Below the pieces are notes generated by a model. It saw nothing but the letters and a program-made list of their open reading frames with translations, did no database searches and was not told where the DNA came from. A DNA stretch of 64,000 nucleotides. Source: Candidatus Vogelbacteria bacterium. GTDB taxonomy: Bacteria; Patescibacteriota; Minisyncoccia; Phycocordibacterales; XYD1-FULL-46-19. Made by a program: the position numbers and the translations under genes. Of this stretch, positions 1-64,000 are shown piece after piece. Within the stretch, counting starts at the first letter, position 1. Each line of letters starts with the position of its first letter. The stretch is taken from positions 11,855 through 75,854 of the forward strand of contig CAIRHC010000009.1 in the NCBI GenBank assembly GCA_903878275.1. Direction: 5' to 3'.

Positions 1-7
1 ATATAAT

Positions 8-931
8 TTGATTATGCTTTGGATAAATACAAAAAGAATTTTAAAATTAGGTTTCATCAATTTTTGGCGTAACAGTATTGTTTCGATTGCTTCCGTTTTG
101 ACGATGGCGGTCACCTTGTTTGTCATCGGCTCACTTTATATTGGTGCCGCTTTTCTTAATTCCTCACTTGAGGAAGTGAAAAATAAAGTTGATATTAGCG
201 TGTCGTTTAAGGTTGATGCGAGTGATGACGAAATTATTTCTTTGAAAAAAGACTTATCACTTCAGCCAGAAGTGAAAGCGGTTGATTATATCGGACGAGA
301 TCAAGAACTCGCTGATTTTAAAGAATCGCACAAAGATAACGCTATTTTATTGCAGTCACTAGAAGAAACTGGCAATCCGTTTGGGGCTCGTTTAAATATT
401 AAAGCTGTTGATCCCGCACAGTATGATGCCGTCGCTCGCTTCTTGGTCAATCGTAATGATCCATCGCTTGGTGGCAAATCGATTATCGATCAAATCAGCT
501 ACAAAAAAGATGTTGTCGATAAGCTTATCGGTTTGATTGCGACTAGTAAAAAAGTTGGTATGGCGATTAGTATTATTTTGATCTTGCTGTCGATTTTGGT
601 GACTTTCAATACGATCTCTCTGGCGATTTATATTTCTCGCGAAGAGATTTCGGTGATGCGTTTGGTGGGAGCTGGCGAGTCTTATGTTCGTTATCCGTTT
701 TTGGTGGAAGGTATAATTTCAGGGGTGCTCGCTTCGTTCTTGTCTTTGGCTTTACTTTACCCAGCGACTCTTTGGGTCCGTGATGCTACGGCTGGTGTTT
801 TTGGCGGAATAAATCTTGCTTCTTATTACATTAATAATTTTGCTCAAATTTTTCTTCTTCTTTCTGGCTGCGGAATTATCTTGGGTATTATTGCTAGCTT
901 CTGGGCGACCAGAAAATACGCGAAAGTTTAA
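8..931 (+). CDS. ftsX: Cell-division ABC-type permease FtsX-like (four C-terminal TM helices, large periplasmic loop). The start may be TTG at 8 or ATG at 14.
   Basis: 307-aa ORF. N-terminus has the FtsX-type '..RNSIVSIASVLTMAVTLFVIG' first TM followed by a ~120-aa extracytoplasmic domain, then three clustered C-terminal TMs typical of the FtsX/MacB permease fold. Confidence 0.6.
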   Translation: MIMLWINTKRILKLGFINFWRNSIVSIASVLTMAVTLFVIGSLYIGAAFLNSSLEEVKNKVDISVSFKVDASDDEIISLKKDLSLQPEVKAVDYIGRDQELADFKESHKDNAILLQSLEETGNPFGARLNIKAVDPAQYDAVARFLVNRNDPSLGGKSIIDQISYKKDVVDKLIGLIATSKKVGMAISIILILLSILVTFNTISLAIYISREEISVMRLVGAGESYVRYPFLVEGIISGVLASFLSLALLYPATLWVRDATAGVFGGINLASYYINNFAQIFLLLSGCGIILGIIASFWATRKYAKV

Positions 932-1000
932 AGACTTATGACCAACATCACCTCTCCTCCGACCTAAACCGGAGGAGCTTCGGCGTTGATGTGATAATTA

Positions 1001-1032
1001 TCCGCCGAAATTTTTTGAAAAAATTTCGGCGG
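1001..1032 (+). terminator. Perfect palindrome tccgccgaaatttttt/gaaaaaatttcggcgga after ftsX (a second, smaller hairpin sits at 954-977).
   Basis: Inverted repeat read directly from the sequence, A/T-rich centre, located in the ftsX-pyrG intergenic region. Confidence 0.4.
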
Positions 1033-1067
1033 AATTAAAATTTAATTTTTAACTTAACAATAATTTT

Positions 1068-2705
1068 ATGGCACATAAATACATTTTTGTTTTAGGTGGG
1101 GTGATGTCGGGTGTCGGTAAGGGTGTGACGGCGTCGTCGATTGGTAAAATTTTGCAAGCCCGTGGTTATAAAGTAAATCCAATTAAAATTGATCCATATC
1201 TCAATGTCGATGCTGGGACGATGAATCCGATCGAGCACGGGGAAGTGTTTGTCCTTGATTCTGGTCTCGAGTGCGATCAAGATATGGGCAATTATGAACG
1301 CTTTTTGGATGTGAGTGTCCCGCACGAAAACTATATGACCAGCGGAATGGTCTATAAATATGTGATCGATAAAGAACGAGCGCTGGGCTATGGTGGGCGC
1401 TGTGTCGATCCGGTGCCATTTGTTTGTGAGGAGATTTCGCGACGAATAAATTTGTCGATTAAAAAAACTGGTGCTGATATTACGATTGTCGAAATCGGTG
1501 GGACGATTGGTGAATATCAAAATGCGATGTTTGTGGAAGCGGCACGGGTCTTGAAATTGAAACATCCCGCCGATGTCCTGTTTGTGTTGGTTAGTTATTT
1601 GCCGGTGCCAAATAAAATCGGTGAGATGAAGACCAAGCCGACCCAGTATGCCGTGCAAACGATGAATTCTTATGGTGTGCATCCGGATATCATCGTGGCA
1701 CGCGCTGATCGTCCACTTGATGACAAGCGTAAAGAAAAAATTGCTTTTGCCAGCAATATTCCGGTGGAAAACATTATTTCGGCGCCAGACATTGAAAGTA
1801 TTTATGATGTTCCGCTCAATTTTGAAAAAGATAATTTGTCGGCGCGCTTATTAAAATTGATGGGCTTGAAAGCGAAAACTTCGGATTTGGCGGATTGGCA
1901 AAAAATGGTGACAAAAACCAAAAATGCTAAAGAAGAAGTGAGCATCGCGATTGTCGGTAAATATTTTAAAACTGGCGATTTTGTCTTGCCCGACGTCTAT
2001 CTTTCGGTTATCGAATCGCTCAAACACGCCGGTTCTTCGCTTGGCAAAAAAGTTAAAATTGATTGGCTCGATTCGCACGATTACGAAGAGGATCCGAAAA
2101 AACTGGGCGAGCTAAAAAAATATCAAGGCATTCTGGTACCGGGTGGTTTTGGTGAACGCGGAATTGAAGGAAAAATAAAAGTAATCCAATTTGCTCGTGA
2201 AAATAAAATTCCGTATTTTGGTCTGTGTTACGGAATGCAATTGGCGGTGATTGAGTTTTCGCGAAATGTGCTCGGCTTGAAAGATGCTCACACAACCGAA
2301 ATAAATCCGACGACCAAAAATCCTGTAATTGTGATAATGGACGAACAACGGAAATTGATGGCGGAAAAAAATTATGGTGGCACGATGCGTCTCGGTGCTT
2401 ATCCGTGCGTTTTGAAAAAGGGGACAATCGCGAGCGGTGCTTATGGTGGCGAGAGAATTAGTGAAAGACATCGTCATCGTTTTGAAGTCAATCCGGCGTA
2501 CGTGGAAAAATTAGCCAAAGCCGGATTGGTTTTTTCCGGCACGTCGCCAGACGGTGTGTTGATGGAAATTGCCGAACTTCCCAAAAACAAACACCCGTTT
2601 TTTCTCGGTTCGCAATTTCATCCTGAATTTAAATCATCGCCACTTAATCCTCATCCGCTGTTTGTAGAGTTCGTGAAAAACGCTTTGAATCGTAAAATTA
2701 AATAA
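1068..2705 (+). CDS. pyrG: CTP synthase
   Basis: 545 aa. N-terminal synthetase-domain signature 'IFVLGGVMSGVGKGVTASSIGKIL' and a C-terminal glutamine amidotransferase region 'GLCYGMQLAVIEF...HRHRFEVN' with the catalytic Cys/His. Confidence 0.9.
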   Translation: MAHKYIFVLGGVMSGVGKGVTASSIGKILQARGYKVNPIKIDPYLNVDAGTMNPIEHGEVFVLDSGLECDQDMGNYERFLDVSVPHENYMTSGMVYKYVIDKERALGYGGRCVDPVPFVCEEISRRINLSIKKTGADITIVEIGGTIGEYQNAMFVEAARVLKLKHPADVLFVLVSYLPVPNKIGEMKTKPTQYAVQTMNSYGVHPDIIVARADRPLDDKRKEKIAFASNIPVENIISAPDIESIYDVPLNFEKDNLSARLLKLMGLKAKTSDLADWQKMVTKTKNAKEEVSIAIVGKYFKTGDFVLPDVYLSVIESLKHAGSSLGKKVKIDWLDSHDYEEDPKKLGELKKYQGILVPGGFGERGIEGKIKVIQFARENKIPYFGLCYGMQLAVIEFSRNVLGLKDAHTTEINPTTKNPVIVIMDEQRKLMAEKNYGGTMRLGAYPCVLKKGTIASGAYGGERISERHRHRFEVNPAYVEKLAKAGLVFSGTSPDGVLMEIAELPKNKHPFFLGSQFHPEFKSSPLNPHPLFVEFVKNALNRKIK

Positions 2706-2712
2706 AACAAAG

Positions 2713-2737
2713 AATATCAAGGGGAGTCCTTGATATT
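2713..2737. repeat. REP-like hairpin copy 1: aatatcaagg-ggagt-ccttgatatt
   Basis: Exact 25-nt stem-loop. It is identical to copies at 3432-3456 and 47757-47781, and lies immediately after the pyrG stop. Confidence 0.7.
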
Positions 2738-2767
2738 AAAATTAAAGTGAGGTAAAATTTAAGAATT

Positions 2768-3433
2768 ATGGAAAGAAAATTTTCTTTTAGTTCTGGAGAA
2801 ACCTATCATATCTATAATCGTGGAGTAAATAAACAATTAGTTTTTCTTACCGACCACGATCGATTTCGTTTTTTGATTTTACTATATCTTACTAACAATA
2901 AAAAAGAGGTTCATATTAGTAATTATCGTGGTTTTTCTTTGCAAGATTATTTTGTCCTAGAAAAAGGTGAACCTTTAGTTGAGATTGTCGCTTATTGTTT
3001 AATGCCGAATCATTTTCACCTTATTCTAAAAGAGATTGAAGATGGGGGAATATCGAAATTTATGCTTAAACTTCTAACTGGTTATGGTATGTATTTTAAC
3101 AAAAAGAACGACAGAACTGGTCCTGTTTTCGATGGATGTTTTAAAGCAAAACATGTTGCGGAAGATTCTTCTTTGGAGTATCTTCTGGCTTATGTCCACT
3201 TAAATCCGGTAAAAATAAAAGACGAAGAAAGTTGGAGTGAAAAAAAGATTACTAATTTATCTAAAGCGAAGGATTTTCTTGAATCCTATCGTTTCTCTAG
3301 CTACCCAGCTTTTTTGGGACAGAATCGACCAGAAAATAATATTTTAAATTACAGCTCTTTGTTGGATGATTTAGCTGATGGGCAAAAAGATACAAAGGAG
3401 CTGATAAAAATCTGGGCAGAGTTCGAAGAGTAA
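2768..3433 (+). CDS. IS200-like / REP-associated Y1 (HUH) tyrosine transposase (RAYT-like)
   Basis: 221 aa carrying 'YHIYNRGVNKQLVF', a HUH motif 'YCLMPNHFHLILKE', and 'RTGPVFDGCFKAKHVAEDSSLEYLLAYVHLNPV' with a candidate catalytic Tyr. The pattern matches the COG1943/PF01797 family. The gene is flanked on both sides by identical REP hairpins. Confidence 0.6.
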   Translation: MERKFSFSSGETYHIYNRGVNKQLVFLTDHDRFRFLILLYLTNNKKEVHISNYRGFSLQDYFVLEKGEPLVEIVAYCLMPNHFHLILKEIEDGGISKFMLKLLTGYGMYFNKKNDRTGPVFDGCFKAKHVAEDSSLEYLLAYVHLNPVKIKDEESWSEKKITNLSKAKDFLESYRFSSYPAFLGQNRPENNILNYSSLLDDLADGQKDTKELIKIWAEFEE

Positions 3434-3456
3434 TATCAAGGGGAGTCCTTGATATT
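3432..3456. repeat. REP-like hairpin copy 2 (identical to copy 1), overlapping the RAYT stop codon
   Basis: Exact repeat of aatatcaaggggagtccttgatatt. Confidence 0.7.
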
Positions 3457-3516
3457 TAATATCGGCTAGATTTTTTGGCTAATTTTTGCTAAATTTAAGG
3501 GGTTTAAGTAGGAGAT

Positions 3517-3587
3517 TGCCGGATCATCTAATGGTAGGATGCATTCCTCTGGAGAATGTCATCTTGGTTCGAGTCCAAGTCCGGCAG
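3517..3587 (+). tRNA. tRNA-Gln (anticodon CTG)
   Basis: 7-bp acceptor tgccgga/tccggca. Anticodon stem cattc/gaatg with loop ctCTGga. T-arm cttgg-ttcgagt-ccaag. CCA is not encoded. Confidence 0.7.
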
Positions 3588-3680
3588 CAAACGACTTTCC
3601 TCTATGATTTAAGCCATTTTTTTAGGATAGGCTTCTTGGACGTCAGAACTTTTTGTCAAAAATAAAGTGAGTGGCAAGGC

Positions 3681-3700
3681 AGAGTAAAATTTACTATAAT
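3681..3700 (+). promoter_or_regulatory. Promoter-like 20-mer agagtaaaatttactataat (-10 TATAAT at 3695-3700), 6 nt upstream of an ATG
   Basis: A near-identical 20-mer recurs at 4009-4028 with the same 6-nt spacing to the next ATG. Confidence 0.4.
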
Positions 3701-3706
3701 ATAACT

Positions 3707-4015
3707 ATGGAGAATATAAATGGATTATATATAAAAAAAGAGGAATCAGAGGGTTATATACAAGAATTTGATCAATTGGCAACTTTAGGCGACATAAATC
3801 TTGGGGCGGGTAAAAAAGTAAGTTTCCAACCTTGGGGTCGCTATGACGGGGAAAGACAAGTTGGGACGGTTAGACTATGGGAAGAAGACCCCAACTTGAT
3901 TCATATAGTTTTTCGAGGAAGCAAAGCTGGCGTTCCCTATCCTGACGGGGAGCGAATTACCAGAGAAAACTTCAATCAACGGAAAAATATTTGGCAAATC
4001 AGGGAAGTAGAGTAA
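3707..4015 (+). CDS. Hypothetical protein (103 aa). The track ORF begins at GTG 3671, but that start would contain the TATAAT box.
   Basis: ORF with no recognisable domain. ATG lies 6 nt after the TATAAT box. Confidence 0.45.
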   Translation: MENINGLYIKKEESEGYIQEFDQLATLGDINLGAGKKVSFQPWGRYDGERQVGTVRLWEEDPNLIHIVFRGSKAGVPYPDGERITRENFNQRKNIWQIREVE

Positions 4016-4028
4016 AATTTATTATAAT
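4009..4028 (+). promoter_or_regulatory. Second copy of the promoter-like 20-mer agagtaaaatttattataat; it overlaps the stop of the upstream gene
   Basis: Direct repeat of 3681-3700. TATAAT at 4023-4028, ATG at 4035. Confidence 0.4.
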
Positions 4029-4034
4029 TATCCT

Positions 4035-5084
4035 ATGCAAGAAAAATATAGAATGAGCGAATTTGACGCTCAAAATGAGGCTGAAAAGCTTAAGCAGATA
4101 GTAGAAACTGGTCAAGCTAAGGATTATGATATGGCCGAAAAACTTTTACAGACTCAGATAGAAAATTCGCCCATCGTAGAAAATAGAGAGCTTGGAGTTT
4201 CTTATAGAGAGACAGTTGAAGAGTTACCGCTAGAGTTACAAGAACAAACTGGTATTAAAAGGCTTAGGCGTAGAAAGGTTTTATCGTACCCAGATTTTTT
4301 TTGCAAAGAAGGCAAGTCTGGATATTACTACTTTGACGTTGGTATTTCTCCAAGTAGCCAAGGAGGAATAGCAAGTGATAAAGGGGTTGAATTTGACCGA
4401 GAAGAGCGTCAAAAACTTGAAACAATTTGGCATTTTTTTACAAACGACAGATTCTTAACATATAAAACTTGGAACCATAGAATGTCCGCTGATTGGTATA
4501 ATTCTGAAGGAGAAGAAATGATAAGGGAATTTTACGAGGAAGAATGGCTATTCCAGGAATTTTTTCCAGTTAGAAATTTACAAGGAGGCATAACAATAGA
4601 TATATTCAATAAAGATAAGGATGAAAATTTTTCATTAATGGAGTGGAAAGAAAAAGTCAAACTGACTGATGAAGAAGCACGGGCAAAATTATCAATTTTT
4701 CCGATGTCCCTATCTGAAGGGATAGAAGGGGGTGTTGGCTATGGGCCAACTTTTGTTTTTGGAAAAAATAATAAGGAATTTGTGGATTATATTAAAACAA
4801 TTCTGACTTTATCAGAGATAAGAAAAATGATGGAGCTCACTAAATTTTATGACAAACCTTTTTCAACGCCAGAGGAAAGAAAAATTAGCCAGCCTGGTAG
4901 CAGTTTGAACATTCAAAGAATTAATCAGTTATTGAATGAAGAAGAAGTTAAGTTCTATGATCATCCTTGTATCCCAGTAGTTAGACATCCCGATATAAAA
5001 AGACCTCTTAGGTGGTGTGATGCGGAACTAGCAATTCTTCCTCAAGGGAAAGAATTAGAAATCGTATTTTTTGAGACTGAATAA
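4035..5084 (+). CDS. Hypothetical protein (349 aa, acidic, no recognisable domain)
   Basis: Long uninterrupted ORF preceded by the duplicated promoter-like element. Confidence 0.5.
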   Translation: MQEKYRMSEFDAQNEAEKLKQIVETGQAKDYDMAEKLLQTQIENSPIVENRELGVSYRETVEELPLELQEQTGIKRLRRRKVLSYPDFFCKEGKSGYYYFDVGISPSSQGGIASDKGVEFDREERQKLETIWHFFTNDRFLTYKTWNHRMSADWYNSEGEEMIREFYEEEWLFQEFFPVRNLQGGITIDIFNKDKDENFSLMEWKEKVKLTDEEARAKLSIFPMSLSEGIEGGVGYGPTFVFGKNNKEFVDYIKTILTLSEIRKMMELTKFYDKPFSTPEERKISQPGSSLNIQRINQLLNEEEVKFYDHPCIPVVRHPDIKRPLRWCDAELAILPQGKELEIVFFETE

Positions 5085-5237
5085 ACGCAAGGATACGTCT
5101 TTATGACTCATTACCAAGCGTTTACAATGGCGAATTTACTGCTAAAATTGGACATAAGCGAGGTTCTAACTTCGCCCAAGACACACAGCCAAATAATTTG
5201 TAGATAAACAGATAAAAAAATCACAATTAAAACAATT

Positions 5238-5272
5238 CCCCACGGACGAGCTGGCTCGTCCGTGGGGTTTTT
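5238..5272 (+). terminator. Rho-independent terminator: ccccacggacgagc-tggc-tcgtccgtgggg followed by a T5 run
   Basis: 13-bp GC-rich stem followed by T-run, read directly. Confidence 0.55.
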
Positions 5273-5276
5273 GAAA

Positions 5277-5624
5277 TTAGGCTTCGGCGATCAGACGCCG
5301 TTTTTGAAAGATTCGATAATCATTCACCTCCATTTCTTCCAGTTCGATAATGAACTCACGTTGCCCGGTCAGCATCATTAGGCGGAGCTCGTCGATGCGT
5401 AAAAAATCCATCACGATGTCCGAGTAAAAGCGTTCCGGCATTTTTTCCCAAGGGATTAGGAGTTCCAGCTTGTCGTGGCATCTTCGGCATAAAATTATCC
5501 GAAGCGGGCGTTCTTTTTTAGCTTGGACAAAATGCCTTTTTGGTAATATATGGTGTCTGGTTAAATTTTTTTGAGCATTGCACTTGGCGCAACACCCTAC
5601 TTTATGAAACCTCTTTTTTACCAA
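5277..5624 (-). CDS. Small HNH endonuclease-family protein
   Basis: 115 aa. 'CCAKCNAQKNLTRHHILPKRH...LCRRCHDKLE' shows the CxxC...HH...CxxC-H arrangement of HNH nucleases. Confidence 0.55.
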   Translation of the reverse strand: MVKKRFHKVGCCAKCNAQKNLTRHHILPKRHFVQAKKERPLRIILCRRCHDKLELLIPWEKMPERFYSDIVMDFLRIDELRLMMLTGQREFIIELEEMEVNDYRIFQKRRLIAEA

Positions 5625-5728
5625 ACTTGCCTCCTTCCGTAGGGAACAAGGAACTGGGGTTAGGGTTTACTATCTCTGGAGAACATCTCCTTTTTTAATT
5701 TCTCACAAAAATGAGATTTGAGCAAGTC

Positions 5729-6121
5729 TTAATTTTTGTTTAATAACTGGTCGATTTTTTGCTCAAGATTATCAATTTTTTGGTTCAGTTTTTTGATCTG
5801 GCTTTCTTCGGAAACAATTTCATCGCTCGTTTTCTCAATCATTTTTTTCTCGCCACGTAAACCAGACATAATGATTTGATCGCCGACAAAATAGGAAACA
5901 AAAATTCCGCTGGTGATAAGTATGACTAGGCTAACGACCAACCACGGTAATGAGTGCCATTGGTTCATAAAAGGAACAGCTAGGGCAATTTCAGTAATAG
6001 CGTGCCAAAACAAAACAATGCCGGTACCGCCAATAAAAGCGTAAATGACCGGCGAGCGACTTAAGCGAGCTCGGGCTTTATCTTCTAAATTATCAAAAAA
6101 AGTGATTATTTTGCCAAACAT
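5729..6121 (-). CDS. Hypothetical membrane protein with C-terminal coiled coil
   Basis: 130 aa. Two hydrophobic helices followed by 'QIKKLNQKIDNLEQKIDQLLNK' heptad-like repeats. Confidence 0.4.
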   Translation of the reverse strand: MFGKIITFFDNLEDKARARLSRSPVIYAFIGGTGIVLFWHAITEIALAVPFMNQWHSLPWLVVSLVILITSGIFVSYFVGDQIIMSGLRGEKKMIEKTSDEIVSEESQIKKLNQKIDNLEQKIDQLLNKN

Positions 6122-6293
6122 TGTGATTAAAATTAAAATTCTAGTAAAAGATGCTCACATCTTACTATTTTTGTGGTAAAATTACCATACTTGTCCTGTT
6201 AGAAATTTTACTTTAAAAATAGTCGGCTAATGGGATATAAAAAATAAGAAATGGATAATTTTTTATTATTATAAATCATAAATTTCTATTAGG

Positions 6294-7193
6294 ATGGCAA
6301 AAATTGCAATTATCGGGGCGGGGGAAATCGGGTTAGCTCTTGGTAAAATTTTTACTCACGCTGATCATGCGGTTTTTTATTGGGATAAAGACGAAGATCG
6401 CTTGCGTCGTCATCCGACTTTATCTTTGCCCGAAGTATTAGACAATGCCGAATTTGTTTTTATGTGCGTGCCCTCTTGGTGCCTGCGTGAAGCCCTAGTT
6501 TTTTGTGGGCATTATTTTAGTCGAAACTCGATTGTGGTCGCAATGTCGAAAGGTTTAGACGAAAATACTGGTCAGACTGTCGATGAATTATTAAAAAAAG
6601 TTTTGCCGAAAGGTCAGGCTTATGCCGTGCTCGGTGGTCCGATGATTGCTCAAGAAATAAGTGACAGTGGTTTTGGCGCGGGCGTGGTCGGGGCGAAAAA
6701 TAATAGCTTAGCCGAGAAAGTCAAAAGTCTTTTTACCAAAACTGATATTTTTGTCACAATAACAAATGACATTCGTGGCGTGGCAGTGATGAACACTTTA
6801 AAAAATATTTACTCGCTGGCGATGGGAATTTTTACTGGCTTAAAATTAAACTATAATGAACGTGGTTATTTGTTTGGGCAATCGCTACTGGAGATAAATA
6901 AACTCAATCAAATTCTTGGTGGGAAAAAAGCCATCTTTAATAATCCGGCGATGCTTGGAGATTTTTGGGCGACCAGCAATAGTTCCGATTCGCTCAATCA
7001 TAAAGTCGGCTTGGAAATTGCTAAATATGGTTCGGCTGGTGGCAAAAGCGAAGGCTTGGTGTCGGTGCCAATTCTTCTAAAAATTCTCGGGAAAAAAGCT
7101 AAAACTTTTCCGATTTTATTGATGCTCGAAAAAATAACGATGTTTAAAGCCGATCCGAAAGAGGTGATTGCCGATTGGCACAAGCTTAATTAA
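6294..7193 (+). CDS. gpsA: NAD(P)H-dependent glycerol-3-phosphate dehydrogenase
   Basis: Rossmann 'KIAIIGAGEIGLALG'. 'SKGLDENTG', 'GGPMIAQEI' and 'GVAVMNTLKNIYSLAMGI' align with the GpsA blocks TKGLE..TG / GP.FA.E / GV.LGGA.KNV.AIGAG. Confidence 0.65.
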   Translation: MAKIAIIGAGEIGLALGKIFTHADHAVFYWDKDEDRLRRHPTLSLPEVLDNAEFVFMCVPSWCLREALVFCGHYFSRNSIVVAMSKGLDENTGQTVDELLKKVLPKGQAYAVLGGPMIAQEISDSGFGAGVVGAKNNSLAEKVKSLFTKTDIFVTITNDIRGVAVMNTLKNIYSLAMGIFTGLKLNYNERGYLFGQSLLEINKLNQILGGKKAIFNNPAMLGDFWATSNSSDSLNHKVGLEIAKYGSAGGKSEGLVSVPILLKILGKKAKTFPILLMLEKITMFKADPKEVIADWHKLN

Positions 7194-7642
7194 AACAAAC
7201 TTTCCACGACTTCTTTGACTAGATTGCCGTCGGCTTGCCCTTTAATCTCTTTGGTTACTGCGCCCATTAGCTGACCAAATTTGGTTTTGTCGCTAATACC
7301 AAGCTCGGTTTTTTTGGCTTCGGCAATTTTTTGAATATCTTCGCGCGACATTTGAGCGGGCAGGAATGTTTCAATGATTGCCAATTCTTTCTCCTCGACT
7401 TCTACCAAATCGTTGCGACCGCCGGCTTTGAATTGTTCGATTGAATCTTTACGTTGTTTGGCTTGACGCTTGATGACCGCAATGGCATCTTCGTCTGATA
7501 AGATTTCGTCGGGCTTGCGACGCTTGGCGACCAGCTCGTTGGTAAAAGCCGCCGAGATACTGCGAACGGTCCGCAATTTGTTGGCATCTTTGGCGAGCAT
7601 CGCCTTTTTAATTTCCTCTTTTATTTGTTGATGTAGTGTCAT
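7190..7642 (-). CDS. GatB/YqeY domain protein (likely start MTLHQQ..., not the upstream M at 7660)
   Basis: 'IKEEIKKAMLAKDANKLRTVRSISAA...QRKDSIEQFKAGGRNDLVEVEEKELAIIETFLP' is the typical YqeY pattern. Confidence 0.7.
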   Translation of the reverse strand: MTLHQQIKEEIKKAMLAKDANKLRTVRSISAAFTNELVAKRRKPDEILSDEDAIAVIKRQAKQRKDSIEQFKAGGRNDLVEVEEKELAIIETFLPAQMSREDIQKIAEAKKTELGISDKTKFGQLMGAVTKEIKGQADGNLVKEVVESLF

Positions 7643-7678
7643 ATGACGCCATATTATCATATGTTATAATCCCTAACA

Positions 7679-10603
7679 ATGGCTACCAAAGAATTTGATG
7701 AAGCTTACGGGCGGCTAAATAAAGCCCAAAAAGAGGCAGTGGACACGATTGACGGTCCAGTGATGGTCATTGCTGGTCCTGGGACGGGCAAGACCAACAT
7801 TTTGACCTTGCGGATTGCCAATATCATTAAACAGACCGACACGCCACCAAACGGCATTTTGGCGCTAACCTTTTCTGATTCTGGTCAAAAAGCGATGCGG
7901 TTGAAACTTCGCGAGATCGTCGGGAAGCGTGCGGACGAAGTCGGGGTTTTTACTTTTCACGGCTTTGCGGCGGCGATTATTGCTGAATTTCAGGATCATT
8001 TTCCGCACTTGTCGCGGACGAAGCAAATGACCGAAATTGAGGCGGAATCCTTTGTGCGAGAAATTTTGCGTGATAACAAATTTGCTAAACTACGACCAAT
8101 TGGCGAACTTGATTTTTATGTTGATAAAAGTATTAGAGCGATTAGCGATGCGGGTAAGGACGCGTGGACGCCAGAGATTGTTAAAAAATACGCGGAAGAA
8201 AGAATCGATTTAATCAATCACGATGAATCTTTTATCTCTTCGCGTGGGGCGACCAAGGGCAAATTAAAAGCGGAAGCGCTGAAAGAAATTGAAAAATGTG
8301 AGCGGACAATTTTATTTGCCGAAGTTTATGAGCTTTATGAAAAAAAGAAGCAAGCAGAAAAACGAATTGATTTTGATGATTTAATTTTTGAGTTATTGAG
8401 TGCACTTAATCACGACGAACTTTTACTTCGCTTGATTCAAGAAAAATATCTGTACATTTTGGTGGATGAACATCAAGATACCAACGATTCGCAAAATCAG
8501 ATTATTAAAAAAATTGCTGACTTCTTTGATAATCCGAATTTGTTTGTGGTGGGGGATGAAAAACAGGCGATCTATCGTTTTCAAGGGGCATCGGTGCAAA
8601 ACTTTTTACAATTTCAAAATATTTGGCCGGCGATGAAAGTCATCTCGCTGGAAGAAAATTATCGGTCGCCCCAAGGGATTTTGGATGCGAGTTTTTCGAT
8701 GGTGGAAAATAATTATGGCGAAGGTGAACATACCAATTTACGGATTAAATTAAAATCAGCAAAAAGTGATGAGCCCGAACCGGTCACGGTAGTAAAGGCG
8801 GGGAATACTGAAGCGGGTGAAGAATATTTAGTTTCTGAAATTAACGAAATCGTGGCTAAAGATAAAAAGGCGACAGTCGCGGTCATCGTTCGGAAAAATC
8901 GCGAAGTCGCCAAAATTTTAGCGCTTTTGGAAATGTCGGGCATTTCGGTTTCCGCCGAACGAGGCATTGATATTTTTGCTCATCCGATTGGGCGACTTTA
9001 TTTTTATTTATTGGATTTTTTGGCGGATTCGTCAAAGGTGGAATCTTTGGCACAGACTTTGGTTTATGGTTTGTGGAATTTAAACTTGGCAGATTCAACA
9101 GGGCTAATTAAAAAAATTCGCAGTGGTAACTTAGGTGAATTAGAAAAAGATTTGCCCGGTTTACTTGAACTAAAAAAAGAAATTACCAAAGCGGGGGCGA
9201 TTGAGTATCTGATTTTAATTGGGCAGATTTCTGGTTTTACTAAACTAGTTTCAGGCAGTCCGGTTTCGACCGAAGTTTGGCGGTCGATTGTCGCAATGGC
9301 TAGCGATTTGGCAGAAAATAAAATGATTCAAGATCCGCGTGAATTGATTGCGGAATTATTGTCTTATCAAAAAACCGCCGAGAAAAAAAATCTAAAAATT
9401 TACGCTGGGACATCTAATGCTCAAGTGCGGATTATGACCGCCCACGGTTCGAAAGGTTTGGAGTATGATTATGTTTTTTTGCCTTACTGTACCGAGGAAT
9501 CGTGGATGTCTAAAAATCGTGGATCGTACTTTGTTTTTCCGCGCGAAAAAGAAACCGGCGATGAAATTCGCGATGCTCGCCGGCTTTTTTATGTAGCGCT
9601 AACGCGAGCCAAAAAACAAGTGACGTTAATTTCGGAAGCTGTCGATGGTTTGGGTAAAGTTTTGACGCCCCTGCGTTTTATTTCGGAGCTTGATCAAGAA
9701 AATATTGCTCGCGTAGAATTGCCGGCATCTTTGGGTGCGAAGATAAAAGAGTCGCCGGTTTCATCGGAAATTAAAAGGCGATTGGAATTTGTGGAATATG
9801 CTAAAAATTCTCTTTTAAACAATGGCTTGTCGGTGACAGCGCTCAATCATTTTTGTCAGTGCCCCAGCCAATTTTTATTTAAAAGTATTTTGAAATTGCC
9901 AGAACCACCGGCTGGCAGTGCCGAAAAAGGTAATGCGATGCACGAGGCACTCGCTTCGGTTTGGGCTTTGGTTGATAAAAACGAAAATAATATTGCTGAA
10001 ACTATCGAACAGGTAGTCCGTAATTACTTTTATCGTTCGCTGTTGCCGGCTCACGAAAAAGCTACGATTGTGGACAAACTTTTGCTTGATGCCCCAAAAG
10101 TGGCTTCGGCACTGTCGTCTCATTTTCAACAAAGCGGAAAAGTCTGGGCGGAAAAATGGACGGAAACTTATTTAACTGGAAACTATGATGGCAAATCAGT
10201 TGAAATTCGACTTCATGGAAAATTGGATGCGGTGATTGAAATGCCGGCTAAAGTTTTGGTTTATGATTACAAAACAAAAAAGGCGATGGGTGCCAAAGAG
10301 ATTAAGGGTGAAACAAAAAATAGTGACGGAGCTTATTTCCGACAACTTATATTTTACAAAATTTTATTGGCAAAAAATTTATCCTATCAAGGCAAAGTGA
10401 TTGAACCAGCTTTAGTCTTTGTGGAACCGGACGATAAAGGTCGTTGTCCGACCATAATGGTGGAGATTGAAAAAACTGATACCGATCGAGTAAAAACTGA
10501 AATTCAAAAATTGATTGATGGCGTTTGGTCCGGACAGATTTTTTCCAAAACTTGCGGTGAACCAAAGTGTGAATTTTGTCGGATGATGGAAACTATAAAT
10601 TAA
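7679..10603 (+). CDS. UvrD/PcrA-family SF1 helicase fused to a C-terminal PD-(D/E)XK (RecB/AddB-type, Cys-cluster) nuclease domain
   Basis: 974 aa. Walker A 'AGPGTGKTN', a UvrD-like 'VDEHQDTN' motif II, 'YRSPQ' and 'TAHGSKGLEYDYVFLP'. The C-terminal 'VYDYKTKK...CGEPKCEFC' is a nuclease core plus Cys cluster. Confidence 0.75.
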   Translation: MATKEFDEAYGRLNKAQKEAVDTIDGPVMVIAGPGTGKTNILTLRIANIIKQTDTPPNGILALTFSDSGQKAMRLKLREIVGKRADEVGVFTFHGFAAAIIAEFQDHFPHLSRTKQMTEIEAESFVREILRDNKFAKLRPIGELDFYVDKSIRAISDAGKDAWTPEIVKKYAEERIDLINHDESFISSRGATKGKLKAEALKEIEKCERTILFAEVYELYEKKKQAEKRIDFDDLIFELLSALNHDELLLRLIQEKYLYILVDEHQDTNDSQNQIIKKIADFFDNPNLFVVGDEKQAIYRFQGASVQNFLQFQNIWPAMKVISLEENYRSPQGILDASFSMVENNYGEGEHTNLRIKLKSAKSDEPEPVTVVKAGNTEAGEEYLVSEINEIVAKDKKATVAVIVRKNREVAKILALLEMSGISVSAERGIDIFAHPIGRLYFYLLDFLADSSKVESLAQTLVYGLWNLNLADSTGLIKKIRSGNLGELEKDLPGLLELKKEITKAGAIEYLILIGQISGFTKLVSGSPVSTEVWRSIVAMASDLAENKMIQDPRELIAELLSYQKTAEKKNLKIYAGTSNAQVRIMTAHGSKGLEYDYVFLPYCTEESWMSKNRGSYFVFPREKETGDEIRDARRLFYVALTRAKKQVTLISEAVDGLGKVLTPLRFISELDQENIARVELPASLGAKIKESPVSSEIKRRLEFVEYAKNSLLNNGLSVTALNHFCQCPSQFLFKSILKLPEPPAGSAEKGNAMHEALASVWALVDKNENNIAETIEQVVRNYFYRSLLPAHEKATIVDKLLLDAPKVASALSSHFQQSGKVWAEKWTETYLTGNYDGKSVEIRLHGKLDAVIEMPAKVLVYDYKTKKAMGAKEIKGETKNSDGAYFRQLIFYKILLAKNLSYQGKVIEPALVFVEPDDKGRCPTIMVEIEKTDTDRVKTEIQKLIDGVWSGQIFSKTCGEPKCEFCRMMETIN

Positions 10604-10618
10604 ATTTAAATAGTAAAA

Positions 10619-10647
10619 CCGGCAAGTCGAATGTTTCGACTTGCCGG
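10619..10647. terminator. Bidirectional terminator hairpin ccggcaagtcgaa-atgt-ttcgacttgccgg between convergent genes (T-run on the minus strand)
   Basis: 13-bp stem read directly, flanked by AAAA on the plus strand (TTTT on the minus strand). Confidence 0.5.
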
Positions 10648-10665
10648 TTAATTGTTGTCCGCGTC

Positions 10666-10977
10666 TTAGGCGGGGATGGGTGAGCGCTGTCTCAATGTTT
10701 CTATTTCCTTGCTAATGCTATTTGTCCACTTGTCAGCATCGCGGATTATCTCGACCTCGCCGATCAAGCTGTCGTCGTCGCCTTTTTCCCAGGCGTCGTG
10801 AATGCAGGCGACCAGACTGTTGAATACTGGAAATAGTTCTGCCCAGTGATTTTTAATACTGGCGACCTCCTCACTATACCAGTGAGCGATCATAAAACTT
10901 ACTTCTGGGCTCAATTCTAGCTCTTGTAAGCGGTCGGCTAGACCATTGTTGTGGTTAATCTCAAATAGCGGTGACAT
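10666..10977 (-). CDS. Hypothetical protein (103 aa)
   Basis: ORF only. Confidence 0.35.
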   Translation of the reverse strand: MSPLFEINHNNGLADRLQELELSPEVSFMIAHWYSEEVASIKNHWAELFPVFNSLVACIHDAWEKGDDDSLIGEVEIIRDADKWTNSISKEIETLRQRSPIPA

Positions 10978-11070
10978 AAAACTCTCCTTCTTTTTGGCTG
11001 CGATCTAAACAAAAAAACTACTCTGAACCAATCATAGGGTATTCAAAAAAATTTTGCAAAAGCGAAGAGT

Positions 11071-12243
11071 CTATTTGGTATCAATGAGTTGCCAAGCGTA
11101 TTTTACACCTAAAAGTGTGAATAATCCGAGAACAAGAAAAATGTATTTAAAATCAAAAAACACGAGCATCAGGGAAGCAAAAATTGGTCCAAGTAGGTAA
11201 GATAGAGGATTGTTGATTCGTGACAAAGAAATAATGTCGGTATCTTTGCCGGAGATTTTCTTGAATAAATAAGCTTCTTTCATAATCTCAATTGAAGCGG
11301 CACCGGTGCGATTTAAAAAGAGAAGAAAAGCCCAGACTTGCCAATTTAAGGAATTTAAAAATGTGGCAATAATCGTCGAACCGCCAGCGATAATAAATCC
11401 TAAAACAAGCAACTCTTTTTCGCCGAGCCACTTATCGGCAATTTTGCCAAGTGGCAACTGGAACAAAACAAACGGCAAAAGCATAATGGTGAAGGTAATC
11501 CCAATCTCTTGCCAAGTCAGGCCAATATGATTGTAAAGATAGAGCGGTAAATAGACGACCATCACGGCATAAAAGAAATTTAAGAAAAAATCAACGACTA
11601 AAATATTGTAAATGTTTTTGGTTTTATTTTTTCGTCCAGTATAAAGTTTTTTTAGAGCTTGCCAAATGTTTTGGGGTTTTCGATTGGTGCGGGTTTTTTC
11701 GGTTAGAAAGACCGAGGTGAGAGTGATGAGAGGTAAAAGGGTAAAGCCAGCAACACAATAAACAATCCAAATGTTACCGCCAGCAACAAAGAAGCTTGCA
11801 AGTAAAGGTGAGATTAGCCAAGCCGTGTTGTAGAAAGTAAGATATAAACCACGAATCGAGCCGGTGTTGTGGTCATCAGAAATATTTTCTAAATAAATAT
11901 CGAGTAGGTGACGGATATTAAAACTTAAAGAATAGTAGATAATGAAAAAGAGTAAAACAAAGGGAGTGTCTCTGGTGAGAATCAGACCAATCAAAGAAAA
12001 AATGCTGATCAGAGCAGAAAGTGTAATTAGTTTTAAATTTCCAAAATAGTTTAATAGTTTGATCGTATAAAATATCAGTAAAATTGTCAGTAGGGAACTG
12101 ATACCGTAGATTAAGCCAATCCCCTTTTCGCCGACAAAATTTTTCAACAATGAAGAGTTGATATAGGAAGGGAAAGAGACCGAGATGGTCATAAATAGGA
12201 TGCTGAAATAAGTAAGTGTGCGCAAACAATGATTAGATTTCAT
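11071..12243 (-). CDS. MFS-type transporter (12 predicted TM segments)
   Basis: 390 aa, highly hydrophobic, with a 6+6 TM layout and a central loop 'TEKTRTNRKPQNIWQALKKLYTGRKNK'. Confidence 0.55.
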   Translation of the reverse strand: MKSNHCLRTLTYFSILFMTISVSFPSYINSSLLKNFVGEKGIGLIYGISSLLTILLIFYTIKLLNYFGNLKLITLSALISIFSLIGLILTRDTPFVLLFFIIYYSLSFNIRHLLDIYLENISDDHNTGSIRGLYLTFYNTAWLISPLLASFFVAGGNIWIVYCVAGFTLLPLITLTSVFLTEKTRTNRKPQNIWQALKKLYTGRKNKTKNIYNILVVDFFLNFFYAVMVVYLPLYLYNHIGLTWQEIGITFTIMLLPFVLFQLPLGKIADKWLGEKELLVLGFIIAGGSTIIATFLNSLNWQVWAFLLFLNRTGAASIEIMKEAYLFKKISGKDTDIISLSRINNPLSYLLGPIFASLMLVFFDFKYIFLVLGLFTLLGVKYAWQLIDTK

Positions 12244-12289
12244 TGCCTAAATTATATCACAAGAAAAAAAATTTAAAGTGTATAACTAA

Positions 12290-12330
12290 TTAAACCGCCC
12301 GAATTTTTTTAAAAAATTCGGGCGGTTTAA
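12290..12330. terminator. Long palindrome ttaaaccgcccgaattttttt/aaaaaattcgggcggtttaa between two minus-strand genes
   Basis: Perfect inverted repeat, read directly. Confidence 0.5.
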
Positions 12331-12351
12331 TTAAGCCAAGTGAAACCTGTG

Positions 12352-13155
12352 TCAAGTTATTTTCTTAAAATTATTTTTGGAAACAACAGAATGACCTAAT
12401 TCTTTTTCCAATTCTTTTCGGGCGTTACCAGCTACTCTTCCGCCTCGATTGGCGTCAGACTTTAATTTTGGTATACCCCTTGAATTTTCTGTCCGATGGA
12501 TTTCAGTGGTCGAGCGTTCGCCGAGCATATTAAAGATTAGTTCAAAATCATCCATATGATCACGTAAATTTTGTCGTTTTAAACCTTTTAATTTTTTGTA
12601 TTCGGCGGGTGTCACCCCAAAAGTGGCTTTGGAGATTTCGGCGGTTAGGATTTCATAATCTCTTTTTTCCATGGCGCCTCGTTTTTGCCATTCATCAGTC
12701 AATTCTTCCCGAATGGCTATACCGCGCATTCGTTTTTCAATCCAACTGTCAGAGTAACCTTTGAGTTTGTAGAGAATTCTAGTCCGTTTCGTCGCCAATT
12801 CTGGGTCTTCAATTTCTTGCACTCGCTCGTAGCCCACTTTGGCCAGCCAGCGCTTGAGTGGTTCGGCTTTTGGCGAGGGGACAGACTGGACAATTCTGAA
12901 CATTCCCTCGGTATTAGCACAAAGCATTTTTTGCTTACCACCTCCTGTTGGTACTTCAAGGGTATGTACAATTTGTACCCACCCTTTATCAAGTTCTGGG
13001 TCGCGTTGTTTCATCCGCTGAATATATTGTTTGGGATTGCTTGATTCGATAAGTGCCAAAACAACATCTTCCACCACAAACCACCACTCATTATTATGAA
13101 GTGTTTTCCTGATCTCTCGACCTTTGAAAATCGCAATTCTCATTTTAATTTCCAC
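12352..13155 (-). CDS. Bro-N domain protein (phage antirepressor / DNA-damage-inducible protein D-like)
   Basis: N-terminal 'IAIFKGREIRKTLHNNEWWFVVEDVVLALIES' matches the Bro-N fold signature. Basic C-terminus. Confidence 0.55.
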   Translation of the reverse strand: MEIKMRIAIFKGREIRKTLHNNEWWFVVEDVVLALIESSNPKQYIQRMKQRDPELDKGWVQIVHTLEVPTGGGKQKMLCANTEGMFRIVQSVPSPKAEPLKRWLAKVGYERVQEIEDPELATKRTRILYKLKGYSDSWIEKRMRGIAIREELTDEWQKRGAMEKRDYEILTAEISKATFGVTPAEYKKLKGLKRQNLRDHMDDFELIFNMLGERSTTEIHRTENSRGIPKLKSDANRGGRVAGNARKELEKELGHSVVSKNNFKKIT

Positions 13156-13200
13156 TTATTTATTTTACTTTAATTTGATAAAAAGCAAAAGCAAAATTTT

Positions 13201-13221
13201 TATCGAAGTTCGACTTCGATA
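13201..13221. promoter_or_regulatory. Palindromic candidate operator tatcgaagt-tcg-acttcgata in the divergent promoter region
   Basis: 9-bp perfect inverted repeat with a 3-nt spacer, 46 nt upstream of the Bro-N start codon on the opposite strand. Confidence 0.35.
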
Positions 13222-13289
13222 GGCTTCGATATTTCTTGGAAAAAAGTGGATAAAATCACTCAAAACTTATCCACTTGCTAATTTGCCTC

Positions 13290-13300
13290 GGGGGGGGGGG
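13290..13300. repeat. Homopolymeric G11 tract immediately upstream of a TATTAT -10-like hexamer
   Basis: Read directly: cg-ggggggggggg-tattattggggg. Confidence 0.9.
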
Positions 13301-13335
13301 TATTATTGGGGGATTAGAAATTAATTATAAAAAAT

Positions 13336-13659
13336 ATGCTAGAAGAAAATTTGTCAAAATTAAATAGCGGTGAGAAAAAAGAAAAAACTCGTGACGAGAT
13401 GGCGGACGAACTGTTGAGTGAAGTATCTTCATTGGGAAAAACAGTACCGATTGAATATGAAATTGATGAAGCTGTCGAACAGTTAAGATATTATAAATCT
13501 CGATATAATCAGGTCGCTAATACAAGCTCAGAAAATAGACAAGCTTTTTCCTTGATGGCTACAGATAGTCTTTATCATGAGGCTTTATTTAAATTGGAAG
13601 GTCTTGTCGAACAGCTTAAGAAAACTATTGAAGAAAAAAAGGAAGCTAAAAAAATATAA
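13336..13659 (+). CDS. Hypothetical coiled-coil protein (107 aa)
   Basis: ORF only. Confidence 0.4.
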   Translation: MLEENLSKLNSGEKKEKTRDEMADELLSEVSSLGKTVPIEYEIDEAVEQLRYYKSRYNQVANTSSENRQAFSLMATDSLYHEALFKLEGLVEQLKKTIEEKKEAKKI

Positions 13660-13664
13660 AAAAG

Positions 13665-13688
13665 GTGGGGGAGCTAGGCTCCCCCACC
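13665..13688. terminator. Bidirectional terminator ggtgggggagc-tagg-ctcccccacc, flanked by an A-run and a T-run
   Basis: Read directly; lies between convergent genes. Confidence 0.6.
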
Positions 13689-13692
13689 TTTT

Positions 13693-15729
13693 TTATACTT
13701 CAATCAACACCGGTAAAATTATCGGACGCTTGTGAGTTTTCTGAAATAAATATTTACCTAATTCTTCGCGGACATTATTTTTAACATAATCAAGATTAAT
13801 CGGGTGCATTCTGGCGGTGGATTCCTCAATCGTCTTTTTTGTCAGCAGTCGGACGTAACGTAAAAGATCTTGAGATTCTTTTAGATAAACGAAACCGCGA
13901 GAAATAATATCTGGTGATTTTCGGACTTTGCCGGTTTTCATATCGATGATGGCAATGAACACAAACATTCCATCTTGGGCAAGCATTTGACGATCGCGAA
14001 TGACGACTTCTTGGACATTACCGGTACCGAGACCGTCCACCATCACCAGTTTGGCTGGCGCCATCTTTTTCAGCATTGTAATTTTGTTACCACTGTCGGA
14101 AATTTCGATAATTGAGCCATCGTCTGGCACCACAATATTTTTTTCGGGAATACCGTTTTCTTCGGCTAGGTCAGCGTGAACGCGTAACAAATAATGATTA
14201 CCGTGAGCGGGCATAAAAAATTTCGGTTTAATCATTTGCTGGATCCAGGATAATTCGCCTTGATAAGCGTGACCAGACGAGTGGACATCGGCAATGCCGT
14301 AATGAAGAATTTTGGCGCCTTGCCGAGCGAGATTATCTTTTAATTTTTGTACCGCGACTTCGTTGCCTGGAATGACCGAAGAAGAAAGCAAGATCGTGTC
14401 GCCTTTTTTTAATTTAACCAAGCGATGTTCTTTTTGAGAAATACGCATTAAAGCGGCGTATTCGTCACCTTGGGCACCGGTCGCCAAAACGACAATTTTA
14501 TTTTCTGGATAATTACTCATTTCTTCAGATGGAATAAAAGTATTTTTGTTGACTTTCAAATAGCCAAGCTCTTTGGCAATCTCGATATTAGTTTTCATTG
14601 CGCGACCTTCGATCGCGACTTTCTTGCCAAGCTCTTCACAGGCTTCAATGATCGCGATGATGCGTTCAAAAAGAGAAGCAAAAGTGCCGATAATTACGCG
14701 ACCGGGGACGTTGGCAATAATCGTTTTCAAATTTTGTTGGACTTCTTTTTCTGAAAAGGAAAAACCAACTTTCCAGACATTGGTCGATTCGGCAATTAAC
14801 AGAAGGTTTTTTTCGGCACCAAGTTTTTTGTAGATAACAGTTTCTTTTTCTTGAATGACGCCCTTGTCGTGTTCGAGTTTTAAGTCGCCAGTGACGATGA
14901 TGTTGCCGTAAATGGTTTCAATAATAATGCCGATTGAATCAGGGATGGTATGAGTGGTGGCAAAAAAGCGAATTCGTAAATTGCCTAATCGCAAAGTATC
15001 TTTTGGTTCAACGACTTGGATATCTAATTTTGCCAAATGCGGAAATTCTTCTTGTCGTTTTTTAATCATCACCGCAGTAAGTAGGCTGGTGTAAATCGGT
15101 GGGTTGCCAATTTTTGCCATCAAATAAGGAATACCGCCGATATGATCCAAGTGCCCGTGAGTGACGACCAATGCTTTTATTTTGTGTTTACGTTGTTCGA
15201 GATGTTCAGTATCGGGAATAATATAATCAACACCTGGAGCGTCTTCGCCCGGAAAAAGGAAACCAGCATCGACAACAATAATATCGTTGCCAATTTCGAT
15301 GACCGTCATATTTTTGCCAATTTCTTCCACACCACCAAGCGGAATAATTCGAATATTGCCCGGCGCAAGCTCGGGAATTTTTTCTTTCGCTTTTGGTTTA
15401 TCGCCAGTCTCGTCGTTGTCTCGGTCGGTGGCAATTTTTGTCTGATGATGAATCGCCGGTCTTTTTAGATTCAAATTAAATTTAGTTCCAGCTGGCGGTT
15501 TGTGATTCGGAGTTGCGGTCGTGGTTGTCGCCGTTTGATTTTGATTTACATTGGGCGGGCGATTTTGCGGGAAAGGTTTATTGTTTGGACGATTAAACGG
15601 CCGATTGTTTGGTCGGTGCGAGCTATTACTATTAAATGAATTGGTGGTATTTGCCTCCGGTCTTTTTTGACCGGTAAAAGTTTCGACATTACCATTACTA
15701 TCCACACGGATTCTTTTTACTGGATTCAT
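13693..15729 (-). CDS. rnj: Ribonuclease J (metallo-beta-lactamase / beta-CASP) with a ~190-aa low-complexity N-terminal extension
   Basis: 'VVTHGHLDHIGGIPYL' and 'HSSGHA' motifs, plus a beta-CASP region. The N-terminus is N/P/T/Q-rich ('NRPFNRPNNKPFPQNRPPNVNQNQTATTTTATPNHKPP'). Confidence 0.85.
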   Translation of the reverse strand: MNPVKRIRVDSNGNVETFTGQKRPEANTTNSFNSNSSHRPNNRPFNRPNNKPFPQNRPPNVNQNQTATTTTATPNHKPPAGTKFNLNLKRPAIHHQTKIATDRDNDETGDKPKAKEKIPELAPGNIRIIPLGGVEEIGKNMTVIEIGNDIIVVDAGFLFPGEDAPGVDYIIPDTEHLEQRKHKIKALVVTHGHLDHIGGIPYLMAKIGNPPIYTSLLTAVMIKKRQEEFPHLAKLDIQVVEPKDTLRLGNLRIRFFATTHTIPDSIGIIIETIYGNIIVTGDLKLEHDKGVIQEKETVIYKKLGAEKNLLLIAESTNVWKVGFSFSEKEVQQNLKTIIANVPGRVIIGTFASLFERIIAIIEACEELGKKVAIEGRAMKTNIEIAKELGYLKVNKNTFIPSEEMSNYPENKIVVLATGAQGDEYAALMRISQKEHRLVKLKKGDTILLSSSVIPGNEVAVQKLKDNLARQGAKILHYGIADVHSSGHAYQGELSWIQQMIKPKFFMPAHGNHYLLRVHADLAEENGIPEKNIVVPDDGSIIEISDSGNKITMLKKMAPAKLVMVDGLGTGNVQEVVIRDRQMLAQDGMFVFIAIIDMKTGKVRKSPDIISRGFVYLKESQDLLRYVRLLTKKTIEESTARMHPINLDYVKNNVREELGKYLFQKTHKRPIILPVLIEV

Positions 15730-15769
15730 ATTTAAAATTAGAGATTAATAAAATTATTTTTTAGCAAAT

Positions 15770-17527
15770 TTAGTGAGCGAAAATTTTCCAAACACGGTCG
15801 GTATAAATATACCAGTCGTAAACATCAGAAAATCTTTCAGCGGGATTGGTAACGACTGATAAGTTGGCGCCGTTAATTTTTTCCGGCAAAGTGTAAAGGA
15901 AATAAGGTGAATAAAGGAAAACGGCGGGAATATCATTGGCGATTTCTTGATTGAAAAGTTTGTATTTTTCTTGGCGAGTTTCGGGATCAGAAATAGTGCG
16001 AGTATCTTCTAATAATTTGTCAGCTTTGGTGTTGGCATAGAGAGCAATATTCAAACCGGGATCAAGTCTTTGTGATGAATGCCAAAAAGGAAACGGGTCT
16101 GTATCGCGTCCCATAATTTCACCAAAAAGCAAAGCTTCATATTTTCGCGGGCGAATAATTTCTTGATTTAAGTCACCTGGTTCGTAGACTTTTACTTCGA
16201 TGCTGATACCGATTCTTGCTAAATCAGCTTTGATGAGCTCGGCGGCAGATTTTAATTCTGGAATATTGGCGGTCGAGAGAGTGAAAGTTAAAATTTGACT
16301 ACCGGTTTTGACCGTCTCGGTTTTTTTGGTTTTAGTATTTTTGACACTCTTGGTCAAAGTTTTTTCCATTATGCTGTTGCCGTTTTCGCGCCAACCATCG
16401 GCGACCAAAAGATCGCGAGCTTTGGTCGGGTTAAAACTAGCATTAGCATTTTCGCTTTCGCCGATAACGAGTGGTGGTGAGACGCCGTCGATGGTCTGAC
16501 CATAACCGCCAAGAACTTGATCAACAATTGCTTTTTTATCTATCGCTAAATCAATTGCTTGGCGGACGGTTTTGTCGACAAAAATTTGATTGTGACCAGA
16601 ATTAAAGAAAAGGGCAAAGGTCCGAGGCATCGGTGATTTAATAACTTTTTTACCATCTTTTTCTAGTTTGTTGGCGAGTTGTGGTGATAATGCACTCAAG
16701 CTTTCAACTTGACCAGAACCATAGGCTTTCGCCAATTCAACATCGTTGGCAAAAAATTTAATAATCAAATCTTTTATTTTTGGTTCGCCTAGCGTGAAAC
16801 TGGTAAAGGGTTTTAGGTTGTAGCTTTGGGCAATACCCGAAGAATCTTTGTTTATGTTATCGACAACAAACGGACCAGAACCAACCGGCTTGATATTTAA
16901 ATCATTAAGTGGAAAATTTTCTGGTGTGACTTTTCCCCAAAGATGTTTTGGCATTATACCGAGGGTCGTATTTTCCAAAAAAGAGCCGTAAGGTTTTTTC
17001 AAAACAAACTCAAGATTTAAATCATCTGTTTTTTTAACCACAACACCGTTCCAGTTGGCGCGCTTGGCACTTTTGATTGCCGGGTCTTGAGCTTGATTTA
17101 TCGTGTAAACAATGTCATCGGCGGTGATAGCTTGTCCATCTTGCCAGGTCAAACCAGTTTTTAATTTAAAAGAATAAGTGAGCCCGTCGTCGGAAATAGC
17201 ATAACTTTCGGCAAGGTCGGGAATAAGGGTGCCGTTTTTGCCGATACGCATCAAGCCGGAATAAGTGAGAGCGGTCAGGTCGCGGTCGGCATCGGAAATA
17301 GCCAGTAGCGGATTGATAAAACGCGGCGAGCCGATAATACCTTCCTGAAGAGAACCACCAATAACTGGAATATTGATCATCAGCTTGGCATTAACTTTCC
17401 AAAAAATAGCAAAAGTGCTCAAAGCAAAAACAACGAGTAATACCAAAAAAATAGTTTTTTGCTTACTTGAAAAAGACTCAAAAGCAAAGCCGGTTTCTTT
17501 GAACGAAGGAATTTTAAAACGAGACAT
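15770..17527 (-). CDS. ABC transporter substrate-binding protein, family 5 (oligopeptide/nickel-type), with an N-terminal TM anchor
   Basis: 585 aa. N-terminal hydrophobic anchor, then an SBP_bac_5-like architecture with 'ADGWRENGNSIMEK' and 'YSPYFLYTLPEKINGAN' blocks. Confidence 0.65.
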   Translation of the reverse strand: MSRFKIPSFKETGFAFESFSSKQKTIFLVLLVVFALSTFAIFWKVNAKLMINIPVIGGSLQEGIIGSPRFINPLLAISDADRDLTALTYSGLMRIGKNGTLIPDLAESYAISDDGLTYSFKLKTGLTWQDGQAITADDIVYTINQAQDPAIKSAKRANWNGVVVKKTDDLNLEFVLKKPYGSFLENTTLGIMPKHLWGKVTPENFPLNDLNIKPVGSGPFVVDNINKDSSGIAQSYNLKPFTSFTLGEPKIKDLIIKFFANDVELAKAYGSGQVESLSALSPQLANKLEKDGKKVIKSPMPRTFALFFNSGHNQIFVDKTVRQAIDLAIDKKAIVDQVLGGYGQTIDGVSPPLVIGESENANASFNPTKARDLLVADGWRENGNSIMEKTLTKSVKNTKTKKTETVKTGSQILTFTLSTANIPELKSAAELIKADLARIGISIEVKVYEPGDLNQEIIRPRKYEALLFGEIMGRDTDPFPFWHSSQRLDPGLNIALYANTKADKLLEDTRTISDPETRQEKYKLFNQEIANDIPAVFLYSPYFLYTLPEKINGANLSVVTNPAERFSDVYDWYIYTDRVWKIFAH

Positions 17528-17604
17528 GTTTCAAATTAAAAAATTAAATATCAAAATGTAAAATGACAAATCAAAAATTAAGAATAGAAAATACTTTTTA
17601 CGAT

Positions 17605-17835
17605 TTAAATGAAGAGAGCGAGCATCGTCGAAGCAAGAAACAAAATGGCTAGCACAATTGTACCAATGAAAAGTTGTTTTTCGAGACCACGTTTCGTCCG
17701 CCAAGGATTACTGCCAGCCTGACCACCACCAAAAGCACTACCGAGGCTACCCTCGCTTTGTTGCATTAATATTGCGCCTACCAACAAGACGGATAGGACA
17801 ACTTGTATCCAAGGCAAAATAGAATGTAAATCCAT
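17605..17835 (-). CDS. secG: Preprotein translocase subunit SecG
   Basis: 76 aa, two TMs and a Gly-rich loop 'GSLGSAFGGGQAGS'. Confidence 0.7.
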   Translation of the reverse strand: MDLHSILPWIQVVLSVLLVGAILMQQSEGSLGSAFGGGQAGSNPWRTKRGLEKQLFIGTIVLAILFLASTMLALFI

Positions 17836-17900
17836 TGCTAGTATCGTAGCAGATTATGGGTTAAGATGCAATAGTCGATAATCTAAAAACCAAAGGGTTC

Positions 17901-17930
17901 TTGACCCTTTAAAAAAGTTTCGTCTATAAT
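17901..17930 (+). promoter_or_regulatory. Sigma-70-like promoter for groESL: TTGACC, 18-nt spacer, TATAAT
   Basis: Consensus hexamers with correct spacing, 48 nt upstream of the groES ATG. No CIRCE element found. Confidence 0.45.
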
Positions 17931-17978
17931 ATTCGTGATTAAAAGTCGCTATTATTAGTAATTTTTACAATAAAAAAT

Positions 17979-18296
17979 ATGGCAACAACAAAAGAATCTA
18001 TAAATATCAAACCACTTGGTGATCGAGTTTTGGTTGAAATTGAAAAAGAGAATGACAAACACAAGACCAAGAGTGGCATTATTATTCCGGAAACGGTGAG
18101 CAAGGAGCGACCCGAAGAAGGTATCGTGATTGCGGTCGGGGAAGGCAAAAGAAATGAAGACGGCAAGCTGATACCGGTGGCAGTCAAAAAAGGTCAAAAA
18201 ATTATTTTTTCTAAATATGGACCAGATGAAATTAAGGTCGGCGATAAAGAATATTTGATAATTAGTGAATCGAATATTTTAGCAATAATTGATTAA
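17979..18296 (+). CDS. groES: Co-chaperonin GroES
   Basis: 'IKPLGDRVLVE...SGIIIPE...GIVIAVGEG' are canonical. Confidence 0.9.
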   Translation: MATTKESINIKPLGDRVLVEIEKENDKHKTKSGIIIPETVSKERPEEGIVIAVGEGKRNEDGKLIPVAVKKGQKIIFSKYGPDEIKVGDKEYLIISESNILAIID

Positions 18297-18304
18297 ATAA
18301 AATT

Positions 18305-19945
18305 ATGTCCAAACAAATTATTTTTAATGATGAAGCTCGAAAAGCTCTCAAAAGCGGAATTGATCAAGTGGCAAATGCGGTGAAAATTACGATCGGTCCG
18401 AAAGGGCGGAATGCCGTGATCGACAAAGGTTATGGTGCGCCGACGATTACCAATGACGGTGTTTCAATTGCCAAAGAAATTACTTTGGCAAACAAAGTGG
18501 AAAATATGGGCGCGGAAATTATCAAAGATGTCGCGTCTAAAACTAATGATATTGCTGGCGATGGCACGACGACCGCGGTCATTTTGACGCAAGCGATTTT
18601 CGAAGAAGGTTTGAAAAAAACTTCACTTGGAGTCAATGCGATGGGTGTGAAAATTGGAATTGAAAAAGCAGCGGAAGAAGTGGTCAAAGCGTTGAAATCT
18701 CTGGCGAAGCCGATTAAAGATAAAAATGAAATTGTGCAGGTGGCGACCATTTCGGCGGAGTCGGAAGAATTTGGAAAAATTATTGCCGATGCAATTGAGA
18801 AAGTCGGCAAAGATGGCGTGGTGACAGTGGAAGAATCCCAGTCGTTTGGTGTGGAATCAGAATTTGTCGAAGGGATGCAATTTGATAAAGGTTATTTGTC
18901 GCCATATATGATTACCGATGGCGACCGAATGGAAGCTGAATATAAAGATGCGCTCATTCTTTTGTGCGATAAAAAGATTTCATCAGTGAAAGAAATTTTG
19001 CCGTTGCTTGAAAAATTGGCGGGCAGTGGTAAAAAAGAATTGGTGATTATTGCTGATGATATTGATGGTGAAGCGCTGGCGACTTTGGTCGTGAATAAAA
19101 TTCGCGGGACATTTAATACACTGGCGATTAAAGCACCGGGCTATGGTGATCGCAAAAAAGAACTGCTCGGTGATATTGCGATTTTGACGGGCGGCGAAGT
19201 GATCTCGGAAGATGTGGGCATTAAATTGGAAAATGTGGAAATTACTCAACTCGGTCGGGCTCATCGCGTGATTGCCAGCAAAGATGAGACAACCATTGTC
19301 GGTGGCAAAGGTAAAAAATCTGATATTAATGAACGCATTGCCTCAATTAAAAAACAAATCGAATCGGCTCCAACTTATGATAAAGATAAATTGCGTGAGC
19401 GACTAGGCAAGCTTTCTGGTGGCGTGGCGGTGATAAAAGTGGGGGCGACGACCGAAGCGGAAATGAAATATAAGAAATTAAAAATTGATGATGCAGTGGC
19501 GGCGACCAAAGCGGCGATCGACGAGGGGATTGTGTCTGGCGGTGGCGTGGCACTTTTGAAAGCGGGAGCGAAAGTGGCTAGCAAAAAACTAGTGTCGCCG
19601 TCGTCTGATATTGCCCACGAGTTTGATGTCGGGGTGAAAATTTTGCTGAAAGCACTGGAAGCGCCGATTCGGCAAATTGTGATAAACGCTGGTAAAGATA
19701 ACGCCTCGGTTATTATTGATAAAATTTTAGCGGGCAAAGGCAGTGAAGGTTATGATGCGAATGCCGATAAAATGGTGACGGATATGTTTAAGGCGGGAAT
19801 TATTGATCCGGTCAAAGTGACGAGGACTGGTTTGGAGCGAGCCTCTGGTGCCGCCGCGATGCTTCTCACGACCGAGGTGGCGATTTGTGATGAGCCAAAA
19901 AAAGATGATGGTGGGCACAATGGTGGAATGCCTATGGATTATTAA
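18305..19945 (+). CDS. groEL: Chaperonin GroEL
   Basis: 546 aa with 'AVKITIGPKGRNAVI', 'DGTTTA', and a C-terminus ending 'GGMPMDY'. Confidence 0.95.
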   Translation: MSKQIIFNDEARKALKSGIDQVANAVKITIGPKGRNAVIDKGYGAPTITNDGVSIAKEITLANKVENMGAEIIKDVASKTNDIAGDGTTTAVILTQAIFEEGLKKTSLGVNAMGVKIGIEKAAEEVVKALKSLAKPIKDKNEIVQVATISAESEEFGKIIADAIEKVGKDGVVTVEESQSFGVESEFVEGMQFDKGYLSPYMITDGDRMEAEYKDALILLCDKKISSVKEILPLLEKLAGSGKKELVIIADDIDGEALATLVVNKIRGTFNTLAIKAPGYGDRKKELLGDIAILTGGEVISEDVGIKLENVEITQLGRAHRVIASKDETTIVGGKGKKSDINERIASIKKQIESAPTYDKDKLRERLGKLSGGVAVIKVGATTEAEMKYKKLKIDDAVAATKAAIDEGIVSGGGVALLKAGAKVASKKLVSPSSDIAHEFDVGVKILLKALEAPIRQIVINAGKDNASVIIDKILAGKGSEGYDANADKMVTDMFKAGIIDPVKVTRTGLERASGAAAMLLTTEVAICDEPKKDDGGHNGGMPMDY

Positions 19946-19984
19946 ACAATTTTGTGTTTTAATTTTAGCAGAAAGGAGGTGCTT

Positions 19985-20275
19985 ATGAGCATCTTGGCGT
20001 TGTTCTATAGAAAACACTTCTACTCGTTGAGGGAGTATCGGACGCAGGTGAAATATCTATACGAGGATATCCACATTGGTTTTGTCTGTGAATGGCACAA
20101 AAGAGTGGTCGTACCATTTGTTCGGTGGCGCAATCCGGTGCCGAAGAGTGAGTTCGATCCTTCTCTCAATATGGATGTTCTCGCAATGTCTCGGATGTCG
20201 GACAAACAACTTGACCGATATCTGAAAGATTTGGCCTGGCGTCGTCATCTGGCTCACGAACGTGAGTTGAAGTAG
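19985..20275 (+). CDS. Hypothetical protein (96 aa). The start is placed at the ATG preceded by SD aaaggaggtg.
   Basis: Strong Shine-Dalgarno 8 nt upstream. The longer track ORF start at 19952 lacks an SD. Confidence 0.4.
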   Translation: MSILALFYRKHFYSLREYRTQVKYLYEDIHIGFVCEWHKRVVVPFVRWRNPVPKSEFDPSLNMDVLAMSRMSDKQLDRYLKDLAWRRHLAHERELK

Positions 20276-20280
20276 TTTTT

Positions 20281-20309
20281 CCCCGCCGACGCTTGCGTCG
20301 GCGGGGTTT
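20281..20309 (+). terminator. Rho-independent terminator ccccgccgacgc-ttgc-gtcggcgggg followed by TTT
   Basis: Read directly. Confidence 0.6.
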
Positions 20310-20420
20310 AGCATCTTTCTTCTTTTTGTGTTAAAATAAACGGCAGATAATTATTAAAAGTTTAATTAATAAAAAAGCTAAAACAATTTTGCTATCGCAA
20401 AATTGTTCGCTTAAAAAAAT

Positions 20421-20975
20421 ATGATGATGATAATTTTGCTAGTAGTTTTGGTTGCTATTGTGGGTTGGGTTGTCCTTGCTTACAATGGTTTGGTTTCTTT
20501 GGTCAATCGGACAAAAGAAGCGTGGGCAGATATCGATGTGCAATTAAAAAGACGCTATGATTTGATTCCCAATTTAGTGGAAGCGGTTAAAGGTTATGCC
20601 ACTCACGAATCGGGTGTGTTCGAAAAAGTGACCGAAGCGCGCGCGAAGGCTTTGTCGGCTCAAGGTCCGGCCGAAAAAGGGGCAGCCGAAAATACTTTGT
20701 CTGGCGCTTTAAAAAGTGTCTTTGCTGTCGCTGAAGCGTATCCGCAACTTCGAGCCGTGGAAAGTTTTACCAATTTGCAAACCGAATTGTCTGATACCGA
20801 AAATAAAATTCAAGCAGCGCGTCGTTTTTACAACGGCAATGTCCGTGATTTAAACATTAAAATTGAAACCGTCCCGACCAACATCATCGCGGGAATGTTT
20901 AAGTTTGCCAAGCAAGAATTTTTCCAACTGGAAGAAGGTAGTGTAGAAAAAAATCCGGTTCAGATTAAGTTTTAA
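20421..20975 (+). CDS. lemA: LemA family protein
   Basis: N-terminal TM plus 'YNGLVSLVNRTKEAWADIDVQLKRRYDLIPNLVEAVKGYATHE', the hallmark LemA block. Confidence 0.8.
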   Translation: MMMIILLVVLVAIVGWVVLAYNGLVSLVNRTKEAWADIDVQLKRRYDLIPNLVEAVKGYATHESGVFEKVTEARAKALSAQGPAEKGAAENTLSGALKSVFAVAEAYPQLRAVESFTNLQTELSDTENKIQAARRFYNGNVRDLNIKIETVPTNIIAGMFKFAKQEFFQLEEGSVEKNPVQIKF

Positions 20976-20996
20976 TTAACATTTTAATCTTAAAAT

Positions 20997-21413
20997 ATGA
21001 ATAATAAGTTTAAAATTGTTTTATCTTGTTTAATTTTCACTGTAATTTGGATTTGCGTAGGATTTTTATTTGTTAATTATCCTCCATACAGCAATTCTGT
21101 AAATGATCATATCTTGAGTATATTATATGCCTCGCTGGGTGCTCTGGTATTTATTTTTTTGCCGATTAATCTACTTATTTTTTCGGTGTCTAAAAAAGTT
21201 AGGATTTTTGCGTTTGTTTTGTTAATTATCGCAATTGTTAATCTGACCGGCTCTATTTTTCTGTCATTAACCGTGGAGGAATTTGTTAGAAATTCTGGCG
21301 GGCTATTTAGCTATCTATATCTAAGTTCAACCCTTTCTTCCCTGTATCTTTTTGGATTTTTTGCTTTAGTAAATATTGTAAGTTTGTTATCGGGAAAACC
21401 TTTTAGTATGTAA
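20997..21413 (+). CDS. Hypothetical integral membrane protein (4 TM)
   Basis: 138 aa, hydrophobic. Confidence 0.35.
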   Translation: MNNKFKIVLSCLIFTVIWICVGFLFVNYPPYSNSVNDHILSILYASLGALVFIFLPINLLIFSVSKKVRIFAFVLLIIAIVNLTGSIFLSLTVEEFVRNSGGLFSYLYLSSTLSSLYLFGFFALVNIVSLLSGKPFSM

Positions 21414-21424
21414 CATCGTCTGTA

Positions 21425-22312
21425 ATGGCAACACTTTACACTCAGCAAGATTCAAATGTGCGGAAGACCTGGCTGTTGATGGGAGTTTTTTTGGCGGTGG
21501 TGGTTGGATTGGGTTATTTTGTCAGCTACTATTACAACAATCCGTTTATTTTGTCTTTCGCGATTGTTTTTTCCGTCGTGATGAACATTGCGAGTTATTG
21601 GTGGAGTGACAAATTGGTTTTGGCTTCGACCGGCGCTCGTGAAGCTGATCACGATACCTACACCGAGCTTTATCATCTGGTGGAAAATCTTTCGATTACC
21701 GCTGGACTGCCGATGCCCAAAATTTATATTGTCGATGATCCTGCCCCAAACGCTTTTGCGACTGGTCGTGACAAAAACCATGCGGTCGTGGCGGTGACAA
21801 CTGGTCTGATGGGGATGCTCAATAAAAACGAACTCGAAGGCGTAATTGCTCACGAATTGTCGCACATCGGCAATCGCGATATTCTACTTTCGACGGTGAT
21901 TGTAGTTTTGGTCGGAATGATTGCGATGATTGCCGATATGTTTACTCGTTCACTCTGGTTTGGCGGTGGCGATCGTGAAGATAAAAATAATCCACTGGCG
22001 ATTGTCGGAATTATTTTTGTCATTCTTTCGCCGATTTTGGCGACATTGATTCAGCTGGCGGTATCACGCAAACGTGAATTTTTAGCCGATGCGTCTGGCG
22101 CTCTGCTTACTCGTTATCCCGAAGGTCTGGCCTCGGCGCTGGAAAAAATTGGTCGATACAATGCGCCGATGCAAAAAGCGAGCAATGCGACCGCTCATCT
22201 TTTTATTTCCAATCCGTTTGGCGCTAAAGCGGCAAAAGGGATTAGTAAATTATTTATGACCCATCCGCCGATTGAAGAGCGGGTGCAATTATTACGAAAC
22301 GAAGCTGTTTAA
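21425..22312 (+). CDS. htpX: Zinc metalloprotease HtpX (M48)
   Basis: 'HELSHIGNRD' HEXXH motif, TM topology, and the conserved lemA-htpX linkage. Confidence 0.85.
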   Translation: MATLYTQQDSNVRKTWLLMGVFLAVVVGLGYFVSYYYNNPFILSFAIVFSVVMNIASYWWSDKLVLASTGAREADHDTYTELYHLVENLSITAGLPMPKIYIVDDPAPNAFATGRDKNHAVVAVTTGLMGMLNKNELEGVIAHELSHIGNRDILLSTVIVVLVGMIAMIADMFTRSLWFGGGDREDKNNPLAIVGIIFVILSPILATLIQLAVSRKREFLADASGALLTRYPEGLASALEKIGRYNAPMQKASNATAHLFISNPFGAKAAKGISKLFMTHPPIEERVQLLRNEAV

Positions 22313-22323
22313 ATAAAAAATTT

Positions 22324-23160
22324 ATGCCTAACCAACAAGAATTAGAAATAAACAAGATTTATCAAAGTGACTGCTTTGATTTAATAGAAAAAATCGAAGA
22401 TGAATCAATAGATTTGATAGTTTGTGACGGTCCTTATGGTATTACGGCAAACAGCTGGGATAAGGTTGGGAAAATACAAGAATACAATCTTAATTTGATA
22501 AAAGTATTCTCAAGAATCTTAAAAAATGGAGGCGGTCTGTATTTGTTTGGAAAAGCCAACTGTCTTGATTTTATAGATTATCGTCCTTATTTAAATTTAA
22601 ACTCAAAAATAATTTGGTATCAGCCAAGTCGATTGGCTCAAGGCAGAAATAACTACACTCACAACTATGATGTAATCGCTTATTTTTCAAAAGGCAAAAC
22701 AAAAGCGTTTAATTTGGATGATATCCGCGTGGCGCAAATGGTGGAATTAGAACATCGAAAAAGATGCGAGGCCGTCCCGTCTGTTGTCAACGGTCAATTC
22801 TATAAAACAAAATTTAACGAAAAAGGTAAAAATCCTGGTGACGTGTGGGGAGATATCAAGCAACTTACCTATAATTCAAAAGAGCTTTTGAATAGAGATT
22901 TTTTAAATACCATTCAAAAACCGATTAAGTTAATAGAGAGGATTGTGAAAGCTAGCAGTAACGAGGGAGATTTGGTGCTCGACCCATTTCTTGGGACAGG
23001 AACGACGGCTGTTGTTTGTAAAAATCTTAAAAGGAATTTTATCGGAATTGATAACGACCCCAAGATGATTAAGATTTGTGAAGATAGATTAAAAGATTTT
23101 CAATTAAAATCGAAGCAAACGAGTATTTTTGCTGTTAATTATGTTAATAATAAAAGATAA
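22324..23160 (+). CDS. Site-specific DNA methyltransferase, beta-class (N4-cytosine or N6-adenine)
   Basis: Motif IV 'VCDGPYGI' (a DPPY variant) precedes motif I 'DPFLGTGTTAVVCK'. This order is diagnostic of beta-class amino-MTases. Confidence 0.7.
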   Translation: MPNQQELEINKIYQSDCFDLIEKIEDESIDLIVCDGPYGITANSWDKVGKIQEYNLNLIKVFSRILKNGGGLYLFGKANCLDFIDYRPYLNLNSKIIWYQPSRLAQGRNNYTHNYDVIAYFSKGKTKAFNLDDIRVAQMVELEHRKRCEAVPSVVNGQFYKTKFNEKGKNPGDVWGDIKQLTYNSKELLNRDFLNTIQKPIKLIERIVKASSNEGDLVLDPFLGTGTTAVVCKNLKRNFIGIDNDPKMIKICEDRLKDFQLKSKQTSIFAVNYVNNKR

Positions 23161-23638
23161 AATCGTCTCTGAAATAATTGCTCTCGTAAGAAAGGCTCAA
23201 ATGCTGGCACTTAAAGTTGGAATTCCGAACATACTTCAACCGGGGCTAGTAAAAGAAATGATTACGGCTGAGATACTGGGTCATAATCTAATTACCTCCA
23301 AAAGAGATGCTGATGCTTGTGATAGTCAAGATCAGACAATCAAATATGAATACCTCTCGTGTTATGAGGGAGGTTCAGGACAACTAGATAGAATGTTCAA
23401 GTCACCAGCAGAAAAAAGAGCGGAATCACTGTGCCGGATTACTCGTAATAAGATGATTTACTTTGCTATTTTTTACAAAAAAGATCCTCTAAAAATAAAA
23501 GTAATCTATGAAATCACGCCAGAAGTGTTGCTAAAAGAAACAGAGCGACAATTAGACAGAAGCAGTAATGATATCTCTCACGTTGGATTTGGCGAGGAGT
23601 GGGCGATTAAAAATAGCAAAGTCGTTTATCAGGGTTAG
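23129..23638 (+). CDS. Putative type II restriction endonuclease, PvuII-like
   Basis: Overlaps the MTase 3' end by 32 nt. From memory of R.PvuII: 'LALKVGIPNILQPGLVKEMITAEILGH...RDADACDSQDQTIKYEYLS...YFAIFYK...IKVIYEITPE' parallels 'LALKHGINDIFQ..GGKLLQVLLITGL...NDAVDNAGQEYELKS...IFAIYRG..IEAIYRLEP'. Confidence 0.45.
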   Translation: MLLIMLIIKDKIVSEIIALVRKAQMLALKVGIPNILQPGLVKEMITAEILGHNLITSKRDADACDSQDQTIKYEYLSCYEGGSGQLDRMFKSPAEKRAESLCRITRNKMIYFAIFYKKDPLKIKVIYEITPEVLLKETERQLDRSSNDISHVGFGEEWAIKNSKVVYQG

Positions 23639-23671
23639 AGTAATTAAATAGATAATTTTAAAAATTAAATT

Positions 23672-24094
23672 ATGTTTGAACAATCAAATTCAAATTTAGA
23701 AAACGAAGCTGAAATAAGTAGCGAATCAGAAAATTCTTCACCAGCTAGACTGGAAGAATTTCAAAAAGAAATTGAAGAAATTTTTGAGCAGGAAAAAAGT
23801 GGCAGTCTTACCTCTGGACATTTTTCGCAGTCCGTCGATGATTTTTCGGTCAAAGAACTTGGACCAGATGAGTTGAATTTATGGCAAGACTTTAAGAGTT
23901 GTCAAAGCGGAGAAAAACCGATCGAGCACTGTGTCCAGAAAATTCGAGATTATCGAGATGGTCTGACTGAAGAAGAAAGAAAAAAAGTTGTCGTGAAAGG
24001 TCTCGTCAGTTATCTGGCTAATAAAATCACGGCAATGCACGGACAACAGCAGTTGAAAGAGCAAAGACAGAAAAAACAAGAAAGCTTAAAATAG
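23672..24094 (+). CDS. Hypothetical acidic protein (140 aa)
   Basis: ORF only. Confidence 0.4.
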   Translation: MFEQSNSNLENEAEISSESENSSPARLEEFQKEIEEIFEQEKSGSLTSGHFSQSVDDFSVKELGPDELNLWQDFKSCQSGEKPIEHCVQKIRDYRDGLTEEERKKVVVKGLVSYLANKITAMHGQQQLKEQRQKKQESLK

Positions 24095-24290
24095 CAAAAA
24101 GATCGAACTTAGAAAAAATTGAAAAAACTATAAATTTTCGCTAAGCTATTATGGTCTGGCTAAAGCGTGGTTGCTAAGACTTTTGCCATGTTGTTGATTA
24201 CGGCTAAAACATTTTTACAAATAAAAATGTTCGCCCGAGTAATTTTTACCCTAAAACAGATAATCTGTTCGGGCAAGAAAATTACTCTAG

Positions 24291-24380
24291 GGAGGGTTCG
24301 CATAGTGGTCTAGTGCGCCCGCTTGGAAAGCGTGTAAGGGGGAAACCCCTTCAAGAGTTCGAATCTCTTACCCTCCGCCA
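24291..24380 (+). tRNA. tRNA-Ser (anticodon GGA), CCA encoded
   Basis: Acceptor ggagggt/accctcc, anticodon loop ttGGAaa, long variable arm (aggggg-aaa-cccctt), T-arm aagag-ttcgaat-ctctt, then gCCA. One C.U mismatch in the anticodon stem. Confidence 0.7.
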
Positions 24381-24457
24381 AAATTGAAAATCGGAATCGG
24401 AAGCCGAAACGGATAAAATAATGGAAGAAATTGATGAAATAATACGATAAAATAACG

Positions 24458-25105
24458 ATGTATATTTTTCTTGATGAGAGTGGCAATTTTTCTAAACAAG
24501 ATCATGGGCAGTATTTTGTCGTTGGTTCTTTTACTGTCGGCGATACCAAGCGAACAAACAAAGAATTTCGTAAGTGGATTAGGACAAAATTTCCAATAAA
24601 AAAGTGCAAGCAAAGCGAGGTGAAGTGGTCTCAAAATAGCATCAGCGATGATCTTCGGTTGCGGACACTTAAAAATATTTCTAAGCTTGATGTCCGAATA
24701 AGGTTTGGTTATTTGTTGAGAAATAATATACCTAGTACCTATCGGAGAAAAGGCAAAATCGAATCTGGTCAGCTCTATACCAATATTATTGGTGAGGTTT
24801 TAGAGCAGTATATGCCGACGAACGACAAAGAAGTTCATATTTTTTGTGACCAGCGCTCTCTTAAGGGGATGACAAAGACTGGTTTTGAGATGGCTATCAA
24901 AGCCCATCTTTTGCCTTTTTGTTCCCCCGACACTCTAATCCAAGTTGAGATGGTAGATTCTACCTCTAGTTGTAATATCCAAATTGCCGACTGGATTTCT
25001 GGAGCAATTGCCCGATATCTTGAAAAAGGGAAAATGGGCAATGATTTTTATAAAGTTCTTAAGAATAACCTACTTGATCAGGGAAAAGAATTTTTTGCTC
25101 CTTAA
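24458..25105 (+). CDS. DUF3800 family protein
   Basis: N-terminal 'MYIFLDESGNF' is the DUF3800 hallmark. Confidence 0.6.
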   Translation: MYIFLDESGNFSKQDHGQYFVVGSFTVGDTKRTNKEFRKWIRTKFPIKKCKQSEVKWSQNSISDDLRLRTLKNISKLDVRIRFGYLLRNNIPSTYRRKGKIESGQLYTNIIGEVLEQYMPTNDKEVHIFCDQRSLKGMTKTGFEMAIKAHLLPFCSPDTLIQVEMVDSTSSCNIQIADWISGAIARYLEKGKMGNDFYKVLKNNLLDQGKEFFAP

Positions 25106-25407
25106 CTTAAAAATATGGCAACAAAAAAAGCGTGCCGAGGCACCCTTTCTTTGGTAGAAGCAGCGTCTTATATGATGACAGTCTCCAGTTTTACAACCGA
25201 TTTCTCAATTGTGCCTCGAATTCTCCGAGGGAACACCAGAGCACCTTATAAGCTATTATTGCATGCTTCTAATAAGAGCATAGCACTTAAAAAGGCAAGA
25301 ATCAAGAAAAGTCAAGCAAAATCAGAGAAACTGTGGATAAAGTTTTGTCAGAGCTGAAAATGTGTTGAAAAATAAGGGGATTTAGCTAATATAACTTCAC
25401 GCAAAAA

Positions 25408-25665
25408 ATGTACCATCTCTACATCCTTGAATGTGCCGATAAAACTTTATACACCGGGATCACCACGGATTTGAAACGGCGGGTTTTTGAGCATAATAGC
25501 TCGGCACTTGGTGCCAAATATACTTCGGCTCGGCGACCGGTGGCGCTAGTTTATTCCCGACGATTTAAAAATCGCTCAAATGCCTCACGTGCCGAAGCGC
25601 AAATTAAAAAATTAACTAGATTGGAAAAAATAGCGTTGATTAAAAATTTTTCAATAAAAAAGTAA
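25408..25665 (+). CDS. GIY-YIG nuclease family protein (UPF0213-like)
   Basis: 'YHLYILECADKTLYTGITTDLKRRVFEHN' contains the GIY...YIG motifs. Confidence 0.7.
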   Translation: MYHLYILECADKTLYTGITTDLKRRVFEHNSSALGAKYTSARRPVALVYSRRFKNRSNASRAEAQIKKLTRLEKIALIKNFSIKK

Positions 25666-25744
25666 ATTTCTATGTTTAGTGGTTTGTAAAACTGATATTT
25701 TGCCCCAGCTAGTAAAACGGGCTGATTCGTGATATAATCCTAAT

Positions 25745-25981
25745 ATGAAAGAAAATCGCAAACAGATGCAAGAAGTCAATCTGGTGGAAACACCACTTGA
25801 GGTTTTTGTCGATTACTACAATAAAAATATTCCGGCGTCATTTCCGAAAGCGACCAAGGAAGCTTTAGAGCAATTTCAAGAGACACATCCGGGGCTTTTT
25901 GATGATAATAAAATGTGGACAATCGACAAACATCGTCGCCGACTGATGGATTGGTTGCCATCTTATCACGAAGCCAAGTAA
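25745..25981 (+). CDS. Hypothetical protein (78 aa)
   Basis: ORF only. Confidence 0.3.
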   Translation: MKENRKQMQEVNLVETPLEVFVDYYNKNIPASFPKATKEALEQFQETHPGLFDDNKMWTIDKHRRRLMDWLPSYHEAK

Positions 25982-26024
25982 AATTTTTTGAAAAAACAAT
26001 TATTGGCTTTGGTAATCTAAAGTT

Positions 26025-26831
26025 ATGATTAAAAAACTGATGAAAAAATTACGGATAAACTCGCGTTGGTGTTTGGCGTTAAAAACCTTGCCATTTATTG
26101 TGGTCATTGTCCTGGTAAAATTCGGGGCTCATTATTTTGGTTATGAATTTTTGTCTTTGAATTCTCTTTTTACGGCGATTATTTCTGCCAACATTTTCTT
26201 GATCGGTTTTCTGATCTCCGGCACTTTGGTTGATTACAAAGAGAGCGAAAAATTACCCGGTGATTTGGCGGCAAGTTTGGAGACAATGTCTGATGAAGGT
26301 TTGATTATTTATAAAAATAAAAAAAGCGAAGACGCCAAAAGTTATCTAAAAAAACTTTCAGAATTTAATAAAATGTTGATCGATTGGTTTTACAAAAAAG
26401 AAAAAACCGAAAACTTGATGCATAAGTTGCAATCTTTTAATGATGATTTTTTAATTTTTGAAAGCCAGACTCAAGCCAATTTTATCGTTCGGTTGAAACA
26501 AGAGCAAAATGCCATTCGGAAGATGGTCAATCGAATCCACACAATCCGCGAAACATCTTTTTTGGGTACTGGTTATGCGATTGCGGAAATTATCACATCA
26601 GTGCTGGTCGTCGGCTTGGTTTTTATCAAGATGGATCCTTTTTACGAAAGCGTTTTCTTTATTTCGTTTGTGAGTTTTATTTTGATTTATATGATTTATT
26701 TTATCAAAGATCTCGACAATCCTTTTGGTTATAGCTTGGAAGACAACCTCGTCGAAGAGGTTTCACTCAAGCCGATTTTAGATAGTCAGAGAAGAATTGA
26801 AATTTATTGCCAAGAAATAACGAAAACCTAA
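26025..26831 (+). CDS. Hypothetical integral membrane protein
   Basis: 268 aa, multiple TMs. The stop overlaps the next ATG (taATG). Confidence 0.45.
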   Translation: MIKKLMKKLRINSRWCLALKTLPFIVVIVLVKFGAHYFGYEFLSLNSLFTAIISANIFLIGFLISGTLVDYKESEKLPGDLAASLETMSDEGLIIYKNKKSEDAKSYLKKLSEFNKMLIDWFYKKEKTENLMHKLQSFNDDFLIFESQTQANFIVRLKQEQNAIRKMVNRIHTIRETSFLGTGYAIAEIITSVLVVGLVFIKMDPFYESVFFISFVSFILIYMIYFIKDLDNPFGYSLEDNLVEEVSLKPILDSQRRIEIYCQEITKT

Positions 26832-27100
26832 TGTCTATTTTTGAAATTGGAATGTTGGTCGGCTTTGGTTTCGCTTGGCCGTTTTCGATTTACCGCTCTT
26901 ATACTTCACGACAAAATGGTGGCAAAAGTGTGTTGTTTCTGTGGGTCATTTTGTTTGGTTATGTGTGTGGAATTTTACACAAGATTTTTTATAATTTTGA
27001 TTTAGTTATTTATTTATACATTCTAAATAGTTTGATGGTGTCGGTTGACTTGGTACTTTTTTATCGCAATAGAGGTTTGTTAGAAAATTTTAAATTTTAA
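26831..27100 (+). CDS. Small membrane protein (89 aa); start placed at the taATG overlap
   Basis: Hydrophobic, contains 'GFGFAWPFSIYRSYTSRQNGGKS'. Translationally coupled to the upstream gene. Confidence 0.4.
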   Translation: MSIFEIGMLVGFGFAWPFSIYRSYTSRQNGGKSVLFLWVILFGYVCGILHKIFYNFDLVIYLYILNSLMVSVDLVLFYRNRGLLENFKF

Positions 27101-27148
27101 AGTTTTTAATAATTTTTCACTATGGGGTAAATTTGTTATAATAAGTAA

Positions 27149-28480
27149 ATGAATGTTCAGAAAATTTTACTTATTATTTTTCTGGCGTTTTTGCCGTTGG
27201 TAATTTTTGCCGCTAATTCTAATTCGACCAATTTCCAAGTGACCGATGGTGGTTTTAGCCCGTCGGGTTATTCATCGTCGCCCAGTTTTCAATTAAATAG
27301 TGCGGTGTCGCAAATCAGTATTGGCCCGAGTGCTTCGTCAAATTTAAATTTAAAATCTGGCTGGTTGTATTTTCCGGTGGTGAGTACGCCGGTCGTTTCG
27401 GCGACAGCTGGTGATAGTCAAGTGGCTTTATCTTGGACACCAGCGATCGGACTTTTGGGTTGGACGGTCGGTGGCTATTCGATCGGGTGGTCAGCGGTTT
27501 CGGGTGGACCATATACTTTGATTTCGAGCGATACCTCGACCAATTATACAAAAACCAGTCTTGCCAACAGCACGCCATATTATTTTGTGATTAAAGTAAA
27601 AGATGGTCTTGGTAATTTTATTAGCACTTCGACCGAGGTTTCGGCGACACCGGTGGCGACGGTTGTCACGCCACCGGGCGGAGGAGGCGGTTCTGGTGGC
27701 GGCGGAGGTGGTGGAGGAAGTACGCCCCCGTCGGCTGGTGGCAAAGTTACTTTTCGCGGGCGAGCTTACCCGATGTCCGACGTAACTCTTCTTCGTGATG
27801 GGCAATTTGTTGCCAAAACTAAATCTGGTCCCGATGCTAATTTTGAAATAAGTGTTTCGGATTTGGGAGCAGGGCAATATAACTTTGGAATCAACGCGGT
27901 AGATATTTTAGGTAACCAATCTTTGACGCAAACTTTTCCGGTCACTTTGACCAGTAGTGCCGGGACGAGCGTCGGAGGAATTTTTATCGCGCCATCGATT
28001 GCCGTTGATAAGTTGGAAGTAAAAAAAGGGGACAACTTGGCGATTTTTGGACGGACGGTTCCGAGTAGTGAAATTGTAATTGCCGTCAATTCAGAAAATG
28101 AAATTTTTGCCAAAACAGCGTCTGATAAAAGCGGTGCTTATTTGTACAACTTGGATACGGTGCCGCTAGAATTTGGTGACCACACTGCCAAATCAAAATC
28201 TGCGGTCAAAGGCGAAATTAGTCCTTTTGGTCAATCGGTGGCGTTTAAAGTTGGGACACAAAATATTTTAAAACAAGCGAGCGCCAAACCAAAATGTCCA
28301 GCCAAAGGTGATTTGAATGGCGATTGCAAAGTTAATTTAACCGATTTTTCCATTGCCGCTTATTGGTATAAACGATCAATTTCTGCTTCGTTTAAACCGA
28401 CCGAAAAAGAAAAGTTAAGTGGTGATGGAAAAGTTGATTTGGTTGATTTTAGTATTATTGCTTATTATTGGACCGGGTAG
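27149..28480 (+). CDS. Secreted surface protein with fibronectin-III-like domain, Gly-rich linker, Ig-like domain and a C-terminal type-I dockerin
   Basis: Signal peptide, then 'SATAGDSQVALSWTPA...YYFVIKVKDGLGN' (FN3-like) and linker 'PPGGGGGSGGGGGGGGSTPP'. The C-terminus carries two dockerin Ca-binding repeats, 'GDLNGDCKVNLTDFSIAAYWY' and 'LSGDGKVDLVDFSIIAYYW'. Confidence 0.6.
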   Translation: MNVQKILLIIFLAFLPLVIFAANSNSTNFQVTDGGFSPSGYSSSPSFQLNSAVSQISIGPSASSNLNLKSGWLYFPVVSTPVVSATAGDSQVALSWTPAIGLLGWTVGGYSIGWSAVSGGPYTLISSDTSTNYTKTSLANSTPYYFVIKVKDGLGNFISTSTEVSATPVATVVTPPGGGGGSGGGGGGGGSTPPSAGGKVTFRGRAYPMSDVTLLRDGQFVAKTKSGPDANFEISVSDLGAGQYNFGINAVDILGNQSLTQTFPVTLTSSAGTSVGGIFIAPSIAVDKLEVKKGDNLAIFGRTVPSSEIVIAVNSENEIFAKTASDKSGAYLYNLDTVPLEFGDHTAKSKSAVKGEISPFGQSVAFKVGTQNILKQASAKPKCPAKGDLNGDCKVNLTDFSIAAYWYKRSISASFKPTEKEKLSGDGKVDLVDFSIIAYYWTG

Positions 28481-28496
28481 TAGCTGGGTAAAAATT

Positions 28497-29426
28497 ATGA
28501 CCAACAAAATTTTTTTAATTTTATTTTCTTTTTTTATAATCAGTAGTTTTTTGGCTTTGCCGGTTTCGGCGACGACACTTGGTTTGGAAACAAATAATTT
28601 ACCTAATGGTGCGACACTGGCGACATTAATAGTTGATACTGAAAATGAAAAAATAAATGCCCTCTCTGGTTATGTGATATTTGATGGCGGGACTTTAGAT
28701 TGCCAGATAGGTTCGGATGCGAAGTCCATTATTAATTTATGGATCGAAAGACCAGCGGTTAATGTTGGTGACCAATCTTTTTATCAACAAAATTCAATTT
28801 TCGTGTCGGGTATCATCCCCGGTGGTTTTGTTGGGCAAGGGCAAATTATTTCTCTGGTTTGTCGGAAAAAAAATAAACTATCAGATGTTTCTGGATTTTT
28901 AAAAATTGATAGTGGTTTTAAAATTTTAACCAACGACGCTTCGTCGACACCGGTGACGATAAAGATTTTACCGACCAAAACTGCTGGCGCAGGTCTCGGT
29001 CAGGATTATTTAGCTCAAATAAAAACCGATAAAACAGCACCAGAAATTCAAGCGTTGGAAATTATCAAGGATGAAAATCTTTCGGGCGGAAAATCTTTAC
29101 TCGTTTTTAAAACAGCCGACAAAGAATCGGGGATTGACTATTCGGCGGTGCTCGAAACTGATAAAAATTTTGATACCAAAAAAGATGTCGGGCAATTAAA
29201 CAGTTTGACCGGTTGGATTACAACAGGTAGCCCATATGAATTAACCGATGAGGCACGAACAAAATATATTTATTTGAAAGTGGCTGATCGAGCGGGGAAT
29301 GTCAGCGTGGCGAGTTTATCCCCAGTTTCTAGTCCATATAAAATGATTCTGATTTTAGTTATAATTATGCTGGCAATAATCTTTTTAGCCAATAAGCTTT
29401 GGCATGGAAAAAATAAACAAAAATAG
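28497..29426 (+). CDS. Secreted/membrane-anchored protein with an N-terminal cohesin-like beta-sandwich domain and a C-terminal TM helix. The start is placed at the signal-peptide ATG, not at 28419.
   Basis: Signal peptide 'MTNKIFLILFSFFIISSFLALPVSA'. The domain 'LATLIVDTENEKINALSGYVIFDGGTLDCQIG...IINLWIERPAV...FVSGIIPGGFVGQGQIISLV' is paralogous to the N-domains of the next two genes. C-terminal TM 'ILILVIIMLAIIFLA'. Confidence 0.5.
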   Translation: MTNKIFLILFSFFIISSFLALPVSATTLGLETNNLPNGATLATLIVDTENEKINALSGYVIFDGGTLDCQIGSDAKSIINLWIERPAVNVGDQSFYQQNSIFVSGIIPGGFVGQGQIISLVCRKKNKLSDVSGFLKIDSGFKILTNDASSTPVTIKILPTKTAGAGLGQDYLAQIKTDKTAPEIQALEIIKDENLSGGKSLLVFKTADKESGIDYSAVLETDKNFDTKKDVGQLNSLTGWITTGSPYELTDEARTKYIYLKVADRAGNVSVASLSPVSSPYKMILILVIIMLAIIFLANKLWHGKNKQK

Positions 29427-31143
29427 TTCGTCAAAATTAAAAAAGTTTTTTCTAAATTCAGCGATTTTTGTCGGTGCATTGTTTTTGCTTTTCCCTAATC
29501 TGTCTTTTGGTGCTGATTTGAAAATTGGCGCGAATTATTCGACTTATCAAGTCGGCGACAATGTCTCGGTTCGAGTGTCGGTCGCTAGTCCTGGGCAGGC
29601 GATCAATGCCGTGTCTGGCACTTTAAAATTTCCCGCTGATAAATTGCAGGTTGTTTCATTGAGTAAGGCTAGCTCGGTAGTTAATTTGTGGGTGCAAGAA
29701 CCAGCTTTTTCTAATACCACCGGCGAAGTAAATTTTGAGGGTGCAATTTTGAATCCTGGTTTTGTCGGCGCTTCCGGCTTGGCTTTGACGATAAATTTTA
29801 AAGCCAAAAAAGAGGGGACAGTTAACCTCAATTATTCGGTTGGTTCGATTTTGGCGAATGATGGTCAGGGGACAAATGTGCTCGGAAAATTGGGGCAATT
29901 AAATTTAACGATTAAACCAGCGACAGCCGTACCAACTGTTCCAGTTTCGCCAACACCAAAACCAAATTCTGCGGATCTGACTCCCCTTGCAGTTATTTCG
30001 ACAACTCATACCGATGAAACCAAATGGTATAATAATAGTTTGCCGGAATTTTCTTGGGTGGTCCCGACCGGTGTGACCGCTCTTAATTTATCGCTCGATC
30101 AAAAAGATAACACCGATCCTGCCGAGCAAGTCGCTGGCAATACGAGTTCTTATAAAGCGCCAAACGCTTTGACGGATGGAGAGTGGTATTTCCATATCAA
30201 GTACAAAGTTGGTGGAAATTGGAGCCCAATCACTCATCGAAAATTACAGATTGATACTGGTGTGCCGGAAAAATTAAATATCAACGAAATTAAACAGACC
30301 GAAATCGGAAAGGCGAGCTTTGCTTACGATGGAAGTGATCAAGCGTCGGGGATTGACCGCTTTGAATTTCAAGTTGACGGTGCGTCGCCAGCAAATTTGA
30401 ATGAGACTTCTGGGATTTATAATACGCTATCGCTGGCTGACGGCGCTCATACTTTGCTAGTTAAAGTTTTTGATCGCGCTGGAAATGTGGCGACTAAAAA
30501 AATTGATTTTCAAATTGGGGGAGCCGTCTCCCCTAGTTTGTCGGCAAGTTTAGGTACTTGGCCATTGGTCATTATTATCGTTGCCGGAATTTTGTCGCTA
30601 ATTTTGGTGGTGATTTTAGCAATGCTCCTAATCATCAGCTGGCGACGGCTTGATGCCATTGAAAGTTTTTCACGAAAAGAACACGAAGAAAGTACCGAGC
30701 ATTTGCGCCAAGCGATTAGCTTGGTTGAATCTAGTTTGCGTTCAAGACAGGAATCTTCCTCGGCACCAGTGGTTAGTGTTCCGGTTGTCCATATTCCCAC
30801 ACCTCTACCACCAGTTGAGCCACCAGCACCAACTTCTGAACTAACTACAATTATTAAAAATGAAAACAACGACAGAGGCAGCATCGTTTTTCGTGGTCAA
30901 GGCAATCCGGGCGAAGCAATTGTGGTCTTGCGTGACGAAAAAATGTTGGCAGAAACTGCCGTGGGTCCGGACGGTCACTTTGAAGTCGGTTTGTCTGGTT
31001 TGATTCCCGGTTATTATCGCTTGTCGGTGACGACCGTAGAAAATTTAAATAAACGAAGTTTGCATCAAGTTTATCCGGTTTTGTTGTCGGCGGGAACCAC
31101 CTCTCTGATTAGTGGTTTGGTGATGAAAAATTTGCCAAATTAG
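29404..31143 (+). CDS. Membrane protein: signal peptide, cohesin-like domain, Ig/FN3-like region, single TM, and a C-terminal domain with an Ig-like fold
   Basis: 'VGDNVSVRVSVASPGQAINAVSGTLKFPADKLQVVSL...FEGAILNPGFVGASGLALTINFKAKKEGTVNL' resembles the cohesin fold. TM 'WPLVIIIVAGILSLILVVILAMLLII'. The C-terminal 'FRGQGNPGEAIVVLRDEKMLAETAVGPDGHFEV' is homologous to a domain of the dockerin protein. Confidence 0.5.
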   Translation: MEKINKNSSSKLKKFFLNSAIFVGALFLLFPNLSFGADLKIGANYSTYQVGDNVSVRVSVASPGQAINAVSGTLKFPADKLQVVSLSKASSVVNLWVQEPAFSNTTGEVNFEGAILNPGFVGASGLALTINFKAKKEGTVNLNYSVGSILANDGQGTNVLGKLGQLNLTIKPATAVPTVPVSPTPKPNSADLTPLAVISTTHTDETKWYNNSLPEFSWVVPTGVTALNLSLDQKDNTDPAEQVAGNTSSYKAPNALTDGEWYFHIKYKVGGNWSPITHRKLQIDTGVPEKLNINEIKQTEIGKASFAYDGSDQASGIDRFEFQVDGASPANLNETSGIYNTLSLADGAHTLLVKVFDRAGNVATKKIDFQIGGAVSPSLSASLGTWPLVIIIVAGILSLILVVILAMLLIISWRRLDAIESFSRKEHEESTEHLRQAISLVESSLRSRQESSSAPVVSVPVVHIPTPLPPVEPPAPTSELTTIIKNENNDRGSIVFRGQGNPGEAIVVLRDEKMLAETAVGPDGHFEVGLSGLIPGYYRLSVTTVENLNKRSLHQVYPVLLSAGTTSLISGLVMKNLPN

Positions 31144-31255
31144 TCGATCAAAACTTATCCACAAAATTAAGTTAAAAAGCCTGATTTTTCATATCAGTCA
31201 ACGGCAAAATACGTTATAATATTAAACATAGATTCATCATACAAATAAATAAAAA

Positions 31256-32755
31256 ATGATCGTTGATCGAAAGATAAAAGGTGTGTTGTTGTCAATTTTC
31301 ACTCTGGTGCTTTTTAGTTGGAGTGGAGTAGCTTTTTCGGCTGATCTTAAAGTTGTTACCAATAAAACAAATTATCAAGTTGGTGATATCGTTTCAGCGA
31401 GAATTATCTTGTCTTCAGCCGATCAATCGGTCAATGCCGTGTCAGGGACTTTGAAATTTCCGACGGATAAACTGGAAGTGACTTCACTTAGTAAATCTGG
31501 CTCGGTCATCAATCTTTGGGTGCAAGAACCGGATTTTTCAAATAGCACTGGTGAAGTCAGTTTTGAGGGTGCAATTTTAAATCCCGGTTTTACTGGTGCA
31601 TCTGGTCAATCGTTGTCAGTGAATTTTAAAGCCAAAAAAGCTGGCACGGCGACAATATCTTTTTCGACAGGTTCAATTTTGGCAAATGATGGTCAGGGTT
31701 CGAGTATTCTCAAAAAACTTGGTCAAACTTCTGTGACTATCGGCAGTACCAAAGCTGTTATTGAGCCGGCGATCGAAGTAGAAAAACCGGTTGAAGTTGA
31801 AACAACAATTGCGCCCAAAAAAGAAACGAAAAATCAATATCCTGATGTGCCAAGTATTGTTTCGCTGACCAATCCTGATCAAAGTCTTTGGTACAGCATT
31901 AATTACCCGCAGTTGTCTTGGACGTTACCGGAAGACGTGACTGATGTCAGTCTGATTTTTGATAACAAGGAAAAAACAATTCCGCCGACCAAATCGCAAG
32001 GTTTGTTTTCCTCTTATGTCGATGGCAAAAGCGTTGCTGATGGTAATTGGTATTTTCACTTAAGATTTAAAAATAAAATTGGCTGGGGACCAGTCGGGCA
32101 TTACAAATTAAATATCGACACAAAAGAACCGGAGCGCTTTGAGGTGAACGAAGTGAAATTGGGGCAAGGTTCGGCGGGTGCGCGGTTTGTTTTTGACGGT
32201 ACTGATGCTTTGTCTGGAATTGATCATTTTGAATTTCAAGTTGATGATTCGGAACCGCAAATTATCAACGCTGATTCAGTCAAAACTTTTGATACGCCAG
32301 ATTTGCGAGCCGGGCGACACATTCTCACCGCACGAGTGATTGATCGAGCGGGGAATTTGGTGGTGAGAAAATTAACCTTTGCCATTGATCCAGAATTGAC
32401 CGGTTCATTTGCCGTGCGAGTGGGTGACAATTTAATTTTGGTCTTATCAGTTTTGGTGCCGTTAATTATTTTGTTGATGGCGCTGATTTATATTTTACTA
32501 ATCAGCTGGAAAAAGCTATCAACAATTAAACGGCGTTTGCGAAAAGAGGTGCGAGAAGCCGAAGATGGCCTACATCAAGCCTTTGATTTGATTAAAGAAG
32601 ATTTGCAGGTACAAATGGAATTGTTGAAAAAAGCCAAAACCAAACGAAAATTGACGGCGATAGAAACAAAAATAATGAAAAATATCAAAGCCGATTTGAA
32701 TGAAGCCGAGAAATTTATTAAAAATGAAATTGAAGATATTTCCAAACAAATTTAA
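31256..32755 (+). CDS. Paralogue of the previous gene: cohesin-like domain, single TM, C-terminal coiled coil
   Basis: 'VGDIVSARIILSSADQSVNAVSGTLKFPTDKLEVTSL...FEGAILNPGFTGASGQSLSVNFKAKKAGTATI' is about 60% identical to the 29404 N-domain. TM 'LILVLSVLVPLIILLMALIYILLI'. Confidence 0.5.
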   Translation: MIVDRKIKGVLLSIFTLVLFSWSGVAFSADLKVVTNKTNYQVGDIVSARIILSSADQSVNAVSGTLKFPTDKLEVTSLSKSGSVINLWVQEPDFSNSTGEVSFEGAILNPGFTGASGQSLSVNFKAKKAGTATISFSTGSILANDGQGSSILKKLGQTSVTIGSTKAVIEPAIEVEKPVEVETTIAPKKETKNQYPDVPSIVSLTNPDQSLWYSINYPQLSWTLPEDVTDVSLIFDNKEKTIPPTKSQGLFSSYVDGKSVADGNWYFHLRFKNKIGWGPVGHYKLNIDTKEPERFEVNEVKLGQGSAGARFVFDGTDALSGIDHFEFQVDDSEPQIINADSVKTFDTPDLRAGRHILTARVIDRAGNLVVRKLTFAIDPELTGSFAVRVGDNLILVLSVLVPLIILLMALIYILLISWKKLSTIKRRLRKEVREAEDGLHQAFDLIKEDLQVQMELLKKAKTKRKLTAIETKIMKNIKADLNEAEKFIKNEIEDISKQI

Positions 32756-35700
32756 AATCTGGAAAATCTTGGTGATTTTTCTGTTGCTGGTAATTTTACC
32801 CGTTGGCTTTTTGGTAAAAGCTTCGACTGTTCCGGCGATAATTAGTTATCAAGGACGTTTGGCTGACGCTGATGGCAATTTGCTCGGTGGCGCTGGGACC
32901 GATTATAATTTCAAGATTTCTTTTTGGACTAGCCCGACGGTTGGTGCTGGTTCGCGTGTTTGGCCATCGTCTGCTCCGACGGCTTTCGTCTCGACCGTTC
33001 GTCACGGCTTATTTAATTTAAATATTGGCGATACGACTGGTGGTTATCCTGATGCACTTGATTATGATTTTTCAAGTAATGATAAAATTTATTTGCAAGT
33101 TGAAGTTTCTAGCGGCGGCGCTTACGAGACATTATCGCCACGCCAGCTGATGACCAGTACGCCGTTTGCGTCACTGGCGGGTGCGGTGTCTGGTTCTGGC
33201 GCTTCGACGATGGGCTCGCTTACTGTGACTGGAAATTCCACTACGACCAATGCCACGACCACAAATTTATATGCCAATTCTAGTATAGGTTTGAATGGTC
33301 TTTATGTTAACAATTGGTCTGATTTAGCACCTTATCTTCCGACAGCGGCTGGCTGGGGAACATCAAGCGATAGTATAAATTTTAATTCTTTATTAGATGC
33401 TAAAGATAAAGGATATTTTTTCGCTTCTTCTTCGGCTGATGTCTGGGGCGCGTCGAAAGGTTATCTAACTTCATATTCTGAAACCGATCCTGTTTGGACT
33501 TCCGAAAAAGCTGGTTACCTCACGACAGGTACTGCGGCTTCTACTTATCTTACTTTGTCTGCCTCTACCTCATTACCTTATCAGCCGGTTGGAAGTTATT
33601 TGATTACCGAATCTGATCCGATATTTATGGCTGCCTCGTCCTCGTTTCTAACTTTAAATAATTGGTTTGCCACTACTACTTGGGGCGGGTCATCATTAAG
33701 TGTTGGGACCAATAATACTTATGGCTCGCTAACTGCGATGGGCGGGACTACTTTTTCTACTGTTCCACCTTACGGCACAGCGTCGATCGGTCATATTTCT
33801 CATACTTCTGGTTGGGATGGTAGCGGGTTTTTGTTTAGTAATTCTTCTGTTGGTTCAAATGCTTTTTCGATGGTTTACAATGTCGATAAAGCTTGGTTTG
33901 GGGGAATTACTGATAGTTCTGGTGTCGCTTGGATGACGCTTGATGCTGGAGGTTTGCAATCATACGGTACTGTTTCTGGTACTAATTTATCCGGTACAAA
34001 CACTGGTGATGTTACTTTGGCGAACAATTTAAATGGCTTAACAATTTCTAATCAAGTTTTAACCTTGGGTCTAGCCTCAACCAATGCTACTGGTACTCTT
34101 TCTGCTACCGATTGGAATACTTTCAATAATAAACAGCCGGCTGGTAATTATCTCACTTCATATTCAGAGACTGATCCTGTTTGGACTTCCGAAAAAGCTG
34201 GTTATCTTACCACTGGTGCTGCCGCTTCCACTTATTTAACTATTTCGGCTTCCACCTCAATTAGGTCTCTGCCAAATCTCTCCATTACCAAATCTCAAGT
34301 TTCTGATTTTGGCTCACCGCTTTATTCATACTCTGAAACCGATCCACTATACGCTTCAGCTTCATCTTCTATCTTAAGATTTGGCACAACCTCTGATGTT
34401 TTGACTGAAGGTGCGACAAATAAATTTTACACTGACACTAAAGTTGCAAATTACATAAATAGTTCCTCGACGCTTGGTTTTCAAAACTTTACGGCTGGTC
34501 ACGGCACCACCACAAATTTTTATGCTGGCACTAGTCTTGGTTTGAATAGTCAATATATTAGCAATTGGTCGGAACTCGCGGCTTTTTTGCCGACTGTAAC
34601 CGGATGGAGTACTACGAGTGATAGTGTGAATTGGCAAGATAATTGGAATTCGGTAAAAGGGGATTACTTAACTATCTCCAGTGCCGGCTCTACTTATCTA
34701 CCACTTTCAGCGTCCACTTCTTTAGCTTATGTTAAAACCGAAACTGATCCGGTGTGGACGTCAGAAAAATCTGGTTATCTCACTACTGGTCTGGCAGCTT
34801 CGACATATCTTACTTTGGCCGCCTCTACTTCTTTAGCTTATCAACCAATCGGAAATTATCTCACTTCATATTCAGAAACTGATCCAGTTTGGACTTCCGA
34901 AAAAGCCAGTTATCTCACTACTGGTGCCGCCGCTTCCACTTATTTAACAATTTTGGCTTCCACCTCAATTAGGTCTCTGCCAAATCTTTCAATTACTAAA
35001 TCTCAAGTCTCTGATTTTGGCTCACCGCTTTATTCATACTCTGAAACCGATCCCGTTTTTACCGCGTGGAACAAAACGACCGGTATCACTATCTCCGAAT
35101 CGCAAATTACAGATTTGCAAGACTACCTAACTACCGAATCTGATCCGGTCTGGACATCAGAAAAAGCTAGTTATCTCGCTACTTCGGGCAATGGTGGCTC
35201 GTTGACTGGTTTGACTAAGACTCAAGTTGGTTTATCAAATGTTGACAATTATTCTTCAACCACGCTCGAAGTTTTGTCGGCGACCAAACTAAAAACGGCA
35301 CGTACTATAAATGGTGTATCGTTTGATGGTACGGGAAATATTACGGTGACTGATGCTGGTTACACTGCCGCTTCGTCATCGATTCTACGTTATGGCACAA
35401 CAACAGATGCCTTGACCCAAGGCTCGGTCAATAAATTTTATGCGCAAGCTTTGGTGTGGAATGATATTTGGGCATCCTCAACTTTAGCTACGACATTAAA
35501 CAATTCTGCCACTGCTTACGGTTGGGGCAATCACGCCGATGCTGGTTATCTTACCACCGGTGCCGCCGCTTCCACTTATTTAACTATTTCGGCTTCCACC
35601 TCAATTAGGTCTCTGCCAAATCTTTCAATTACCAAATCTCAAGTTTCCGATTTTGGCTTACCGCTTTATTCGTATACTGAAACTGATCCGGTCTGGAATG

Positions 35701-38700
35701 CTACGAAGGGCAATTATCTTTTGTTGGCTGGTGGTACGATGACTGGTGATTTGACGATTAGTAATAAAAATTTGACGGTCACAGGCACCTCCACTTTAGC
35801 GACTACGACCATCACCAATCTTTCTGGAAATATTATTACGAGCAATGATGTTCGCACGGCGATTACCGATCTCGATACTCGTCTTTATAATATGCAAAAC
35901 ACCACCAAAGAAATGACCGGTTTTCCAAACCGTACCGATACTTCTATTTCTTTCAATAACATAAATCGCAATTTCACCATCACTGGTACTAATTTCAAAA
36001 TTTACAGCGCCGGCAAAGAATATGTCAAAAATACCGAATCGATTCAACTTGCCAATACAAACGGTGTCCAATTTGTTTATTATTCGCCAGTTACTTTAAC
36101 TTTGAGTACTAGTACGACCGTTTGGAATTTTAATGATGGTACTGTTCAGATTGCTACCGTGCACTGGGATGGCACGACTGGTTTGCTTGGCGAGGAACGT
36201 CATGGTCTGACAATGGACAATGCCACACACGAATATTTGCATCACACCGTGGGTACGCGTTATCAATCTGGTCTGACTGGCACTTTTAATACAAACAATA
36301 CTTTGTCTGTTACGGCTGGTTCAATTGATGATGAAGACATCGAAGATTCTGTTGCTTTGACTACGACAACAAGAATAATTTATCATCTTAACGCTACTAA
36401 TTTTACCCAATCGGCAGTCGGCACGAGTTTCTTTGATAAGACCTGTACTGGTTCGAATCTTTGTTATGACAACGGCACCGGTAAAGTGGCAGCGACTGGT
36501 AATAATTATGTTGCCTATTGGATTTTTGCAACCAACGATGCTTCAAATGGTGTCTATGTGTTAATGGGACAAAGACAAGATACAAGTTTGGCAAATGCCC
36601 AAGCGAACGCCACATATTCAAGTTTGACTTTGGGTAACTTACCATTCGCTGAAATGAAATTACTTTATCGTTTGATTGTGAGAAACAATGCTGGTAATAC
36701 TTTGGATACTAGTGATTATCGATCGGTTTCAAACCTGCCGTCTGGCACTTATGTCGCGACTGCTCACAATGTTTTGACCGGTCTTGATTATGCTTCGTCT
36801 GGTCATACTGGTTTTGCCGGCACAGGGGTAGATAATACTTTTACCGGTCACGATATTTTTGCTTCTTTGTTTGCTACCAATGCTTCGAGTACTAATGCTA
36901 CCACCACAAATCTTCAAGTGGTCGCCACCTCGACGGTCGGTGGTTTAAGTATTGGTTCGTTGTCTGGAATCTTAAAAGCGGTGGCGGGTGCCGTGACCAC
37001 TTCTTTGATTGACTTAGCCAATGACGTCACCGGTGTGCTTGGTGGCACTCACGGTGGTACGGGTCTTTCGACTGTTACCAACAACGAACTCCTAATCGGC
37101 TCGACCGGAAATACTTGGCTACAAATTGCGACTTCATCACTGGGAATGCTCACGACCAATGTCGCCGAAGGCACTAGACTTTATTATACCGATGTCCGAG
37201 CTCGTGGCGCAATTTCTTCGGGTGCACTTGGTCTGACTTACAATTCTGGTACAGGGGCTTTTTCCTTGACGACTGATTATAATATTCCGTTGACAGCTTC
37301 GACGACAAATTGGAATACAGCGTTTAATTGGGGCAATCATGCTGATGGCGGTTATCTGAAAACTTCAGGTGGTACAATGTCTGGAATATTAACCATAAAT
37401 AACAATCTAAATTCTACTGGTACTTCTACTTTGGCGACGACAACTATGTCTTATGGCTCTAAGATTGGTTATGGTAATGAATATTTTACAGTAAATCAAT
37501 ATCCGGTAGCGGGGAGTATCCTTAGCGGGACTATTCCGATAATTAGCTTTAACAGCCCCAACGCTTGGGGTTCTGATGTGGGAGGTTTCGCTGATTCCTT
37601 GGCTATCTTAGAAACGGGTCAGGCTGATGATCCTGTCGGTATTAATTTTGTCGCCAGTGATTTCGCCAACAACTTGAATGTCGGATCGTTAACTTATGCC
37701 ACAACCTCTAATGTTTTTGTTTTATCTAATGCCAACGGGAATAATGTTGACCTGTCTTTGGGTGGAGGTGTTTTTAGTGGCAGCGTTGTGTCTGACGTCT
37801 ACAAAATTAATGGTCCGGCTAACATCAATTCTTTCCTTGCCACTGACGGTGCTGGTCAAATTATCGCAACGACAACACCAGTTCTTTATGGAGCAACTAC
37901 TGACTCATGGAACACTGCTTATTCTGATCGCTTAAAATGGGATGGTGGCTCCAGCGGTCTTAACGCTTCTACTGCGCGGACCTCTCTGGGGTTAGTAATT
38001 GGTACTAATGTCCAAGCTCAAAACGCGGGGCTTTCAGATATCGCCGGTCTGACATTGACGGACGGTAATTTTATTGTTGGCAACGGTTCTAACTGGGTCG
38101 CTGAAAGTGGAGCGACCGCGCGGACGTCAATTGGTTTGGGTAGTGTGGAAAATACAGCACTCTCTACTTGGGCTGGTTCGTCTTATCTCACTACGGCTGG
38201 CAATCTTACTGCGACCGGTTTGCAAGTAAATGGCAATTCGACTACGACTGGTTTTAGCACTTTAGCAACAACCACCATCTCTCGTTTAGATGTTGGGAAC
38301 ACGACTCTTTTTTATTCCACTCCGATGGGTAGTTTGATGAGTCAGAAAATAACTTCAGCTTTTGCGGGTCTGACTGGTTTTGTTAATACCACTGGTGCTG
38401 GTGATTGGGTTATGATTATGCCGCCTGGAGATTTGTGGCCAGGAGCTCCAGAAGTTGATGCTTCCGTAGGTGGAGTTACGGGTAATTTTTCTTTGACCTC
38501 AACTGCCCCTGATACTTTAGGTATGTTTTATGGTAATCAATGGAACGGTTCCTATTCTGGAGATTTGTCAGGCTTACTTCAGGGGATTTCTAATAACTAT
38601 GCAACTAAGATTGAATCTGGAGCGACGGTTAGTACTCTATCCGGGCTGTCTAGTTTTTCTTCAGATGTTGAAAATCAGGGAGCAATTACCGGAGATTTTA

Positions 38701-39647
38701 CAAATTTCTTAGTCAACAATGTATCTGGCGGTGGCACTTTAAGTGGTAATTTTTATGGTTTAAAAATTGGTGGTGCAGGCGAGATGGGCGGAACTCAAAA
38801 TTACTCCATTTATTCCGATGGCGGTTTAAATTATTTTGCTGGCAATGTTGGTATCGGTGTAGAAGTGCCTACTCATCCTTTAGAATTTGCAGGCGGTGCT
38901 TATTCTGATGGTCTTACTTGGAGTAATGGCTCTGATCGCAACATCAAAGAAAACTTTGTTACTCTTGATTCGACGGAAATTTTAAATAAAATAAATCAAT
39001 TACCAATCATGCAGTGGAATTATAAAACACAGGAGGCGACTACCACTCATATTGGACCAATGGCACAAGATTTTTACGCTTTGTTTGGTGTTGGCGGTTC
39101 GGATAAATCGATTTCCACAATTGATCCATCGGGCATTGCTCTTGTCGGTATCCAAGCGTTGAGTGAAAAAACGAAAACGCTCGAAGACAATCTGAAAATA
39201 CTTTTGGCAATGTCTGGCAACTGGGGCATTGGGGCGAGCGGGGAATTGATGCTCGAAAAAATCACGACCAAAAAAGCGGAAGTGCAAAATGATATTCAAA
39301 TTGGTTCGCCAGAAAAAAGAATCGGTATCACTTTGTTTGACGAACAAACCGGCGAGCCGTATTGTTTGAAAATTTCTGGCGGGCAAACTAAGACGACAAA
39401 TGGAAAATGCTCGGATGCTGACGGTGATAGCGTTGGAAGTGGTGGGACAAGTGCTGGTAGTAATCAGGCGGGAAATAATTCATCGTCTAGTGGTAATACG
39501 GCGAGTAGCACCGATGATCAGAGTAATTCATCGACAACACCAGAAGTAGTGCCAGAAAATCCAACACCAGAGACAACTCCCGCACCAGAAGTTTCTTCTC
39601 CACAAGATGGACAAACTCCTCCCGCTGATTCGGCACCGGCATCTTAA
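32700..39647 (+). CDS. Giant (2315 aa) surface fibre-like protein: N-terminal anchor, shared N-module, tandem S/T-rich repeats, C-terminal intramolecular-chaperone (peptidase S74, phage tail-fibre type) domain and a P/T/S-rich tail
   Basis: N-terminal 'ISYQGRLADADGNLLGG...' module. Repeats 'YLTSYSETDPVWTSEKAGYLTTGAAASTYLT'. C-terminal 'GNVGIGVEVPTHPLEFAGG...SDRNIKENFVTLDSTEILNKINQLPIMQWNYK...GPMAQDFYALFG...IALVGIQAL' with the SDxRxK hallmark. The alternative start at 32724 overlaps the upstream stop. Confidence 0.7.
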   Translation: MKPRNLLKMKLKIFPNKFKIWKILVIFLLLVILPVGFLVKASTVPAIISYQGRLADADGNLLGGAGTDYNFKISFWTSPTVGAGSRVWPSSAPTAFVSTVRHGLFNLNIGDTTGGYPDALDYDFSSNDKIYLQVEVSSGGAYETLSPRQLMTSTPFASLAGAVSGSGASTMGSLTVTGNSTTTNATTTNLYANSSIGLNGLYVNNWSDLAPYLPTAAGWGTSSDSINFNSLLDAKDKGYFFASSSADVWGASKGYLTSYSETDPVWTSEKAGYLTTGTAASTYLTLSASTSLPYQPVGSYLITESDPIFMAASSSFLTLNNWFATTTWGGSSLSVGTNNTYGSLTAMGGTTFSTVPPYGTASIGHISHTSGWDGSGFLFSNSSVGSNAFSMVYNVDKAWFGGITDSSGVAWMTLDAGGLQSYGTVSGTNLSGTNTGDVTLANNLNGLTISNQVLTLGLASTNATGTLSATDWNTFNNKQPAGNYLTSYSETDPVWTSEKAGYLTTGAAASTYLTISASTSIRSLPNLSITKSQVSDFGSPLYSYSETDPLYASASSSILRFGTTSDVLTEGATNKFYTDTKVANYINSSSTLGFQNFTAGHGTTTNFYAGTSLGLNSQYISNWSELAAFLPTVTGWSTTSDSVNWQDNWNSVKGDYLTISSAGSTYLPLSASTSLAYVKTETDPVWTSEKSGYLTTGLAASTYLTLAASTSLAYQPIGNYLTSYSETDPVWTSEKASYLTTGAAASTYLTILASTSIRSLPNLSITKSQVSDFGSPLYSYSETDPVFTAWNKTTGITISESQITDLQDYLTTESDPVWTSEKASYLATSGNGGSLTGLTKTQVGLSNVDNYSSTTLEVLSATKLKTARTINGVSFDGTGNITVTDAGYTAASSSILRYGTTTDALTQGSVNKFYAQALVWNDIWASSTLATTLNNSATAYGWGNHADAGYLTTGAAASTYLTISASTSIRSLPNLSITKSQVSDFGLPLYSYTETDPVWNATKGNYLLLAGGTMTGDLTISNKNLTVTGTSTLATTTITNLSGNIITSNDVRTAITDLDTRLYNMQNTTKEMTGFPNRTDTSISFNNINRNFTITGTNFKIYSAGKEYVKNTESIQLANTNGVQFVYYSPVTLTLSTSTTVWNFNDGTVQIATVHWDGTTGLLGEERHGLTMDNATHEYLHHTVGTRYQSGLTGTFNTNNTLSVTAGSIDDEDIEDSVALTTTTRIIYHLNATNFTQSAVGTSFFDKTCTGSNLCYDNGTGKVAATGNNYVAYWIFATNDASNGVYVLMGQRQDTSLANAQANATYSSLTLGNLPFAEMKLLYRLIVRNNAGNTLDTSDYRSVSNLPSGTYVATAHNVLTGLDYASSGHTGFAGTGVDNTFTGHDIFASLFATNASSTNATTTNLQVVATSTVGGLSIGSLSGILKAVAGAVTTSLIDLANDVTGVLGGTHGGTGLSTVTNNELLIGSTGNTWLQIATSSLGMLTTNVAEGTRLYYTDVRARGAISSGALGLTYNSGTGAFSLTTDYNIPLTASTTNWNTAFNWGNHADGGYLKTSGGTMSGILTINNNLNSTGTSTLATTTMSYGSKIGYGNEYFTVNQYPVAGSILSGTIPIISFNSPNAWGSDVGGFADSLAILETGQADDPVGINFVASDFANNLNVGSLTYATTSNVFVLSNANGNNVDLSLGGGVFSGSVVSDVYKINGPANINSFLATDGAGQIIATTTPVLYGATTDSWNTAYSDRLKWDGGSSGLNASTARTSLGLVIGTNVQAQNAGLSDIAGLTLTDGNFIVGNGSNWVAESGATARTSIGLGSVENTALSTWAGSSYLTTAGNLTATGLQVNGNSTTTGFSTLATTTISRLDVGNTTLFYSTPMGSLMSQKITSAFAGLTGFVNTTGAGDWVMIMPPGDLWPGAPEVDASVGGVTGNFSLTSTAPDTLGMFYGNQWNGSYSGDLSGLLQGISNNYATKIESGATVSTLSGLSSFSSDVENQGAITGDFTNFLVNNVSGGGTLSGNFYGLKIGGAGEMGGTQNYSIYSDGGLNYFAGNVGIGVEVPTHPLEFAGGAYSDGLTWSNGSDRNIKENFVTLDSTEILNKINQLPIMQWNYKTQEATTTHIGPMAQDFYALFGVGGSDKSISTIDPSGIALVGIQALSEKTKTLEDNLKILLAMSGNWGIGASGELMLEKITTKKAEVQNDIQIGSPEKRIGITLFDEQTGEPYCLKISGGQTKTTNGKCSDADGDSVGSGGTSAGSNQAGNNSSSSGNTASSTDDQSNSSTTPEVVPENPTPETTPAPEVSSPQDGQTPPADSAPAS
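33460..35700 (+). repeat. Intragenic tandem repeats: four copies of a ~150-195-nt unit, three of them near-identical (about 34150-34345, 34861-35055, 35545-35690)
   Basis: Near-exact nucleotide repeats read directly, e.g. '...gaaaaagctggttatcttaccactggtgctgccgcttccacttatttaac...caattaggtctctgccaaatct...'. They encode '...TSEKAGYLTTGAAASTYLTISASTSIRSLPNLSITKSQVSDFGSPLYSYSETDP'. Confidence 0.7.
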
Positions 39648-39684
39648 ATTTCATCGTCGCTATAAATAAGTGACGGCTCCTGTG

Positions 39685-39816
39685 AAAAAATTGGCAAGCC
39701 AATTTTTCCGGGTTATACTCATAAAAAGAGTATTGCTCCGTTCGAAGACTCACGGGTTATGGTCATAAAAAGACCATTGCTCCGGAAAAATCAGCAAGCT
39801 AATTTTTCCGGGTTAT
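39685..39816 (+). repeat. Intergenic composite direct repeats between the two giant genes
   Basis: aaaaattggcaagccaatttttccgggttat (39685-39716) is repeated as aaaaatcagcaagctaatttttccgggttat (39786-39816). actcataaaaagagtattgctccg (39717-39740) is repeated as ggtcataaaaagaccattgctccg (39761-39784). The first unit contains the hairpin aaaaattggc-aa-gccaattttt. Confidence 0.5.
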
Positions 39817-39879
39817 CCACAACCTTACGCTATTTTTGTTTAGTTTTTTTAATTTAAAATGCTAAAATTAAAGAACTAG

Positions 39880-42800
39880 ATGCAATTCCGAGACTCGAAA
39901 ATTCAGAGTTTTCTTTTAATATTTGCATTTGTCGCCACCCTTACTTCAGTAGGGCTATTTGGAGTAAATAAAGCCGAAGCGGCACCCAATCTCACCATAA
40001 ACTATCAAGGTAAAATGACTGATAATCTCGGAGTGACTTTAGCTGATGGTAATTATACTTTTGTCTTTAGTTTGTACACTGGAGCCTCTGGTGGTTCAAA
40101 CGTTTGGACCGAGACCCAAACTGTCACCATCACCAATGGATTATTCTCCACCATGCTTGGTTCGGTCACACCATTTACTGATAATCTTTTTAATCAAACA
40201 TTATATCTTGGTGTCAAAGTCGGAGCTGATCCAGAAATGACGCCCAGGAAAATTATCGGTTCGGTTCCATCGGCTCTTGAAGCGGAAAAACTAAATGGTC
40301 TGGCGGCTGTCTCTTTTCTTCGATCCGATATTGCTAATGCCACTGGTACTATCAATAATTTCAACAACACCAATGCTACTTCATCCAATTTGAATGTTTC
40401 TAATCTTTTGACAGTGGAAGGGGATTTGACTGTTTTGGGGGATAGTAATCTTGCCACTACAACGACTGGCAATCTCACCGCTGGTTCTACTTTGTATGTC
40501 AAAAACGGTCAGGTTGGAGTGGGATTCGATCCGGCAGTTTTGCTCGGTACTGTTTTTGGCACCAATAAAACTTGGACAGAGACAACCGGGCAGTTGGCTT
40601 CCAACTATTTTAATTCAACTTTTAGCCCGACGGGAGCGTCCGATGCTTTTCAGACTGGTCTTTACAATGTCGTGACCGCTGATGGCTCTAATAACCAACT
40701 TATTTTGGTGGGTCAAACGGTGAGTTCTGTCTACGGTGGTACAGCCAACTTAGCCTACTTGCAAGGGGCATCTATCTCTTCGGATTTGGCAAACACTGGT
40801 AGTATTACGAGTGCGTCGGCTGTTAGTGGTCAGATTAATAATGGTTTGGATAGTAATGGTGGAAATATTACTGATGCTGCTGTCTTTTCCGCAAAAACCA
40901 GTTTGGGTGATTCGGCTGGTGTAGTGACCAATGCTGCTAATTTTGACTCTCGATTCACTGTTCAGAGTGGATCAATAGTTAACGCTTACGGTGCTTATCT
41001 GGCTAATCCTTGGCTTCCTGGTTCTGGCACCATCACTAATTTGTATGGTTTGTATGTCCAAGATCAAACTAAGGGTAGTAACTTAAATTACAATATTTAT
41101 TCGGCTGGAGCGACCAGCAAAAATTATTTGGAAGGTAATTTGACGGTCGGAGGCAATGCCACGGCAACCAGCTTTGCTTTGAATAACGAAAAATTTACCA
41201 ATTGGGTTGGCTCTAATCTTTACAACAACAATGGGATTCTTGGAGTTACTACGACACCGACTTTTAGTAGTCTGACGGTAAATGGTAATGCCACGGCAAC
41301 CAGCTTTGCTTTGAATAACCAGACCTTTACCAACTGGCTTGGTTCTAATCTTTATAATAGTAACGGTACTCTTGGCGTTACTACCACACCTTCTTTTAGT
41401 GGTCTAACTGCGACCTACGCAACCACAACAAATCTTAACGCTGGCTACCTTAATGTTTCTGGTGGCACCCAAACGGTTGTTGGTGGAACAAACATATCTT
41501 TACCGGCGGTTAAGGGTCTTTCGGTCAATGAAAAAATAGTCGGGAATTACTTATACATGGTTTTTATGTCTCCGACCTCTACCGATCAATTAAGAATCGT
41601 GGATATTTCTGATCCAACTAATCCCAAGGTGGTGGGTGGACAGAATTTGTCTTTACCAGTTTATGGAGCGAGGTGGATAGATGTTGTCGGTAAATATGCT
41701 TATATTGGTTTTGAAAATAATCCCTACGGTTTTCGGATTGTAGATATTTCTGATCCAACTAATCCTTTTATCGTGGGTGGTGATAAGCTACAATTTGGTT
41801 CGTCTATCAGAGGGGTAAAAGTTGTCGGTAAATATGCTTATCTGGCACGCTATACCCCAAACGGATTTTCTATTGCTAGTTTAATTATTCTAGATATTTC
41901 CGATCCTTATGATCCCAAGGTGGTTAGTCCTGACACTATTCCTGGTTTGGTTAGTGAAGCCCGGTCTATTGATGTCGTCGGTAAATATGCTTATCTAGTA
42001 TCTTACTTTAATGATCCGTTGGATCCTGGTAATACTGGTCCCAACGTTTTACGTATCGTTGACATTTCTAACCCAGCGAACCCTGTTGTGGTTGGCGGTT
42101 CGTCTTTAGTTTTGCCAGACTATGCCCGGCAGGTTCAAGTAGTTGGTCGTTACGCTTACGTCATTTTTGATTCTTTTGGTTCCGTTGAAGGGATTGACCA
42201 GGGGTTAAGACAAAACGAAGCGTTTAGGATTTTGGATATTTCTGATCCCACCAACCCCGTTGTTGTTGGAGGAGATAATTTAAATTTTAGCACAGGTCTT
42301 GTTTCCGGCGGTGGCCTAAGATCTCTTTATGTGGCGGACGGTCTTGCTTATACAACCGAAGGTAATGGAGTTTTGCATGTTATTGACGTGTCTAGTTCAA
42401 CCAATCCGGTTTCTCGAAGTCAGTTTTTACTAGAAAAGTCTCCTGGCTACTCTCTTGCGATTTGGGCACTTGCTGTGTCCGGTAACTATGCTTATGTCGG
42501 CACACCTGATACTCCTTTTTCTTCAAACTCAACGAACGTTTTGAGAGTGGTGGATTTAAAGGGTTTAAAGACTGGTACGGCAAACATTGGCACTCTAAAA
42601 ATTGGCTCACTTAATGCCGAATCTGATATTGTGACAGCTCGGGATATTTTTGCCAACGGTCTTAACCTTGGTGTGGGGGGGATTATCACAGATGGTAGTA
42701 TTAGTGTTATTGGTACTACTACATCCTCTTTCTTTGGTGGCAACCTTGGTTTGGGTACAACCACTCCAGCCTACACTCTAGTCGTCGGCAACGGCAGTAC

Positions 42801-43893
42801 TACCGACACCGCTCGTTCCATTCAAGTCGCCTATGGTGGTATCTGTGTTGATGATGATGGTTGGTGTAATGCGACAGCCGGAGTCATCTCGGCGGTCTCA
42901 TACACCACTGGTCATGCTGACCTAGCCGAAAACTACCAAGCTTTTGAAGACAATCTAGAAGCCGGAGACATAGTCTCGGTAACTAATGAAAATAACTCTA
43001 CCGCTACAAAACTCGGTGACACCTTCGGCATTAAAAAAGCCAATCAAAAAACCGACATCATTGGTATCGTTTCCACCGCTCCCGGTGTCTTACTTGGTTC
43101 ACCAAATGGTGAAGCCAACACCAAAAAACTCCCCGTCGCTCTCTCTGGACGAGTCCCACTCAAAGTCAATCTTGAAGGCGGTGATATCAATTTCGGTGAT
43201 CCCATCACGCTATCTTCAATCCCTGGTATTGGGATGAAAGCGACTTCTTCCACTGAAACGATTGGTACGGCTTTAACTTCATTTGATGCTAATTCAACTC
43301 AAACTGAACCAGGCATCGGACAAATCACTGTTTTTGTTAATCTCGGCTATTCACATATCGATAACCAAATCAGTCAAGGTAAAATCAATGCCACCAACTT
43401 CTGGTCACTAGATGAAACAACTGGACAAATTAAAGTTCTCGCTCCGCTTGATTTATCTGGTCTTGATATTAAAAATGTAAAATCCATTACTTCCGCTTCC
43501 GGTAATTGGAGTATTAGTGATGATGGGATGCTGGTGGTGAAGAAAATCGAGACAGATGAAATTACGACCGAAACTGGCGTGACCGTGAAAGACAAGATGT
43601 CTGGTGGCTACAATTGTATTTATGTTGAAGGTGGTCAGATGAAAAATAAAGTTGGGTCTTGCGTTGAGCCGGTTTTGGCGCCGATTTCAAATGGCAATAA
43701 TCAAAATGAAACTGTTAATGCCAGTTCGTCTGATTCGAGTGGTGGGCAAGGTCAAGATAATGGCTCGACAACTCCACCTGTTGAATCGCCAACCTCAACA
43801 ACTCCACCGGAATCTGTCGTTCCACCGGTTTCTGAAACGCCACCAGCACCGGTTGAGGCGCCAGCTTCCGAGCCGGTGGTGCCTGGTCCGTAG
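39880..43893 (+). CDS. Giant (1337 aa) surface protein: signal peptide, N-module shared with the 32700 protein, G/T/S-rich repeats, LVIVD-type beta-propeller repeats, and a P/T/S-rich C-terminal tail
   Basis: Signal peptide 'MQFRDSKIQSFLLIFAFVATLTSVGLFGVNKAEA'. 'INYQGKMTDNLGVTLADGNYTFVFSLY' parallels the 32700 N-module. Repeats 'LRIVDISDPTNPKVVGG', 'FRIVDISDPTNPFIVGG', 'LIILDISDPYDPKVV', 'LRIVDISNPANPVVVGG', 'FRILDISDPTNPVVVGG', 'LHVIDVSSSTNP' (LVIVD). Tail '...TPPVESPTSTTPPESVVPPVSETPPAPVEAPASEPVVPGP'. Confidence 0.7.
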   Translation: MQFRDSKIQSFLLIFAFVATLTSVGLFGVNKAEAAPNLTINYQGKMTDNLGVTLADGNYTFVFSLYTGASGGSNVWTETQTVTITNGLFSTMLGSVTPFTDNLFNQTLYLGVKVGADPEMTPRKIIGSVPSALEAEKLNGLAAVSFLRSDIANATGTINNFNNTNATSSNLNVSNLLTVEGDLTVLGDSNLATTTTGNLTAGSTLYVKNGQVGVGFDPAVLLGTVFGTNKTWTETTGQLASNYFNSTFSPTGASDAFQTGLYNVVTADGSNNQLILVGQTVSSVYGGTANLAYLQGASISSDLANTGSITSASAVSGQINNGLDSNGGNITDAAVFSAKTSLGDSAGVVTNAANFDSRFTVQSGSIVNAYGAYLANPWLPGSGTITNLYGLYVQDQTKGSNLNYNIYSAGATSKNYLEGNLTVGGNATATSFALNNEKFTNWVGSNLYNNNGILGVTTTPTFSSLTVNGNATATSFALNNQTFTNWLGSNLYNSNGTLGVTTTPSFSGLTATYATTTNLNAGYLNVSGGTQTVVGGTNISLPAVKGLSVNEKIVGNYLYMVFMSPTSTDQLRIVDISDPTNPKVVGGQNLSLPVYGARWIDVVGKYAYIGFENNPYGFRIVDISDPTNPFIVGGDKLQFGSSIRGVKVVGKYAYLARYTPNGFSIASLIILDISDPYDPKVVSPDTIPGLVSEARSIDVVGKYAYLVSYFNDPLDPGNTGPNVLRIVDISNPANPVVVGGSSLVLPDYARQVQVVGRYAYVIFDSFGSVEGIDQGLRQNEAFRILDISDPTNPVVVGGDNLNFSTGLVSGGGLRSLYVADGLAYTTEGNGVLHVIDVSSSTNPVSRSQFLLEKSPGYSLAIWALAVSGNYAYVGTPDTPFSSNSTNVLRVVDLKGLKTGTANIGTLKIGSLNAESDIVTARDIFANGLNLGVGGIITDGSISVIGTTTSSFFGGNLGLGTTTPAYTLVVGNGSTTDTARSIQVAYGGICVDDDGWCNATAGVISAVSYTTGHADLAENYQAFEDNLEAGDIVSVTNENNSTATKLGDTFGIKKANQKTDIIGIVSTAPGVLLGSPNGEANTKKLPVALSGRVPLKVNLEGGDINFGDPITLSSIPGIGMKATSSTETIGTALTSFDANSTQTEPGIGQITVFVNLGYSHIDNQISQGKINATNFWSLDETTGQIKVLAPLDLSGLDIKNVKSITSASGNWSISDDGMLVVKKIETDEITTETGVTVKDKMSGGYNCIYVEGGQMKNKVGSCVEPVLAPISNGNNQNETVNASSSDSSGGQGQDNGSTTPPVESPTSTTPPESVVPPVSETPPAPVEAPASEPVVPGP

Positions 43894-43913
43894 TTTTTTA
43901 ATTTTTAAATAAT

Positions 43914-43958
43914 CCTCCCCTGAAAATTGCTGGAGCAATTTTCCGGGGAGGTTTTCAA
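43914..43958 (+). terminator. Strong terminator hairpin cctcccc-tgaaaattgc-tgga-gcaattttcc-ggggagg followed by a T-run
   Basis: Read directly (7+8 bp stem with a small internal mismatch), then ttttcaactttttt. Confidence 0.6.
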
Positions 43959-44052
43959 CTTTTTTGTAGGGTTTTAGCTGGTGTCGTTTGTGCTAAAATA
44001 AGAAAGCAATTTAGCAAATTATTAACAATTATTAGCAAATTTTTATAAAAAT

Positions 44053-46386
44053 ATGGCAAAAAAACAAAAAATCGTGAAAAAAACAGTGATTTCGCTTAAA
44101 AATATTAAGAAGCGTGATGGCACACTTGTTCCTTATGACACAAAAAAAGTCGCTAATGCTATTTTCAAGGCAATGAGGATTGTTGGCGAGGGTGATGAAG
44201 GTGCTTCGGTCAAAGTCGCTGATTCGGTTTTTGCTAATTTGCTAGTAATTAAGCAAGAAAAAGGTAAAGATTATGTTCCGACCGTTGAAGAAATTCAGGA
44301 CGTCGTGGAAAAACAATTAATTTTACATAAATTTGTCGCCACTTCCAAAGCGTACATTCTTTATCGTGAAAAAAGATCAGAGCTTCGTCGCCAGCGCGGT
44401 GATGTGCCGCGAAAAGTTCGCGACTTGGTCATCGAAAGTAAAAAACATTTCCGCAATCAATTATCGGAGTTTGTTTATTACACGACTTACTCGCGTTGGA
44501 TTCCAGATGAAAATCGTCGCGAGACTTGGGTGGAAACCGTTGATCGTTATAATGATTTTATGCGTGAAAATCTCGGCGAAAAATTAACAAAAAAAGAATA
44601 CGCGGAAATTCGTGACTATATGATGGATATGAAAGCGATGGGTTCGATGCGTCTTCTCTGGGGTGCCGGTACCGCCGCCCGTGCGACCAATGTTTGTGCC
44701 TACAACTGTTCGTTTATTGCTCCGACGGCTTGGCGAGATTTTGGCGAAGTGATGTATGTGCTTATGTGCGGTTCTGGGTGTGGCTATTCTGTCGAACGAC
44801 AACATGTTGAGCAATTGCCGATTATCAAAAGACAAACGGGCGAAAAATTAAAAACACATATGGTCGCCGATAGTAAAGAAGGTTGGGCGGACGCGTTTAT
44901 TCTTGGTTTGGAAACTTGGTCAGCGGGTAAAGATATTGAGTTTGATTATACCGGTGTCCGGCCACAAGGTTCACGTCTGAAAACAATGGGTGGCCGCGCT
45001 TCTGGTCCAGAACCACTGATCAATCTTATTGATTTTGCTCGCGCTAAAATGTTGTCACGACAAGGTCGTCGCCTGACGACGATCGATGTCCACGATCTTA
45101 TGTGCAAAACCGGTGAAGTGGTGGTGATGGGCGGTGTTCGTCGCAGCGCGCTGATTTCTATCTCTGATTTAGATGACGTGGAAATGAAAGAAGCTAAAAA
45201 TGGTCAATTTTATATCAGTCACCCCGAGCGAATGATGGCAAACAATTCTGTCGTTTACAACGAAAAGCCAACCATTGATCATTTTCTTGAAGAATGGCTA
45301 AACCTAATCAAAGCCGGCTCTGGTGAAAGAGGAATTTTCAATCGTGGCGGTTTGGAAAAACAAATTCCGGCTCGACGTTGGCCTGGTTTCAAAGAAGACT
45401 CATATAGTTCTGGTCTCAATCCGTGTGGGGAAATTGTGTTGAAGTCAAAACAATTTTGTAACTTGTCCGAAGTCGTTGCTCGCAAAGAAGACACGGTCAA
45501 AGATTTGGAAGATAAAGTCCGCATCGCGACCATCCTTGGCACCTACCAATCTTCACTGACCAAGTTTCCTTATCTATCGGCGGAATGGAAAAAGAATAGT
45601 GAAGACGAAAGATTGCTCGGTGTGTCAATTACCGGTCAGTGGGATTGTCCAGCTTTGCGTAATCCCGAGACGATGAAAAAATTGCGAAAGGTTGCTATCG
45701 ATACCAACAAAAAATATGCCACGCGTTTTGGTATCAATCCATCAATGGCGATCACCTGCGTCAAACCATCGGGCAACGGTTCGCAATTATTTGATTCATC
45801 ATCTGGTTGTCATCCTCGTCATGCCAAATATTATATTCGTCGCGTTCGCATTGAAAGACACAGCCCGATTTTTATGATGCTTAAAGATATGGGCGTGCCG
45901 TATCATCCAGAAGTTGGTCAGACTGATTCCAATGCCAATACTTATGTTTTGGAATTTCCGATTAAAGCCCCAGATGGTGCGGTGACGAAAAATGATTTGG
46001 GTTCAATGGATCAGCTTGAATATTGGAAGATGTTGAAAGAAAATTATACTGAACACAATCCGTCAGTCACCGTGTCGGTCAGCAATGAAGACTGGATTAA
46101 GGTAGGGAATTGGGTTTATGAAAATTGGGATATGGTCGGTGGTTTGTCGTTCTTGCCGAGAAATGATCACGTTTATAAATTGGCACCATATGAAGAAATT
46201 ACTAAAACTCAATACGAACACGCCATAAAAGATTTTCCTGAAATAGATTTCTCTAAAATTGTTTTGTACGAGTATGAAGATGTTACGACTGGTTCGAAAG
46301 AGCTCGCTTGCTCGGCGGGTAAATGTGAAATTGATTTTTCTTCAGCTGGTGCTGATGCGGTGGAGCAGAAGGAAGATAAAAAGTAG
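44053..46386 (+). CDS. nrdJ: Ribonucleotide reductase, class II (adenosylcobalamin-dependent, monomeric-type), with an N-terminal ATP-cone
   Basis: ATP-cone 'KKRDGTLVPYDTKKVANAIFKA...'. Active-site 'NPCGEIVL' and 'CNLSEV' are typical of class I/II RNR. The single-chain 777-aa architecture favours class II, but class Ia alpha is not fully excluded. Confidence 0.55.
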   Translation: MAKKQKIVKKTVISLKNIKKRDGTLVPYDTKKVANAIFKAMRIVGEGDEGASVKVADSVFANLLVIKQEKGKDYVPTVEEIQDVVEKQLILHKFVATSKAYILYREKRSELRRQRGDVPRKVRDLVIESKKHFRNQLSEFVYYTTYSRWIPDENRRETWVETVDRYNDFMRENLGEKLTKKEYAEIRDYMMDMKAMGSMRLLWGAGTAARATNVCAYNCSFIAPTAWRDFGEVMYVLMCGSGCGYSVERQHVEQLPIIKRQTGEKLKTHMVADSKEGWADAFILGLETWSAGKDIEFDYTGVRPQGSRLKTMGGRASGPEPLINLIDFARAKMLSRQGRRLTTIDVHDLMCKTGEVVVMGGVRRSALISISDLDDVEMKEAKNGQFYISHPERMMANNSVVYNEKPTIDHFLEEWLNLIKAGSGERGIFNRGGLEKQIPARRWPGFKEDSYSSGLNPCGEIVLKSKQFCNLSEVVARKEDTVKDLEDKVRIATILGTYQSSLTKFPYLSAEWKKNSEDERLLGVSITGQWDCPALRNPETMKKLRKVAIDTNKKYATRFGINPSMAITCVKPSGNGSQLFDSSSGCHPRHAKYYIRRVRIERHSPIFMMLKDMGVPYHPEVGQTDSNANTYVLEFPIKAPDGAVTKNDLGSMDQLEYWKMLKENYTEHNPSVTVSVSNEDWIKVGNWVYENWDMVGGLSFLPRNDHVYKLAPYEEITKTQYEHAIKDFPEIDFSKIVLYEYEDVTTGSKELACSAGKCEIDFSSAGADAVEQKEDKK

Positions 46387-46414
46387 AGCGAAGTTATTAT
46401 TTTTTGAAACCACA

Positions 46415-46440
46415 GAAAACCCCTCCAGCGAGGGGTTTTC
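46415..46440 (+). terminator. Hairpin gaaaacccctc-cagc-gaggggttttc after nrdJ
   Basis: 11-bp stem read directly; no long T-run follows. Confidence 0.4.
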
Positions 46441-46529
46441 CTCTGCTTCGTATCTGGCCGTTCCGCCTTTGTCGCTAAAGCGACCTAAGACAAAAAAGGC
46501 GGAAACCATGCCGGCCAGCCCTCCGCAAG

Positions 46530-46817
46530 GGTTTCAAAAAATAACAACCTTCGCTCTTGTGGTGGCGGAAGGTTGAAGAGACTATGCCAATTCGTCCTGC
46601 GAAAGGGTTTTTAAACGTCACAAGCTAAACCTTGATGGCGGTGGGAGGTTGGGCTGGCGACAATTCCGCAAGTTTACCCGACCCAATTTTTGCTGTGCAA
46701 AATTTGGGCGGGGGTTTTTAAACGAAACAAGTCTCGCCTTAGTAGCAAGAACGTTCGGTTGTTGTGAAGGTTTAAAAACGTTGCAACTAAATACCTTGTG
46801 GTGGCGGAAGGTAGGGT
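46530..46817 (+). repeat. Non-coding array of 3-4 degenerate ~45-100-nt structural repeats, each forming a hairpin with a conserved G-rich loop (GTGGTGGCGG / GATGGCGGTGGG)
   Basis: Units: gggtttcaaaaaataacaACCTTCgctcttGTGGTGGCGGAAGGTT; gggtttttaaacgtcacaagctaaACCTTgATGGCGGTGGGAGGTT; ggtttaaaaacgttgcaactaaaTACCTTgTGGTGGCGGAAGGTA. Stems differ but stay complementary. A longer fourth variant lies at 46713-46770. Confidence 0.45.
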
Positions 46818-46912
46818 GAAAAAATTGACTATATTACTAACTTATGATATTTAAAATAGATTTGTTTTGTGTTGAAAATCGGTCAATTTTGAAATGAAAG
46901 GAGTTTTGTGCA

Positions 46913-47293
46913 ATGAAAAGCGTAATCTCGGAAGCTAAAACATGGGAAGCCGATGTGACTATTACGTGCTATCTACGCTTGTCTGGTAACTCTTACACTC
47001 TGTATTTGGAAGTGTGCGATGACCACATGGAAGCAGAACACTGTTCCTTTTGCGGAGGGAAAGAATCCGCTCTGGTTGATGGCGTTTTATTCAATTATTC
47101 CTATCAACTTCTTCACATTGATAAAAATACTTATATCGATGTCCCTCTTGAAAGTCGTGAGGGGAAAAAAGTGGCGAGATTTTTTTTCTCGGCTATTTCT
47201 AAAGTTTTGAGGCGGCCCGCTTGCGGAAATTGTTATTCAAAACAGGATAAGGAATTCAAGAAGCTTTTGGAAAGGAGTGGTATAACGGTATAA
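46913..47293 (+). CDS. Hypothetical Cys-rich protein (126 aa; CxxC...CxxC, possible zinc ribbon)
   Basis: Good SD aaaggag 11 nt upstream. 'CSFCGG' and 'CGNCY' cysteine pairs. Confidence 0.5.
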   Translation: MKSVISEAKTWEADVTITCYLRLSGNSYTLYLEVCDDHMEAEHCSFCGGKESALVDGVLFNYSYQLLHIDKNTYIDVPLESREGKKVARFFFSAISKVLRRPACGNCYSKQDKEFKKLLERSGITV

Positions 47294-47343
47294 AACCCGC
47301 CTCGTAATTAACGACAAATTCGTCGTTAATTACGAGGCGGGTT
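47293..47343 (+). terminator. Very strong terminator: 23-bp perfect stem aaacccgcctcgtaattaacgac-aaat-tcgtcgttaattacgaggcgggttt
   Basis: Read directly; followed by gtttgttgtttc. Confidence 0.7.
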
Positions 47344-47376
47344 TGTTGTTTCTTGTTATTTATGTTATAATAATTA

Positions 47377-47686
47377 GACCTGTTATTGGGCAATTGCTCT
47401 GATGTAAAAGTCGGGGAGGAAAGTCCGAACACTTACTTCTAATTTATTAGAGGTTAAAAAGGTAGCGGGTAACGCCCGCCTGGGGTGACCCACGAGGTGC
47501 GAACAGAAACGACCCGGTTAAGTCCGGCTGAAACGGCAAAATCCTTACCAGAGTGCAAGGCCGTGCTCTATTTATAGAGAGTGCCGCTAGAGGCAAATAG
47601 TAATATTTGTCCCAGATAAATAATTGCCGTCCTAAACACCGCAAGGTGTAGGATACAGAATTCGGCTTATAGGTAGCAGGTTATCA
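47377..47686 (+). ncRNA. rnpB: RNase P RNA, bacterial type-A-like; boundaries are approximate (+/-15 nt)
   Basis: Universal P4 strands 'GGGGAGGAAAGTCCG' (47411-47425) and 'ACAGAATTCGGCTTAT' (47655-47670). 'GGGTAACGCCCGCCTGGGG' and 'CCCACGAGGTGCGAACAGAAAC' match E. coli 'GGUAACGCCUGGG' / 'CCCACGACCAGUGCAACAGAGA'. Proposed P1: gacctgttatt (47377-87) pairing with ggtagcaggtt (47672-82). The track ORF 47447-47644 inside it is spurious. Confidence 0.75.
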
Positions 47687-47687
47687 A

Positions 47688-47717
47688 AAAGCCCACCCTA
47701 AAGGTGAGGCTTTTTGT
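47688..47717 (+). terminator. Terminator gcccaccctaaaggtgaggc followed by TTTTT, right after rnpB
   Basis: Read directly. Confidence 0.5.
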
Positions 47718-47756
47718 GTACAAATATTACGAGGACCGTCCTTGTGCTATTTAAAA

Positions 47757-47781
47757 AATATCAAGGGGAGTCCTTGATATT
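47757..47781. repeat. REP-like hairpin copy 3 (aatatcaaggggagtccttgatatt), followed by a T6 run
   Basis: Exact third copy, in the same loop orientation as copies 1 and 2. Confidence 0.7.
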
Positions 47782-47786
47782 TTTTC

Positions 47787-47999
47787 TTAGTCGATTAATT
47801 TCCCTCTTTTTTCCTTTTTTTGTTTAAGCACTTTATCTTTCAATAGCTTTTGAATCTCGGTGATGCAGTACATTCGGTAGCGATTTTGCGGGTCTCTTTC
47901 GGATTTTAGTTTGCCGGCTTTGTCCCAGTTGCGCAAAGTCTCCACGGATACCCCGAGGATTTCAGCTGCCGATTTGATTGTCACCATTCCTTTTTTCAT
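47787..47999 (-). CDS. Small MerR/excisionase-type HTH DNA-binding protein
   Basis: 70 aa. 'TIKSAAEILGVSVETLRNWDKAGKL' is a MerR/Xis-type HTH. Confidence 0.5.
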   Translation of the reverse strand: MKKGMVTIKSAAEILGVSVETLRNWDKAGKLKSERDPQNRYRMYCITEIQKLLKDKVLKQKKEKRGKLID

Positions 48000-48068
48000 T
48001 GATTTTGTGGTATGATATGTTTTGAATCATACACTATTAATAATAATTTATAAACTAAATTTTTAAAA

Positions 48069-50561
48069 ATGGAACAAGAAAATAGGTCTAAAGCGTTTTT
48101 GTCATTTGATAATTTTTCCGTTTGGTTACTTACTGCCGGTTTGTTTTTATTACCAATTTTCAATTTGCCGTGGTGGGGCGTATCTATCGGGGTTAGTAAA
48201 ATGATGATGGTTGCGGTTTTCACTATTCTTGCACTAATTCTCTATTTATTTGGTCGTCTTCAGACCGGGCAATTTAGCCTACCCAAAAATGCGATAATTC
48301 TCGGAGCTCTCGGTGTGGCAGGCATTTCGTTGCTAGCTTCTTTTAGCTCGAGTTCTTTTATGGCGTCATTTCTCGGAGTTGGCTATGAGTTGGATACGTT
48401 CGTTACTATTTTTATTTTAGCTATTTTGCTGATTTTATTCAGTGTCAATTTTCAGTCTCACCGAAGATTTACCGCCGCTTACTTGGCAATTTTTAGCACC
48501 TTTGCTTTGTTTGTCGCCCTGCAAGTTTTAGCGGTTATGGTTTTGCGTTTTAATTTTTTACCAGATTGGCAATCTTTTTTTGCGATTTGGTTCAACAATC
48601 TTTCTTCCGTTTTGGTTGGCAAGTGGTATGACCTTGGAGTTTACGCTGGATTCATTCTTATTTCGTCGCTAGTATTTTTAGAATTATTTAATTTGAAAAA
48701 GAAACTGTTTTTTAAATTATTTATTTTTGTTTGCTTCATTCTTTCTTTAGCGTTGGTCGTTTTTGTTAATTACTGGTTGGTCTGGTTGGCGGTCGGTTTT
48801 TTCTCGCTTTTGATTTTCGTGTACAAGGTTTCTTTTTTGTCTCGTCGAAAAGAAGGGGAAGTTGGGTTATTTGTTAAAAAATCCAATTTTTCTTTTTATT
48901 CTCCACTTACTCTTTTGGTTGCGGTTTTGTTTGTGGTGTTGGGCGGACAATTTTCTACCTCATCAGCGGGCGGATCGATACTTGGTAATTATGTGACGAG
49001 TTTGAGGAGCCAGGTTGGCATAAACGTATTAGAGATCAGACCGTCTTGGACCGCTACCTCTCAACTTATCGAAAAAGTCTTACTGAAAAAACCTGTTTTG
49101 GGCGTCGGACCAAATCGTTTTACTTCGGAGTGGCTAAAATTTAAACCGAAAGAAATAAATAGCACGCCTTTTTGGGCAACAGAATTTAATTATGGGGTTG
49201 GTTTGGTGCCGACAATGCTCATAACTAGTGGTCTTCTCGGCTTGTTGTCTTGGTTCCTTCTTTTCCTTGCAATTATTTATTACGGCGGGCGATTTGTTTT
49301 TTCTATCAAGCAGGACAAAAGTACCCGTGCCGTTCTTTTCTTGTCTTTTTTTGGCTCGATTTATTTGTGGTTTTTTACTATTTTTTATGTTCCCGATATC
49401 GCACTATTGGCGCTGGCTTTTATCGTGACCGGTTTATTTGTGTCGGCGCTTGCCGATGCCGAGTTGGTTAAAAATATTAATTGGCACTTTGCCAAAGATC
49501 CAAAGTCAAATTTTATCTCGGTATTATTTTTTACCGGACTAGTTATTTTTTCTATTATTGGTGGAGCCCTTTTAGTTCAAAGATTTAGTTCGGTCTATGT
49601 TTATCAAAATGGTCTCTTTGTTTTAAATACGACTGGCGATTTGGACAAATCGAGCGAGCTGATTCGGCGAGCTATCGGGATGTCGGAGCAAGATTTTTAT
49701 TATCGTGCACTGTCGGAAATTGATACATTGCAGATAAATAAACTTTTGGCGACCAAAGATATCTTACCAGAAGAACTAAAATCAAAATTCAAAACCCTTT
49801 TTGATTTGACTATTGCTGATGCCAAAAAAGCGACCGAGCTTGATCCGACTGATTATCAAAACTGGCTATTTTTAGGTAAAGCTTATGAGGTGGTGGTTCC
49901 GCTCGGTATCAAAGGTGCTTACGAGGAAGGAAAAAAAGCGTTTGCTCAAGCTGAAATTTTGAATCCGACCAATCCGGCAATCCAGCTTAATTATTTTGCC
50001 CAGCTCGAATTGAATAATAAAAATGTTAAAAATGCCAAAGATTATATCAACAAATCATTGCAACTAAAAAATGATTATGCGCCGGCGGTGTTGCTGTTGT
50101 CGCAAATCGATGTAAACGATGGCAATGCCGATCAAGCTATAAAAAGACTAGAAGCTTTTGCTGCTACTTATCCGCAATATGTCGATGCTAATATTCTTTT
50201 TCAGTTGGGTTATTTAGATTATCGTCAGTCTTATTTCCAGAAAGCGGTTTCGGCTTTATCGCAAGCGGTGGCGATGATGCCCGGTTATGCCAATGCTAAA
50301 TATTTCTTAGGTTTGAGTTACGATGGTTTGGGTAAAAAAGATTTGGCACGCCAGCAATTTGAAGAAATTTTAAAATCTAATCCAAACAATAAAGAAATAA
50401 TTCAAATCCTAAATAATTTACAAAGTGGTCGGAGCGCGGTGGAGGGGACAAATGTTTTTTCGATTACCAGACCGCTTACTGACGCTGCTACAACGACAGC
50501 GACCACGACCAAAGCCACTCCTTCTCCCAAAATATTACCGAAGGCGGTAAAAAAATCTTAA
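48069..50561 (+). CDS. Polytopic membrane protein (O-antigen-ligase/polymerase-like N-terminal region) fused to C-terminal TPR repeats
   Basis: 830 aa. About 12 TM helices, then TPR-like repeats ('DYQNWLFLGKAYE', 'AKYFLGLSYDGLGKKDLARQQFEEILKSNPNN'). Confidence 0.45.
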   Translation: MEQENRSKAFLSFDNFSVWLLTAGLFLLPIFNLPWWGVSIGVSKMMMVAVFTILALILYLFGRLQTGQFSLPKNAIILGALGVAGISLLASFSSSSFMASFLGVGYELDTFVTIFILAILLILFSVNFQSHRRFTAAYLAIFSTFALFVALQVLAVMVLRFNFLPDWQSFFAIWFNNLSSVLVGKWYDLGVYAGFILISSLVFLELFNLKKKLFFKLFIFVCFILSLALVVFVNYWLVWLAVGFFSLLIFVYKVSFLSRRKEGEVGLFVKKSNFSFYSPLTLLVAVLFVVLGGQFSTSSAGGSILGNYVTSLRSQVGINVLEIRPSWTATSQLIEKVLLKKPVLGVGPNRFTSEWLKFKPKEINSTPFWATEFNYGVGLVPTMLITSGLLGLLSWFLLFLAIIYYGGRFVFSIKQDKSTRAVLFLSFFGSIYLWFFTIFYVPDIALLALAFIVTGLFVSALADAELVKNINWHFAKDPKSNFISVLFFTGLVIFSIIGGALLVQRFSSVYVYQNGLFVLNTTGDLDKSSELIRRAIGMSEQDFYYRALSEIDTLQINKLLATKDILPEELKSKFKTLFDLTIADAKKATELDPTDYQNWLFLGKAYEVVVPLGIKGAYEEGKKAFAQAEILNPTNPAIQLNYFAQLELNNKNVKNAKDYINKSLQLKNDYAPAVLLLSQIDVNDGNADQAIKRLEAFAATYPQYVDANILFQLGYLDYRQSYFQKAVSALSQAVAMMPGYANAKYFLGLSYDGLGKKDLARQQFEEILKSNPNNKEIIQILNNLQSGRSAVEGTNVFSITRPLTDAATTTATTTKATPSPKILPKAVKKS

Positions 50562-50567
50562 ACAGTT

Positions 50568-52253
50568 ATGGTCAAAGGGATTCTGAAAATTCTGCATAAA
50601 GATTTTAACGGCTTGCATGAAGCGGCAATTTTACTCGGTTTATCTTCGGTGTTGTCGCAATTGTTGGCGTTGATTCGCGATCGTCTTTTGGCGTCATCTT
50701 TTGGTGCGAGCTCCCAACTAGATATTTATTACAGTGCTTTTCGGATTCCCGATTTGGTTTATGTGACGATCGCCTCGTTTGTGTCTATTACTGTGATCGT
50801 TCCTTTTTTAATCAAAAAAATAGAAAAAGACGAACTAGCCGAATCGAAAAAATTCTTGAGTGCCGTCTTTAGTCTTTTTAGTTTAGTAATGATTGTGGTG
50901 GTGTTTGCTCTTTATTTTTTAATGCCATACCTTTCGCACTTGGTAGCGCCTGGTTTTAGCGGTGATGCCAAAATGAAACTGGTTGATTTGTCGCGAATTC
51001 TTCTGTTGTCACCGTTTTTGCTTGGTCTGTCAAATTTGTTTGGTGGTGTAACTCAAACCTATAAAAAATTTTTACTTTTTTCGCTAAGTCCAATTTTGTA
51101 CAATATCGGCATTATCTCTGGCATTATGTTTCTTTATCCGATTTTTGGTTTAACCGGTTTGGTCTGGGGCGTAATTTTAGGAGCTTGTTTGCATTTAATA
51201 ATCCAGTTACCTTTTATGATCAAAATTGGTTTCCTTCCAACTTTATCTTTTAAAGTTATTAAAAATAATTTCAAACAGCTGTCGGAAGTTGTTGTAATTT
51301 CTTTGCCTCGTACCTTAGCTTTGTCGGTCCATCAAATTTCTTTGCTGGTTTTGGTGGCAATGGCATCTTATTTTGGTAAAGGGGCAATCGCGGTTTTTAA
51401 TTTTTCTTTTAATCTGCAATCGGTACCGCTGACGATTATCGGCGTTAGCTATTCGGTCGCCGCTTTTCCTACCTTATCACGATTATATTCTGGCGGAAAG
51501 ATTGATAAATTTTTAGAGCAAATTTCGACCGCTGGCCGGCATATTTTGTTTTGGTCAATGCCCGCAATGGTGATGTTTATTGTTTTGCGAGCTCAAGTGG
51601 TGCGGGTAATTTTGGGTTCTGGTCATTTTGATTGGTCAGCGACTCGGCTCACGGCGGCGTGTCTGGCCTTATTTGCGATTTCTGTTTTTGCTCAATGTTT
51701 AATTTTATTGTTTGTTCGCGCTTATTATGCTGGTGGTAAAACCGCCAAACCGCTTGTGGTCAATGGCATCTCTTCGCTTTTAGTAATTGCGATGGCTTTT
51801 GTTTTTCAAAAAATATTTATTTCTTTTCCGGTTGCCCAACCTTTTTTGGAAAAAATATTTAGGGTTGAAGGCTTGGCGGGGACTGAAGTTTTGTTGTTGC
51901 CACTCGCTTTTTCGGTGGCAATGATTTTTAATGTTTTTGCCTTGTGGTTTTTATTTGTTCGAGATTTTGGCAGAGTTGGTTTTATGGGGCGGACTTTTTT
52001 CCAATCCCTCGTTGCTTCTATCATTGGTGGCGTCGTTTCTTATTTTTCGCTGACTGTTTTTGCTGGAATGTTTAATATTAATACGTTTTGGGGCGTTTTT
52101 GCCCAAGGCTTTTTTGCCGGCTTGATCGGGCTATTTATGATCTCAATTATTCTCTGGTTTTCTAAAAATAATGAAATCAGAGAGCTAGGCTCATCTTTGA
52201 CTAAAAAAATCTGGAAAGCCGAAACGATTATGCCAGAGCAAGAAGAGCTTTAG
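50568..52253 (+). CDS. murJ: Lipid II flippase MurJ (MviN)
   Basis: 'LSSVLSQLLALIRDRLLASSFGASSQLDIYYSAFRIPDLVY' N-terminus, 14-TM MOP-superfamily profile. Confidence 0.7.
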   Translation: MVKGILKILHKDFNGLHEAAILLGLSSVLSQLLALIRDRLLASSFGASSQLDIYYSAFRIPDLVYVTIASFVSITVIVPFLIKKIEKDELAESKKFLSAVFSLFSLVMIVVVFALYFLMPYLSHLVAPGFSGDAKMKLVDLSRILLLSPFLLGLSNLFGGVTQTYKKFLLFSLSPILYNIGIISGIMFLYPIFGLTGLVWGVILGACLHLIIQLPFMIKIGFLPTLSFKVIKNNFKQLSEVVVISLPRTLALSVHQISLLVLVAMASYFGKGAIAVFNFSFNLQSVPLTIIGVSYSVAAFPTLSRLYSGGKIDKFLEQISTAGRHILFWSMPAMVMFIVLRAQVVRVILGSGHFDWSATRLTAACLALFAISVFAQCLILLFVRAYYAGGKTAKPLVVNGISSLLVIAMAFVFQKIFISFPVAQPFLEKIFRVEGLAGTEVLLLPLAFSVAMIFNVFALWFLFVRDFGRVGFMGRTFFQSLVASIIGGVVSYFSLTVFAGMFNINTFWGVFAQGFFAGLIGLFMISIILWFSKNNEIRELGSSLTKKIWKAETIMPEQEEL

Positions 52254-52341
52254 TTGTGTGGCAAAAAAGCGATTTTTACGCTAGGATAGTATGGTATTGC
52301 CCCGATAGTACAGCAAGCTGACTACGGGGTAAAAATTAAAA

Positions 52342-54144
52342 ATGAATTTAGAACATATCAGAAATTTTAGTATTATCGCCCACATTGACCACGGCAAATC
52401 GACCTTAGCTGATCGGCTTTTGGAGATGACTGGGACTATTCCTAAGCGTCAAATGAAAGAGCAGGTTTTGGATTCGATGGAGCTTGAGCGGGAGCGGGGA
52501 ATTACGATCAAGATGCAACCTGTCCGTTTGGCTTATAAATATCAAGGTGAGGAATATGAGCTAAATTTAATTGATACACCTGGACATATCGATTTTTCTT
52601 ATGAGGTGTCACGATCGTTGCAGGCTGTGGAAGGAGTGATTTTGCTTGTCGATGCAACCCAAGGCGTACAAGCCCAAACTCTCACCGTGCTCGCTATGGC
52701 ACAGGATTTGGAGCTAAGGATTATTCCAGTATTAAATAAAATAGATTTACCGCTTGCTCAAGTCGAAGAAGTAAAAGATGAAATGGTCAAATTGCTTGGC
52801 TGTGATCGAGAAGAAATTATTTCGGTTTCTGGTAAAACGGGCGAAGGTGTCGAAAAATTACTAGAAGAAATTGTCAAACTTTTACCTCCGCCCAAAAGTG
52901 AATTTTTGGGCAGTGCCGGCGCTCGGGCGCTTGTTTTTGATTTTGAATATTCGATTCACAAGGGCGTCATCGTCTATGTGCGAATTTTAGATGGTACTAT
53001 CAAAAAAAATGATTCGTTAGTTTTCAGCGCTTCGGGCGAAAAATTTGTCGCGCTTGAAGTTGGTGTTTTTTCACCTCAAAAAACCGCTAAAGAGGTTTTG
53101 TTGGCTGGTGATATTGGTTATGTCGTGACAGGTGTTAAAGAGCGAGGTCAAACTAGGGTTGGCGACACAGTGACCAAAGTTTTGTCGCCATTGCCAGCGG
53201 TGCCGGGTTATCGTCCGCCAAAACCGGTTGTTTGGGCGTCGGTTTATTCCGAGAGTCAAGATGATTTTGCTTTACTTAAACAATCTCTGGAAAGATTAAA
53301 TTTACAAGATTCCTCGCTGTCTTTTGAGGAAGAATATTCTGGTTCGCTTGGGCGTGGTTTTCGGTGCGGTTTTTTGGGAATGCTTCATTTGGAAATTATT
53401 ACCGAAAGATTAAAGCGCGAATTTAATTTAATTTTAATCGTCACGACGCCGACAATTAGTTATGAAATTATTGACAACCGAACTGGTGCCAAAGAATTAG
53501 CTTATTCACCACATCTTTTTCCCAAAGAAACAAAAGATAAAAATATTTTAGAGCCGTGGGTGGTGGTAAAAATAATTACTCCAGTTCGGTTTTTGGGTCA
53601 AATTATGCCTCTTTTGTATGAACACGAAGCGGTGGTGACGATGACTGAAAATTTTGGTGACAATCGTTCGGCACTTGATTTGGAAATGCCGTTGCGGGAG
53701 CTGATGCGTAATTTTTTTGATGAAATAAAAAGTGTGTCGTCTGGTTTTGCGTCTTTGTCTTATGAAATTACCGATAACCGTTCGGCGGACGTTATTAGGC
53801 TTGATGTCCTTTTGAATGGCGAGGTTGTTCCGGCTTTTTCGCGGATCGTACCAAGACGTCGAGCGGAAAGAGAAGCCGAAGAAATGGCGGAAAAACTAAA
53901 AGAGTTTTTGCCAAAACAAATGATTGTCGTTAAAATTCAAGTAGAAGGAATGGGGCGGATTATTTCAGCCCGATCGATTTCGGCTTTGAAAAAAGATGTC
54001 ACCGGTTATCTTTATGGCGGTGATATAACGCGAAAAATGAAATTGCTAGAAAAACAGAAAAAAGGCAAAAAGAAAATGCAGGCACACGGTAAAGTGAATG
54101 TGCCGCACGAAGTTTTTCTTAAAATGATGAAGCCGTCTTCTTAA
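52342..54144 (+). CDS. lepA: Elongation factor 4 (LepA)
   Basis: 'IRNFSIIAHIDHGKSTLADRLL', 'DTPGHIDF', and the LepA-specific C-terminal domain. Confidence 0.95.
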   Translation: MNLEHIRNFSIIAHIDHGKSTLADRLLEMTGTIPKRQMKEQVLDSMELERERGITIKMQPVRLAYKYQGEEYELNLIDTPGHIDFSYEVSRSLQAVEGVILLVDATQGVQAQTLTVLAMAQDLELRIIPVLNKIDLPLAQVEEVKDEMVKLLGCDREEIISVSGKTGEGVEKLLEEIVKLLPPPKSEFLGSAGARALVFDFEYSIHKGVIVYVRILDGTIKKNDSLVFSASGEKFVALEVGVFSPQKTAKEVLLAGDIGYVVTGVKERGQTRVGDTVTKVLSPLPAVPGYRPPKPVVWASVYSESQDDFALLKQSLERLNLQDSSLSFEEEYSGSLGRGFRCGFLGMLHLEIITERLKREFNLILIVTTPTISYEIIDNRTGAKELAYSPHLFPKETKDKNILEPWVVVKIITPVRFLGQIMPLLYEHEAVVTMTENFGDNRSALDLEMPLRELMRNFFDEIKSVSSGFASLSYEITDNRSADVIRLDVLLNGEVVPAFSRIVPRRRAEREAEEMAEKLKEFLPKQMIVVKIQVEGMGRIISARSISALKKDVTGYLYGGDITRKMKLLEKQKKGKKKMQAHGKVNVPHEVFLKMMKPSS

Positions 54145-54147
54145 AGA

Positions 54148-54258
54148 CTAACGGTAAAGAGCGGGGATATAGACCGCGACCATCCCGATAATCATCAGGA
54201 CAACCAAGATCGTCATCATTACTTGCATTTTTTTTCTATTTTTACTGCCGAAAAACAT
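54148..54258 (-). CDS. Candidate micro-ORF (36 aa) encoding a single-TM hydrophobic peptide MFFGSKNRKKMQVMMTILVVLMIIGMVAVYIPALYR
   Basis: Hand-translated from the minus strand; too short for the ORF track. No obvious SD. Confidence 0.2.
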   Translation of the reverse strand: MFFGSKNRKKMQVMMTILVVLMIIGMVAVYIPALYR

Positions 54259-54291
54259 ATAAAAGAGTATATCATTTTAAATTAAAAAATA

Positions 54292-54402
54292 ATACTCGTC
54301 ATCCTCTTATTTAGGGTACAGATTTTTCGAAGCTTGAAAAATCCTGAAGTTCTCAGCTCGACAGCTTCGAAACCCCCTAAATAAGAGATGGACTCGTGTC
54401 AT
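54292..54402. repeat. Nested inverted-repeat element: outer arms atactcgtcatcctcttatttaggg / ccctaaataagagatggactcgtgtcat enclosing inner palindromes (ttcgaagcttgaa ... agcttcgaa)
   Basis: Read directly. The ~25-nt imperfect arms are separated by 58 nt that contain further dyad symmetry. Confidence 0.5.
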
Positions 54403-54453
54403 TTTTTAATTTAAAATTAGGGAGTTGGGAGAGGGAAAGAAGATAATTTTAAT

Positions 54454-54822
54454 ATGGCAAATTTTCAAGGAAAAAAAAGACGAAGAATTTCGCATCTTTC
54501 ACCGCTCGTGCTTGGGCTGCTGGTTATTTTTTTGATAATTATTTTGCGTGCCACTTGGGGAGTTTATCAAAAATCTATTATTGCCGAGGAAAATCTATCA
54601 TCGTCGAACAAAAAAATAAAAGAAATTACCGATCGCAAAAATAGCCTGCAAGAAAGTTTGGATCGGTTTAAAACTGCTCGAGGAATTGAAGAAGAAATTC
54701 GAACCAATTTATCTGTCGTAAAAAACGGCGAGAAGGTGATAAATATTATGGACGGTGATGAAACAGCCACGACCGCGACTTCGACGGTCAAAAAACAAAA
54801 TCCGTGGTGGCATTTTTGGTAA
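54454..54822 (+). CDS. Septum formation initiator family protein (FtsB/DivIC-like)
   Basis: 122 aa. N-terminal TM, then a coiled coil and 'IEEEIRTNLSVVKNGEKVINI', similar to the FtsB/DivIC beta-strand motif. Confidence 0.45.
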   Translation: MANFQGKKRRRISHLSPLVLGLLVIFLIIILRATWGVYQKSIIAEENLSSSNKKIKEITDRKNSLQESLDRFKTARGIEEEIRTNLSVVKNGEKVINIMDGDETATTATSTVKKQNPWWHFW

Positions 54823-54859
54823 TTGATAAGTTTGCTGGTTTTTAATAAGATAAGATAAG

Positions 54860-54933
54860 GCGGGTATGGTTTAGTGGTAAAATATGTGCTTCCCAAGCAT
54901 AGGACGGGAGTTCGATTCTCCCTACCCGCACCA
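54860..54933 (+). tRNA. tRNA-Gly (anticodon CCC), CCA encoded
   Basis: Acceptor gcgggta/tacccgc, anticodon stem tgtgc/gcata with loop ttCCCaa, T-arm gggag-ttcgatt-ctccc, then aCCA. Confidence 0.75.
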
Positions 54934-54940
54934 AAAAATT

Positions 54941-55234
54941 ATGTCAGAAAAATTTAAAAGAAAAATTGAAGATTTTACTTGTCTAAATTGTTTTGCCGAG
55001 GTCGTGGGCAATGGTTTTACCAATCATTGTCCGAAGTGCCTGTGGTGCAAGCATGTGGATATTCACCCTGGCGATCGCTCAAATCCTTGCCAAGGAGCAA
55101 TGGAGCCGATTGGAGTTGAGTTCGAGAAGGGTGAGTATCTAGTTGTACACCAATGTGAAAAATGCGGGGTTAATACCCGGACCAAGGCACAACCGGGGGA
55201 TGATATTGCTGGCTTTTTGGCAAATATGCTATAA
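54941..55234 (+). CDS. RNHCP-domain zinc-ribbon protein (start after the tRNA; the track ORF N-terminus overlapping the tRNA is spurious)
   Basis: 'FTCLNCF...GFTNHCPKCLWCKH...HQCEKCG' carries the RNHCP signature. Confidence 0.5.
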   Translation: MSEKFKRKIEDFTCLNCFAEVVGNGFTNHCPKCLWCKHVDIHPGDRSNPCQGAMEPIGVEFEKGEYLVVHQCEKCGVNTRTKAQPGDDIAGFLANML

Positions 55235-55243
55235 TATAGATCT

Positions 55244-55480
55244 ATGAAAAAAGTACAAATATATTCGTCACCAAATTGTGTTTATTGTAAAATGGCCAAG
55301 GCTTTTTTGGATGATCACAAAGTAGCTTATGAAGAGTTTGATGTTTTAGCTAACGTAGAGAAGCGTCAGGAAATGATCGAAAAAAGCGGTCAAATGGGTG
55401 TGCCGGTATTGGTGATTGGTGAAGATGAGGTGATGGTTGGCTTTGATGAAAACCATCTTAAGATTCTTTTAGGAATATAA
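55244..55480 (+). CDS. Glutaredoxin-like protein (NrdH/YruB family)
   Basis: 78 aa, 'IYSSPNCVYCKMAKAFL' CxxC active site, 'GVPVLVIGEDEVMVGF'. Confidence 0.7.
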   Translation: MKKVQIYSSPNCVYCKMAKAFLDDHKVAYEEFDVLANVEKRQEMIEKSGQMGVPVLVIGEDEVMVGFDENHLKILLGI

Positions 55481-55511
55481 TTTTTGTTTTAAGTAAAAAT
55501 ATGGCAGAATA

Positions 55512-55535
55512 AAAGGGGATTAGTCCCCTTTTATT
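55512..55535 (+). terminator. Terminator aagggga-ttag-tcccctt followed by a T-run
   Basis: Read directly. Confidence 0.5.
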
Positions 55536-55551
55536 TGTCTAAAATTTAGTT

Positions 55552-55623
55552 GCCCTTGTAGTTCAATGGATAGAACGAGTCCGTCCTAAGGATTTGATGT
55601 CAGTTCGATTCTGGCCGAGGGCA
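55552..55623 (+). tRNA. tRNA-Arg (anticodon CCT)
   Basis: Acceptor gcccttg/cgagggc (one G.U pair), anticodon stem agtcc/ggatt with loop gtCCTaa, T-arm gtcag-ttcgatt-ctggc. Confidence 0.7.
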
Positions 55624-55660
55624 CACTTTTCTTTTTTGCTAAGAGGTCTATTATTAATCT

Positions 55661-56929
55661 ATGTCCGACCTTTTTGATCAGAATTTATCTCAAAAATCAT
55701 CACAGACGCCTTTAGCTGATCGGATTAGACCACTCTCTTTGGCTGATTTTGTCGGTCAGGACGAAACGGTGGGTGAAGGCAAGCTTTTGCGTCAGCTTTT
55801 GGAAAAAGACGATGTCCCCTCGCTTATCCTTTGGGGCCCTCCCGGGTGTGGTAAGACCACTTTGGCGAAGATTGTCGCGAATATTACCGGTGCTGATTTT
55901 ACGACTTTTTCGGCCGTGACTTCTGGCGTAGCAGATTTACGAGTGGTGATTAAAAAAGCCGAAGATGCACGAAAATTTTATCATAAAAAAACTATTCTTT
56001 TTATCGACGAGATTCATCGTTGGAATAAAGCCCAACAAGACGCACTCTTACCGTATGTCGAAAATGGCGTGGTGACTTTGATCGGTGCAACGACCGAAAA
56101 TCCGAGTTTTGAAATAAATTCGGCGCTTTTGTCGCGCTGTCGAGTTTTTGTGTTTAAGTAACTCGACAAGATAGCGATTGGAAAAATTTTAACGCGCGCC
56201 TTGAAAGATAAAGAATTTGGCTTGGGTCAGAATAAAATAAAAATTGGCAAAGATACGCTGGATTTTTTAGCCAAAGCTTCCAATGGTGATGCCCGTAATG
56301 CTCTGAATGCCCTAGAGCTTGCCGTAAAAACAGGGGCAAAAGACGAAACAGGGAAAATTGTGGTTGATAAAAAACTGGTGAAAGAATCACTACAAAAATC
56401 GCATTTACTTTATGACAAAAAAGGGGATGAGCATTACAATATAATTTCGGCTCTGCATAAATCTTTGTGTGGTAGCGACGCCGATGCGTCTTTGTATTGG
56501 CTTGGGCGGATGCTGGTGTCTGGCGAAGATCCACTTTATGTGGCTCGTCGTTTGGTACGCTTTGCGAGCGAAGATGTTGGGCTGGCGAATTCACAGGCTC
56601 TAACCCAAGCCGTGGCGGGCTATCAAGCTTGTCATTTTATTGGAATGCCGGAATGTGAAGTGATTTTGGCGCAAGTGGTGGTCTATCTGGCTAAATGCAA
56701 GAAAAGCAACGATCTTTATACGGCTTATCTCGAAATGGAAAAAGATGTGAAAGAAACAATGGACGAGCCGGTGCCGATTCATCTTCGCAACGCTCCGACA
56801 AAATTGATGAAAAACCTTGGTTTTGGTAAGGACTATAAATATTCGCCAGATTTTGGCTATAAGGAAAAACAGGAATATTTGCCCAAGAGTTTGAAAGGTA
56901 AAAAATATTTGAAAAATGACCTCAAATAA
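55661..56929 (+). pseudogene. rarA: Replication-associated recombination protein A (RarA/MgsA, AAA+ ATPase) interrupted by a single in-frame TAA at 56159-56161
   Basis: The two track ORFs (55661-56161 and 56201-56929) are in the same frame. The translation reads '...[31 protein letters not shown]...' continuously across the stop. Walker A 'GPPGCGKTTLA' is upstream; 'NGDARNALNALELA' is downstream. Confidence 0.6.
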
Positions 56930-56944
56930 TCTATAATCAATTAA

Positions 56945-57017
56945 TGCCCAGGTAGCTCAGTTGGTAGAGCATTTCCCTGAAGAGGAAGGGGTCGCCAGTT
57001 CGAGCCTGGCCCTGGGC
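56945..57017 (+). tRNA. tRNA-Phe (anticodon GAA)
   Basis: Acceptor gcccagg/cctgggc, D-arm tagctcagttggtagagc, anticodon stem tttcc/ggaag with loop ctGAAga, T-arm gccag-ttcgagc-ctggc. Confidence 0.8.
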
Positions 57018-57020
57018 ACA

Positions 57021-57055
57021 CGAAAAAAGAAGACCAAAGGTCTTCTTTTTTTTTG
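57021..57055. terminator. Hairpin aaaaaagaagacc-aaa-ggtcttcttttttttt (bidirectional) after tRNA-Phe
   Basis: Read directly. Confidence 0.55.
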
Positions 57056-57086
57056 CCCAGGCAGGCTCGAATTAGGTCTCAATATT

Positions 57087-57353
57087 TTATTGCCCCAAAA
57101 GAGATTTCAGGTCTGCAATACTACTGGTACCGGTGGTTCCGCCGAGCAGGCTAGAATAAGAGCCCATCAGACTATCAAGCATTGGTTTTAAGAGATAAAA
57201 AGCGCCGATGGTTGAGCCGATGATGAAAGTCCATTTTATGACAGCCCACACAAACGCCCACTTTTGGTAGCGCAAAACTTTCGACATTACCTCGTGGTTT
57301 TTCTTGCTTAGATCAATATTTTCCTTGAGTAAATTTTTTAATTCGTCGTCCAT
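57087..57353 (-). CDS. Hypothetical small membrane protein (88 aa)
   Basis: ORF with one TM. Confidence 0.35.
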   Translation of the reverse strand: MDDELKNLLKENIDLSKKNHEVMSKVLRYQKWAFVWAVIKWTFIIGSTIGAFYLLKPMLDSLMGSYSSLLGGTTGTSSIADLKSLLGQ

Positions 57354-57402
57354 CTATTTTTATCTTGCTACTACCTACAAACTACTCACTACATCGTCTA
57401 AA

Positions 57403-57885
57403 CTAAAGTGATCGAACTTTAATTTTTTGCATTTTATCTTTATCAATCTTCGGTACACGTAGAGTCAACAAGCCATTTTTTTCAAAAGCTTCAGCCTCGG
57501 ATGGCTCTACTTCTCCGGGCAACATAATTTTTCTTACAAAAACACCCCAATATAGCTCTTTAACAAAATAATTATCTAAATCCGCTTCGCTTGGTCGCTC
57601 ACGCCGACCCTCAATACTGATCATTTCTCTAGTAATTGAAATGTTCAAATGTTCTGGTTTTACACCAGCGATCATAGATTGAATCACGATTTCGGTTTCA
57701 GTCTGATAGACATCGACAGACAATTCTCCAGCCTCTTCTTCCTCCTCTTCGTCGTCATCTTTCCATTTTGGGGCGGTCGATTTTATGTTTGGGGTGTATC
57801 TCTCCTCGTCTTTTGGCGATTCTTCTTCGTTGACCGAAATACTTCCCGTTATTCTTTCAAAAAATGATCTTTTATCTTTGAACAT
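57403..57885 (-). CDS. Hsp20/alpha-crystallin small heat-shock protein
   Basis: 'LSVDVYQTETEIVIQSMIAGVKPEHLNISI...GVFVRKIMLPGEVEPSEAEAFEKNGLLTLRVPK' is an alpha-crystallin domain. Confidence 0.8.
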   Translation of the reverse strand: MFKDKRSFFERITGSISVNEEESPKDEERYTPNIKSTAPKWKDDDEEEEEEAGELSVDVYQTETEIVIQSMIAGVKPEHLNISITREMISIEGRRERPSEADLDNYFVKELYWGVFVRKIMLPGEVEPSEAEAFEKNGLLTLRVPKIDKDKMQKIKVRSL

Positions 57886-57930
57886 ATTTTTTTTGGGCGA
57901 ACAGTTTTACTTAGGTAAAACTGTTTTAGC

Positions 57931-58716
57931 CTATGAGTTAGGATTGGTAAAAACTTTTTTATAGCGAATAACTTTTTTAATAATTTCAAATAGGAAGATA
58001 ACTAAAATCGCAGCAACCCACAGCATCACCAGTACTGAAAAAATATTATTGCCTTCGTTTGTAATTATAAAGAAATTAAAGAATGTGTGCAAGGCGGTGG
58101 CAGTGAATAGTCCGACCCAGAAGTAAATTATTTTAACAATTTTACTTTTATAAAAAGAAAAACCAAGAAAAGCACCCAAAATGGCGGAAGTGACGGTGTG
58201 TAAAATGGTGGCACCGAGAAAACGAAGATTGCCGGTAAAAATAAAAGTGCTTTGATCGGCGCTATTGGTCAAAGTGTTTAGTAAAAATAAAAAATTTTCC
58301 ACGGCGGCGAAACCTAAAGCCGAGGTGATCAAATAAATCATCGCATCGACTGGCTCATCAAAATTTTTGTTACGCAAGGCGGCGACTCGGGCACCATAAT
58401 ATTTTATAAACTCCTCGATGCCAGCCCAAGCCATAAGTGGTAGGCAAGCTAAAAATAGGGGATAAAAGCCGGTGTGATTAGAAGCTACTGAAGAGATTTG
58501 ACCGACAATATCTTTCTCGCCAGAAACCCATCTTTCTAAGCCAAAAGCAAAGATAATAAAAAATCCGCCGACAATGAAAGTTTTTAGGATCATTCGTGAT
58601 GGCTCGGGTTTTTTCTTGTCTTCTTGCAACCAAAACCATAACCAAAAAATAGTTGGCACGAGTCCGCCAATTATTGCATACAAAATGAAAGTCCACGTAA
58701 TCGAAGAACCAATCAT
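57931..58716 (-). CDS. PrsW-family intramembrane metalloprotease-like protein
   Basis: 7-8 TMs with 'GIEEFIKYYG', 'LHTVTSAILGAFLGFSFYK' and 'LHTFFNFF' blocks, resembling the PrsW EExxK / FxxxH / HxxxN pattern. Confidence 0.45.
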   Translation of the reverse strand: MIGSSITWTFILYAIIGGLVPTIFWLWFWLQEDKKKPEPSRMILKTFIVGGFFIIFAFGLERWVSGEKDIVGQISSVASNHTGFYPLFLACLPLMAWAGIEEFIKYYGARVAALRNKNFDEPVDAMIYLITSALGFAAVENFLFLLNTLTNSADQSTFIFTGNLRFLGATILHTVTSAILGAFLGFSFYKSKIVKIIYFWVGLFTATALHTFFNFFIITNEGNNIFSVLVMLWVAAILVIFLFEIIKKVIRYKKVFTNPNS

Positions 58717-58747
58717 AAAATTATATTAATGATAACAAAAAATAATT

Positions 58748-59953
58748 TTATTTTAAAGGAAAATGTCCGCTGGCTTTGATGGCGGTGGTGTTTTTAAGCG
58801 TTTTGTTTTGAATTTGTAGGTATGAAGCGACCGCAATCATCGAAGCATTGTCGGTTGAAAATTTTTGATCGGGGATTAGGAGCTTAATTTTTTGGTAGGT
58901 GGCTATTTTTTCGGTAAACTGTCGTCGGAGCTCCAGATTTGCCACAACTCCCCCGCCAATAATTAAATTTTTTGGCTGATATTTTTCAATGGCTCGGGTG
59001 GTTTTGGCGAGCAAGACATCAATACAGGCTTGTTGAAAATCTTTAGCGATAAAAGCTTTGGTCTCCTCATTGAAATTGTCGGTGGTTTTTAATTTTTGCA
59101 CGAGGTAAAGCACGGCGGTTTTTAAACCCGAAAAAGAAAAATCAAAATCGGCAGAATTTATCATCGGTCGGGGGAGTTTAGCCGGCATCTCAACTTTGTT
59201 CGTCACCGAGTGACGAACAAAGTTTAAGGCGAGTTTAGAAATTTCTGGACCACCGGGATAAGGCAAGCCCAGGATGCGTGCTACTTTGTCGAAGGCTTCA
59301 CCCACTGCGTCATCTCTAGTTTGTCCAATAGTTTTATATTTTAGCCAATCTTTGACGAGAATCAGCTCGGTGTGCCCGCCACTCACAATGAGTGCCAGTG
59401 TTGGAAAATTTAGTTTATTTCCGGTGGTTAAAAGATTGGCATAAAGATGACCGGCAAGATGGTTAGTCGGAATGACGGGAATATTCCACAAAACCGACAA
59501 AGCTTTGGCAAAGTTAATACCAACCCACAAGGCTGGTTCTAGACCAGGACCTTTGGTCACCGCAATGGCATCAATTTTTGGCGCTGGCATATCCAAAAGT
59601 TGAGTTAAAAATAATTCTTTTAATTCTTTCTCACGCTCAAGGATTTTTTCTATTTTTAATTTTAGTTTTTCTTGGCTTTTTATCTTTTTACTTTTTATTT
59701 TTGAATTATGAATTACGAGTTTCGAATTACCAGATGATTCTTCTATCGATTTTAACAAAAGTGGAATCAGATTTATTCCGTGTTCTCTTTTTGCTAGATT
59801 TGGCACCACCCCACCCCATTTTTGGTGAATTTCGATTTGTGAGGAGATATTGTGGGCGAGCACCTTAAAAACTGGCTTCGTTAAGCCTCCTTTGGCGTCA
59901 ACTATGCTGATTGCGGTATCGTCACAGCTGGTTTCAATCGCTAATATTTTCAT
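58748..59953 (-). CDS. tsaD: tRNA N6-adenosine threonylcarbamoyltransferase TsaD (Kae1/Gcp) with a ~60-aa K/E-rich insertion
   Basis: 'MKILAIETSCDDTAISIV', 'HLAGHLYA', 'ALIVSGGHTEL' and 'GGVVANLELR' motifs. Insert 'KIKSKKIKSQEKLKLKIEKILEREKELKELF'. Confidence 0.8.
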   Translation of the reverse strand: MKILAIETSCDDTAISIVDAKGGLTKPVFKVLAHNISSQIEIHQKWGGVVPNLAKREHGINLIPLLLKSIEESSGNSKLVIHNSKIKSKKIKSQEKLKLKIEKILEREKELKELFLTQLLDMPAPKIDAIAVTKGPGLEPALWVGINFAKALSVLWNIPVIPTNHLAGHLYANLLTTGNKLNFPTLALIVSGGHTELILVKDWLKYKTIGQTRDDAVGEAFDKVARILGLPYPGGPEISKLALNFVRHSVTNKVEMPAKLPRPMINSADFDFSFSGLKTAVLYLVQKLKTTDNFNEETKAFIAKDFQQACIDVLLAKTTRAIEKYQPKNLIIGGGVVANLELRRQFTEKIATYQKIKLLIPDQKFSTDNASMIAVASYLQIQNKTLKNTTAIKASGHFPLK

Positions 59954-60063
59954 AGGGAAACTATAGCAAAAAGTCGGTTAAATGGAAAATTAAAAGAACA
60001 AACCCCCTAACGAAGTTTGTTCCGGTAAGGGGTATGATTTTTAAGATAGCTGTTTTTTAAGGG

Positions 60064-60351
60064 CTACTTTTTTATAATTTTTTTAGCAATCTCGGTGCTC
60101 AAGGTTTCCATTCCTAGTACGCAGGTCAAGATTGCTACTCCGATAATCTCAAAAAAACTTGATTCGATTACCTGACCTAATGTTGCAGATTCGACCAGTA
60201 GGAATATGAAAAAATTCCCAAAGACAAAACCAGCAGAAACTATAAACGACGTTACTAACAAGTACACTGTACTCACAAGCATTCTCCTTCGTGCTAGGCA
60301 CGAATATTTGTGACGAAATTGCCACAAAAGTATTCTCCAGTCAAGGTGCAA
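60064..60351 (-). CDS. Hypothetical small membrane protein (95 aa)
   Basis: ORF with two TMs. Confidence 0.3.
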   Translation of the reverse strand: MHLDWRILLWQFRHKYSCLARRRMLVSTVYLLVTSFIVSAGFVFGNFFIFLLVESATLGQVIESSFFEIIGVAILTCVLGMETLSTEIAKKIIKK

Positions 60352-60460
60352 TACTGATTGCTACTTTACAGCATTTTAAAAATAAGTCAAATAAGACGGG
60401 AACACAGTTGCTCATTTTACAAATTTTTGCTAAATTAAGGTAGTTGAAAATTGAATCAAG

Positions 60461-60534
60461 GGCGATTAGCTCAGCTGGTTAGAGCGTTACATTGACATTG
60501 TAAAGGTCACAGGTTCGAGTCCTGTATCGCCCAC
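60461..60534 (+). tRNA. tRNA-Val (anticodon GAC)
   Basis: Acceptor gggcgat/atcgccc, anticodon stem ttaca/tgtaa with loop ttGACat, T-arm cacag-gttcgag-tcctg. Confidence 0.8.
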
Positions 60535-60556
60535 AAATAGACTCTGCTTATCAAAA

Positions 60557-60630
60557 GCACCCTTAGCTCAGCTGGTTAGAGCGTACGATTCACATTCGTA
60601 AGGTCATAGGTTCGAGTCCTATAGGGTGCA
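60557..60630 (+). tRNA. tRNA-Val (anticodon CAC)
   Basis: Acceptor gcaccct/agggtgc, anticodon stem tacga/tcgta with loop ttCACat. Lies 22 nt after the previous tRNA-Val. Confidence 0.8.
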
Positions 60631-60638
60631 CAGGAATC

Positions 60639-61478
60639 TTAAAACATACAAATCATCAAGAAGACGATAATTACCCAGACGCCATATTGGATATCGCGGG
60701 TGAATTTTTTGTTGTTCCAAAGTTTAAGGTTGGCAATTATGCCCATAATTATGGCGATAGTGGAAAGCAAGATTTTTAGCCAGCCGATTAAATTGAACGG
60801 ATTAGCAAAAGAGATAACCCCAGCGGAAATGCTAAATAAAACAATTCCAAGCAAAAGCATCCAACGTCGCGATTTTATTTTTATTTGAAACAGGGCAATA
60901 GAAAAAAGAATCATTAAGACACCGAGAAGACCGACAAAATTTTCCCAAATTTGTTTATCAAAAAACTTTTGCTTGATAATCGGTAACAAAAAATAAGTTT
61001 TAATTGTCTCGAGCACAGTAAAAGATTCTTCTTGTCCGACGACCAAGGCGTAACGACCGGTGCTTGAAGCGTTGCGGATTTTTATCATATAACCGCCAGC
61101 GTTTAGGTTGTAGGTTTGCTCTGGTCCTTGGAGATAATAGTCGCCACCAAATTCTTCGAAATAGACTTTGGTAAAATTGCCGGCTAAAAATTCTCGCCGA
61201 CCTTCGCGACCAATAAGCTCTAAGCTAGGCAGATTTTTTTCGTTTATCGGAATAAGTAAACCGAGTAAAATCTTTGTTTGTTTTGGTAAATTGAAACTGT
61301 AATATTGGTCATCGCCAATCATTTTCCCATAAAAGACCTGTGAAATTTGGGGGTTTTGTATTGTGACGGGGCTGTTGAGGTTTGGATTTTGTCCGACTTC
61401 GAGCCGTGGCAAATGAGCCGAGCAGGCGACTGGTAAAAGGAGAAACAAGGAAAATAAAAGAGCTGTTTTTTTAGACAT
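60639..61478 (-). CDS. Hypothetical secreted/membrane protein (signal peptide, C-terminal TMs)
   Basis: 279 aa. 'MSKKTALLFSLFLLLPVACSA' signal, 3-4 C-terminal TMs. Confidence 0.45.
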   Translation of the reverse strand: MSKKTALLFSLFLLLPVACSAHLPRLEVGQNPNLNSPVTIQNPQISQVFYGKMIGDDQYYSFNLPKQTKILLGLLIPINEKNLPSLELIGREGRREFLAGNFTKVYFEEFGGDYYLQGPEQTYNLNAGGYMIKIRNASSTGRYALVVGQEESFTVLETIKTYFLLPIIKQKFFDKQIWENFVGLLGVLMILFSIALFQIKIKSRRWMLLLGIVLFSISAGVISFANPFNLIGWLKILLSTIAIIMGIIANLKLWNNKKFTRDIQYGVWVIIVFLMICMF

Positions 61479-61521
61479 ACTTTAATATTATACTGCAAAA
61501 AATAATTTTTGGGCAGGGAAT

Positions 61522-61800
61522 TTATCCACTTTTGAAGTCGCCGACCACGGCGGTGGCGAGATCGCGTACAGAATCATAAAGATCGGGAATTCTCGCCAAG
61601 ACAAAATCGCCAATTTCTTTTTGGTCGCTTAATTTTTCTAGCGCAGTGATATCTTCTGGACTTAATTTGTCGTAAATAGATAAATTAATTTTTCGGTTAA
61701 TGATGTCTTCTAGCTCTTGCATTATTTGAGTCTGTCGTTCGGTCGGTAGTTCTTTAATACCTAAAAAATCCGAGACAAATTGTTTTGTTTGTTCATCCAT
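61522..61800 (-). CDS. Hypothetical protein (92 aa)
   Basis: ORF only. Confidence 0.35.
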   Translation of the reverse strand: MDEQTKQFVSDFLGIKELPTERQTQIMQELEDIINRKINLSIYDKLSPEDITALEKLSDQKEIGDFVLARIPDLYDSVRDLATAVVGDFKSG

Positions 61801-61808
61801 AAAATTTA

Positions 61809-62054
61809 TTATAAGTTTTTATTTTCTAGTTTTGTTTTTGAGCTTTGGTCTGCTCCGCAACCAACGGCTAGAGGTGACATCTTAATTATTTCAATTCGGG
61901 CTTTTTTCAGTAATGATTTTGCGGAATAAAATTTTTCTCCGCGAGTTTTTTCTTGCTCTCCTAGATCAAGTTTTTGTTTTTCAAGAATATTAGAAAACTT
62001 ATCCGCCGATTGCTCGGCATTGTTTGGGTTCTGGGCACTGTCTAAAGTTTCCAT
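61809..62054 (-). CDS. Hypothetical protein (about 82 aa; start moved to the internal Met because the longer ORF would read through a tRNA gene)
   Basis: The track ORF's first 42 codons are the translated tRNA-Ser. Confidence 0.25.
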   Translation of the reverse strand: METLDSAQNPNNAEQSADKFSNILEKQKLDLGEQEKTRGEKFYSAKSLLKKARIEIIKMSPLAVGCGADQSSKTKLENKNL

Positions 62055-62104
62055 ACTTATAATTTGATTATAGCACTTTTGATTTTTACTACAAACTATT
62101 TTTT

Positions 62105-62194
62105 TGGCGGAGGCGGGAGGATTTGAACCCCCGAGGGGTTTTAACCCCTGCCGCGTTTCGAATGCGGTGCCTTCAACCACTCAGCCACGCCTCC
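62105..62194 (-). tRNA. tRNA-Ser (anticodon CGA), CCA encoded
   Basis: Reverse complement is ggaggcg-tg-gctgagtggttgaaggc-a-ccgca-ttCGAaa-cgcgg-caggggttaaaacccctc-ggggg-ttcaaat-cctcc-cgcctcc-g-cca. Long variable arm; one A.C mismatch at 31-39. Confidence 0.65.
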
Positions 62195-62273
62195 ATAGGA
62201 CTAATCTAGCACACTTTTTGCTTTTTTCCAAAAAAATGTTATATTACAACAGTGCTTGGCAAAAATGTTTTAA

Positions 62274-62345
62274 GGCCTTATCGTCTAATGGTTAGGACAT
62301 CACCCTTTCACGGTGGTAATCCGGGTTCGACTCCCGGTAAGGTCA
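62274..62345 (+). tRNA. tRNA-Glu (anticodon TTC)
   Basis: Acceptor ggcctta/taaggtc, anticodon stem tcacc/ggtgg with loop ctTTCac, T-arm ccggg-ttcgact-cccgg. Resembles canonical bacterial tRNA-Glu. Confidence 0.8.
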
Positions 62346-62349
62346 CCCA

Positions 62350-63084
62350 ATGATTATTTTTATCGGTTTGGCGACATTCATCGCAACTTTACTTGGCGGT
62401 CTATTTGCTCTTCGTTTTCGCGATAAATTGCATTTGATACTTGGTTTTTCGGCCGGTGCGGTGATCGGTGTCGCTTTTTTTGATTTGATACCAGAAGCAC
62501 TCAATTTAAGTGGCGGACAATTTTCTTCCGCGACGATCATTTCGGTGGTGGCGCTGGGCTTTATTTTTTATCTAATTCTTGATCGATTTTTTCCTTTTCA
62601 TTCGCACAACGAAGGTGATGCTTGTCACAACGAGCATCATCACGATAAGGGTCGAGGTTGGCTCGGAGCGGGGACGCTCGCGGTCCACAGCCTGCTCGAT
62701 GGTCTGGCGGTCGGTCTGGCGTTTCAAGTTTCGTCGGCTGTCGGTTTGATTGTAGCGGTGGCGGTCTTAACTCATGATTTTTCTGATGGTATCAATACCA
62801 TCGGTTTAATTCTAAAAAATGGAGGTAATAAATTAAAAGCCTTTAAATGGCTTCTCGTTGATGCGCTGGCGCCAGTTTTAGGTATTACGTTATCACTCTT
62901 TTTTTCTTTGTCTCAAGCTTCACTTGGGCTAATTCTAGCTTTGTTTAGTGGTTTCTTTTTGTACATCGGGGCAAGTGATTTGTTGCCAGAAAGTCATCAT
63001 AGCCACTCAACTAAATTGACGACAATGATGACCATTCTTGGTCTAGCTGTTTTGTATGTGGCGGTAAAATTGGCGGGAATCTAA
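62350..63084 (+). CDS. ZIP-family divalent metal (zinc) transporter, ZupT-like
   Basis: His-rich loop 'HSHNEGDACHNEHHHDKGRG'. 'HSLLDGLAVGLAF' and 'HDFSDGINTIG' are the ZIP signature TMs. Confidence 0.8.
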   Translation: MIIFIGLATFIATLLGGLFALRFRDKLHLILGFSAGAVIGVAFFDLIPEALNLSGGQFSSATIISVVALGFIFYLILDRFFPFHSHNEGDACHNEHHHDKGRGWLGAGTLAVHSLLDGLAVGLAFQVSSAVGLIVAVAVLTHDFSDGINTIGLILKNGGNKLKAFKWLLVDALAPVLGITLSLFFSLSQASLGLILALFSGFFLYIGASDLLPESHHSHSTKLTTMMTILGLAVLYVAVKLAGI

Positions 63085-63093
63085 TTGCTCTAT

Positions 63094-64000
63094 TTAATTT
63101 TTTTGAAGATAAATATAAATATCCTCAACGGCTTTGACGGCGTCGCCAACCGCGATATTGTTCTGGTGGTAGAGACCGTTGGCGCAATCGCCTGCGGCCC
63201 AAATTTGGGCTTCAGAGGTGGCTTGAGTTTGGTGGTCGACGACAATCGCGCCACGTTCAATTTTTACTAAATCTTTAAAAATTTCGGTGTTTGGCAAAAA
63301 GCCAATTTCTATAAAAATACCAGTGGTTGGTAGATCGATAGTTTCGCCAGTCTCTTTGTTTTTGTAAACTAAACTAGCGACGAAATTTGCTTGCCCGGCT
63401 GTTTTGGATGGGTCGCCTTTAATTTCAATAAGTTCGACATTTGCCAAAGCTTTGAATTTGGGGTTTTGTTGTAGTTTTTCAATCGTGATTTGTTCGGCTT
63501 TGAAAGTCGGTGCCATTTCGAGTAACGTGACTGATTTGCAGTAGGCGAGAAGTTGACTCGCCGAGCCGAAACCGGCATTACCACCGCCGATGACCACGAC
63601 ATCTTGATCAGCGAACATCGGACCGTCACAAGAAGCACAATAAGTAACACCTTTGTGTTCAAAAGTATCGGCGCCTTCGGTATCTAATTTTCGGCGAGTG
63701 GCACCGGTTGTGGCAAGTAAAGTTTTTGCTTGGTAAGTGTCTTTGTCTGTTGTCACGGTGACTAAGCCATTTTCTTTAATTATTTTTGTGACTTTGTCTT
63801 TTTCTTTGATTACTAAATTGTCACCGGCATAATAACGTAAATGCTCTTCCATTTTTTTTGCTAAATCAACACCAGAAATGGAAATTTCACCAATCCAATT
63901 TTGGATTTCTGGGGCAACTTCTGATTGTCCGCCGAGTTTGTCAGCCAGCAAGAGGGTTTTAATTTTTTTGCGAGCCGAATAAATGCCAGCCGTCAAACCA
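63094..64000 (-). CDS. trxB: Thioredoxin-disulfide reductase, 5'-partial (N-terminus lies beyond the window end)
   Basis: 'ATTGATRRKLDTEGADTFEHKGVTYCASCDGPMF' (CxxC redox centre), 'VVIGGGNAGFGSA' NADPH Rossmann, and a C-terminal 'AAGDCANG'. The first M of the track ORF is internal ('GMTAGIYSAR'). Confidence 0.75.
   Translation of the reverse strand, partial: GLTAGIYSARKKIKTLLLADKLGGQSEVAPEIQNWIGEISISGVDLAKKMEEHLRYYAGDNLVIKEKDKVTKIIKENGLVTVTTDKDTYQAKTLLATTGATRRKLDTEGADTFEHKGVTYCASCDGPMFADQDVVVIGGGNAGFGSASQLLAYCKSVTLLEMAPTFKAEQITIEKLQQNPKFKALANVELIEIKGDPSKTAGQANFVASLVYKNKETGETIDLPTTGIFIEIGFLPNTEIFKDLVKIERGAIVVDHQTQATSEAQIWAAGDCANGLYHQNNIAVGDAVKAVEDIYIYLQKN

Follow-up and report, generated by a model that had tools for sequence, protein, structure and literature searches.

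A conserved non-coding element of about 82 nt in a fast-evolving spacer downstream of nrdJ in a Vogelbacteria-like genome

The analysed DNA, a 64-kb stretch referred to here as the window, was placed in Patescibacteria and belongs to a Paceibacterota/Vogelbacteria-like genome. The tract that follows nrdJ is a fast-evolving spacer running from the nrdJ stop codon to an ORFan gene and rnpB. Its neighbours include a 70-aa MerR/HTH protein that is kept in all relatives, a TPR protein and MurJ. The spacer consists mostly of fast-changing hairpins and local duplications, and it holds one non-coding element of about 82 bases (Table 1). GC skew revealed neither a terminus nor an origin in the window, and inspection by eye gave no convincing consensus for sigma-54, ECF, dif, parS or attC.

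Table 1. Positions of the features of the spacer between nrdJ and the ORFan gene.
Feature	Position	Strand	Remarks
Left outer arm of a 173-nt quasi-palindrome	46385–46411	.	Pairs with 46530–46557
Terminator-like hairpin T1 of nrdJ (GAAAACCCCTC-CAGC-GAGGGGTTTTC)	46415–46440	+	11-bp perfect inverted repeat
Central hairpin H2 of the quasi-palindrome (TTCCGCCTTT...AAAGGCGGAA)	46461–46504	.	10-bp perfect arms
Unit u1, degenerate full-length copy of the conserved element	46503–46576	+	Weak model match: 11.3 bits, E 5.5
Unit u2, conserved element ('master' unit)	46579–46660	+ (favoured, not proven)	Sole conserved part of the tract
Invariant core ATGCCAATTCGTCCTGCGAAAGGGTTTTTAAA, 32 nt	46584–46615	.	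Identical in three genomes
Unit u3, degenerate copy (CGACAATTCCGCAAG ... GGGTTTTTAAACGAAACAAG), T2 inserted within	46659–46768	+	Repeat family D1
Hairpin T2 + TTTTT, intrinsic-terminator-like, inserted in u3	46677–46719	+ only	17-bp arms
Unit u4, degenerate copy with hairpin 3 (46792–46813)	46765–46822	+	Repeat families D1, D3
Promoter-like region and ribosome-binding site of the ORFan gene 46913–47293	46826–46912	+	Outside repeats

A homologous spacer was found in two other genomes only, L033 and L035, whose nrdJ is 94% and 90% identical, respectively, to that of the window. Among the three genomes, 48–55% of the four-fold (silent) sites of nrdJ, or about 50%, are different (JC distance 0.8–1.0). 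The tract was absent from 32 GTDB species-representative nrdJ loci searched with nhmmer and blastn. It was also absent from a sister clade with 77–81% identical nrdJ, in which a convergent rnpB, inverted relative to the window, directly follows nrdJ. A 27-nt match of locus L008 to the tract was rejected as the P3 helix of RNase P RNA, at chance level. The TPR neighbour protein, used as a query, retrieved no further close relatives, and a JGI metagenome scan with the core pattern gave the L035 contig as the sole match.

The orthologues of u2 lie at 2611–2692 in L033 and 3432–3513 in L035. The window unit is 80–83% identical to both, and the units of L033 and L035 are 91% identical to each other; BLAST could not align the flanking spacer outside the unit between the three genomes. 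A model of the unit gave one strong match per genome (96–105 bits, n = 3) and weak matches to the paralogues (11–23 bits). The core comprises 32 consecutive invariant bases despite the silent divergence of nrdJ, indicating strong purifying selection on this segment. Its local fold was insignificant on either strand (z −1.0 and +0.45). The core may be recognised by its base sequence, through a protein or another nucleic acid, rather than by a stable fold of its own. The unit is located downstream of the nrdJ terminator-like hairpin, from which 4 nt separate it in L033 and L035, and in all three genomes a T-run or terminator follows 0–55 nt downstream on the + strand. The conserved segment sits between the nrdJ stop codon and a + strand terminator, an arrangement expected of a 3'-UTR regulatory RNA.

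The tract is non-coding, in agreement with the first-pass annotation, which had been made from the letters alone. ORFs of 105, 56, 55 and 48 aa were unconserved and, where tested, without family matches; indels between relatives were not multiples of three, and one-base indels occurred. From 46584, a frame of 14 aa stays open in each of the three genomes and carries zero synonymous changes, with about half expected; in L033 and L035 it lacks a ribosome-binding site. No conserved protein-coding ORF was found with the standard or an alternative code. A +1/−1 recoding signal at AAA-AAG-TAG followed by a helix was also considered, and was rejected because the downstream frames are not conserved. 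Beyond the repeats, a TTGACT is present at 46826, −10-like hexamers occur on both strands at 46830–46852, and a ribosome-binding site, GAAAGGAG, precedes the ORFan ATG by 8 nt. The ORFan gene had no homologue among 5.8e9 proteins.

The first-pass annotation had described three or four degenerate structural repeats, in which complementary stems of different sequence enclose a fixed G-rich loop, and had taken this as a sign of selection on RNA structure. The hairpins, the G-rich loops and the 'GGGTTTTTAAAC' leaders do exist in the sequence. Hairpin 1 is formed by AACCTTC (46546–46552) and GAAGGTT (46568–46574), hairpin 2 by AACCTT (46628–46633) and AGGTT (46646–46650), and hairpin 3 by TACCTT (46792–46797) and AAGGTA (46808–46813). 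The leader family GGGTTTTTAAACG...ACAAG is present in four copies (46529, 46605, 46712 and 46768; identity 70–100%), and the GGGTTTTTAAACG motif with up to two mismatches showed no enrichment across the window. The degenerate repeats are likewise real. The units are about 68% alike, and TRF detected no tandem array in the tract. The stems are indeed complementary; calling them different was an overstatement, since the same words, ACCTT/AAGGT, recur in all three and the outermost pair alone differs on both sides (A-T vs T-A). The 5' strand of hairpin 1 is another ACCTT copy, located 7 nt upstream of the homologous one.

The loop word GTGGTGGCGG occurs exactly at 46559 and 46798 only, within 64 kb. 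An 18-nt exact repeat (46556–46573 = 46795–46812), for which the chance expectation was estimated at about 1e-6 in 526 nt, indicates a real duplication, and the GTGGTGGCGG hairpins 1 and 3 are genome-specific copies. Unit u1, which includes the right palindrome arm (46530–46557) and hairpin 1 (46546–46574), shows 60–71% identity to the L033 and L035 units by BLAST. Unit u3 gave a partial model match at 46711–46736 (12.4 bits, E 2.6), and its CGACAATTCCGCA is common to L035 3511–3523. No orthologue of u4 was found in L033 or L035. Hairpins 1 (−13.6 kcal/mol, z −2.3) and 3 (−8.8 kcal/mol, z −2.6) were modestly more stable than shuffles, and hairpin 2 (−4.9 kcal/mol, z +0.7) was no more stable than shuffles.

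Unit u2, which includes hairpin 2 (46628–46650) and a G-rich 3' part, was the only unit conserved between genomes, and its comparison did not bear out selection on structure around a fixed loop. The 'loop' itself differs between genomes (GATGGCGGTGGGAGG vs GGCGGCGATGAGGG); in L033 and L035 the conserved unit reads GGCGATGAGGGTTGGGG, with GGA absent. None of the 21 predicted u2 pairs changes on both sides among the three genomes, a number too small for a covariation test. The fold of u2 showed no thermodynamic signature, with z-scores against shuffles in the three genomes of +0.1, −1.3 and −1.0 on the + strand and −0.4, −1.2 and +0.6 on the − strand. The whole tract did score high (z −4.8 on + and −6.0 on −), mostly because of long lineage-specific inverted repeats (46385–46411/46530–46557 and others) that the first-pass annotation did not describe. 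The claim that stems covary around a fixed loop is weak.

These observations bear directly on the proposal that the tract is a tandem array of structured RNA modules, either small RNAs or a protein sponge, with functional G-rich hairpin loops. Three hairpins with similar loops within 270 nt, the stability of two of them, the one terminal pair changed on both sides and the local clustering of two-layer G-quadruplex-capable motifs (short G-runs of G2–4, loops of 1–3 nt) would fit such an array. Hairpins 1 and 3, however, have no counterpart in L033 or L035, and their 18-nt identity suggests a recent copy; hairpin 2 is unstable, the loop of the conserved unit varies and lacks GGA in the relatives, no covariation was seen in the three genomes, and TRF found no array. 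The relatives, in the three available genomes, keep one unit only. The extra copies decay and are not kept, which makes both a tandem sRNA array and a protein-binding repeat unlikely, and we consider the array the least probable of the explanations discussed here. Across the whole window, the G-rich + strand commonly carries G-quadruplex motifs with short G-runs.

The left outer arm begins within the nrdJ stop codon (TAG, 46384–46386). L033 and L035 each have an analogous arm, unrelated in sequence, whose start coincides with the stop codon or lies no more than 5 nt from it, so that the position is the same and the arm sequences are wholly different between genomes. In forced arm-to-arm alignments, 18 of the 20 outermost positions of the window palindrome are Watson–Crick, and the proportion falls to about 55% in the inner part; across all palindromes, 17–20 of the 20 outermost positions are Watson–Crick, compared with roughly 50–60% further in. 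Each palindrome carries 1–12 wobble-type mismatches (both strands summed) and 4–14 other mismatches, indicating that wobble is not clearly enriched, and the predicted folds use G-U in only 0–4 of 45–66 pairs. The left quasi-palindromes fold 4.5–8.5 kcal/mol better on the − strand. The left arm of L035 is an inverted copy of unit positions 26–56 (model, E 0.0025), and both this inverted copy and u1 of the window have decayed inside the core. The long near-perfect helices are lineage-specific quasi-palindromes, and these patterns place their action at the DNA level.

Several hairpins of the spacer resemble terminators. T1 was not flagged by the consensus scan because its T-run lies inside the stem; its equivalent in L033 and L035 is a hairpin of the A-tract/stem/T-tract type, AGGAAAAGCCAG...CTGGCTTTTCCT. 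H2 forms in the folds of both strands and is absent from L033 and L035. T2 corresponds to the terminator-like hairpin CCCGACCCAATTTTTGC-TGT-GCAAAATTTGGGCGGGG of the first-pass annotation, which was confirmed at 46677–46713, followed by TTTTT (−21.4 kcal/mol, z −3.8); on the − strand it has no following U-run. T2 is likewise absent from L033 and L035, which carry TTTT or TTTTTT at the equivalent place.

On balance we favour, with considerable reserve, the reading that the tract, instead of being an array of structured-RNA repeats kept by selection, combines one functional element with by-products of local DNA instability. The functional element would be the non-coding unit at 46579–46660 with its invariant core, and its degenerate tandem copies u1, u3 and u4 would have arisen, like the palindromes, by that instability. 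The palindromes may have grown outward from terminator hairpins by template switching, which would make the outermost arms the newest, and their growth may have halted where nrdJ would be overwritten. Extension and correction of quasi-palindromes by template switching is a known mutational mechanism. The arms of the tract share its marks, being near-perfect Watson–Crick, hairpin-centred and most perfect at the outermost positions, with no enrichment of wobble; they differ in that the mechanism is read here from the pattern only, and the halt at the nrdJ stop codon is an interpretation.

The first-pass annotation had also suggested a decayed REP-like cluster, and this bears on a related proposal, that a mobile palindromic repeat cluster of the REP/BIME, BOX or MITE type was inserted after nrdJ. 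Pneumococcal BOX elements and REP/BIME clusters typically number tens to hundreds of scattered copies. The tract resembles them in being intergenic, in lying just past a stop codon and in forming a mosaic of direct and inverted modules with long hairpins, so this part of the suggestion stands. In L033 the same spacer holds an inverted doublet of CATTCCCGCGAAGGCGGGAATC-type hairpins, and the assemblies of relatives break at the palindromes just past nrdJ. Unlike dispersed repeats, the tract is a single locus: searches of the 64 kb and of 41 related loci (397 kb in all) did not recover any of its modules a second time, and the arms of close relatives at the same position are unrelated. Phage and plasmid collections (blastn) gave no match to the tract, and the core pattern had 0 matches in a viral-contig scan. 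Inverted arms are present, but no target-site duplication is visible at 46385/46557, and the ORFs scanned included neither a RAYT nor a transposase gene. An inserted mobile cluster is very unlikely. The CAAGG/CCTTG REP hairpin to which the stems had been linked (ATATCAAGGGGAGTCCTTGATAT, three copies) is a different, unrelated element.

No known RNA family was recognised, as the first-pass annotation had stated. An Rfam scan of 46387–46912 at gathering thresholds, covering tmRNA, SRP RNA, 6S, cobalamin and other riboswitches and small ribozymes, returned 0 matches; at E values up to 10 there were only chance-level matches to terminator-like hairpins, and no partial rRNA or rnpB match. ARAGORN predicted no tRNA or tmRNA in the tract. 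A CRISPR array or the repeats of a type III toxin–antitoxin RNA did not fit, with an empty TRF result, units of limited similarity and an ORFan as the downstream gene. A resemblance to 16S rRNA positions 890–965 was equal to that of shuffles (z −1.7 to +0.2 against E. coli 16S), and the idea that an ancestral convergent rnpB had decayed into the tract was rejected, with similarity no higher than chance (z −1.8 to +2.7 against six rnpB genes). Hammerhead-like CUGAUGA/GAAA words were not kept in the window, and Rfam gave no match for them. A sponge RNA of the Csr/Rsm type was also rejected. The tract has several purine-rich-loop hairpins in one RNA-sized region, as such sponges do, but in L033 and L035 the conserved unit lacks the defining GGA in the loop, the extra hairpins are specific to the window genome, and CsrA was not seen.

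Under the favoured reading, the element most likely would act as RNA on the + strand, inside the 3' transcript of nrdJ, either as a regulatory segment of the 3'-UTR or as a small RNA derived from it; the transcript would end at the T-run downstream, which in the window is that of T2. The U-run of T2, present on the + strand alone, and the T-runs behind the unit in L033 and L035 favour this strand. The consensus fold of u2 was −14.7 kcal/mol on the + strand and −6.4 kcal/mol on the − strand. One-sided changes keep wobble pairing on the + strand only (U-G/U-A, G-U/G-C) and produce A-C mismatches on the − strand. The preference seen in the fold may be a mere effect of G+U composition, since wobble accounts for 7 of the 21 pairs predicted on the + strand and shuffles fold equally well. 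No + strand RNA promoter for u2 was found in the three genomes, and the unit lies downstream of the nrdJ terminator-like hairpin; its transcription on this strand would therefore need read-through.

The opposite strand offers a second candidate, a small RNA convergent with nrdJ, consisting of a 5' part rich in C (with the loops CCGCCACCAC and CCUCCCACC), the invariant 32 nt and an intrinsic terminator, which would pair through its C-rich/CCCUUUC segments with G-rich ribosome-binding sites. A hairpin with a U-run lies 4–8 nt past the core on the − strand in all three genomes (CAACCUUC...GAAGGUUG + UUAUUUUUU in the window, −11.5 kcal/mol, z −4.0; AGGAAAAGCCAG...CUGGCUUUUCCU in L033 and L035). 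This hairpin, directly after the core, counts against the + strand reading, and an antisense-strand small RNA fits it equally. In two genomes the − strand carries a −10-like box where the tract ends on the right (TATAGT 46833; TATAAT, L033 2831), and the better − strand folding of the left quasi-palindromes agrees with this orientation. In L035, however, no − strand promoter-like site was found, and the weaker consensus fold and the A-C mismatches on the − strand do not fit it. Moreover, the L033/L035 hairpin is symmetric and is needed anyway as the nrdJ terminator, and the A-run of the window was inherited from the repeat leader. No target of the core stood out above shuffles in the window, by k-mers or by duplex energy against 49 translation-start regions. 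We regard a − strand small RNA as doubtful.

A third explanation, which we judge to be unlikely, dispenses with RNA and takes the element as a DNA-level binding or recombination site, the left border of a variable slot between nrdJ and rnpB in which unrelated small genes are exchanged. The slot genes of the three genomes (126, 88 and 57 aa), located between the element and rnpB, are unrelated to one another and without homologues or family matches (Pfam, PHROGs, NCBIfam), and conservation resumes at the rnpB promoter in the three-genome comparison. A core kept as base sequence with no fold signal, surrounding helices nearly without wobble pairs and the inversion of rnpB in the sister clade are also consistent with a DNA site. 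Against it, no recombinase, transposase or integrase is encoded nearby, no direct repeat of the core was found at the other, rnpB-side border, and the extra unit copies are not maintained. A special DNA site is also not needed to account for gene turnover and spacer randomisation, since about 50% of the silent sites have diverged.

Taken as a regulatory RNA, the 82-nt element may, tentatively, be a new one of a single Paceibacterota lineage, either a small RNA from the nrdJ 3'-UTR or a convergent antisense-strand small RNA with C-rich loops, with the invariant segment making the contact to a target RNA or protein. The length of that segment counts against the favoured reading, as protein sites and sRNA seeds are typically shorter than 32 invariant bases. 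In enterobacteria, 3'-UTR-derived sRNAs of the CpxQ, SroC and DapZ type carry a short conserved segment between stop codon and terminator. Like them, the element is a conserved stretch in a drifting 3' region and has no promoter of its own; it differs in its Patescibacterium host and in a 32-nt run that exceeds the usual seeds, and its assignment to the + strand is tentative.

Patescibacteria (CPR) have tiny genomes, and to our knowledge almost no regulatory RNAs have been described in them; if the proposal is right, the element would be, as far as we know, among the first sRNA-type regulators defined in this group. A non-coding segment that stays invariant despite the silent turnover is a genuine candidate regulator, and both of its neighbours nrdJ and rnpB are essential genes. 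Because it is known from three genomes only and its function is putative, it has limited wider importance at present. The locus also illustrates how local duplications, together with palindromes centred on terminators, can pass for 'structured RNA repeats' and push up folding z-scores, which calls for caution in scans that use sequence only.

T1 and the L033/L035 hairpin, with its A-tract/stem/T-tract design, resemble the bidirectional intrinsic terminators found between convergent genes, but a terminator leaves the adjoining 32-nt invariant sequence unexplained. In the sister clade, an equivalent hairpin separates nrdJ from the convergent rnpB.

The tract under study separates nrdJ from a 126-aa gene in a Patescibacteria genome; the nearest named relatives of this nrdJ come from Candidatus Vogelbacteria and Paceibacterota MAGs. 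In a search of 5.8 billion proteins it had just two nrdJ matches with 90% identity or more, carried by the related contigs L033 (94%) and L035 (90%), and these two and the window formed a comparison set of three genomes. In both relatives nrdJ is followed by a spacer (526 nt in L033, 365 nt in L035), a different small gene and then rnpB. The tract was absent from the clade with 77–81% identical nrdJ, in which rnpB directly follows the nrdJ terminator on the opposite strand, and 32 species representatives (nrdJ up to 74% identical) showed no similarity to it. Four-fold degenerate sites of nrdJ differed by 48–55% for each pair of the three genomes (JC distance 0.8–1.0), so that unconstrained DNA is expected to be unalignable. 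The spacer was indeed mostly unalignable, except for one block of about 82 nt, which was 80–83% identical to the window and 91% identical between L033 and L035. Within it, 32 consecutive bases, ATGCCAATTCGTCCTGCGAAAGGGTTTTTAAA, were identical in all three genomes. A covariance model of the block detected exactly one strong copy per genome (96–105 bits) and three weak paralogues; the remainder of the window and 41 loci yielded no further copies. The core pattern was found in JGI metagenomes on the L035 contig only, and not in viral contigs. These results indicated that the 32-nt core of a single ~82-nt element, unclassified and known from three genomes, is under strong purifying selection.

Features of the nrdJ–rnpB region and of the rest of the window
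Feature	Genome	Coordinates	Strand	Remarks
nrdJ	window	44053–46386		B12-dependent ribonucleotide reductase; ATP-cone and RNR domains
Conserved block	window	46579–46660		unit u2
Conserved block	L033	2611–2692		
Conserved block	L035	3432–3513		
Core	window	46584–46615		32 nt
Weak paralogue	window	46503–46576		11 bits; unit u1
Weak paralogue	window	46711–46736		12 bits
Weak paralogue	L035	3320–3350		23 bits; inverted partial copy
Hairpin 1	window	46546–46574		stem AACCTTC/GAAGGTT
Hairpin 2	window	46628–46650		stem AACCTT/AGGTT
Hairpin 3	window	46792–46813		stem TACCTT/AAGGTA
T2	window	46677–46719	+	hairpin with U5
Palindrome arms	window	46385–46411 / 46530–46557		
Palindrome arms	L035	3321–3353 / 3454–3487		including 27 bp at 100%
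Palindrome arms	L033	2377–2400 / 2525–2547		
Slot gene	window	46913–47293		126 aa; 3' border of tract
Slot gene	L033	2907–3173		88 aa
Slot gene	L035	3684–3857		57 aa
rnpB	window	47378–47685	+	RNase P RNA, class A; 119 bits
Genes 3' of rnpB	window			70-aa MerR/HTH gene (opposite strand), then TPR protein, MurJ, LepA
DUF3800-V RNA motif	window	25156–25270	−	60 bits

Rfam gave nothing at threshold on the tract, and at E up to 10 only chance-level matches to terminator-like hairpins. No tRNA or tmRNA was found in the tract, nor any similarity to phage and plasmid DNA. Resemblances to 16S rRNA around positions 890–965 and to the rnpB 3' end were discarded, both being no better than shuffled controls. 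No ORF across the tract was conserved or had a family match. A 14-aa frame (MPIRPAKGFLN..) starting at 46584 is open in each of the three genomes. The 11 codons they share contain no synonymous change, where about half were expected, a ribosome-binding site for the frame is lacking in L033 and L035, and one-base indels follow the shared codons. Protein-coding constraint on this frame was therefore rejected.

The hairpins, leader copies and T2 hairpin were all found where the first-pass annotation placed them. Exact GTGGTGGCGG occurs within the 64 kb only at 46559 and 46798, the 20-nt leader, GGGTTTTTAAACGTCACAAG and variants, has four copies in the tract, and a strong hairpin at 46677–46713 is followed by TTTTT. 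The description of the stems as different but complementary did not hold, as they share the same words and differ on both sides at the outermost pair only; hairpin 1 takes as its 5' strand a segment 7 nt upstream of the homologous segment. Hairpins 1 and 3 were moderately more stable than shuffles (z −2.3 and −2.6), and hairpin 2 was no better (z +0.7). An 18-nt run at 46556–46573 is identical to 46795–46812, which proves duplication; TRF found no tandem array in the tract. On either strand the whole-tract fold was far better than shuffles (z −4.8 and −6.0), mainly because of long inverted repeats. The sequence pattern is real, yet most of it is the product of local duplications, tandem and inverted, within a spacer that evolves fast. 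Units 1, 3 and 4, including both GTGGTGGCGG hairpins, are degenerate copies confined to this genome; with one strong model match per genome and weak paralogues only, it is unit 2 that is the conserved element.

In all three genomes the spacer opens with a 167–173-nt quasi-palindrome, whose left arm begins 5 nt past the nrdJ stop codon in L033 and at the codon itself in the other two. The arm sequences are unrelated from genome to genome. In L035, positions 26–56 of the conserved element recur in inverted form as the left arm, and the window right arm belongs to unit u1. Forced arm-to-arm alignments were Watson-Crick at 17–20 of the 20 outermost positions and at roughly half further in, with no clear enrichment of wobble-type over other mismatches, and the predicted folds contained 0–4 G-U among 45–66 pairs. 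The nrdJ terminator-like hairpin lies between the arms in the window and in L035, so if this hairpin terminates, the arms would seldom be on one transcript. The pattern suggests that the palindromes arose at the DNA level and were extended outward from hairpins through template switching, a known mutational mechanism; their edges would be the newest part, and leftward growth would be limited by selection on nrdJ.

L033 alone carries a 130-nt palindrome (2693–2822) of two inverted CATTCCCGCGAAGGCGGGAATC-type hairpins, which resemble ATTCCC-N8-GGGAAT repeats known from other bacteria. Four short-read assemblies with close nrdJ relatives (L034, L036, L037, L048) stop 20–52 nt past the stop codon; three of these contigs end within or right after a perfect palindrome, e.g. 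CACCGGAATTCCGGTG, and the L034 end falls within the left arm of the long inverted repeat. These breaks indicate that the site 3' of nrdJ is rich in palindromes and difficult to assemble in several lineages. The spacer that separates lepA from a DivIC-like gene has a long inverted repeat of its own (54274–54316 and 54375–54417; 43-nt arms, 84% complementary, 58 nt apart), which may reflect quasi-palindrome growth of the same kind.

The data do not show the conserved element to be a structured RNA. Its MFE was no better than that of dinucleotide shuffles on the + strand (z +0.1, −1.3 and −1.0 in the three genomes) or the − strand (z −0.4, −1.2 and +0.6), and 37 nt around the core were unremarkable (z −1.0 and +0.45). 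For the + strand RNAalifold predicted an elongated hairpin of 21 pairs, one third of them wobble (−14.7 kcal/mol), and for the − strand a weaker structure of 12 pairs (−6.4 kcal/mol). No two-sided pair change occurred in the element among the three genomes, and the G-rich segment, previously taken for a fixed loop, varies between genomes, mostly by G/A changes. What keeps the core so extremely conserved therefore seems to be a constraint on its base sequence.

The better consensus fold pointed to the + strand, as did one-sided changes that stay wobble pairs on + only, T2, a strong hairpin with a U5 run on + only, and a T-run 0–15 nt past the element in L033 and L035. A convergent antisense-strand sRNA is a serious alternative: on the − strand a hairpin and U-run lie within 4–8 nt after the core in all three genomes, −10-like boxes occur at the right edge in two of three, and folds of the left palindromes are slightly more stable there. 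No convincing promoter adjoins the element on either strand, and we incline only weakly to the + strand. Neither k-mer nor duplex-energy matches of the core, the G-rich part and their complements to 49 start regions rose above shuffled controls. We favour a 3'-UTR regulator or a 3'-UTR-derived sRNA, a function inferred for an RNA segment that would lie inside the nrdJ 3' transcript and be recognised through its base sequence. A DNA-level site at the border of a variable gene slot is the other serious alternative. The small genes between it and rnpB are mutually unrelated orphans without a match in family searches, the 126-aa protein having no homologue among 5.8 billion proteins, and each has a strong ribosome-binding site before it and its own hairpin after it. 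Similarity between the three genomes returns at the rnpB promoter (TGTTATAAT).

rnpB is on the + strand in all three genomes; in the sister clade (L039, L040, L043, L044, L046) it is convergent with nrdJ and shares its terminator, indicating that it was inverted between the two clades. In L035 and L039 rnpB contains large additional hairpin insertions. An identical hairpin, ATATCAAGG-GGAGT-CCTTGATAT, unrelated to the tract, occurs at 2712–2734, 3431–3453 and 47756–47778, each time just 3' of a gene or rnpB, and T-rich sequence comes after each copy. This hairpin resembles a terminator in repeated use or a small dispersed repeat. Two adjacent ORFs (55661–56161 and 56201–56929) divide a RarA/MgsA-type AAA+ ATPase between them, one carrying the AAA domain and the other AAA_assoc_2 and MgsA_C; the split may reflect a frameshift, a pseudogene or an error in sequencing. 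The window also contains a run of 11 G (13290–13300) and, at 32700–39647, a 2315-aa protein with a Peptidase_S74 (endosialidase chaperone) domain, usual in phage tail fibres.
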